A stretch of DNA of 47,379 nt from Oopsacas minuta (Eukaryota > Animalia > Porifera). Both the position numbers and the translations under genes were made by a program. A model generated the notes under the pieces. The model worked only from the letters and a program-made list of their open reading frames with translations. It did not search any database and was not told the DNA's origin. How positions within the stretch are numbered: position 1 is the stretch's first letter; each line of letters opens with the position of its first letter. Positions 1-47,379 of this stretch are shown piece by piece. The stretch spans positions 1-47,379 of the forward strand of contig JAKMXF010000102.1 of NCBI GenBank assembly GCA_024704765.1, read 5' to 3'.

Positions 1-347
1 TAAGCTCGTAAAGTCACCGTTGGATAGAATGAGAGTTGTAGAGCTAGGTCACCCACCAAACTTACCTGACCTTGCTCCTTGTGATTTCCGGCTCTTTGTT
101 AAGTTGAAAAAGGACCTTGTAGACAGGCATTTTGATACCAGAATACCTAGGTAACGCAATTTAGTGATCCCTAAAAGACATCCCGCCCTGAGACTATAAA
201 AATGTATTTTATAGATGGCTAGATCGTCTACAACGAGTCATAGACGTTAATGGTGATTATTTCGAGGAAATATAACAATTGTACATGTATATTCTTTAGA
301 GTTACAAAATATGGGGTAGGGTCGGCAACTTTTTTGAACGCATCTTG
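1..347 (+). mobile_element. mariner (DD34D-type) transposon, 3' remnant
   Basis: Translates to HPPNLPDLAPCDFRLFVKLKKDL, matching the mariner HPPYSPDLAPCDF motif. Ends in a TIR-like aactttttgaacgcatcttg followed by TA at 348-349. Confidence 0.8.
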
Positions 348-351
348 TATG

Positions 352-905
352 TAAGAATCTATATTTTGATTGAGTTTTTGGTAGAACTTTGATCAAATTT
401 CTTATACCTAACCTTGATCGAAGATTACAAAGGCAAATTTTGATCAAAGTTTTACTAAAATGTCTTCTGTCGAACTTGGATTGAAAAATTGTAGAATCTT
501 GATCGAAAAAGAGAAATTTGATAGAAAATGGAGAAAAACAAAAAATTTCCAACAATCCGTCATTTTCAAACTTTTCTAATAATCAATCCAACAAAACTCC
601 ATCTAATCATAAAATTAGCATAAATTCCACACTCCCGTCCCTTACTAGTTGATAACGAACACAAATACAAACTCCCAGAGCCATAAGGTAGCGAACTAAA
701 TCCCCAATCCCTCCCAACGGTACTCGTTTCTATTCAATAAAATTAAAAGTGCTAGCATGTCCTAGATTGAAATCAGTCGAGTGCGGTGCATTGTGGCATT
801 ACATGGGGGGTCAGGGGGTGCCCTTCTGAATATTGTGTTGTCGTGAAGTACGGCAATTTTTCAATCAAAGTTCTACAAAAAATTCGATCAAAATATACAG
901 ATGCG
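352..905. repeat. MITE-like element with imperfect ~45-bp inverted ends and internal TTTGATC repeats
   Basis: 355-400 is approximately the reverse complement of 860-903. A related TTTGATCAAA-rich end occurs at ~34776-34900. Confidence 0.5.
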
Positions 906-1588
906 TATGGAATGACAGACACCAACAGCCAAACTTAAATAATAGAGTATTTCATATCAAACCGTCAAATGACATCACTAAACATCTTCGATTAGTTTGA
1001 AACTTTTCACGTTGCAAGTATGTTACTAGTCTAGAGTATCCTGAAAGTTATAACACATTCCATATCAGTTTTCAAAGAAAATATACTTGAATTCCAGAAA
1101 ATTTCCCAATTTAGACAATTTCAAATTAGACCCCCTAACAAAGTTTTAATATCTTTTGTCAAAAGTTTCAACTTGACTTGAAAGTTGCTCATCAGGTAAG
1201 AAAACAACATGAGCATGATAAATTCATTTTCAGATTGATTTGGCACAATTTTCTAAATAAAGTCTGGGTTGAACCTGGTACAAGTTTACTTTTACGAAAT
1301 GTAGCATAACACAGTAGGATTGTTAAGGGATGGTTCCAAGTAACCAAGATTCTTGCTCTAGGGGATATCTCAATAGAACAAGAAAATTGGGAAGTTCCAT
1401 CATTTCCCTCTGAGTTCTTGAACAATGACGTCATATTGATTTCTACATATTTGGTGACGTAATCTTAATTATTGTGATACATCAGATTTTATATTCTAAA
1501 GTTTCTGTATTAAGTCACTTAGAATTTCACCGTCCGAACTGTCACTGAAAGGATTTATCAAATTTGTTGATAATTATCATATACTTCT

Positions 1589-1748
1589 TAACCGAATACG
1601 GTGGGGAAAATGTGTGATTTTATGACGTCAAAAAGGTGCCCTTTATCTCGATTTGAGTACGTGAATTGGTTAAAAACGAAGTGGTAAAATTTATGTATTC
1701 CTTTTTATGAGAAAATTCGAAATTTCTAGATTATGAGTTTTTCGGTTA
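1589..1748 (+). repeat. short dispersed element, TAACCGA...TCGGTTA family, copy 1
   Basis: Shares the core atctcgatttg..(g)aattggttaaaa(a)cgaagtggtaaaat and the inverted 7-bp ends with copies at 9463-9606 and 10044-10170. Confidence 0.55.
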
Positions 1749-1979
1749 TCACATTTTTTCACACTTCTATATGTGCTACACTGCGAGAAAATTATTGGAA
1801 AAATGGAGAGAATTAAGTCATGGTAAAGTTTGACAATGTAGCACTTTAGATATGTAACTCAATGTATGTTTGGAATAGTATTCTATCAAGGGGTGTTGAA
1901 TGATTGAATCTGCGAGTATTATCAATATCTCTTATAATTAAGAACAATCAAAATAGGTCCATTTATAACACTATTCAAT

Positions 1980-2500
1980 TTAGCAATGGAGAGTAATACA
2001 AATATATTTAGATAGGATTTGGCTTACCCAACAGCAAGGATTTTTAAGCGACCCGGTTGAAATCTCACTTCCGATAGAAACAGTATTAGCAGCCTGTAGT
2101 AAATGTTCAAATGTGTACTTTAATAGCCTAATAGCAACGACAACAACAACAAGAATGAAAGATCGAATAAAGCCTATGATAATTGTTATATACCAAACGA
2201 GTATGAATCTGGTATTGTCATCTACCGTAGAATTTCCCAGATCACACGTGGATACTACACAGCCCCAACAATTGGTGCCTGTAAAACCGGCCAACCGGAG
2301 GGTGGAGCTGGCCCTGCTTATTAGTCAGTGAATACAGTAAATCTCGTTAAAGAACAAACCTGTGTTACCCGTAAATACTTGTGAGAATTGTACCACAGTA
2401 ATTTCATCTAATGTCATCAATTCACACCAGTCATAGGTGAATTCTGGTTTAGCAATTCCAACGTGTTAGACAAAAAATACCATATCACTCTGAATAAGCG
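1980..2500 (-). pseudogene. possible relic of an EGF-repeat transmembrane protein
   Basis: Minus-strand motifs KPEFTYDWCE, SQVFTGNTG and LAGFTGTNC resemble EGF repeat ends and precede the hydrophobic stretch ILVWYITIIIGFIRSFILVVVVVAI. Interrupted by stops. Confidence 0.3.
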
Positions 2501-2581
2501 CCGGTTTGAATAATCTCCGACTTTGGGCACTTATTTATCCATAGGGGCCAGGAACGAAGACCCTGAAAGGAATTCAACTTG

Positions 2582-3219
2582 TTATACCCGTGACTTTTTG
2601 TAGTCACGCTCTTGAGCACAAAAGTGTGCAGTAGCGGATCTGTTAAGAATTATGAATTATGCAAGCGGGCTTCGCTTGCAAGCTTGCTGTACGACAGCTT
2701 AGTGCCTCAGGCTAGCTTAAGTATTAAACAGCTAAATTATATAGTGAGATTGGTTGCTTCGCAACAGAATATACTCGGACTATGTGCCTCGAATTCACAG
2801 AATATTTCAGATTTTAAGAATTTATTATCCATGGTCATCCAAATTACATTGAATGGCCTTCTGTAGTGACGCTTGAGATGCTGTCGCTTTTGGTTAGTAA
2901 TCGCGGCATTTCGCCTCGGGTATTGAGAAATTCTGAAAAAATTTTGTACAGTGATGATGACGTAATAATCCCATGATGAGTTAGCTTTTGGTCAGAATCA
3001 TAACGTCAGGACATGTCTCATATTGAGGGTACCCGTGATTCAAATTTCAAACTTCTATCATGTATATTGGCTAAACAGTAGTTAATAATGTGATTTTTAA
3101 AATCCAAAAAGGTGACAATGATTTCATAGTTTCGTCATGTGTTTAATAGACTCGAACTTGTCCAAGCCAGGGCCAAAATATCCTTGTATGCTAAAGATCA
3201 GCCCTGGAGGGCTTCCAGT
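2582..3219 (+). mobile_element. Helentron/DINE-1-like non-autonomous element, copy 1
   Basis: Starts TTATACCCG with an immediate hairpin (cgtgact-ttttgt-agtcacg), resembling the DINE-1/HINE 5' end. Homologous to 36752-37130 (same strand) and 4092-4288 (opposite strand). Family assignment is inference. Confidence 0.5.
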
Positions 3220-3959
3220 ATATAACTTCTTAACATTAACAGTTTGAAGCATGATTAGGACTAATTTTATTCTGGCAATTTCCCTCTACGTCTCATACAG
3301 TAAACCTTCTATCGAGATCACCTATGATTTAGGAAAACTTAATCTTAGGGAAGACTTTGCATCACTAAGTTTATGATAGGGTACTATAAGGAAGACCTAT
3401 TAGCAAGAACACCTTCAAATTAGGTACAGTTTTCAGCAGTCTCAAAGTTTGCCTAGATGGAGGTTTCACTATAATAGCTTTATATGAGTGAGTTTACAAA
3501 GTTTAATATTTCTACCTTGTTCTAACAAATCAGATGTCACGGATAACAGTTGTTAGTAGAAAATTAAGAACTTTTGAGTAATTAAGGTGAGATTTTAAAA
3601 GTTCCGTAAAAACTGGACATCAGTAAAATTACGCTTAATCTCCAAGAATTACCATGAGTCACCTGATAGCACTGGAGAGCTAGGAAAACATTGTCCCATG
3701 CGTCGTTCTGTAATTGATCTCGTTATCATATCTTGACAAAACTATACACTAGACCCTCACTAATCCGAATACGTAGGTCTGAAAGGTTCTACCACTTTTG
3801 TAAAATATTCTAACTAGTTCAAGAGTAAATATTTGTATCCAATTTTACTGTGGACAAATACATATTACTATATTACAAATGTAGGTAGCATTTTCACCGT
3901 TAGTACAACTTCGAAAATGTCTATAGATTATATAGTATTGTTTCTATGTATTTCGCTAA

Positions 3960-4288
3960 TCCGAAAAATAATTTAGAAATTGGAACAGTGCTTTGCGGAT
4001 TTGCGAGGCTGTACTGTACTATTTAAACGAGTCCCTGTGCGTGTGTGTGTATAATGTATATTTGTTTGCGTTTTCGGAATTGATTGAAGAAACTGAGAGA
4101 CCCCAGGGCTGTGTTTGGCATACGGAAGTATTTTTGACCTGGCTCGGACAAGTTCGAGTCTTGGACGAAAGTTCACACATATAACGAAAATTATAACTTA
4201 ATTGTCACCTTTTAGATTTCCGAAAAATCATATTAGCCACTGCCCAGCCAATATAAATTATAGAAGTCGGAAATTTGAATAACAGTGT
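3960..4288 (-). mobile_element. Helentron/DINE-1-like element, copy 2 (3' part with CA microsatellite)
   Basis: 4092-4288 aligns by eye as the reverse complement of 3028-3219 (shared ggacaagttcgagtc, attgtcacct, agccaatata). A (GT)n tract lies at ~4036-4050. Confidence 0.5.
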
Positions 4289-4835
4289 AATAATTACATT
4301 AGTTTTTTCTGCTTCTAATCTGTAGTATGACTAGCAGATATAGAGAATACTAATAATATAGCTTGTTCATGAATATTACTTAAAAGCTGATTGGATTATT
4401 ACTGTGTTATTTCAGAGCCTTACTAATGTAAGCGGCTCCAAAAACATGATTAGCCAAACTATATTATGGAATGATAGGGTTCTTCTAGTGCTGTATGTAT
4501 GGATTCATTGACTATCTAAGTTTAACAATAGCCTTAATTGTTTTATGATATTTATGAGTTAAGTATATTTCAAATTAACAATGGATCATTTAAAAGATAG
4601 GTATTTCCCCGATTATATTACCCCTTATGCTGTTTATAACAATCTACGATTATTCAAAGGGTAATTCAATATGCTGATTCCAATTTTCACACTCTTGAAT
4701 TGGTACCAACCGATAATTAGTGTAACAAAATCAATTTTATATCAACTGGATTATCCTATTAAATTGTAAATAGATTGTTTGATGGATTATATATCCGAGC
4801 GGAACAAGAATAAATATAAATTACAACCTGTGCCA

Positions 4836-4982
4836 ACAGCTTAGTTCATTAATTAAATTTGTTTAAAAAGTGGCACTATTAATTGGAGGCACTATGTGTA
4901 TTGAAATTAAACATAACCTTTCATAGTGTCTCCAATTATTAGTGCCACTTTAAAAACAAATTTAATTAATAGACTAAGCTGT
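4836..4982. repeat. 147-bp near-perfect foldback palindrome (MITE-like)
   Basis: The ~60-bp arms acagcttagttcattaattaaatttg...ggcactatg and catagtgtctcc...ctaagctgt are complementary with few mismatches around a ~25-nt loop. Confidence 0.85.
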
Positions 4983-5034
4983 AACTGCTCGAGCCAGTTT
5001 TCAAAAGACTAGAGGAACTCAAATATTAACACCA

Positions 5035-5936
5035 TTGGAGATGTTAACATTTTGCTTCAATACTACTACCTCTCAACAATTGAATTCATTTATATACCTC
5101 AATATCAGCTGGGGTAGGCATACAAAAGCGATACTACACTCATTTATATCGGAAGATCTAAAACTGTCGAAGGTTATCGCACAATTGGTCCCTGAACTCA
5201 TTTCAAATGAACAAAAAGGTGAGAGGGCTAAAGTTTGCAGGAAATTATTGTCAATATATAAGTCAAATGTGACTTTTTGGATCGTATCGCAATAGTGATT
5301 ACTTTTGGTTTCATTATTATGAACCAGAGAATAAAAATCAATTAATCAATGAGAAGGCGCAATGAACTAGTACCCATGAAGGTGAAGGTATCATTAGCTG
5401 GAAAGAGATGGCCACGGTATTCTGGATATGGAAGGATTTCTACTTCTTGATTGATCTGACCACCATCAACAATGATACCTACATCGAAGAATTGAAGGAA
5501 TTGCTCAAAGTTATTAGACGTGAAAGGCGAGGCAAGTTGACACATGGCGTGCTACGCTAACATGACAACGTAAGGCCCTATGTAAGTTCCATAACAATGG
5601 ATATATATTACGATTTAGGGTTCGAATGCATCCGTCACCCATCGTAAACACCATACAGGGCTCTCAGCGACTACTGGTTATTCGAATAGATGAAAAGACC
5701 TCTTTGAGGGAAGAGACTTGATGATTTCAAACGGCTGGAGAGGGAAGTGAGACAGTGTGAATAGGTAACCGTAAAGAATTCTAATCCACTGGGCTAGAAA
5801 ACTGACCAAGAAGATGGAAACGAGGTAACGAGTTAAAGGCGCTATATCTTGAAATATTTGACGCAGATTATATCTAGGTTTTGATTTAGTTCTATATTTA
5901 TACAATTTTGTCTCATTATTTGATGAATAACCCTTG
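5035..5936 (+). mobile_element. degenerate mariner transposon
   Basis: Fragments LSKVIAQLVPELIS (WVP-linker region), WFHYYEPE, MATVFW, HDNVRP and DYWLF occur in order with many stops. Ends gaataacccttg followed by TA. Confidence 0.75.
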
Positions 5937-7278
5937 TATATATCAACAACACGCTAAATATTTTCCATTTAATCAATATAGACTATTTGGTAATTTCGGT
6001 TGCAACATTGGAAAGAAAAATTTGAAGATGTATATGACAAAAATATTGATAAAGGTGCTGAGACAAATCATGAACATGACATATGTCGAATCTATTGATT
6101 ATTGAATCTCAGGGTGGCATGAATCAAATTTGGGTCCTCGAAGCCCCATGATCATAGAGCACGATGCGACTATTACCCTAATGTAATTTACCAAGGGAGG
6201 AGGGGTGATAACATAAAATTTGGGTTCAACTGTTTTTCTTGTTTTCTACTATAAATTGTGGCCAATATAGTAAAATGCAATTTAACATATTTGACTGCTG
6301 ACAGAGTAATTAAGAGCCAGTGAGTCAGCATAATATCATAATTTCGGAAAAAAGGTCCTAAACTAAAGTATTTCTTTTCAAATTTCACATATGGATGTGT
6401 AAACTATACTTTTGATAATCATCAAGCCGCGGTAAAAATGTTTCTTTCAGACGCCGATGTGATAGCTTATATAAGAGGCCTCATTTATAGTAACTTATGA
6501 ATTTTAGACTGTGGTGTTGTTATCGACCCAGGTGTTTATTTGGGTGTCTTGTATTGCTGGTTGCAGGACGGTGTATTGATGAATAAATATATTCCACATT
6601 AGTAGAACACAAATTATCAAATCTGAAATAGTAGAAAATTCTGGAATGCATCAAGGTTAAACGCATAATAACTATTATAAAATACCTATTATACGCAATA
6701 CGTCTTCATCGCGTATTAAACTACTTAGTAATGAACTAGACAATTTTTTGGCACATTTGACATTCAAATATTTTTACCATGTATTTTTGATAATGTACAT
6801 TACATATCTATTCGAACAAAAATGCACGGTTTCTGCAATACAGAAACTTTATATAAATACCTCAGTCGAAAACAACATCCCTAGTCCAATATTCACAGTT
6901 AATATGAGATCTTACGTATCGTAGGCAATCAGGTAAGGAAATCTGACTGAAGGAGTTGTTACCTATCAATTCTCATACGATTTGAGCTAGGGATGTAGAA
7001 GACAAATTGCTCAAGTTTTAACTACTACATTTATATGGTTTGAACAATGAATTTGTGCTGAAAACTCACTAACGACAGGCCTGAGTAAGGATTTTCTTAG
7101 TATAACATTAAGTGATAATTAATAAATATAAGTTAAAAATACATGAAGGTATCCATGAAGTATTATACTGGTATCCTCGAGGAATTATAATGTGATGAAG
7201 GCTGTGTGGTTACATTAATAATTTAACTGGATCATGCTGAACACACTGGTAAAGATCATTAAAACACATGTTGAATCT

Positions 7279-9153
7279 TCAAAAGATTTGGCGTTCAAAA
7301 AATACTAGCTGATCGACAAGAAAGCAGCCATTTCGGTTATTAGTGATCTTCGAGAGTTGGATTTGAATCATTCCTTCATCCCCAATTTGTCCACTTCCTA
7401 TTTCATCGACTCCGAACCTTGCTTTTTTTAAATAATCATAAACAATGTAGAAGAGATCAGTTCCAAGAGCACTAAGGCATTCGTTCCTCAACATGCTAAC
7501 TCTATGATGTAGTGTAATCGCCCGTTGAGAAATAGTTGGAAGTGTTTCTTCAACATCACGCATTTCACAGTCTTCAAGTAACGCAGTCTCCATGTAATAC
7601 ATCATATATTCATAATCGTCTACGGATTCAATTTGTTCTTCTGTATCACTATTGGTGCATTCCAGTTCACTTTCGCTATAATCCTCGAAATCTTCATTCT
7701 GTAAGTAGTACGTTTCTGCTAGCTTTGGATCCTCTGGAATATAACGGAAGGGGGTGAAGGTAATTTGGTCATTTTCAACATGATTAGAGCCAAAACTCAG
7801 AGTAGAAGCATTATCTGTCTTATTTGTAGATTTGGTGATCGTAATTGAGGGAAGAACAGTTTCACAAATTATTTTCTCAGGGGGGGATAACCAAGAGGGA
7901 TTTTCATTAAATTTTCGTTTTTGATCCTCAAACAATGTCAAATTCTCCTTGGATTGGAATTCTGCTAATTGGCATCTCTCATCTACAAAAACTTCAACCT
8001 GTTCTCGTTTTCGACGGATCATCAACTCTTTAGGTGTGAGTAATGTATTCGAAGTTCCAGTTGTGTAAATAGATGGGGTAGTCTCTTCCTCCTGAACCTC
8101 AATTGTCTTGAAAGTTTCAGGGACAGACAATAATTTATTTAGTTTAGGTTTCGGGATAGTACTTTTGTTTTCGAGAGATTTGTTACGCTGAAATAAAGAT
8201 TTATTTCGCATATTTTGATAATGGTTTTTAAAAAAAGACATTTTCAGTAATTCATGAGCAGTTGGACGCAATTCGGGGTCTTTCTCTAGCATTTTCTTTG
8301 AAATATTACAGATTTCAGGTGAAAAACTAGCTGGCAATTGTGGAGGATCCGCTTCTACAATTCTGTACAAGAGAGCCATGATAGACCCTCCTTTGTAAGG
8401 TCTCTCAAGCATAAGTAGTTCATAAAATATACAACCTAGGGACCAAATATCAGATTTAAAGTTGTAACCCTCTTGTTTGAGTACCTCCGGGCTCATGTAA
8501 TAGGGAGTCCCTGCAAATGTGTTGGCGTATTCATTACAACTCTTCAATATACAACTAATCCCAAAGTCTCCAAGTTTTACCTTGTTACGTCTCAAAAACA
8601 CATTACGTGTTTTGAGATCTCGGTGGATGATTCTCAGCTGATGGATATAATTCAGAGCAATAGCAAGTTGTACAAACCAGTCCAATACGATTTCAATATT
8701 AATGCCTCCAGATGATTGCTGCTTTTGTTTGATGATCATGGCTAAATCTCCTCCCTCACAATATTCAGTTACTATACAAAACATTGAATCTTCAATAAAG
8801 CTATCGTGAAAAGATAGGATATAAGGACAGTTTAGCTCAGACAAAACACGTGCTTCCTTCACAGCGTCAACTGTCTCATCTAACATAATGTCATCAATAG
8901 GTATAAATTTAATTACTTTCAATCTTTGTGACTCATCAATCCTTGCATTTGAATCGTTAATAAGGTATACACTGCCGAATTGTCCGGCACCCAGTTTATT
9001 GAGGAGAGAATATTTTACACCCCAGGTCTGTTTCAAATGTGTGGGAGTATCAAAAAATATTTCATGTGACTGAGATTGTACCCATTCGTTAATAGCTTCC
9101 TCATCAGCTACTGCGTTACGGCTGATATCAAAAATACCTCTTGCTTGTAACAT
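7279..9153 (-). CDS. NEK11: NIMA-related serine/threonine kinase, NEK11-like (624 aa, single exon)
   Basis: Open frame with GAGQFG, VIK, HRDLKTRN, DFG and GTPYYMSPE. The C-terminal signatures TPKELMIRRK, IPEDPKLAETYY, LGTDLFYIVYDYLKKAR and CFLVDQLVFFE match my recollection of NEK11. ATG at 9153 is preceded by an in-frame stop. Confidence 0.92.
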   Translation of the reverse strand: MLQARGIFDISRNAVADEEAINEWVQSQSHEIFFDTPTHLKQTWGVKYSLLNKLGAGQFGSVYLINDSNARIDESQRLKVIKFIPIDDIMLDETVDAVKEARVLSELNCPYILSFHDSFIEDSMFCIVTEYCEGGDLAMIIKQKQQSSGGINIEIVLDWFVQLAIALNYIHQLRIIHRDLKTRNVFLRRNKVKLGDFGISCILKSCNEYANTFAGTPYYMSPEVLKQEGYNFKSDIWSLGCIFYELLMLERPYKGGSIMALLYRIVEADPPQLPASFSPEICNISKKMLEKDPELRPTAHELLKMSFFKNHYQNMRNKSLFQRNKSLENKSTIPKPKLNKLLSVPETFKTIEVQEEETTPSIYTTGTSNTLLTPKELMIRRKREQVEVFVDERCQLAEFQSKENLTLFEDQKRKFNENPSWLSPPEKIICETVLPSITITKSTNKTDNASTLSFGSNHVENDQITFTPFRYIPEDPKLAETYYLQNEDFEDYSESELECTNSDTEEQIESVDDYEYMMYYMETALLEDCEMRDVEETLPTISQRAITLHHRVSMLRNECLSALGTDLFYIVYDYLKKARFGVDEIGSGQIGDEGMIQIQLSKITNNRNGCFLVDQLVFFERQIF

Positions 9154-9462
9154 TTAGTCGTATTACAAATCTATTTATTTATAAGACAAGTGTAAGACTA
9201 TTGACTAAAAGAATTGATAGCAATAGTAGAGGAATCATTAAAAGTAACCAGCGCATGCTCAGCCACACACCCCAAGTGATTAGTGAAATACTGGTTTGGA
9301 CAGGATTTGTAGCAATAACTTCAATAACAAATGTTAAAATATATTATCGAGGAAATATAATGCAAGTCAAATATATTAGTCTGGAAGTAATCTATGGTCT
9401 AACAAATTCTGGACAGTGAGCAGCTTTAGCTTCGTAGGCTGTGTGATATCCATAATCAGCAT

Positions 9463-9606
9463 TAACCGAAGAATGCCGGAAAATAACTCATTCTGTGAGG
9501 TAAAAAATGTGCTGAAATCTCGATTTGGGTGAGGGAATTGATTAAAAGGAAGTGGGAGAAATGTTCCTCTTCGTCACAATTGTAACACTACAACCGTAAT
9601 CGGTTA
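9463..9606 (+). repeat. TAACCGA...TCGGTTA short element, copy 2
   Basis: Similar to 1589-1748 and 10044-10170. Ends in the hairpin aaccg-taat-cggtt. Confidence 0.55.
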
Positions 9607-10043
9607 TAAAGATATTTTAAATATTAACTTGTCATGAAGCAACCATTTTTGCCTTTTAAGCCACATTCTGCTGCGTTGCTATAGTAAAGAGGAATTTTTT
9701 GATTTTTGGACGTAAAATCCGGATTGGGTGGCAAAATTTGATGAAATTCAAAATGTATACAGTATCCTAGTATCAAAAACTGAGAAAATGCCAGGGGAAC
9801 GCCTGCATTGTTCACAATTTTGATTATTCATTCTATCAATGAGCACAGTTTCATTGACAATTATCAACTATGAATCTTTAATACAATTCTAACACAATGA
9901 AAATAACATTTTGGTAAATTTCTAGCTAATTTCAACATAAAAAGTCCCAATTAGTGGGTTTAAAGAGAAAAATTGGCCTTTGGCCAACTTTTTGTATATT
10001 CTTTGGGAAAACATAGCAGAGACAAGGTCTCTGCTTTCTCTAT

Positions 10044-10170
10044 TAACCGAATAATTCTGGGAAAATGTGTCATTCTATGAAGTCAGAGGTGCTGGAATCT
10101 CGATTTGGGTGCGGGAAATGGTTAAAACGAAGTGGTAAAATTTTGGTGTGCCTACGGCCGTAATCGGTTA
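10044..10170 (+). repeat. TAACCGA...TCGGTTA short element, copy 3
   Basis: Shares atctcgatttgggtg and ccgtaatcggttata with copy 2. Confidence 0.55.
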
Positions 10171-10287
10171 TATCACCAACGAACATGGGGTCAAATACCT
10201 TGAAAAGTATTCAATATGAACGAAAAATTGAGATTATATCACTAGACTTGAAAAGAATTTCAAATTCACTGGAATATTTATATAAAT

Positions 10288-10512
10288 GGGAGCCGCACAT
10301 TTGCGTACATCACACTTGCATGCATAACACTTGCGTACAATGTTATAGTTCACAGTTGCGTACATCACAGTTATGTACAATTTAATGTATATTTGACAAG
10401 TTAATTAAAGGTTTCACAGATAAATAAACTCTAATTACAAAATTATTTCGAGATCTATAAAATGCATTGGATGAGCTGGATATTTTATCACCAAGTATCT
10501 AATGTCTGCTAA
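10288..10512 (+). mobile_element. transposon end with five tandem 15-16-bp subterminal repeats (MULE/foldback-like), cut by gap
   Basis: cacatttgcgtacat-like unit x5 at 10296-10380. Superfamily is inference. Confidence 0.4.
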
Positions 10513-10513
10513 N

Positions 10514-10643
10514 ATTTGGCTCAATATTTTACAGCTGATGGTCCTCTCTGTTATTCTAATGATATTGATGAGCTGTTTTCTAGTTTGTCACAGGGACGTT
10601 CATCTTCTGATTGGCGCCTATATATTGATTCATCGAAACGTAG
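10514..10643 (+). mobile_element. 130-bp Chapaev3 transposase fragment
   Basis: 100% identical to the reverse complement of 32558-32687 (encodes ...DWRLYIDSSKR). Confidence 0.85.
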
Positions 10644-12475
10644 GTAACGTGAATACCAAAGCAATCTATCTCACTGGGGAAAAGAAATACGCACCGTGCC
10701 TCTCGTGCGGATATTGCACTTAAACATTCGTGTGGTGCAATTTCAGAAAGGAAAATGGGTAAACCAGAGTGGCATGAGCTCAGTGAAACTCCACCAGGAA
10801 ATGTGTAGCAAAAATGATTCTAAGCCGACTACATCAACACAACAGCCTCTGATTGAGCATTGCTTTGCCGCAGCGAAGTCGACTGAAACAAGAAATCCCC
10901 CAGCGTGGAAGTTGAAAAAATTGTGGAGGGATGAAGTAGTGGATCAGTTAAGTGAAAACCCAATAGTTTTCATTAACGCATGTGCTAACTTAGCTTCAGC
11001 TCTTTACTACTGGAACATTGGACAAACCAATATCACTGACGGTATGTTACATCTACTTTTTCCGGACTATATTTAGGATACAAATTAAAAATTCATAAAC
11101 GAATTTGTTTTCAAATGTATTATAGTAAATTAATTGGATTCTAGTTAATTAGTAGTCTGTACTTAAGTAAACATTCCAAACTAACTTCTAATAATCTTTT
11201 TCTCGGTATCCAAGAGAAAGGTACTTTCGCCCATTTACAACTCAAACAGCTATACATGTTGTTTTCACACTCTGAAGCGGCTGATATGTGTGTCTCTGGG
11301 ATAATGGATTTTTGGTCTGGGAAGCACATGCAACGAGTTGGATATGGTGGAATAATTGCTTGTGGATTGACAGATGAATGGAAGTGGTTTCAGTTTCCCC
11401 TTCGACTGGAGAACTTCGACCAAGTTCCACATGACTCGGAGTTTATTTTCAAAATCTTTGATGATGCATTTTGTTCGGCTGTGTAACCACGATATCCTTT
11501 CTTTGTAACAATTGACAATGAGAACAAGATCAAAGTTGCTTTCGATGGTCGATGGGATACAGCTAATCACACCTTTGAGATAGAATTGGTAGCGCAGAGC
11601 ATGCATTGTCAACGTCTCTCACAAACGTTCTCGACGCTGAACCAAAAGGGCACTGCAGTTTAGAATTAAAGGACCAGTTAATGGATAAAATAAACAATAT
11701 TGAAAGTTTCTATAACCACCGTAACGATAGGGTAAAAAATTTGGTGAGGGCGATACCGGGGAAATCTACTACCCGTCCTTGGCGTTCACATTATAACAGA
11801 TTCTTAGCTGCAGTACAAAACTATGTGGTGTATTTCAAAGAAGACGATAACTCCGTGATGGGTAATCTACCATCCTAGCTCTACTGAAGTCTGTGTTGAC
11901 TGTGATGGAACAAGTAAAACTCTTCCTCGACTGAGTTGAAGTGAACGACATAACATCATATCTGTCATTCGTTAATTATCTACTTCTTGACATGTTCTTG
12001 TTCAATCGCCAAATGAATGAATCTGAGCATGGTGTTACAAGGAATTTATGCCAAGATCTGCGAGGCCAAATGGAGCAAAAGTTGTGGATGTATTCTGGAT
12101 CTCCCTTTTCACAATCTGCTGCTTTTCTCTCAGGTAAGTACTTAATTAACGACAAAAACTTACATAAGTGGCATACACTAATTTTTACCCACCACTTTCT
12201 CTGCTAAGCAAGTTTCTACAACGTACTTTTTATTTTGTAGGTTTGGATATCTCGAAAACCATTCGAGGGTATATCAAGCAGCATTCTCGATCGAAAAAAT
12301 CGGTGAATAAAATATTAGCTACAAACTGGCTGAAAGTGTCAGGTGAACCAGGCTACCGTGTATATTTTGTATATTGTGGAGTATAAGGTATTCCGATCAT
12401 ATAAGTATATCGAGGTATACCGAATTCCGAACTCGATATACCTCGTTATACTACTCGGACTACTTCGATGTACTA
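10644..12475 (+). mobile_element. degenerate hAT transposon
   Basis: BED-like CLSC...HQEMC, then IMDFWS (first D), VTIDNENKIK (second D) and STTRPWRSHY (TRWNS-like), with multiple stops and frameshifts. Confidence 0.65.
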
Positions 12476-12605
12476 GTGAAAGTAATAGTAAGAACAAAAT
12501 TGAATTCAAATAAATAAAATTTGAAAATCTTACTAGTCTATATTCATTACATTACACCAGAAACAACGAGAAGATGGGGCAGGTTGGTTACACCAACATT
12601 ATATA

Positions 12606-13970
12606 CACTAAGTGGACAAAAGTATTTAAACACACACTGAACATTTCATAAATTGTTAGTACATAGTTTGGTATTAGTTCTTAGACGAATATAATAATAA
12701 TATGTGATATAAAATTATGTATTTTGAATGCATAAAACGTGTCTCACTGTTCCGAGGCCTAATACTTAGTTCCGTTTCCTTTCATTTGCTTTATTTGGTC
12801 AATTCTGATTGGAAGTCCATCGTACAACTTTCTTATTTCTTTTATCTGAAATTTAGCCACCCGTCTTTTAGTGCTTCCCGTAATTCCGTCAACGAGGTTG
12901 GTTGTTTCTTTCGATTTCTTATTGTCCTTAGTAATATGTCACATACACTTTCGATGGGATTCTGGTCTGGTGACTACGGAGGCCACAATATCTTTCTGAC
13001 CTTGTTCGACCCAAACCACTTTTCGACTATTTTCGTAGTATGGCAGGGAGCATTGTCCTGCATGAATACTGCTGCTTTGTTCTTCTTCTTGATTTTCCTC
13101 CAAAATCCTCGAAACGGATCTAAAATTCGAGAAATATACTCTTGACCATTTAAATTCCCACGAATTTCAATAAATGGCCCCATTCTATCATATGTAATAC
13201 ACCCCCAAAACATAATTGGCCCTCCAAACCCTTTGATAGTTTTTTGCGTGTATTCTGGGAGGTACCTTTCATGCGCTTGCCTCCAAACTTTCGCTCGACC
13301 GTCAGAGGTAAAAAGGTTAAATTTTGACTCGTCAGAAAAAATAAGTTTTTCCAATCATTGATTTTCCATAACCTGCAGTTTCTATAAAGATCTAACCTTA
13401 TTCTCCTGTTTCTCGTTGATTTGAAAGGTTTTTTGCAAGGTCTTCTAGCATAGAACCCTTGGTTGTGAAGACAACGGCTCACAGTCTTTTCGGAAACCGA
13501 GAACTTTTTGCCAGTATTGAAAGTTTCTGTGATACCTCTTAGACAAGTAGTGCGATGTTTTTTGACAATTGATTTTATATGACGGGCGAAACGAAATGAG
13601 AGCGACTTTGGCTGTCCAGTCTTTGTTATGTTGGTTGTTGATCCTGTCTTCCGAAACTTCTTAATTATATGATATATTGTAGAGTGTGTATATTAAGGCT
13701 AGTTACAATTTGTCTGTTTGACTTCCCAGCTCGAAACTGACCTACTGCCTGGTCTCTCAAAGAAAGAGGGATTTCCTTCTTCCTAGGCATCGAATAAAAT
13801 ATTTCTAAATATTATAGTTGAAATAATTAATTTAACTACAGAACATTTGAACAAACTATTAGTAGGAATAAATATTGAAATAGTAAGTAGGCATCAACTA
13901 CGTAAAATACCGAATATATTTCATGATGGGACTATAATATATCGTTGTTGGAATACTTTTGTCGCTAGTG
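12606..13970 (-). mobile_element. full-length Tc1 (DD34E) element, transposase pseudogene
   Basis: TIRs cactaagtggacaaaagtatt / aatacttttgtcgctagtg flanked by TA. ATG at 13790 (MPRKKEI), then FSDESKF and QDNAPCH...NPIE with 34 residues between D and E. Contains frameshifts and stops. Confidence 0.92.
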
Positions 13971-14189
13971 TATATGTTTGTATATATATCTGTGTCCCAT
14001 CAGTGGTGGCGCAGTAGCGCTCCACTGCATTACACTGAATAATTGCATTATAACAAAATTTTGTGTAGATTGCAGGATACCGTGTTCTATAAAAGTTTGC
14101 CTCCTGGAAATTAGAACGCCCTAAAAACAGAGACGGGTACACTAAGGTAGAACTAAACACTAATACTGCTAGTGAAGTCATAAATCTAT

Positions 14190-16780
14190 GAAAAGTGAGT
14201 CAAGTCGGCTGGCTCAGAACTTTCTGAAGAAACTAATTTTTCTTGCAATTCTTGGAAATCACACTTCTGAGTCACGAGATTGCTCAATTTAGAAGGGAAC
14301 ATGATCGAGTTTCCTCCAGGTTCCAAAGCTTGAGCCCACGTACTTCGTGCCTCAAAGTACGTTCATCTATTGCTTCATCTGCTGTGGTACCTCTTCAACA
14401 TCTATTTCTTCTAATATTTCGTTTAAAGAACAAGTAGCATCAAATCTATGGGAACTCTCTCAGAGAAGCGACACCTCTCAGGTTTTTCTCTATACAGCAT
14501 ATAATGAATCTTTATTAGGAGATGACTCGCTGTCGTAGAAACTTTGAGTGGACTTTTTTGATGTGGAGCAAGTTGTTTACCCATACTGAATGCTTTTTCG
14601 AGGACTTGCAGTGGTAATCCACATCCCAAATAACTCTAACATATAGCATTTGAATAATCCTATTGGTGTGCTGTCTTAATAGGTAATCTTATGAAAGGAT
14701 TAGTAATATAGGAACTACAATGCATCACAGGATCTACATCAATCAATTCTCTACTTCCGAAACGCATTGTCCAAGAGTCCCCTGAAGAAACACGAAATCC
14801 AGTATGAGTTTTATGCACTCAGTGACATCAGTTTCTGTGACTTTGGATCCATCCCTTTGTCTTCTTGCTAATAACATTTTTATGCCATCCTCAACAAACT
14901 TCTTAAATTCTAAATCAGTTGAAATTAAACTTCGTCTAAATCCAGGGCCGCAAAAATATGCAGTCGCGTTTAAACAAAACCTATTTTTCTGAATTAGGCT
15001 CTTCTCTTATCAGCGTATTCAGATGAGCATCACATTCGGTTATCACACGAAATCGTTCAACTTCTTTAATAGAGGACTGACAGATAGTAAATGCTATTAG
15101 GACAATAACTCCAATGTTTCATCCAAATTTGATTGAATCACTTTGTACAATGTCTAAAGCGATACAAATCAATTTTATTACTTCTAACAACTTAAGAACC
15201 CCATACCAAAACTCATTGCTAACAATTGCGTAGCTTATTAGTGAGAGTAACTTCTTCCGTTTTGAATATTCCTCAATGTGGTGACGGTTGATTATCACAC
15301 TTTCCAGAACATCATATGCTGAGTTCCAACGAACATCAGTTATACAAGCCATCTTTTTCCGAAGGCCACAATTTTCCTCTCCTACTCTCCTAAAGTAACC
15401 ATTTTTACTGCCAGCTTGTTAATTAATTGTTTTACGCCAAGAACAGCTCTTACATCATGGCACAACAAGTTTAAGAGATTTGCTGAACATCAAATGATGA
15501 ATGGGGGGGGATTTTTATCAGACTTTGAACTGAAAAGTAAGCGCGCGCACCTTGCCCCCTTAAAATAGTAGCATCTCCATCTCAAATAAAACTTAGAACA
15601 GGCGTTTTAGTCTTTCTGATATGGTTTGAGCCCATTGCAAAATCTGAATACAGTAATATTCGTGATCTCGAGATTCACCAAGCGCATAAATATGGTCGTA
15701 AAGAGTGTTACAAATTTCTAGCTTCCTCATCGAGGTGTAACACAGTATCAGAAAGGAACGAAGGAGTGAAGCGTATGTAACACTCCTACGCGACGGATCA
15801 ATCCAAGTATCCACTGCTATTTGTGCTGACTTCCAGTTTTTAACAGAATTTTCTATTTCAAGTTTAGCCATTTGATAGAGGCGAGGGATGATGACAATAC
15901 GTAGCTTGTGAGCTGTAGGCATGGGACAATGTGGAGAAATTGTAGAACTAAATTGTTTAACAACATCCAACTCAAGCCCATCTTCCGGCATGAACAATTG
16001 GACAGCAAACTTGCCAGCTAGGTCTTCTATTCTTCTGACTTAGTCATTTGTTGTTGGTGGTGAAGGAAATTCACACATATTGTTAGTGGTGACTACTATT
16101 TTGGTTGCATCATGCTGATCGAATTGAGTTGTAGAGACAACTTGATAATCTTGCTAGCATGAATTGTTAGAAGAAATAAGTTATTTCTGGGAGGTGGACA
16201 ATCAATAACTGAATGTAATAATCTAGAGATTTGGAGAGGATAATTTTCCTTGAGCTTTTCTTTGAAAGGACAATATTTAGAAGATAGTCAATTATTTTGC
16301 TGGTGTGCGCTGAATTGATATTCACAAGAGTACAAGTGCCAATGTGTGTGAGACCGCGAGAACCAAACACATTTTTGCCACGCTGTTTTGATTTTGTTTT
16401 CTTTGCTTGATTTCGAGGTTTCCAATAATCTTGTAAATCACACATAGAGTCGTGAATTTGTGCCTCAAGTTTCTTCACTTTTTACAATCGAATCAATCAT
16501 GTATATAAGAGAGGGGACTGGCATGCTGAGAATCAAGAGAATAGAGCACGTAGCCTATACACGTTACCATGTGTGAAATTTTACTGCCAATTTTAAATGG
16601 CTTTTCATATCAACGTAATAAGGACTATGTGGGCCTCTTTGGTTGGCCAATACGGAGATTCGAGTTACTTATGGTCCTTCCTTTCGATTTTGATGAATCT
16701 TCAGGTCTGCTGATAGAAAGTTCAATCGATTCATCAATCATCTTCAGATTGCATAAAACAAATATTTAATTATCATATCA
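14190..16780 (-). mobile_element. degenerate hAT transposon
   Basis: Ordered fragments IAVDTWIDPS, CITDVRWNSAY and LEKAFSMG (dimerisation-domain-like). Termini not resolved. Confidence 0.7.
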
Positions 16781-17104
16781 TATCACATAGGATGGAAGGC
16801 ATAAATTTCTTGAATAGTAGCCTAGGAACTAGTATTACACCTACATTTGGCCTTTTATGCTTATGAACACTAACTACAACACTGTTTAACGGCCATATAG
16901 ATGACTAATGAGAAACTTTTAATAAATAATAGATTTATGAGAAAATTGTGCGAATAATTTGTTCTTGCATTTGTAAATAAAAATTTAAGGTAAGTTCTCT
17001 CTATGGATTCATCAGATATACTCATGGGCCTAACTGTATTTTACATCGTGTGTGTTAATAGTACAAAGATACATCATCGTGATTCATGAAGTATATGTGA
17101 TCTT

Positions 17105-17245
17105 TGGAGGTATATTGGGAGTATATTGGAAGTACGTATATTGGAGGTATATTGAAGGTATATTGTGGTATACCGAAAGTTTATATTTTTCTGGTATAAT
17201 TTATATACCTAATTATACCATCGATATACTTCCTCGAGTGTCTAT
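17105..17245. repeat. GTATATTG(G) tandem array, probably a hAT-type subterminal region
   Basis: Five GTATATTG units at ~11-15-bp spacing followed by ggtataccga, a motif also seen near 12415. Confidence 0.5.
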
Positions 17246-19813
17246 AAAGTTACAGGAAAACTAAAATCAACGATTTAAGTACAACAACTAAACCATTACC
17301 AATATTTAAATATTTTGACCAATGAAATTCACACGAAATCGGGAATTTCTATCACTTCACGATTGAAAGAGGGAGGTAAAATTATCTGAAAGAGAATGCA
17401 TTAAAGCTGCACTTTTCACATCATCAAGGTAGCAAAAAAGCTCTAATATTTAGAATTAAATAATTTTTGGTAGGAAGAAGCGATATAAGGAGGCAATATA
17501 ACCTGGGGAGGCAAAAATACCCTGCGGCAAAAAGCAGATTTCGACAGTACCAAAATGGCCACGAATATAGCAACATTATAAAGGATCATCTGCCAACTTG
17601 ACAACATTTTTGCTATTATTACTTTACTCAAAATTTAGATAATTGATACATGGAACTTTACGGAACCATACAATTTAAAGCAAATTTTCATCATTACTGT
17701 CTTACATTAAATAATGAAATTTCGAGTAATCAGAGATTATATCGCCTCACACCATGCGAATTCTGAAACGGATGTGTTTGTATGCCCCGGAATAGCAATC
17801 CCTATAATGCCTTAGTATTCCATCCATGTTAGCTAATATTTCTCATATTTTATGCCTTTGGGAAACTCAAATTCTTAAGATATTTTCATTCTTGTATATT
17901 GTCGTGTTCTACAATTTTTCCAGCCCGCCATATTGTGAAAGAAATTTCCTTACCAATACGTTGAACATGTTATCTAATCATAAATAACGTATATGTATAA
18001 TTATATGATAAATTATAATCACATTTTGTAGCATGCGTTGTTTCGTTTTAGTTTATGAGTTTATCCGATGTGTTTACATGGTGACGCCGAAAATGATTTT
18101 GATAGGCCGCATACTTTGGAATTACAGAGAAACGAGTAAGAGGATCTATAACAGATATTCCTATCGTAACTAATAATGTGGTTAGTGGAAGAGTGCTTAT
18201 TTGAAAATAACAAGTGGTTTTCATGCTTACTGAAGTAGTAAAACCCCAATATATTATTTTCGGAGTATTTCACAATCGAATAGTTTCCTTGGGAAACATT
18301 TCTTACCTTTTTTGATTTCCATCACGTACATGTATTTGATCAGAACTAATCATGAAAGTTAGACCGTAACCCATAAAATTCTTTATTGTACAAAATCAAT
18401 TCAATGTATATATTCTACCAATCATCTAAATTTCTATTGATTAACACATCATATCATATACCAATATAGTAAATTCATTGCATAATTCTTGACAGTAGAA
18501 TTTCATATGAAAGCAATTGTGTCAAATTGTTTGATATGTTTTCAGAAATTTGATTCTACTGAATTGAGACCTATCATTCTGGATCAGAAAATGTTGTTAT
18601 ACAATCTATATTCAAATGAAATACGCAGATGAGGAAACTAAGTGGTCATTTTTCCGAAAAAGCTATGAAGGTTGTGCCAAGACACTCTCTCATCATGTTG
18701 AAGGTCCTACTAGGTATAAACTCCTTGTTCTTTGCACAATCGCAACCGAAGATTGAAGAATAATGCGGAATCACCTTCACATCAGGTATGCATGATCTCC
18801 AAGAGAAGTGTTGGGCAGTCTAAAATTAAGAATGCAACTCAAATGGAAGAATGTATTGATATACCTGAATCTGAGACTAAGAGATGCGCCTGAGGAATGT
18901 CCAAATGCTCTACCTCTACAATTATTGATCTTGCAGACCAGTCAATATTGTCCAGAATATACTAAAATTCTTGAAGAGAAAGAAAATATTGCTGAAGATA
19001 TTGTTGCAAATTTTCTGCTTTAACGGATTGATAAGGACAATTTAGCAGAAATATCGGTTGATAATCTGCGTGTGAGTTTACTTCATGGGCCTTATGGTAG
19101 TATACCAGTGCTGCCAAGTGAATTGAGAAAAATTTACGGAGATTGACCGATAAATTTTCGTAGAAATCAAATTATTTACGGAACATTTTAACATCCCTTA
19201 ATGACCCCCAACTGGTCTTGATTTGGTTTTACAAATACCATTAGCTAACAACTTTTTATTAATAATTATTAATAAATGCAGATTTATGGACGCTTTCGCG
19301 TTGTAAACAATAAGCTATAATCACTACCAGCATGCAACAAACTATCAAAGTAATATTTTATATGGTCGTACATACTTTGAGAAAATCACTCGTACATTTC
19401 CGAAGTCGGTACAAACGTTGAGGAAATTTGAATATCGACCTTCATCATTAACAAAAGTATTACACGTACATGTAATTCGCTTGAAATACGTAGAAATAAG
19501 CCTTCATACGTAGATACTTAGATAGCAGTCAATTATACGTAGTCTACATATATTTACAGAGACTTGGCAGCACTGTAGTATACATGTCCCAAACTTCAAC
19601 GATAATGCTCCTATTGAATTACAGCAAGATCTTGCTATTTCCAACCGTAACTCTCATAAATTTTGCCATATTTATTCATAAGCATGGTGTGAAAACTCCT
19701 AGCCTTACCTCTATCACAAATTCAAATGAGAGAAACCACTTCAGATCTCTTTGCCCAGAAAACTCTCTTGTTAGAGCAAAAAATCAGCAATATTTCAAAG
19801 AGAAGGGTTAACG

Positions 19814-21184
19814 CAAGCGTTTCTCAACCTTTTCTGTCGGTCGCTCCCTTCGATGATCGGGCCATCCCTCATCTCCCCTCTCGTCTATTCCGTTTGTATA
19901 TTAATTTATATTACCAAATACTAAGACATAATATGTTTAAATTTATCATTTGTATAAGTTTAGTGTGAAGGTTGGGCCTGGTGCCCAGTTATAAGATTTT
20001 TCAGATCGGGACTGAATTTGATCAAGAAGAGCCGAAGGTAACCACGCTTGGTTGTCTCCAGCCTATTCCTCTTCTTTGTGAGAAGTCCAACAACGGCTGA
20101 GAGACCCTTCTCCACGAGATACGATGTTGGAAAATACAATATCATCATTTTTGCGCGGGCCCATAGAGCAGGGTATTGATCAGCAATATTGCACCACAAA
20201 ATGTTGTAGTATTGTTCAGGGAACGAAGACTTCACTGTATCATCGCTATGTAAATCAATCAGTGATTCCTGAAGTTCAATAGGTACCTGTTGCTGTTGCA
20301 AATTGCACGAATACGGCGGATAATCCATCCAGGTATCTCCATATTGATAACGTGGCGAAACGTTCTACAAAATATTCCTTAAGATTCTCAAGATGATCCC
20401 AGAATCTTAGAAGATCTTCAGTTGAGACCTGATTTTGTATCAGGTTTGGAAACTGTCGGAGTTAGCCGCCACTTACATTGGATTTGAATAGTTTTAGTTT
20501 AGTAATGAATGATGGAATAACAGTAAGACATTCACTATAGTCATATTATTTCCCTGTAGTTGTTTGTTAGACTCATTCAGTATGAAGAATATGTCTGAAA
20601 GATATGCCACATCGTTTTCAGGAATATCAGTTTCTCTGCTGTCTCATTATCTTGCAGCGTCTCCTCAAAAACTCTATAACAGTATCGTACAGTACGTAAA
20701 ACCTTGTCAGACAGACTCCTTTAGATAGCCAACGAACCTCAGTATTGAGTAACAACCGCTCAAAGTCCTCATCGTTATCCTGGCATAAAAGGCGGAAAAG
20801 GCGATCATTCAAGGAATTAGCTTTAATTCTGTAGATGCACTTGATCATGAAATTCAGAGTGTCATGCAGCTCACGACTGAGGTGTTTAGCCGCGAGATGG
20901 TGGTATCATAAGATTGTTGCATTATTTATCGCATCATCTAGAATTTCAGTCGAAACCAACTATTGTATAAAAACAATATTACGTGATTAACAAACACTAT
21001 GTATCCTAATATGGATAATTATATGGATTTGTGTTTTCTAATTACAATTACAATTACATAATTATTTCGGTCGGATATTCCAGCTTCAACCTGTGCAGAA
21101 TGAAACCATCATTCGTCGCTCCCAGTCGTTTTATTGCCACCTTATCGCCCCTGAACGTTTTATCGCCCACGTTGGGAAACACTG
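19814..21184 (-). mobile_element. internally deleted hAT (Buster/Charlie, ZBED5/SCAND3-type)
   Basis: TIRs caagcgtttctcaac / gttgggaaacactg with 8-bp TSD GGTTAACG / GGTTAGCG. Protein fragments NTEVRWLSKG, FPTSYLVEKG and HQAQPSH. Confidence 0.92.
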
Positions 21185-22170
21185 GGTTAGCGTATGTATG
21201 ATACCACTGTTGTTTATTGTACTAATGTAGGAGAGATATTTTGTTGAGTTGAATCGATCCGAATAACTTAGTCTGTGCTAAACCGTTGGGGTTGTGGTCA
21301 TGGACAAGGACTGTTAAACTTCTTAGTCCAGCCTACCTATGAATATCTTATGGCCTAAATCTATGAATATCTGTAGTACATAGCATATTCCTTTAGAAGG
21401 AGCTGGAATTCCCCAAATTGTGATTATAATCAAGAGATGTTCGAAATTCTACAATTAAAGTATTTTGGGAATGATGCTATGGCAAACCATGTCATGGTGT
21501 AAGTTCACTTCAACTGTTAAAATTTAGTAATCACATCATTGCGTTTCCAATAGCTGTTGTACATACTCAGATATGTTAGAGAGAGAAACTATTTGTTCGA
21601 ACCGCGAAAGGAATCTTACAAGAGTTACATAATATATCTTTTCAAATGAATTTATTTACCCTCTGGTAGGTCCGCCGCTTCAATTCCACCGAGTTCTTAT
21701 ACAGGGAATGATAGTGCAAAGTTAGTTAATAATTACATGAACATCGAACCCAACAATTTTCAAATCTCAAACCATTGATCCCTGTTCTAAGAGCTGAATC
21801 AAATCTAATTCACCAAGTATTGGCAAAACAATTAAGGGAGATTGAAAGAATGCTATTAGTGATTTCAGAAAGCAGTATAATCTCATACGAAAAAACTAAC
21901 AACAAATTGCAAACAAGAATATAGCAATGAAAATTATATCGTGGAATTTTGCGCGGTAATCAATGAATTCACAAAACCAACACCTTAAATTCATTTTTTA
22001 CATTATCACCTTGAATAATTCCTGGATCATGTAAACTGCAATCAAGAAACTGCCTTGTCCTCGGTTTTGTCTCGGAGCAAGCTACGTAACTCGCCATCAG
22101 ACTTTTGCTAAATACCATCCCAACTTTACGGAGAATGTAAATTACTACGTGCTATGTAGCTTATAATATA

Positions 22171-22462
22171 GGGACGTCGCCACGGGGGGGTAGGGAACAA
22201 TGCCCCTGGTAAAAATCCGAGCCCTGGGTCAAATGCCCCCCTGGTAAACTCGTGCCCTGAACATGCCACCGAACCCCTTGTCTTAAATTGTAAACTGGAA
22301 AATTTCGGTTCTCATCTCACTCTCAATATTATTTAATCTCACTCATAAATAAGGGACATAGCTTGTATTCATCTACCGAACTAGTTAATACTTTCGAGAG
22401 TTTATGCCCTGGGAAAATGCAGGGTTTTCTCAGGCCGTTTTGACGTATCGTGCCGGCATCCC
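22171..22462. mobile_element. 292-bp MITE
   Basis: 14-bp TIRs gggacgtcgccacg / cgtgccggcatccc and internal (a)tgccc(c)tg repeats. TSD unclear. Confidence 0.65.
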
Positions 22463-23253
22463 TTTAGTTTTTAAAATGTCTAGGCACCTATTGCAATACT
22501 GGGCCACTATACTAAAGTCGGCACAGTAGAAAGTAGAATTGACCATACAGGCTATAATATCAAGGATTATCGTACTACTTTTCTGCTCGATGCTTCCATT
22601 GATATAATATGTATTGATAACTTCTCGTTGTTTGTTTAAAGATTACACTATTCATTCCTAAATATATCTGAGAAATTGTTTCATGATTCAAACCTACATG
22701 GAAGTACAAAGGCATTTAATGTAGTAACTGTTATAGCTTATTGTCCAAAGTCTTCGAGCCTTTCACGATTGGAAGACCTACAACACCTCAGACCCTCAGC
22801 TGCAGTAGCTTCGTACATATGTAACTGTGTCATACCCAAATATTTTCCGAGCTACACATCATTACTCAGCCAGAAAAAAACAACTTTTCTGGTGCAATTG
22901 CAGACCAAACGTTATTTCTTTCAATTGTTTGGCTCTTGGACTTTACAGATTATTTACAGCGCCCATAGGCTTTGAAATCTGGAGTGCACAAATTCAGTCT
23001 AATAGGAAACATCTAGAACTTGTTGACAACTAGATTGAATTTGTGCCGCCCATATATCAAAGCCACAACGCAACTGACCCGCTGGATGGTTCTACCCAAC
23101 TAAAATTGATTGCTCCTCCACTGGGATATCAACGGGAGCTGTTCATTCCATACTTATCGATGAGCTGAAAGTTAGCAAAATTTGTTCGAGGTGGATCCAC
23201 ATTCCCATACAAAGCCCAAAAAGCACCGTCGGGCAACTTGTGCAAGAAAAATN

Positions 23254-24856
23254 CTTACATTCTGCAGACTGAGCATCGAATTTCTTCTGCTTATCATCTG
23301 AAACAAATGGACAACTGGAGAGAGATAACCGTACCCTGAAATCTGCATTGGTGAAATTGGTAAATGAAAGAGGTGATGATTGGGATATGTATATCTCAGG
23401 AATACTATTTGCTTATCATGCAAGCATTCATGCTTCTACGAAATGTACTCCATTTCAAGCGATGTATTCTCGTACTGCGAAGCTACGAATTGATTTGTCC
23501 ATTAAACCTCCAAATCAATTGAGCAGGCGAACCCAAAAGTTTCACAAGCGTTTGGCATGATGCGGGATGCTATCAACGCCAAAATTAATCTTAACATCAC
23601 AAACGCATAGAAACATCAAAAAAGCGCAACTTTGATGACCGTCATTCTAATAGTAAAGTGTTATCACCTGGCACAACTGTGTACAAAAAAAACTGCTAGC
23701 AAATACATCGAATGGGATCGAAAATGGAACCACGCTGGATGGGTTATTATAAAATCATTGAGTTGCTAGATAAAGGATGTGCAATCCTAGAGATTATTAA
23801 CACAGGTAAGAAACTAAAAAATATATATAATATTGCAAATTTTAAGGTTTATGATTCAAATAACAAAGCTGAAGATGGTAAATCAAAGAAAAAGGAAAAC
23901 AATTTCAATATCACATTTTAAGATTAAGAAACTAGAGTGTACGGTTGAGCTAGCTTTAATTGGAGTTAAACAAGGAGTTAAACAATTCAACCCAAACAGA
24001 CTGTTTTTCTCTAATTTCCGCTGAATCTAGAAAAAATGTTGCCAATGTTCTCAACTTGAACATATGCAAGACCCAATACTTTGGAAAACCTGGCTACCTA
24101 TCTAAACCAGAGCAGATATACCGAACTAAAGGTGATGGTAATTGCTATTCCCGAATCAATAACCACATCCTAACAAGTCCAGAAGATAGCCATATAATAT
24201 TCGTAATAAACTTGTCCATCACATGAGTGGTAGTTTGAGTGAAACACTAAGAAAGTTTTTTCTCAAACGGTTACGAATTATGTCAGCGAAAGTGCCATTG
24301 ACTCCAGTGTTGTTTGGGCAACCGAGGCAGAAATACTGACCACAGCTAATCTTATTCAACATGATATCGTTATGTATGCGAAGAGTAGGGATTCTAAGGA
24401 ATGGCTTACATGCCCTGCATCTTTTACATTGACAAAAACAACAGAAACTACATTGTATCTGGAAAATTTAGCTGAACACTTCAACGTAGTCATTAATATA
24501 TAATGATGTTAGAAACATAGACAATATTTTTCCTATCTGTTCATTAGTACCCTAGATTCATTATTGTTTTCGCACAACTCAACACACCTTATATTCATTA
24601 TTGTATTAGCAGATGATTTAATAGAACTATTTGAACTATAAGCTCATTGGGGATATTTACGCAGGTTATAAACTAGGCTAGGCTAGTTTATACCCAAGAT
24701 GTTAATCTAGGCTAGGCTAGTTTATCCCAGGGGGTTAAACTAGGCTAGGCTAGTTTATACCCAGGGAGTTAATCTGGGCCCAGAAGGTATAATCTGGGCT
24801 AGCCCAGTTTAAACCTTGGGGTATATTCTGGATGGAGGTTAATCTAGGTTGCTACA
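23254..24856 (+). mobile_element. Ginger1-like DNA transposon, 3' half (Gypsy-type integrase, GPY/F module, OTU domain)
   Basis: HRISSAYH..TNGQLERDNRTLK, PRWMGYYKI and GDGNC...HFNV. Ends ...ctaggttgctACA with a subterminal tandem array. No RT or LTR seen. Confidence 0.75.
24665..24850. repeat. subterminal tandem array of ~33-bp near-palindromic units
   Basis: Three copies of (aaa)ctaggctaggctagttta(t)accca plus degenerate ctgggc(ta)gcccag copies. Confidence 0.85.
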
Positions 24857-25350
24857 CCGAATTAAAACCACCGCAAACTACTGATGTCCAAGTTTTAAAT
24901 CCTCAATTTTACACTCCGAATATAATTTCGTTAAATGTTATGCCCTTAGAGGAGCGTCGGCGTTCTTAGTTTTCCCTCGGCGCCAGTCAAAGATTTCTCA
25001 TTGCTATAAATATTTCAAATTTCATTAATGTAAATCCCTAGCCTCCCCTAGAAAAACTCATGATCTAGATGTATATTATTACGCTTTATGATTTAATTTT
25101 GTGTGCCTTGTTAAACCCATTTTGAAATTATCGAAACCTAAGAAGTTCGATCTGAAATATTTGTGATATTCTTTACATATCGGTATCAATTCATTCTATG
25201 GTTCCGTCCATTTTGAAAAGTTCAGCTTTTGGTATCTATAAATTTCTTAATACGTACTTGACATACACATACACATTTACCTCCTAATTCTTATGGTAAA
25301 CTTTCCATTAACAAGAGACTATATTTTCAAATTTTGCTTTAATCTTGTAG

Positions 25351-26829
25351 TTAAAGGAAAACTATTCTTTAGCAAAGAGCGAAGCACAAAATAGTTTTGG
25401 AGATAACAGGCTATTGATCGAGAAATACATTCATAATTCTCGCCATATCGAGATTCAGATTCTATCCGACAATTTCGGGAATACCATTTCGCTGAATGAA
25501 AGAGAATGTTCAATTCAGAGACGAAACCAGAAGATTATAGAAGAGGCTCCTTCCACTTATGTTGATAATCAATTGAGAGCATTGATGTCAGCTCAAGCAA
25601 TCTCTCTTGCTAAATCTGTAGATTATAAATCCGCAGGTACCGTAGAATTTCTTGTTGATGAATTTCAAGGATTCTATTTTTTGGAAATGAATACTAGGTT
25701 GCAAGTAGAACATCCTGTAACTGAATACATAACTGGGTTCGATATTGTGAGAGAAATGATAAACATTGCTAAAGGGGAACCTTTAAGAATTACGCAAAAT
25801 CAGGTCCCAATGTTAGGCTGGGCAATTGAGTCTAGGATTTATGCAGAAGACCCTGTAAATTTCTTACCCTCCATTGGTAGAATTACTCAACAAGTTCTGC
25901 CTGATATTGATGGCAATATTTTACGATTTGATTGCGGTTTTACTTTAGGGTCTGAGATTACTATCCATTATGACCCTCTACTTCTAAAGTTAATTTCGTT
26001 TGGCAAGAATAGAGAGGAAGCAATTTCAAACTTAATTTTCGCATTAGATCAGTATATCCTCTTAGGTGTTAAAACAAATATTCCATTCATTTATTCAGTA
26101 TTGACGTGTTCACAATTTATACGAGGAAAAACTCATACAAATTTCATACCCGACGAATATCCTGGTGGCTTTACGGGATTAAAATTGAGTGAAAGTGACC
26201 AACACGCAATAAAAATGTGTGCATTTTTTATTTTTATCAATAGGAATACTTCTTTTGATGTCATTCCGCATTCAAAGATTTTTCCCTTCCCAACTTCTGA
26301 GATAAAATTATGGAATGTAATAATTTCTGGTGATCATTTGGAGAATTCCACTGTTATTGAAAGCGTTTCGGAGACAAATTACATCATTAAAGATTCTTTT
26401 ATTAAAGTTTCGGATGTTCAATTAATATGGAAGTTTTATGATCCATCACTTAATCTTCGAATCGGGCCTAATGTTTGGAATTTTCAATTCCTAAATTGTA
26501 ATCATGATTACATAACAATTGGCTTTAAAGGGGATATTCACCAATTTGAAGTACAAACCGTTAATGAATATGCTTCATCTCAGTACATTAAACCTAGGAC
26601 TGAAGATTCGAATTCCTCTTTCCTTACAGCCCCTATGTCTGGCAGAATTCATGATATTTTAGTGGATAAAGGGGATGATGTTATTAAAGGTAGCAGTTTA
26701 TTGATAATTGAAGCAATGAAGATGCATAACGTTTTAATTTCTCCTAATGAAGGGAGTATTAAGGAAATCAATTTTCGGATTGGTGATAATGTTGTTGATG
26801 GGGATTGTCTTTTGGAATTTGTGAATTAA
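25351..26829 (+). CDS. PCCA: propionyl-CoA carboxylase alpha chain, exon 2 (492 codons plus stop)
   Basis: Acceptor ttttgctttaatcttgtAG at 25349-25350, then LKENYSLAKSEAQNSFGDNRLLIEKY, RHIEIQ, ERECSIQRRNQK, FLEMNTRLQVEHPVTE and the biotinylation motif EAMKM. Confidence 0.93.
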   Translation, partial: LKENYSLAKSEAQNSFGDNRLLIEKYIHNSRHIEIQILSDNFGNTISLNERECSIQRRNQKIIEEAPSTYVDNQLRALMSAQAISLAKSVDYKSAGTVEFLVDEFQGFYFLEMNTRLQVEHPVTEYITGFDIVREMINIAKGEPLRITQNQVPMLGWAIESRIYAEDPVNFLPSIGRITQQVLPDIDGNILRFDCGFTLGSEITIHYDPLLLKLISFGKNREEAISNLIFALDQYILLGVKTNIPFIYSVLTCSQFIRGKTHTNFIPDEYPGGFTGLKLSESDQHAIKMCAFFIFINRNTSFDVIPHSKIFPFPTSEIKLWNVIISGDHLENSTVIESVSETNYIIKDSFIKVSDVQLIWKFYDPSLNLRIGPNVWNFQFLNCNHDYITIGFKGDIHQFEVQTVNEYASSQYIKPRTEDSNSSFLTAPMSGRIHDILVDKGDDVIKGSSLLIIEAMKMHNVLISPNEGSIKEINFRIGDNVVDGDCLLEFVN

Positions 26830-27195
26830 AAATTTTTCCTAGTATATTCTGTAATTGCCAAATTTACATTTCTATTCATTAAATTTGGATATAATATCGA
26901 AGATTGAAATCGTTTTTATAATTATATACTCTCCAACTAATTTAAGAAAGATTGTTCTCGAACATTGGATGATCACCCTATGATTTTTACAACGCTGATC
27001 CCAACTATCTAATTATTTTCCCACCATCAACCATTGTCTTTGAGAATGTGTTTTTCGTATATTTATTACATTCAGGGTGTATTCCAGGCCTATGCGACAC
27101 GCATATTAGCGCATAAATTTAGGCAAATATATAGGCCTACGAATATTTCTCTAAGCCATTAAATATTTCTCTCTATTTGTAGATAGAAACTCATA

Positions 27196-28503
27196 TAGAG
27201 TGGCCCATAAGTTCTGTCCTACAGATAAAAGGTCATAATTTTGGCAAAACTCACTGAAATGACTTAAAATCTTAACACAATAACATACACATTATTTGGA
27301 TAATAATATATATTAGGCTTATTCAGTATCCACCTTTTTTCTTAATTACAGCCCTAAGTCGTGAAGGAACCGCCTCTGCTGCAATTCGCATGGTTTCCTG
27401 AGGGATTTCACTCCAAGCACGTATTATTGACCGCTTCAGGGCCTCCAAATTTTATGGGATTTACAACAAGCCTTTGTTTATAATATAGACCAAACTGAGA
27501 AGTCTAGACGGTTAAGGTCCGGACTAGATGGGGGCTATTCCTGTTTGGAAATAAAGTCAGGAATTTCTGAGTGAAGCCAGCTTTGAGTGGTATTTGCTGT
27601 ATGAGCAGGGCACCGTCTTGTTGGAACAAAAAGGGTTTATTGTTAAACATTGACTTGCTAAGATCTTTGACTATAGGATTTAGAACAAGTTTTTGGTAAA
27701 TTTGAGCATTTATTTTTACCCCAGTTGTGATGAAAACTATTGGAGTCCGGCCAAGTGAGGATATTCCAGCCCAAACCATAACAGAACATATTTTCGGTGG
27801 TCTTTTTGCATATCTGTACTCCTCAGGGATGGTAGACGCTGTAGGAGACAATATTATGTCGTTTTGTTGATTATAAGCTTCCTCTATCGGAAATAATTTC
27901 TCATCTGAGAACAAACGTGATCAAGACCTTGGACAGCGAACCTGTCAATGAGACCTTTGCTTCTCTTCAGCCTTTTCTCCTTCATTACCTTTGAAAGATA
28001 GTGTACTTTACGTTTTTTAAATGAGAATAAACCCAGGTCTCTTTTGGTAATTCTTTGGAGGGAAGAACGAGATACTTTGAGCTCTGTAGCCATTTTTCTC
28101 ACCGATCGGCTGGGATTTCGCTACACACGACCTATTACGATTTTTCTCATCTTTGTTGTCGTTACAGATGCGGGACGACCAGTTGTGGACTTGTCAGAGA
28201 CGCCGCCAAGATCTTTATACCTATTAATGGTACGGTATACAAACTTTCGCCTCGTTTTAGGAATATTGAGAATTTTCAAAATTTCACTTTGATCTTTTCC
28301 CTTTTCGATATAATTCGATAATTGTCAACCTTTCCGTTTCCATCGAGGAATTTGTCTAGATAAAACTATGAGATGTTAAGATGAACTGTTTAGAATACTT
28401 ATAATCCTAAATAGAAGCTTGAAAGCAAAACCTATTACCTAGCTTTGCCATAAAATCTATGGTTATGTAGTAAAGTGTGGGACAGAACTTATGGGCCACC
28501 CTG
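27196..28503 (-). mobile_element. full-length maT (DD37D) element, transposase pseudogene
   Basis: TIRs (c/t)agggtggcccataagttctgtcc flanked by TA. ATG at 28343 (METERLTII), then FSDEKLF and QQDGA...SPDLNRLD with 37 residues between the Ds after frameshift correction. Confidence 0.9.
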
Positions 28504-29080
28504 TATATCTTAATATTAAATGTATTGTCAAGGCGTATGAAATGATTTAGAATCTATTTCTAGTCTTATGGCCTGAGAACTTGAAAACATGTTTACATTC
28601 CTTGCAAATTATATAGAAGACCTTATAGGTCAAGTGTAAATCATATTTATACCCTTAACAAATTAGAGATATGTATTTATCTGAACTTTTAAATTATTTT
28701 GTCTTAGATCGATTTATGAAGCAATATTAGTATAGTCACGGAACCCTATATTACCCGGACGTGACAAAGCCAAACCACAGTCAAAATGCATAGGCTGAAA
28801 ATTGTTAGACTGAAAATATGGTCAATTCTGTATTCTAGTCACTAAATTTGGTGTCTAACATAATCTTTGGGCGCTGAATCCAAAAATGACAATTTAAAGG
28901 TTCATAAACTCACTCCCCGCCCTAATTGGGGAAAAAGGCGTAATCACACCCAAATATGCTCAATTGCATATTTTTCTATTACGTCATCATATCACTAAAT
29001 TCGCAATTTCCTCTCAACTAGGAACAATATTCATGAACATATGATAAATAAATTGTTGACCTAAATATATATTACTATAA

Positions 29081-29175
29081 CACAGGTCAACAAGGTATTT
29101 TCATTACAGATCATCTAGGATTTTTCTAACGTGATTTTTTTTGTCCTGATTTCAAATCTGCTCTTCGTTTTTATC
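29081..29175 (+). mobile_element. Chapaev-type terminus interrupted by Tc1
   Basis: TAA|CACAGGTCAACAA terminus related to those at 31311 and 33059, but a shorter, different subfamily. Confidence 0.6.
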
Positions 29176-29177
29176 TA

Positions 29178-29327
29178 CACTGCCTGGCCAAAAGTATTGG
29201 AACACCCTGCCACAATTAATACCTGAAACAAAGGGTATGCTCTCATAGTTGTATAAGCTAAAGATGATTTCAAAAAATGTTCAACATAAATATATCGTAA
29301 AACGAATGATAACAAGCTATTGTTCTA
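29178..29327 (+). mobile_element. Tc1 terminus cut by gap
   Basis: TA|cactgcctggccaaaagtattggaacaccc is a typical Tc1 TIR. Confidence 0.75.
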
Positions 29328-29328
29328 N

Positions 29329-29496
29329 TTCCATGGTCAATCACAATTTTTTTTCGAAATAGAATACACCAAATTGAAATAATATTTGTTAGGAAGCGTA
29401 TAAGGTATGTCATGGGAGAGCAAACCATTGAGAATATTTCCTGGTAATTGTTGTATATTAATCATGATTTTGTATCAGAACTTTGGAGCCACCCTG
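29329..29496 (-). mobile_element. 5' end of a second maT element
   Basis: TIR cagggtggctccaaagttctgatacaaa is identical to 42846-42873. The minus strand ends ATG GAA right at the gap. Confidence 0.8.
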
Positions 29497-29999
29497 TATT
29501 CGGGCAAAATGCACCTAATTGTATTATCGTGAATAATATTATTGCCTCTAATTTAATGGAGTATTCCACTCGAGCCCTTGGAAGCACTGCTTCATCCCTC
29601 CGAAATCTACTTCATGGATTTATCTTTGTCCTTGTTTTGGTTTACTACATGAGAAATGGGCGAGAGACAAGATCATTTGTCGCATTTTACATCCTATAGA
29701 CCGTCCGGATCCAATAGAAGAATCCGAATATCTACTAGAGGTATTTTGACGAATAGCACTGTGGCTATCAAACACCTGAAAAATATACATGGAATTTCAA
29801 AACTTGATTATTATTCAAACCGAATGAGACGATTAAATCTGTAAATCTTGATGGATTTAATGTTGATTTGACGGGCAATTACAAAGTAAGCACAGTTATC
29901 TCACTAAGCATACAGTAAAAACCCTTAATCAATTATGAGCAATGTTTGCTCATTATGTCATATGTCTTAAATGTAGTTATACGTGATCTTCACGCACAG

Positions 30000-31100
30000 T
30001 CACAAATTTAAGGAGAGGGCATGCGTCAATTTATGAATTCAGCTGTTGTGTCTCCAATATAATTGGGTGGCGAATATTTAGGCCAAATGGTGGATTTATT
30101 GCGTGGAAGAATTAAAGACAAGCTCTTACTTATTGAAATTTGAAAACATGGTACTTCTAATTCTCAGGCTCTATTGATTTATGGCATTCGAAAGGGATTA
30201 TTGGCATTATTGTTTCTCATATAGAACCAATTACATTCCAACATACGGTTATTTTTATAGGAGTAGTAGAATTCACAGATTCACATCAGGAGAATTGACA
30301 TAGGGAAGATAAATGATATAATTCTCAATTCGAAATACCTGGTTGTGGAAACATTAGTGATCTTTCATATGCCGTATCACATGATAATTTTCCAAAGTTA
30401 CTGAAGGGAAACAAAGACTATTCATGCCGTTTGCCATACTATTTAAATGACTCCAAGTCATGAGTTATTTCAAGGAATTTCAAGATATCCCTATGTCAAC
30501 TTTATCACACGCGCTAGTGATATTATACAATCAGCTAGGAATATTATTGGACATTTTCATCATGTTTCGGATACCAATTATGGTTTCATTCAAATTTATT
30601 CTGGCCATGATATTCCTCAAAATGATCTTATACAAGATAACGACACAAGATGGGACTCATGACTTAATTTGTAGCTTGATAAATAATTTAATATTTTGAA
30701 TTATATGCCCTTCAACACCCTGGAAAATCTATGACTTAATGTATCCAAAGAGTAATTTTGGATTTTATGGAGTTCTATCCAAAAACAAATGGGTGACTAA
30801 ATTATTGCAAGGCGATTATCCCACAATATTAATACATCCATTCATCAAGTTTCTATTAAAATCTCTTAGTCCTGAACGCCCTATATTTATTGAGACTCAT
30901 TGCTTAAGTGTAATGCTAGACGAGGAAAACTTGAATGGCTAGTATTGAGTATGCCAATATTGTATCTAGTTCTTCTGTTGAGAGGTTGTTTAGTGCCGCA
31001 GGTAGAGTAGTTACCAGGTACAGAGCAAATCCTAAACCTGAGGGCGTAAAATTATATTAGTAGTTGATACAAATGAGGACTAATGGATGGAAGACTCGTG
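30000..31100 (+). mobile_element. degenerate hAT transposase
   Basis: IDLWHSKG, AVCHTI, IIGHFHH, LIQDNDTRWDS and VERLFSAAGRVV occur in order. Confidence 0.75.
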
Positions 31101-31310
31101 GGAAGGAACAAAAGGATACTTTCATGCAAACCTTTTTCAAAGAATTAGTAGGCAGAAGTTTTTCAAGTTGGCCTGTTTAAACAAAAGCAAAAGAAGAATG
31201 ATAAATGGACAAAAATTTCGAGACTAGCATTTAGGAAATATCATTTCTAAAGTCTCAATTGGAGAAAATTTTATTAGGAATATTGCCATTTTTACAAATT
31301 CTTATAATTA

Positions 31311-32712
31311 CACAGGTCAACAAATTTTCACTTATTTTTCTCATCAAGCAAAATGGGTATTTTTCTAGACCACCTTTTGTGCTGATTTAAACCCTGCTAT
31401 TCATTCCTCTCTAACACGTATACATTTTTATATTCTAGCTTGGAATTTTCGAATTCAATTCGAAATATTACATATTTTATTATCCTTACTTAGTGCTAGA
31501 AGTTGTTCAGCTAACTAATGTTACTTGTTATTTGAGTCTTAATCTGATTAATTCAATAATTCATTGAGTATCAAATTAGAATCTAACTATCTTGCAATAG
31601 AAAATTGAAAAAATTTCACATTTGTGAAATATATAAGTTGAATAAACAAAAAGAAAAAGGTTTAAGACGTCAAAAACGTTGAGAGTAAGAATTTCTTTTG
31701 TAAACTCTATTGGCTTCATCCCTGTATAACACCCAGCAATAGTCCGCCATCATACTGTCATTCCAGAACCTTGATATCGATTTTCCATTCTGAGAATGTC
31801 TTGGTGAAATCGTTCGCCCTGTTCATCGCTTACAGCACTAAGGTTTTCTGGAAAAAAATCAAGATGGGAGTGCAAAAAGTGTAATTTCAATGACATACGG
31901 CATCCCATGTTTTCATATGATTGTATTAAGTTTTTTACTCCCTCTATATACTCTGTTGACTTCATATTACCTAAAGAGTTTTCACAAATCCATTTGAAAG
32001 ATTTCCAAGCTGTGAATTCCTTAGCGGAAAGTATATTGTCAAATTCTTCATCCTTGAGAACTTCACTAATTTGTGGTCCAATAAATACACCCTCTTTAAC
32101 CTTAGCATCACTTAGTATGGGAAATTTCTCAACAATATAGCGAAACCCTGTAGAATGTGTTTTACCCATTGTTTTGACGAAAGTTTTCATCAATCCGAGT
32201 TTTATATGAAGTGGTGACAAAAAGATAGTATTAGGATCTACCCATAGTGTATATTCAATATTGAATGTTCCTACTTCAATATTTGTCCCCCTGGGCTAAT
32301 CACGCTTTTTGAAATGATCTATTGTTGTACCACTGCCCCATAAACAAAGAAAGCAACAATATTTGGTGGATCCTTGTTGCAGTCCCATTAACAGACCAAT
32401 GACCTTAAGATCCCCACATGTATTCCACCTGTATGTTCTATATTTGATTGCGGCCAAAACTTCTTCCAGGTCTATATGGGACTCCTTAAGATATACAGAG
32501 TGAACAATTGGAATTGCAGGATTTTTATTTCTGTTATGCAATAAAACGGATTTGAAGCTACGTTTCGATGAATCAATATATAGGCGCCAATCAGAAGATG
32601 AACGTCCCTGTGACAAACTAGAAAACAGCTCATCAATATCATTAGAATAACAGAGAGGACCATCAGCTGTAAAATATTGAGCCAAATCAAAATTTCGTTT
32701 ACGCTAGTGGGA
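31311..32712 (-). mobile_element. Chapaev3 (CMC superfamily) transposon, 3' part
   Basis: CGDLKV, PLHIKLGLMK, MSLKLHFLHSHLDFFPENL and SDEQGERFHQD. TIR TTA|CACAGGTCAACAAA. Confidence 0.85.
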
Positions 32713-32713
32713 N

Positions 32714-33059
32714 TATTTCCCCTTAGTTTGTGAGTAGTTGATACATGCATGAATGTGAATAATTATATGTAAGAGCTAGGATAATAACTGATATTATCTT
32801 GGCATTAATCTAAAACATCGAAACGTTGATTGATTTCTGATGGCTATCATGTAAGAAGACAAAAAGACAGCCACTACCATAAAATAACAGGAAAAATTTA
32901 GGAAATACATAAAAATCGTTGACTTGTAATTGGAAAAAAAAAAACTGGACGTGCTGGAAAGAATCTGAAACCAGATTTGAATTCAGCGTAAAAAACTAGC
33001 TTAGAAAATGTCAATCTAATACTTGATGAGAAAATGAAGTTAAATTTTGCTGACCTGTG
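32714..33059 (-). mobile_element. Chapaev3 5' end, inserted into a Ginger integrase
   Basis: The ~100-bp TIR (minus: CACAGGTCAGCAAAATTT...) aligns with 31311 onward. Flank is TTA at 33060-33062. Confidence 0.8.
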
Positions 33060-34655
33060 TTATAGTTAAGACCCATTTATAGCCATTTCTTGAGAGAATA
33101 TCTTCGCTATCGAAATCTATTTGTGTCAGATCAATTTGGACACGTTCGAAAACACAGGATGTTTTAATGTGCTTGTAATGTCCTCGCTTGGAGAAGTGCA
33201 ATGGTAGGCAAGCAGATTTCACAATTCTACTCGGAATAGGTATTCTTGAAACGATAGTCTTCTGCACCCCAAATGTGGAAATGAGATTTTATAGATTTAA
33301 TAAGTGCTGTAAGTTTGGGGTGATTTAGTTTGTCGTGGTAGCATTCAATAACAATTTGTAACATTCCATCTGATAAAACAAGTTTCTCTCCTTTTTTCAG
33401 TAAGTAACCATTAACTGTGTTTCCTAAAGTATAAAATATAATTTTAAGATCTCGATTAGAAAACAGGCTCTTTGAATGAAATTTATCTTACCTTAAGAAT
33501 ATGCTCGTATAGTCTTTTCTGAATAAATCCTCTCTACAGTTTACGGTTTTCTTTGACTTTTGGTTTGATATTCTCAATTGACAACCTAATTAGTTATGTA
33601 TTGGCCCATTGCTTTTCGATGCTGTTTCCAACTTAAATATGTGATATGCAATACATACATCTGATCCTGAGAATTTTCGCCTTTTGTTCAGCAATACTCT
33701 CAAATCACCAAGAGTGAACATATCAGGTGAGATTTCGGAGACAAGAGGAAGTAATTCTGTCAGTTTCTTGGAAAGTTCACCATTAACTGTGCTTTCTTGA
33801 TCAAGGGTTTCTGGAGAATCTGAAAAAGATGTTTCGAATTCACATGCATCCATAGAGTATTCAAAATTGGACTTTATAAAATTCAGAGTTTAAATTTATG
33901 AGATTAAATGACAATATGCAAATTAAACACAAGGAGAATACTATATAATGTGATATGCTAAATACAATCTAAGCGCATACATTTATACGTAGTAGAAACT
34001 GACAAGAAAATATAATCTGCGATAATATGTATTGTATTTTCAGGACATTAGTTATCTTTTACTACCAACTCATAAATATAGTTTCAAGTGCTAAAAAATG
34101 ATTGATTTAGAAATGCATCATTGTTAAATATTATAACAACTAGATCCTTATTAACCACACAACCCTAGCAGTAATATAAGTTTACCAGTTAGTCGGGATT
34201 CATATAACAAGAAAGTATAACTACAATACGCTCTAGTCCACGAACGACGGACACACAAACGTCTCACTTAGTGAATGTGTTCAAAATAATCAAGTAACAC
34301 AAATTCTGTGGAGATTCAATAACATGAATGTATGTGATAACCCACTAAGGGAATTTTGTGGCTTGATCACCTTTATTGATCACTATTATACAGATAAAAC
34401 ACTAAACTGAACAATAAATCACAATTTTTAATTTGGGGAGGGGGCACCCCAAAATATCGAGGGCGATCCAAAATATATGATAAGTTATAAAATTTGGGGG
34501 GAGGGCACCCCGAAACTTGAGAGACCTCAGGATTATAGATCACTATATAAAATTTGGTGAGGGGGCACCCCTAAATAGAGAGGACACCTCAAAAATTAAA
34601 GATAAAAAATTCCATTTGGGGGAGGGGGGGGGCCACTCCCAAATGAACCTCTACA
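33060..34655 (-). mobile_element. Ginger2-like element, 5' part (260-bp G-rich TIR, spliced HHCC-integrase N-half)
   Basis: Minus strand starts TGTAGAGG. GT-AG intron at 33424-33491, then YHDKLNH..CQK and RVQIDL..GYKWVLTI, stopping at the Chapaev3 insertion. Confidence 0.8.
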
Positions 34656-34660
34656 ATAAC

Positions 34661-35212
34661 TAGTTTCCAAAAGGGATATGTTGTTATTTATAATTCGATT
34701 TTCCTTAATAAGCGCAGAGCTTTTAAAAATCTTATTTAGGGAATGCTATTCAATTATCACAATTTTGAATCTGTATATTTTGACCGAATTTTTTGGTGGA
34801 TTTTGATCAAATTTTCTTAGCTCGAACTTTGATCGAAATTTCCCTTTTCATCATTCGATCAAAGTTCGACATAAGAATATTTGATCAAAGTTCTACAAAG
34901 GCAATTATTTTTCAACGAGTTTTTCAGACGATATCCCAGAAGACTCCAGATAACTAATGTATTAACAGAATATATTTGTATTCACTAAATAGTATAAATA
35001 AAATTATGTAATCTAAACATCTAAACACATTTCTTTGCATCTGCACAATATCGCACTCCTCCTACTATGTGACAAGAACATCTGTACATCAATATCTGAG
35101 CTTCTAAGATTCAAAAAATATTTTGGGGTACCTGCCCCCTGTCCCCCCTTACCGTTACTCAATTAGCTGGCTCCAGAGCACCCTCCTCACGATAATCCTG
35201 GATACACCATTG
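34661..35212 (-). mobile_element. non-autonomous hAT-like element, one arm (host of the Ginger insertion)
   Basis: Terminus cctggatacaccattg (35197-35212) matches cctggatacgccactg (46091-46106) at 14/16. Both are flanked by GAACC once E is inverted. Confidence 0.7.
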
Positions 35213-35308
35213 GGTTCCACAAGTCCAGAATATCGTCAAGAGGAATAATCCAATATCCAGCGAAATACATAAATCACTGAATACTCACTCTTTGGGTATG
35301 ATTGACAA

Positions 35309-35407
35309 ATGGTGGCATGTATGCAGCGCTCTGAATATGGGAAACTTTAAATTCGTGAGATTCGTGAAAAATCTCACGATTCTATATTTAGATTGCAAAT
35401 TGGTATT
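35309..35407. repeat. 99-bp exact inverted copy of the window end
   Basis: Identical to the reverse complement of 47281-47379, with internal cgtgagatt/aatctcacg inverted motifs. Confidence 0.9.
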
Positions 35408-35735
35408 TTTGTGTTGACTGACACCTTATAGCCATGTAATTTCAATATATTATCAGGGTTTGCCGTACACTATCCTAAATCCGTATTTCATAAAGTTTCA
35501 TGATAGAGCTCTAAATTTTCTACCACGTATTCATATGATGGTGAACTCTCTAAATATGCTATAAAATCACTTTGTAAGGGTAAACTGAAAAAAGGGGTAC
35601 AATTTCCGATGAATTTCACATGGTTCCCTGTTCCATACCCAGAATGGTCCCTTTCCCCTACAACAATTCTTGATCCTCCTTTACTAGATGTTCAACAATT
35701 GCTTTTAATGATAATCTAGCAGTTTTATCTATGCA

Positions 35736-36386
35736 ATGTTATTTTCTCTTCGATCTTTTCTAGTGGAACGATCTTTCCATCATTTAAGGCATCGTTTTTA
35801 TGATATTAGTTCCAGATCCAATTCGAAGTTTTATCATGAACATTCTCTTTCACAACTTCCATTTGATAAAATCCTGGTTGCTAATCGTGGTGAAATTGCT
35901 TGTCGGATCATTAGAACATGTCGTAGCATGGGAATTAAAACCGTTGCTATCTACAGTACTATTGATAGCCATTCATTGCATGTACGGCTTGCAGACGAAT
36001 CTTGGTGTGTTGGTCCTCCATCAATTTCTTCAAGTTATTTAAACATGGATTCAATTTTGAATGCTGCAATTTCTACTAATTCACAAGCTGTCCACCCTGG
36101 TTATGGGTTTCTATCTGAAAATTATAAATTTGTCGATTTATTAGAATCTAATGGGCTTGTTTTCATTGGTCCTGGTTCTAATGCTATCAAATTAATGGGA
36201 GATAAAATTCAAAGTAAGCTTTTAGCCCGAAATGCCAATGTCAATACAATTCCTGGCTACCTGGGAGTTATTTCTGATGAAATGCATGCCTTTGATATTG
36301 CTAATGAAATTGGATATCCCATAATGATTAAAGCTTCAGCCGGTGGTGGAGGAAAAGGGATGAGAATTACCAACGATCATGAACAA
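35736..36386 (+). CDS. PCCA: propionyl-CoA carboxylase alpha chain, exon 1 (217 codons: mitochondrial presequence plus biotin carboxylase N-part)
   Basis: Arg/Ser-rich N-terminus, [23 protein letters not shown] and [13 protein letters not shown], with donor CAA|GTAAGC at 36387. Joining to 25351 gives a continuous 709-aa protein. Confidence 0.93.
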
Positions 36387-36751
36387 GTAAGCACTCTTTA
36401 ATTTAACCTGATGAAATCATATATTTTTGTTCAAGTATTTTTACAGCCTATGCCATGTCAATTCACCTAACAAAAGTGTGAGCATATACAGAATTATTGA
36501 TATTGCCACGTTACTAACTTTATTAGCCCACGTGCACAAACCTTTTACAATATACGACTTTATGCGAATTTTGTTTTGTATCTTTGGAAGCTATTGAGAG
36601 TAGATTGCGAAATTATATCTTAGCATTCCCAGTGAAACAATGTCGAGTTCCGACCATAATCTCTATATATTTGAAGTAGACCTCAGACAATATCTTTCTA
36701 GATTGCATGTAATTGTGGAAAACTTATCAAACAATTACAGATAATTCACTC

Positions 36752-37130
36752 TAGCGCGCTTCGCTTGCTAGGTCGCTGCGCGACAGCTTGGTGCCTCAGG
36801 CTAACTTGAGCATTAAACAGCTAAATATCTTACTGCTTTTGGGCGCTACGCAACCGGATGTACTCAGCACTACGTGCCTCGAGGTTAAGTTTTTGCGGAT
36901 ATTTTTCTTTGTATTATCCATAGTCCATCCACATCTCTTAGTAATCTGGGCAATTTGTTTCTATAGTGTTATCAAATTCTAAAAAATATCAAATTTTGGA
37001 TACTTTGATTTTTGTGCACAGTCATGATGAATTAGTATTTCGCAAAAATCATAACTTCAGGACATTTGCCACATCGAGGGGTACCTGTGATTTAATTTCA
37101 AGCTTCTATCTTGTATATTGCCTGAGCTCT
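36752..37130 (+). mobile_element. Helentron/DINE-1-like element, copy 3 (inside the PCCA intron)
   Basis: cgcttcgcttgc..cgacagcttggtgcctcaggctaacttgagcattaaacagctaaat matches 2665-2740 and continues collinearly. Confidence 0.65.
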
Positions 37131-37765
37131 GGCACCCATGCCCCCAAATTTCATTTAACCAATTTCATTTGGGGACTATTCAATTCATGGAAATTGGTCA
37201 AATAGATGAAATTTTCAAAGAATTCATCTTTTTTCACAAATTTCTTCATATCCAAGCATTATTGTGTCGCACATTTCACACACTACTGTTTGGATATGTA
37301 GGAAATTGTGAAGCTAGGTCATGTATAATGAGTATCTACTTGTTTATATTCACTATATACGTATCTTTTTTAGCTGATTATGAAATATAGACTAATTCTT
37401 TAGCTATCAATTGTTGAAATTCATCATTCAATTACTAACAATACTTATTTTGTCAACATCTAATTGAACAGCCGGAAGCTTTCGTTTGCAATTGATTGCT
37501 GGTGAGTCAGTAACCTGCTATAGAACAATCTTCTTGCAAACAGTTCGCCTATCGTAATATCTAGGTCTATACCTTACATTGGACAATACAACCCCGACAC
37601 CCATGAATAAAGTTTTACCATTAAATATTTCTAGATCAGGATTTTAGTTAGATAGAGTAGTATTTCGTTTGCTCGTTACTTATACTCCTATCAAACGTAC
37701 AATTTCCATGTTCCTAAAGTCAGCCTATATTACAGAATTTTAATTTCCAAAATGGAAGTTATATA

Positions 37766-37932
37766 GAGTAGAACTCCGTTATTACGAACACCAACGGACG
37801 ATCAAAATTTGTTCGTCTTATCTTGTTCCGCATCAACCTGAGTATGTGAATTGAAAAACAATTGCAGGGGCACAAATTTTCTGTAAATATTGTTCGTCAT
37901 ATCCGGAAATTCGTAATAACAAGGTTCCACAG
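37766..37932. mobile_element. 167-bp Tigger/pogo-type MITE
   Basis: 23-bp TIRs gagtagaactccgttattacgaa / ttcgtaataacaaggttccacag flanked by TA. Confidence 0.75.
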
Positions 37933-39508
37933 TACACTCTAACCTCTCTTGTCCGTGCAGTGAGTACCGGAAGCTGCCCGGAAGTCAGAATTAGTCCAGA
38001 ACTTAGACATAACATCCTCTATAGGAAATACAATTGTAGTATATAGATAAATTTCGAGATGCATTTGAATTTACGAATCTAGATGTTATACAAGTTCTTA
38101 GTTACACAGGGCATGTTATATATGAAGTACAAGTGAAGATAGCTCTATTATTAGAACAGTTTACTGAAATAGTTAAATACATTTAAATCCTTTCGAATAT
38201 TGTGCTCATATGAGGTAGGCACCCATATCTCGGAGGTTTGGAGAAGAGAGGTTCGGGTGTATTAGGTTGAGGAAAATTCTCTTGTCTCATCATTTAGCGA
38301 AAATTCGATTTTATTCTACCATATAAATTTATTGTACTCGTAATTATTTGGGATCTTAGATTCATTATCTGATTAGAATAATAATTTATCCATCATATTT
38401 ACGAACCTGGTAATAGATAGTTAGAAATAATTAACGATTTTAAGAAATTTGATTTTTTTAAATAATGATTTTTAACAACCCGGCAGTATAACAGACTGAC
38501 TAGTTACCCCATTGTAGCCGTTAAGAGTAAGGCTCTACGAATATTTTTGGATTCCTCACAAATTTAGTGTATATTCGCGGAATTCTATTTCAAGTCAACC
38601 AACATTGCACCACCATCAATCAGTTTGTCTAATAGTTGCTGGAGAGCATGCAACTAACATGTCTTTACTTTTGTGAGTTTTCAGAACTATCGCTCTTGTG
38701 GTTCTGACTTTTGACGTCACCAATTTGAATATTTACTGTTGACCAATGATGTTCAAAATGCTGACTTAACTACTTCACATTAACTGGAATAATTCGAAAA
38801 ATATTTTGTAAACTGCTGTGCTTATATTTATACATACGGAGATTCAAAAACACTAGTAAACTGAGGGTCGAGTTTGAAATGTTACCGAAACCCAAGACTA
38901 AAACCAACCCTGAAGCAGAAAGTAAATCGAAACAATGACGTGGCAAATATATATATTTTGGTTTTATAAATACCTGGGGGCCTTATTAACTAAAATTCTT
39001 AAGTCAAATTCTTAGAATAATTCTAAGAATTCAAACAATTCTAAGAAAAATATTTAGTGAGGTAAAGAGGACACTTAACTTATAATTTATTCTACTTTTC
39101 TATGAAATGATAATCAATACGCATTTATTTACAAAGAAGATTGTTTATCGCTTAAGACAATATGTTTGATTATCATATCCACATGTTGTAATATCCGCAG
39201 TATAGAACTATAGTCGGACTACATACCAACTATATTTAGATACTATTTCTTGACGTCACTCTGAATTGTATCATGACATCAATAAATGTATTTTTTTAAT
39301 TAAATTATATCTCATATATTTTGAAACATAATAGTGTTGTATCTAAACTAAGGTAAATAAAGTCAATGTCATTTGAGTGACGTCCTGCAAAAATATACGC
39401 AATCTATGCAATTTTACCCATTTACGTATATTATCATCTTTAGTGATAAGTATAAATAACAATAAAATGTTAATTATTTATGATAATATCTTAACAATCG
39501 CTCGCATT

Positions 39509-40314
39509 ATGACCACTGAAAAATCTAAAACTCGTTCAAAGAATTTTACTCAGGAGGAGATAATGTCACTCGTGGATCTCATTCATGATCAAAATCGAAA
39601 TTGTTCGGCGCTCTAACATCAACTCTGACTTTCGATGATAAGAACAAAATCTGGGAAGGAAATTTCAGGGAGACAGTCTGTATTACATGGGAACGTAAGA
39701 ACAAGAGATGATGTCATGAAAAAATGGCATAATATACTAACAAACATAAGCCTCGTATTGCAGATAAGTTAGCATCAGCAAGAAAAACTGGAGGTCCTAC
39801 AGATGCTGATTTAGATGAAATAGAAGCTAAAATCAGTAGCATCAAAGGGAAGGAAGCTTTTGAAGGCATTGAATCGGGTATCGATCTCTTTCTTGAATCC
39901 AGTGTGCAAATGATGAAACTGAAAGGATGCTGATAAGCTCAGTTCCCTCTGAAGATATTGAACAAATAAAGTTTTCCAACAAGCCACAGAAAACGTCATC
40001 GTTTGGAAAATGACGAATTGGAATCGACCAAATGTGCAATTTTAGAGAAAGAAGATAAGAAATTGGAGATTTTGACTAACATTGATTCTAAGCTAGATCG
40101 GCTTGAGAGTAAATTCGATCGAGTGATCCAGATTTTGCAACATACCGCAGTGGATCAATCAAAGACACTTTCTCTTCTGATGACTCAAACTATACCTCCT
40201 CTGCCGCATTTTCAGACATTGTCCCCTTCATTTCCTACTTCTAAATTTGTCTTCATTGCCTCATTACTTTCAAAGTCAAAATTAGGATCCTTAATTAAGA
40301 TTATTATGTCATAA
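39509..40314 (+). pseudogene. Harbinger Myb/SANT-like DNA-binding protein
   Basis: MTTEKSKTRSKNFTQEE..KNKIWE..RTRDDVMKKWHN..RKTGG, with frameshifts. Confidence 0.8.
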
Positions 40315-40369
40315 GTAAATCAGAGCCTAATTCATTCATGTGCTCAGTTAATTAATTAAACTTCCTATA

Positions 40370-41411
40370 TCATGTGAGATAATTTATAATTATATTTTCT
40401 CGAACTAAAATCCCATTATCTGAATGTTCAGTGTCTTCTGTTTTGGTGTAGGGCATATCACTTTCCAAGTTTTCAATATCAATTTGGAGACCGCAATCAA
40501 CACAAAAATTATGAAGTACCATGGAGGATAAAATTAGTTTGCAAACCCTCTCTGGGCTATAGCACAAACTGCCACCAGTCTTGTCCATTGATCTCCATCT
40601 GCTCTTCCATATTCCAAAGGTACATTCAATTGTCTTTCGAGTCTTCAGGAAAGCACGATTATACCTTCTTTCGCGAGATGTACAGGAGATAGTAATGGAG
40701 TCATTAAATTTGGGTGCAACGGATAACCACTATCACCGAGAAACCGCCCATCAAGAATTGGAATTTCTTACTGGCGATCTTAAGATTGATTCCTGATTGC
40801 GTCCATATGAACGCGTCATGTGTGCTGCCTGGCCACTTCACAACTACATCAATAAACTTGAATATATCGTCACATATCGCTTGGACGTTAATTGAATGAA
40901 AACTTTTATGATTAACATAAATTGCTTCGTTGGTGCTAGGTGCACCAATTGGGATGTGTGTGTCGTCTATGCAACCTAATACTTTAGGAAACCTGAACTT
41001 TTCCATAATTCCATGCTGCATCCTCATCTGTCTAGCAGCAGTTGGAAACTGTATATAGTCTTTCTCAATTGAGCACAATGCATCTGTTACACCTCTAACA
41101 CAGTTGGACATAGAGGGCTGGGAAATTCCATGAGCTGATGCAACCTCTGTTTAGAAACTACCCGTAGCTAGAAACTGAAGAGTGACCGCTAATTGAGTTG
41201 TCACCGAAAGTGAATGAGTTCGGCTAGTAGATCGAGACATGAAAGTCTCAATTTTATCATGCAATTCTAATAACATTTGTCTTCTAATTCTATAACGAGA
41301 AATAAACTCTACATCTGTGTACGCATCAAGAGGGTTTAACCTGTTACGAAATATTCTCTGGCGTCGTAAACTGCCTATTTCCAACTCCAAAAGAACAAAA
41401 AGCGAGGCCAT
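40370..41411 (-). pseudogene. Harbinger (HARBI1-like) DDE transposase
   Basis: LQFLATGSF, LGCIDDTHIP, SINVQAICD, WPGSTHDA and GDSGYP, with a stop at 41151-41153 and frameshifts. Confidence 0.88.
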
Positions 41412-42845
41412 GAGTTTATACAATAGTACACAAATGAGAAATGCAATGAATATCCTTTTCTATTGGGTGGGGCAATTTATTTTATACTATGCGCATATCT
41501 TCTCAAAAAGCGATTGAAGTCGAATGAATTGGCATAAATATTAGTAATTAATAGCAAGAATCAATCAAGTATAATTACCCAATTCTAAGAATTATTCTTA
41601 GAATCCGTTACGCATAGCCAAGTTAAGAATTCTTAACGAAAACTAAGAATATTTCATGAACTCTTAGAATTTTAGTTAATAAGGCCCCTGTATTTAGTCA
41701 TAATTCACTTTATAGAATTTCATTTGGTTTTCATCTGTTCCCTTTTGAGATATTCACATTTTATGCTGATGTGTGGTTTGTTGAGATTCAAATTTTCTCT
41801 TCTAGTCAAGTGGCTTGGGCTAAAAATTGCTGACAAGTGGACACAAGCATGAATATTGGCACACCTGTACTTTCGAGTCTGATGAACAATATTAGGACGA
41901 GAACCACTTCCGAGGGACATATTTCGATCCCATCTAGTGATTTAAATAGGGGCTGTCAGGTGATTCGCCACTACATCCTAGAAGGGCTATCCTTTTCGAA
42001 TCTCATCGAATCAACTTTTAACCATCAGATTCGTTCCTAGCGTTCAATTTAGAGCAATTTGACGTAGCCTTTCCTCAATTTCTTTGATATTTCTTACATA
42101 ATTAACAAGAATTAAGTTATTGAATACTTTCCTGTATATGATCAAGCCCATATTTGACGTAATGACATATTGACCGTTATAGTTATGCATTAAAACTGTA
42201 TAATTCATTTATAGGAAGCCGCCTATTGTGGATCAATTAATATCAAATATATAACTCTACCACCAATATTTTGATAACTTCAAGGGAATACATGGGACCT
42301 AGACTAACTTGCTACATTCTTTAAACAAACTCAAACCCATAATTTAAAACGGTTAAATTTAGGATCCTCAATTCCCCGACTGCTATGTCATACTCCCGAT
42401 CTCACTTCCGATAGCAGTTTCAGTTACATTTTTGTAGCAGTTTATGTTTCCGAATCAATCAAATAATATTTTATTGAATTCTCACCTACTTTTTGTTTAC
42501 ATATTGAAATTTTTGTGACAATAAGATGAAATCTCACAATACTGTAAGTTTTGTGGTTAAGACGGTCTGTTTAACTAAAACACTTATAATATTATTGTCA
42601 CTATTATAACTTTGGAACCTGAGAACTTATTTAGGTAATTTTTGATATTTGTATGGAAACTTCCTTGGATCCTTTGGTGTTAATTTTAGAGCAGACGAAG
42701 GAATATTGATCATTTGACAGAGCTTAAAATTGGCATATTTTTCACAACATATTCCTGTTTTAGCCAATCAGATGACGTCATTTCTACCTAGGACTCTTCG
42801 GATGATATAGCTAGTGTTAATTATTAACTAACAATAATACATATA

Positions 42846-43153
42846 CAGGGTGGCTCCAAAGTTCTGATACAAACCATTTTGTCTATAATATTTATTCAGC
42901 ATGACCTACATTATTGATTCTCTATATATAATTAATAAATACTATTAGGAAGAGATTGCCTAGTCATTTATTCAATATAACCACCCTTTTTGGAAATGAC
43001 AGCCCTGAGTCTGTTCGGGAATTCTTCTACTGCGGCACGCAGAGTTTCTTGGGGTATCTTCTCCCATTCTCGACACAAGGAAATCTTTAGAGAGCTAACT
43101 GTGTTGTGTGACACAGAACAAGCCTTGTTTTCCAAGATAGACCATACAGAATA
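42846..43153 (-). mobile_element. 3' end of the second maT element
   Basis: TA|cagggtggctccaaag TIR. The minus strand encodes WSILENKAC...AVISKKGGYIE*. Confidence 0.85.
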
Positions 43154-43154
43154 N

Positions 43155-43202
43155 CTAAGATAATTGTATGTGATCTCTGATGAGAGATCTCCTTAAGTTG
43201 TG
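43155..43202 (-). mobile_element. 48-bp terminus of a CACAACT-type (Chapaev/CMC-like) element
   Basis: Ends ...ttaagttGTG|TAA. Its first 31 bp are the exact reverse complement of 46262-46292. Confidence 0.65.
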
Positions 43203-46058
43203 TAATAGATTGTTTTTCAAAATTTACATGGGCTTACCCACTCAGATCAAAGAATCAAAACCTATTTGTGATATACTTTGTGAACTGTTTTAAACGAATG
43301 AGTCCCGATGCTTTACAAAGTGATAACGGTGGCGAATTTGTCTCCAACACCATAAAGATTGTTATGCCTAACCTTGCTATCAAGCTCATCAATGGTACGC
43401 CATATTCACCTGCTACTCAAGGATAAGTAGGAAGATTCAATAAATCACTCAAGCACTTCCTCAAAAAAGAGATTCAAATTGAATTATCTAAAGACAACAT
43501 AGCAGGGGTAGAAAACTGGTACCATGAAATATTACCTGAGGTAATGGATGCTACATCTATAAGCAGCATAGGTCATACCAAGAACTCCATGGGAAGTATA
43601 TTATGCAAGGCCATCACCTCATCCCCTTAAATCTATCAAACAGTTTGAACCGTTTACAATGCTTGATGTAGATTCACGCTTGAATCCCAAGACTGAAAGT
43701 ATTTCATCATTAGACAAAAAATAGTTTAATGGATGACATGAGAATTCATTCGGTAAATGTCAAAGTATAATCATTCAAATTTTAACTCAGACTCGGAAAA
43801 CACAAGTTGAAAACCATCGCAAAATATCTAAACAGCTTACTTTGCATCAAAAATTTGAAATTTGAATGATTGCATACATGCGCAATCCAAACATTTCGGG
43901 AAAGCTGAGAAACGAAATCTTCATGAGCCCGTAAATGTAAAAGTCATAATTATAAAAATTAACTCAACATCCAATCAATGCTTCATTAAGTACAAGAACT
44001 TGAAAAAGGACATCAAACGCGTGTGGGTAAATAATGCTGATCTTGTCAAAATTGGCAATGAAATAACACTGGAAATTGATGACCTAATTTTTCATGCTAA
44101 AGATAGAATTTCCTCTATTTCTGAGCAATTTAACTGAATTATGTACAGTAAGTTGTTATTCGAATTCGAACAGATCAGTGCAGATAAATTGTGTAACAAA
44201 CGAAAAACGGTCCAAAACCTTAGACAAACGACTTATGAAGATGACCAAAAAGATTTATTGGCTTAGACGAGAGGAATACAACAAATCTTGAAAACGGAGA
44301 AAGTGAAATGATAATTTATCAAGAACTACATTTTGAAGTTTTTGACGGTATGTTTGTTGAGTTTTGTGCTGATTCACATAATATTGGCATATTCATAAAC
44401 TCCGAATCTACTCTACTTAAACTGAAATATCTTGCTCATCAAGGGTTCAAAGAATACCTTGGTATTTTATAACTCTGGTATCGCAACAGAATACAAGATG
44501 AATGTAGAATATATTTTAGCAAACTATTACAAACTTTGGATCCTTTAACAACTCATCGATGTGAAGAAGGCATTTTTTTCGGGCAATTATATTCATGACT
44601 GCTGTTTCCAGTTGTTGAAATTTCATTACAATCAACAAACTGAAATAAGAAAGAGTACTCCACTTATCGATGGTAATGATACTCCTTTTCAATTCAAAGC
44701 CAATAAGCGTTTTACGAAACGCAAGCACATAATTCTGATCCCTATAATGAGTTCTCCTCAGATTCAATATGTGATGATATAAATGTTGACAAATTTACTC
44801 ACTTCTCAAAATTCGAAAATTTGTTTATGTCAATTCCTTTAGAACGAAACATTACTCAAGGTCAGATAGTATGCTGAACGAATCTGACATTCCTTCCATA
44901 ACCAATACTACGGATGTAGATTTCATAATACCACAAGCCAAATGTCCAAAGAAAATTACCAAGCAAACAGGAAACTCCTATGCGACAAATCAGAAGAACA
45001 CCAAAAATATCAAAGTGTACAATATATAACCAATAGGACGAGATCTTCCTACTCCAGTAATTACTTACCAGTAGATAATGAATGGAGAACTTTGAATTGT
45101 AAGATACTCTTAGATTTTCATAACTGCCACATTTTTCTTCTGTAGGGATAATTCCTCAAAAATTCATGTTAGATGATTGCATTCCTGAAGAAAAAATATC
45201 AATAATTGCAGATGGAAACTGCCTTTTGAGGGCACTAGTTTAATGGTTATCAGCAAATGAAGATATACATGGGATAGTTCGCAAGAAATTATTATCCTTT
45301 ATGAGTACATCTGCCCTATGTGGTAAATATGTTAGATAAAACATGACCAAAAGATGAGTGAATATTTCCTAAGACGAACATGTCAGCAACAACAGTTTGG
45401 GCTAGTGACGTTGAATTATTTTCTTCTGCAATATGGTTATAAACAGATATTTTTGTGTTCAAGGATAAAGAATGGCAGAAATTTCTCACAAAGGTTTCAG
45501 TCGTCCCAAGAGAGGAAAGAACGTTTCAAGCTCTCTCAATATCTAACTCCATAATGACTGCTACCATTATGAACCAATTGTTTCAGTGACAGCTAAGCCT
45601 TTTCTTTGTTAAATGCAATTCAAACTTTTGTTGAACACATTAACAACATTTTCAATCACTACGCTATTTAGAGTTTCATAAATACACTGTATGGGTTTCT
45701 CACTATATATTTATAGAAAACATCTGGTAGTTGAAATTTTGATAACAAGAAAGTGGGTTGCACATACATAGTTCAGAGGGAAAACTCTCCATATTGAAAA
45801 GAATGGTGAAAACCACCAAACTGAACAATGAATCAGATTATTTAATTTGGGGAGGGGGCACCCCCAAATATTGAGGGTGATCCAAAATATATGATAAGTT
45901 ATAAAATTTGGGGGGAGGGCACCCCGAATCTTGAGAGGACTTAGGATTATGATCACTATGTAAAATTGGTGGGGGTCCACCTCCAAATAGAGAGGACCCC
46001 TCCAAAATTAAAGATATAAATTTCCATTTTGGGGGCGCCCTCGAAATGAACCCCTACA
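43203..46058 (+). mobile_element. Ginger2-like element, 3' part (integrase core, OTU domain, 250-bp TIR)
   Basis: IDCFSKFTWAYPLRSK, SDNGGEF, PYSPATQG and IADGNC...WASDVE...HYEPI. TIR 45809-46058 ends CTACA and resembles 34396-34655. Confidence 0.8.
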
Positions 46059-46063
46059 GTTAT

Positions 46064-46106
46064 GAAGGGGTGTTTGAACACCCAAATCCGCCTGGATACG
46101 CCACTG
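46064..46106 (+). mobile_element. other arm of the hAT-like host element
   Basis: Ends cctggatacgccactg|GAACC. Confidence 0.7.
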
Positions 46107-46244
46107 GAACCCTTTAATTTCGCTCAAAAGTGATGTAATGTCATATAAGCTAAACTTACAGTAATTTGGCCAGTTATCAATTTGTCAAGCTTTAACTTAC
46201 GATAGTTTTGTTGGAATTTCAAAGTAAATCAAGATCATAAATAA

Positions 46245-46292
46245 CACAACTCAACAAGATTTCTCATCAGAGATCACATACAATTATCTTAG
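46245..46292 (+). mobile_element. CACAACT-type element terminus cut by gap
   Basis: TAA|CACAACTCAACAAGATTTCTCATCAGAG... Confidence 0.65.
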
Positions 46293-46293
46293 N

Positions 46294-46926
46294 AGAGACC
46301 CGTGCTAATGAATTAGCATGAGGCTAAGTCCTACATGACGCTGCCACTGGTGCTCCATCCAAAGACCGAGAAGCTTTTCCATTTCTTCTAATAGTTTACC
46401 CCTCTTCTTGCTAATAATAGTAGACAGCATAGGCACTGTACTTTTCACGTGTTCCATAACACGATCTTTGCATTTGTATATCGTACTAATGGTGGAACGA
46501 TCCATATTGTAAGCGCGGGCTACATTCACCATTTTTTCACCACTATCAAGCTTTATTATTATTGCCACTTTTGTTTCCATCGAGATAGCATGACGTTTTT
46601 TAGCATTACCACTAGCATCACTCGCCTTACGCTTCTTGCTATCCATTCTGAGTAAACGATGCCTCAAATATTTGACAAAGATCAATGCCGTATATTTTCT
46701 TCAAAAATATACAATAGTTACAAAAATGCAATAGGCCTACTTCTATACAATAGTTCCTAAACCCGCAAAACGAGTTTTCATAAAAATGCATTGCCACATT
46801 GTAAGGTGAATGCCTATTGTTTAATCATAATGAAGCTGCATTTTCGTAGCTATTCTTAATTGTGTATTTTCTATGTGATACAGCCCTGTGCGGGTTTGGT
46901 AGTGACCACAAGTTTGTAGCTTACTG
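46294..46926 (-). mobile_element. Tigger/pogo transposon, 5' part (CENP-B-type HTH)
   Basis: MDSKKRKAS..KRHAISMETKVAII..MEKLLGLWMEHQ is TIGD1-like. Terminus TA|CAGTAAG on the minus strand. Confidence 0.85.
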
Positions 46927-47379
46927 TACACGGTGAGTAAATATGAAAATAACTATTTTGTTCGTATGTCGGGGAGTGTCTGTATATTGTTTGAATTTTG
47001 TACTAGAAATTAGGATATATTCAATTAAATTTGAAATTTGAAATACCGCTCCCATACTTATAATTAGAGCAGGACATCCCTGCAAGATTGCAGGCAAATT
47101 TACGTAGTCTACGTAAATTTACGAAGATTCGGCAGCACTGGGCGGACTGGCCCACCGGTCCACCGGCCAGTTTCCGAGTGGTACATACTAAAAGGATCTA
47201 ACTCACAAGATCTCATCTTGAGTCTCACGATTTCGGGTCTACCAATACTACAGAATCCCTGTTGTCTTTCAATTGAAACCAATACCAATTTGCAATCTAA
47301 ATATAGAATCGTGAGATTTTTCACGAATCTCACGAATTTAAAGTTTCCCATATTCAGAGCGCTGCATACATGCCACCAT

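What the first reader, a model, noticed from the sequence alone, without database searches (positions are those of the whole stretch)
25351..36386. PCCA exons in reversed order on the same strand: trans-splicing or mis-oriented scaffold
Seen: exon 2 (25351-26829) lies about 9 kb upstream of exon 1 (35736-36386). Both are intact, with a phase-0 donor CAA|GTAAGC and acceptor tgtAG|TTA that join seamlessly (RITNDHEQ|LKENYSLAKSEAQNSFGD) into a 709-aa protein. Established: PCCA is an essential mitochondrial biotin enzyme, and cis-splicing cannot join exons in this order. If the layout is real, it needs genic trans-splicing, back-splicing or a tandem duplication. Counter-evidence seen: the exons sit on different contigs (C and E) separated by two n joins, and reverse-complementing C, D and E in place makes the gene collinear with an intron of at least 12,248 bp. 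I judge the artefact more likely, but C's orientation is fixed only by PCCA itself.
Basis: partly seen in the sequence, partly recalled or inferred. Interest (0 to 1): 0.75.

Follow-up and report, generated by a model that had tools for sequence, protein, structure and literature searches.

The report
Scaffolding error splits sponge PCCA gene
The two halves of this glass sponge's propionyl-CoA carboxylase gene look back to front only because the assembly program put neighbouring pieces of DNA in the wrong order, so the gene is almost certainly an ordinary two-exon gene with one very long, transposon-filled intron.

Summary
Exon 2 (25351-26829) lies upstream of exon 1 (35736-36386) on the + strand. 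Both are intact and single-copy, and they join seamlessly into a PCCA protein.

The layout is an assembly artefact. The window is a whole super-scaffold of the Oopsacas minuta assembly, seven contigs joined by single-N SSPACE joins.

- Every contig end lies inside a transposon.
- None of the six displayed joins continues its transposon across the join.
- Transposon halves match up only if the order is reversed: B-end to A-start, E-end to D-start, C-end to B-start.
- A filled-versus-empty insertion site with two matching target-site duplications shows that contig E is flipped relative to F.

I checked the same error independently on scaffold C17. PARP1's four exon blocks, bounded by N joins, are in reverse order with orientation kept. 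Other first-stage readers had noted this pattern elsewhere in the genome.

With the order E-D-C, PCCA is collinear and has canonical GT-AG splice sites. Its intron is at least 12.2 kb assembled plus at least 2 kb missing, and at least 63% of it is repeats. A Vazella transcript joins the two exons at exactly the predicted point.

Trans-splicing is not needed. The D-to-C join is inferred, not directly shown.

The parts
35736..36386 (+). PCCA exon 1 (217 aa): mitochondrial presequence, Biotin_carb_N, and the first 61 profile positions of the ATP-grasp domain. Lies in contig E.
   Evidence: single copy in the genome
36387..43153 (+). First part of the intron (rest of contig E), starting with donor GTAAGC. 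It holds MITE-like repeats (36751-37127, 37522-38263, 38580-38961), a 2.7 kb multi-copy element (38977-41671), and the first 310 bp of mariner TE-Y (42844-43153), which runs off the contig end.
29329..32712 (+). Contig D, the inferred middle part of the intron. It starts with the last 171 bp of TE-Y (29329-29499). It ends inside a PIF/Harbinger-like element, TE3 (31307-32712, about positions 1-1406 of about 2300).
23254..25350 (+). Last part of the intron (start of contig C). 23254-24863 is the 3' 1.6 kb of a roughly 2.9 kb element, TE-C, whose 5' 1.27 kb is absent from the window. 24864-25350 is unique sequence ending in the polypyrimidine tract and acceptor AG.
25351..26829 (+). PCCA exon 2 (492 aa plus stop): rest of the ATP-grasp domain, Biotin_carb_C, and the biotinyl domain with the AMKM motif. 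Lies in contig C.
   Evidence: single copy
29328..29328 (.). Single-N SSPACE join C|D, one of six (10513, 23253, 29328, 32713, 43154, 46293). TE-W (a MITE, position 152) on the left meets TE-Y (position 1146) on the right, so there is no continuity.
32713..32713 (.). Single-N join D|E. TE3 position 1406 on the left meets the last 350 bp of TE-V on the right, so there is no continuity.
23123..23252 (+). B-end: an internal piece of a mariner-like element (TE-M). Its continuation, 362 bp further on in the full copy L039, is A-start (1-349), in the same orientation. This gives B then A.
1..349 (+). A-start: the downstream part of the same mariner-like element TE-M.
29077..29327 (-). C-end: the last 100 bp of TE3 in reverse orientation (29077-29177), interrupted by the first 152 bp of the MITE TE-W (29176-29327, + strand).
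10514..10643 (-). B-start: TE3 positions about 1381 down to 1252, in reverse orientation. It is 100% identical to the reverse complement of D 32558-32687. It fits C then B through an inverted TE3 copy.
32714..34655 (-). E-start: the last 350 bp of TE-V (32714-33063, + strand), followed by the left 1.6 kb of a 4.45 kb TIR element, 'TE-Big' (33064-34655, reverse orientation). Its right part is F 43207-46066.
43155..46292 (+). Contig F: the right 2.9 kb of TE-Big, bounded at both ends by outward-facing first 52 bp of TE-V copies. The TAA duplication at 33064/43204-43206, the GTTAT duplication at 34656-34660/46067-46071, and an uninterrupted copy in scaffold C78 show that E-start adjoins F-start.
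47281..47379 (-). G-end: an exact 99-bp reverse-complement copy of E 35309-35407. This is the length of the largest SPAdes k-mer, so it is an unresolved repeat or branch point, 329 bp upstream of the PCCA ATG.

Best explanation
The reversed exon order is a scaffolding artefact. The window is one SSPACE super-scaffold of the published Oopsacas minuta assembly. SPAdes contigs broke inside young transposons, and repeat pieces under 1 kb were discarded. SSPACE then linked the right neighbours but wrote a run of contigs (at least A to E) in reverse order with orientation kept. This is the same as flipping each contig in place. It put a single N at each join.

In the real genome the order is E, D, C on one strand. 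PCCA is therefore an ordinary nuclear gene with two exons, cis-spliced at a canonical phase-0 GT-AG intron. The intron is unusually long for this compact genome: at least 12.2 kb assembled plus at least 2 kb missing. It is long because it has been filled by nested DNA transposons.

Shown: the exons and their junction; the transposon-bounded contig ends; the wrong E|F, D|E and A|B joins; and the same error on scaffold C17. Inferred: the D-to-C adjacency, the size of the gaps, and the cause. One possible cause is that outward-facing Nextera mate pairs, or one side of a scaffolding seed, were mishandled.
For: 1. Identity of the assembly. The genome is 61,460,524 bp in 365 scaffolds and the window is the whole of scaffold C102. 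This matches O. minuta (61.46 Mb, 365 scaffolds; PMC10282587). The methods were SPAdes with k up to 99, scaffolds over 1 kb kept, SSPACE with paired-end and Nextera mate-pair reads, then Pilon and GapFiller (PMC10280926).

2. All twelve inner contig ends lie in repeats, and 0 of 6 displayed joins continue the same element.

3. Complementary transposon halves join the contigs in the opposite order.
- E-end is TE-Y positions 1-310 and D-start is TE-Y positions 1146-1316, in the same orientation, in three full copies.
- B-end and A-start lie 362 bp apart in one mariner copy.
- C-end and B-start carry TE3 positions 2300-2200 and 1381-1252, both reversed.

4. E is flipped relative to F. The C78 copy is contiguous from the reverse complement of E 34576..33060 into F 43203..45078. 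The site has a TAA duplication, and the termini of the enclosing element carry a 5-bp GTTAT duplication.

5. Independent case on C17:1-22163. The PARP1 domains on the minus strand are zf-PARP x2, then PADR1 and BRCT, then PARP_reg, then PARP catalytic. They lie in four blocks bounded by N 10824, an N-run at 14470-15007, and N 17973. Each block is internally correct, but the blocks are in reverse order.

6. A Vazella pourtalesii transcript protein (P0241) aligns to exon 1 aa 104-217 and then to exon 2 aa 1-490, with the break exactly at the predicted junction. Exon-1-only and exon-2-only ORFs occur in other glass sponges, twice on contigs of the same length (686,723 and 75,481 bp).

7. The exons are unique in the genome.
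Against: - The D-end to C-start join is not directly supported. D ends at TE3 position 1406 and C starts at TE-C position 1273, so at least 1.27 kb is missing.
- TE3's last 100 bp at C-end could instead belong to the TE3 copy at D-end. That would put exon 2 on the opposite strand.
- The simple 'whole scaffold reversed' rule fails for F. The nest logic needs E-start next to F-start, so F (and perhaps G) is not flipped.
- My look at scaffold C78 was inconclusive.
- An intron of about 15 kb is roughly 70 times the average of 194 bp reported for scaffold 133 of O. minuta (PMC10282587).
Confidence: 0.9

Rival explanations
1. The layout is real, and PCCA mRNA is made by genic trans-splicing of two separate primary transcripts, or by exon-order-scrambling splicing of one long transcript. 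The exon 1 donor would join to the acceptor of an upstream exon 2.
For: Both exons are intact, with good donor and acceptor sites. Glass sponges have spliced-leader trans-splicing machinery: a leader of about 37 nt is reported in Aphrocallistes vastus (PMC10282587). The order as deposited is C before E.
Against: The order rests only on single-N joins, and transposon continuity contradicts the neighbouring joins D|E and E|F. The same reversed-block pattern affects PARP1 on another scaffold, with breaks exactly at N joins. That would require scrambling to coincide with assembly gaps. The corrected order gives a plain collinear gene.
Confidence: 0.02
2. Contig C is truly inverted relative to D and E, because one TE3 copy runs from D-end into the reverse complement of C-end. 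Exon 2 would then lie on the opposite strand downstream of exon 1. This would be a real inversion, perhaps polymorphic between the inverted TE3 copies, that breaks the gene in the sequenced haplotype.
For: D ends at TE3 position 1406. In full copies TE3's last 100 bp follow about 800 bp later, and that piece is present only as the reverse complement of C 29077-29177. An exact 130-bp inverted repeat (D 32558-32687 versus B 10514-10643) flanks contig C. The DNA came from non-clonal, different individuals (PMC10280926).
Against: B-start carries the matching TE3 piece in the orientation that continues C-end, giving C then B. In every join where orientation could be tested (B to A, E to D, and the three C17 joins), orientation was kept. 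PCCA is single-copy with both exons and splice sites intact, which is not expected for a disrupted gene.
Confidence: 0.04
3. A tandem duplication of the locus, collapsed by the assembler, makes exon 2 of copy 1 appear upstream of exon 1 of copy 2.
For: Exact 99-bp and 130-bp repeats at contig ends show that some sequence here is present more than once.
Against: Each exon is found once in the assembly. No diverged second copy exists in the window or the genome. The repeats are transposon pieces, not gene sequence. Read depth could not be examined.
Confidence: 0.01

Closest known systems
Propionyl-CoA carboxylase alpha chain (PCCA), mitochondrial, of animals (e.g. human PCCA, PDB 7ybu)
   Same: The domain order is the same: Biotin_carb_N, ATP-grasp, Biotin_carb_C, BT region, and a biotinyl domain with AMKM. 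The best PDB matches are PCCA for both exons (E 6.9e-73 and 2.9e-114), ahead of MCCA (5.1e-50 and 4.3e-83). There is an N-terminal extension of about 40 aa before the catalytic core.
   Different: There are only two coding exons, against 24 in human by my recollection. The single intron sits inside the ATP-grasp domain and is very long and full of transposons. This two-exon structure is shared with other glass sponges.
Mis-ordered or mis-oriented contigs in short-insert/mate-pair scaffolds (SSPACE-type super-scaffolds with single-n joins)
   Same: Joins are marked by a single N. SSPACE writes a single n when the estimated gap is not positive and no overlap is found; this is my recollection of the program's behaviour. 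Contig ends lie in repeats, and order and orientation errors coincide with the joins.
   Different: The error here is systematic. Runs of contigs are in exactly reversed order with orientation kept, seen in at least two scaffolds (C102, C17). I found no paper in the held library that reports this for the assembly.
Genic trans-splicing of split genes (e.g. Giardia Hsp90 and dynein, Drosophila mod(mdg4)); named from my own knowledge
   Same: On paper, the two exons are not collinear yet have matching splice sites.
   Different: In the known cases the split is confirmed on contiguous genomic sequence. Here the non-collinearity exists only across unsupported scaffold joins and disappears when they are corrected.

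Membership tests
PCCA (biotin-dependent propionyl-CoA carboxylase alpha subunit) | Biotin carboxylase N domain, ATP-grasp and C domain in one chain | tested here: met
   PF00289 and PF02786 positions 1-61 are in exon 1. PF02786 positions 64-210 and PF02785 are in exon 2.
PCCA (biotin-dependent propionyl-CoA carboxylase alpha subunit) | C-terminal biotinyl (BCCP) domain with the biotinylated lysine in an AMKM motif | tested here: met
   PF00364 matches exon 2 aa 426-489. The motif IIEAMKMHN is visible in the translation.
PCCA (biotin-dependent propionyl-CoA carboxylase alpha subunit) | Closer to PCCA than to its paralogues (MCCA, pyruvate carboxylase, ACC) over its full length | tested here: met
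   For exon 2, human PCCA scores 385.6 bits against 282.8 for MCCA and 257.6 for PC. For exon 1, the scores are 247.7 against 173.0. Named database hits are PCCA. A separate single-ORF paralogue exists on C340 and a multi-exon one on C110.
PCCA (biotin-dependent propionyl-CoA carboxylase alpha subunit) | Enzymatic activity with a PCCB partner | not tested
Genic trans-splicing | Exons non-collinear (wrong order, strand or locus) on verified contiguous genomic sequence | tested here: not met
   The exons are separated by two single-N joins. The neighbouring joins D|E and E|F are contradicted by transposon continuity and target-site duplications.
Genic trans-splicing | Separate primary transcripts joined in the mature mRNA | not testable with these tools
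   No O. minuta RNA data were available. A relative's transcript shows only that the mature junction is exon 1 then exon 2.
Scaffolding artefact (contigs in reverse order, orientation kept) | The anomaly's breakpoints coincide with scaffold joins | tested here: met
   For PCCA the exons lie in contigs C and E. For PARP1 on C17 the block borders are N 10824, the N-run at 14470-15007, and N 17973.
Scaffolding artefact (contigs in reverse order, orientation kept) | Independent sequence features (split transposons) are restored by the corrected order and broken by the displayed order | tested here: met
   Restored joins are B to A, E to D, and C to B, plus E-start to F-start with two matching duplications. 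0 of 6 displayed joins are continuous. The D to C join is inconclusive.
Scaffolding artefact (contigs in reverse order, orientation kept) | Read pairs or long reads contradict the displayed joins | not testable with these tools

The most novel reading that the evidence does not exclude
The deposited order is real, and this glass sponge makes its only PCCA mRNA by trans-splicing (or order-scrambling splicing) of an upstream exon 2 onto a downstream exon 1. Its lineage is reported to have spliced-leader trans-splicing.
Probability: 0.02. Interest if true: 0.85.

Novelty: not a real feature. Interest (0 to 1): 0.12.

Why it matters
As biology, the finding is ordinary: a normal PCCA gene.

Its practical value is as a warning about the public Oopsacas minuta assembly, the first glass-sponge genome. 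The paper reports 936 scaffolds merged into 365, which implies roughly 570 SSPACE joins. In the two scaffolds I examined, runs of contigs are in reverse order.

Any gene that spans such a join will be mis-annotated as fragments. PCCA and PARP1 are shown here. TopHat was also capped at 5 kb introns, which would hide this intron in any case.

Small 'inversions' inferred from synteny with Aphrocallistes, and apparent gene scrambling or trans-splicing, may be artefacts. Claims of missing or truncated genes near joins deserve a second look.

A lesser point: PCCA in glass sponges has been reduced to two exons. The surviving intron has become a transposon sink about 70 times the average intron length reported for one scaffold of this species.

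Tried and rejected
- **Synteny in relatives.** I could show only that they share contig lengths (686,723 and 75,481 bp).
- **Target-site duplications for TE-Y and TE3/TE-V.** TE-Y has a TA duplication (mariner type). TE3 and TE-V have TTA/TAA (PIF/Harbinger type). These are fixed by the element type, so they cannot match up the two ends of one insertion. Only the TAA empty-site comparison and the 5-bp GTTAT of the enclosing element were informative.
- **Looking for TE-C's missing 5' half in the window.** It is absent.
- **Scaffold C78 as a second independent test.** Its contig ends did not fall in the families I had copies of. Its copy of the large element runs from contig 3 into the reverse complement of contig 4, so the result was inconclusive.
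- **Other genes spanning joins in this window.** There are none. The only clear host gene besides PCCA is a single-exon protein kinase in contig A.
- **An inversion model for the exact 130-bp D/B repeat.** I rejected it because any such inversion implies a non-functional ancestral PCCA.
- **Joined protein.** Each exon was searched by reference on its own.
- **The large representative-protein search and structure prediction.** Not used, because the family was already clear.
- **Human sequence.** No contig looked human.


Full report
**What the window is.** The window is the whole of scaffold C102 of a 61,460,524-bp genome in 365 scaffolds. Earlier notes of this scan call the genome a glass sponge. 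The size and scaffold number match Oopsacas minuta: 61.46 Mb and 365 scaffolds in Table 1 of PMC10282587, and 365 scaffolds in PMC10280926.

That paper's methods are:
- SPAdes 3.9 on Illumina plus corrected PacBio reads, with k up to 99.
- The 936 eukaryotic scaffolds went to SSPACE (-k 5 -a 0.7 -n 15) with 'all Illumina reads'. These included paired-end and Nextera mate-pair libraries.
- Pilon and GapFiller followed, giving 365 super-scaffolds.
- DNA for the different libraries came from different wild individuals.

The window holds six single N's. It is therefore seven contigs: A 1-10512, B 10514-23252, C 23254-29327, D 29329-32712, E 32714-43153, F 43155-46292, G 46294-47379.

- 35736-36386 (+) is an ATG-initiated 217-codon open frame, followed by GTAAGC.
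- 25351-26829 (+) is a 492-codon frame plus a stop, preceded by a pyrimidine-rich tract and AG.
- Pfam places Biotin_carb_N and positions 1-61 of the ATP-grasp model in the first piece. Positions 64-210, Biotin_carb_C and the biotinyl domain are in the second.
- Against solved structures, exon 1 aa 39-216 aligns to human PCCA 59-236 and exon 2 aa 3-490 to 240-727. The join loses no residue.
- PCCA scores well above MCCA and pyruvate carboxylase for both pieces.
- Each piece occurs once in the genome. The genome has only three biotin-carboxylase genes, each with one N and one C domain. tblastn finds no pseudo-copies in the window.

**Relatives.** Word searches with each exon found exon-only ORFs of the same extent in other glass-sponge assemblies.
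- For exon 2: P0002 to P0005 (469-491 aa, 54-65% identical).
- For exon 1: P0121, P0123, P0125 and P0126 (214-222 aa, 69-81% identical).
- In two cases the exon-1 and exon-2 ORFs sit on contigs of identical length, 686,723 and 75,481 bp.
- The 90% cluster of P0004 contains a transcript-derived protein of Vazella pourtalesii, P0241 (604 aa). Its residues 1-114 align to exon 1 aa 104-217 and residues 115-602 to exon 2 aa 1-490. The break is exactly at the predicted junction.

So the two-exon structure and the exon 1 to exon 2 mRNA are conserved.

**The joins are not trustworthy.** I searched the contig ends against the rest of the genome and fetched full copies of each repeat family. Every inner contig end lies in a transposon.

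| Contig end | What it holds |
|---|---|
| E-end | first 310 bp of a young, high-copy 1.3 kb mariner, TE-Y |
| D-start | last 171 bp of TE-Y |
| D-end | position about 1406 of a 2.3 kb PIF/Harbinger-like element, TE3 |
| E-start | last 350 bp of a related 2.3 kb element, TE-V |
| F-start and F-end | first 52 bp of TE-V copies, facing outward |
| C-end | last 100 bp of TE3 (reversed), interrupted by the first 152 bp of a 260-bp MITE, TE-W |
| C-start | position about 1273 of a 2.9 kb element, TE-C |
| B-start | TE3 positions 1381-1252, reversed |
| B-end | inside a mariner-like element, TE-M |
| A-start | the downstream part of TE-M |

None of the six joins as drawn continues the element on its left into the element on its right.

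**What the transposons say about the true order.**
- TE-Y. In three full copies, E-end and D-start are the two ends of one element in the same orientation, with about 835 bp missing between them. This gives E then D, not D then E.
- TE-M. In a full copy (L039), B-end is followed 362 bp later by A-start on the same strand. This gives B then A.
- TE3. C-end and B-start are successive parts of a reversed copy with about 925 bp missing. This gives C then B.
- The missing stretches are mostly under 1 kb. That fits repeat contigs lost to the 1 kb filter.

The strongest single case is E|F. A copy of a 4.45 kb TIR element in scaffold C78 (L018) runs without interruption from the reverse complement of E 34576..33060 into F 43203..45078. 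In the window a TE-V copy sits at exactly that point, flanked by a TAA duplication. The termini of the enclosing element (E about 34655, F about 46066) carry a matching 5-bp duplication, GTTAT. E-start therefore adjoins F-start. E is flipped relative to F, as another first-stage note (s1-293607) had proposed.

All these adjacencies are satisfied if contigs A to E are each flipped in place. For that run of contigs, this is the same as reversed order with orientation kept.

**An independent test elsewhere in the genome.** Other first-stage readers had noted 'contigs in reverse order, orientation preserved' on several scaffolds. I treated these notes as leads and checked one.

I located PARP genes with PF02877, fetched C17:1-40000, and mapped exons by tblastn with the C22 PARP paralogue and by Pfam on the minus-strand ORFs. 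All the exons are on the minus strand.

| Block | Coordinates | Domains (minus strand) |
|---|---|---|
| 1 | 1-10823 | two zf-PARP domains, 6277..2695 |
| 2 | 10825-14469 | PADR1 (14254..14039), BRCT (12487..12080) |
| 3 | 15008-17972 | PARP_reg, 17728..16697 |
| 4 | 17974-22163 | PARP catalytic domain, 20492..18611 |

Each block is internally correct for a minus-strand gene. But the N-terminal block has the lowest coordinates and the C-terminal block the highest. The blocks are in exactly reversed order with orientation kept. The block borders are the N at 10824, the N-run at 14470-15007, and the N at 17973. The same error therefore breaks a second conserved gene at scaffold joins.

**Consequence for PCCA.** With the order E, D, C on one strand, the gene is collinear:
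- exon 1;
- intron, made of E 36387-43153, about 0.8 kb of TE-Y, D, a gap, and C 23254-25350;
- exon 2.

The assembled intron pieces sum to 12,248 bp, of which at least 63% is recognisable repeat. The D to C gap must hold at least the 5' 1.27 kb of TE-C, which is absent from the window, and probably the rest of TE3. My estimate is therefore about 14-15 kb. The gene is therefore very likely annotated in pieces.

**What remains open.**
- The D to C join is inferred from the pattern and from the gene itself, not from a split element.
- TE3's last 100 bp at C-end could in principle complete the TE3 copy at D-end, which would invert exon 2. I rate this low for three reasons. B-start supplies the matching continuation of C-end. 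Orientation was kept at every join where I could test it. And the gene is intact and single-copy.
- D 32558-32687 and B 10514-10643 are exact reverse complements over 130 bp, while other TE3 copies are 86-95% identical to them. This suggests two inverted, homogenised TE3 copies flanking contig C.
- G-end is an exact 99-bp reverse complement of E 35309-35407, the length of the largest SPAdes k-mer. It is an unresolved repeat or a polymorphic insertion 329 bp upstream of the start codon.
- F, and perhaps G, is not flipped like A to E. The error therefore looks like mishandling of one side of a scaffolding seed, or confusion caused by F's inverted TE-V ends.
- The cause is only a hypothesis, for example outward-facing Nextera mate pairs treated as inward-facing. 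The paper does not give the library orientation.
- My look at scaffold C78 was inconclusive.
- No paper in the held library mentions the problem.

**Verdict.** Trans-splicing, back-splicing and duplication are not needed and have no positive support.

Noticed in passing
G000:C17:1-22163 (loci L045-L047): PARP1 on the minus strand is cut into four blocks: zf-PARP x2, then PADR1 and BRCT, then PARP_reg, then the catalytic domain. The blocks lie in reverse order with orientation kept. Their borders are N 10824, the N-run at 14470-15007, and N 17973. This is the same scaffolding error as in this window.
   Followed up: yes
window 47281-47379 and 35309-35407: There is an exact 99-bp reverse-complement match between the very end of the scaffold (G) and a site 329 bp upstream of the PCCA ATG. 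The two sequences diverge immediately after 35407. It could be a repeat boundary (LTR-like if E is flipped relative to G) or a polymorphic insertion.
   Followed up: partly
window 32558-32687 and 10514-10643: There is an exact 130-bp inverted repeat inside TE3 between D-end and B-start, while other genomic copies are 86-95% identical. In B the match ends at ...ACGTAG|GTAACG. This suggests two inverted TE3 copies flanking the exon-2 contig.
   Followed up: partly
window 23123-23221 and G000:C358:146093-146191 (L022): The last 99 bp of scaffold C358 are identical to a mariner piece 31 bp from B-end. This is another k=99 graph overlap. Both contigs stop in copies of the same element.
   Followed up: no
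window 33064-34655 and 43207-46066: A 4.45 kb DNA transposon with TIRs of about 260 bp and a 5-bp target-site duplication (GTTAT) is split between E (reversed) and F. A 2.3 kb PIF/Harbinger-like TE-V is nested in it with a TAA duplication. A second TE-V starts 174 bp beyond its right end.
   Followed up: yes
window 7279-9153 (-): A single-exon 624-aa protein kinase gene (Pkinase, E 1.9e-59) lies in contig A. It is the only clear host gene in the window besides PCCA.
   Followed up: no
G000:C78 (41,454 bp; loci L018, L040-L044): This scaffold has seven contigs joined by single N's. Contig 3 has 138-bp inverted identical ends. Its copy of the 4.45 kb element continues from contig 3 into the reverse complement of contig 4. 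The joins here look wrong too, but I could not resolve the pattern.
   Followed up: partly
proteins P0002-P0005, P0121-P0129, P0241: Other glass sponges share the two-exon PCCA structure, with the intron at the same codon. In several assemblies the two exons lie on different contigs, which hints that the intron is long or repeat-rich there too.
   Followed up: partly
G000:C340:143518-144849: A second biotin carboxylase gene is encoded in one 690-aa open frame, probably the MCCA paralogue. A third, multi-exon one lies at C110:448967-451680.
   Followed up: no
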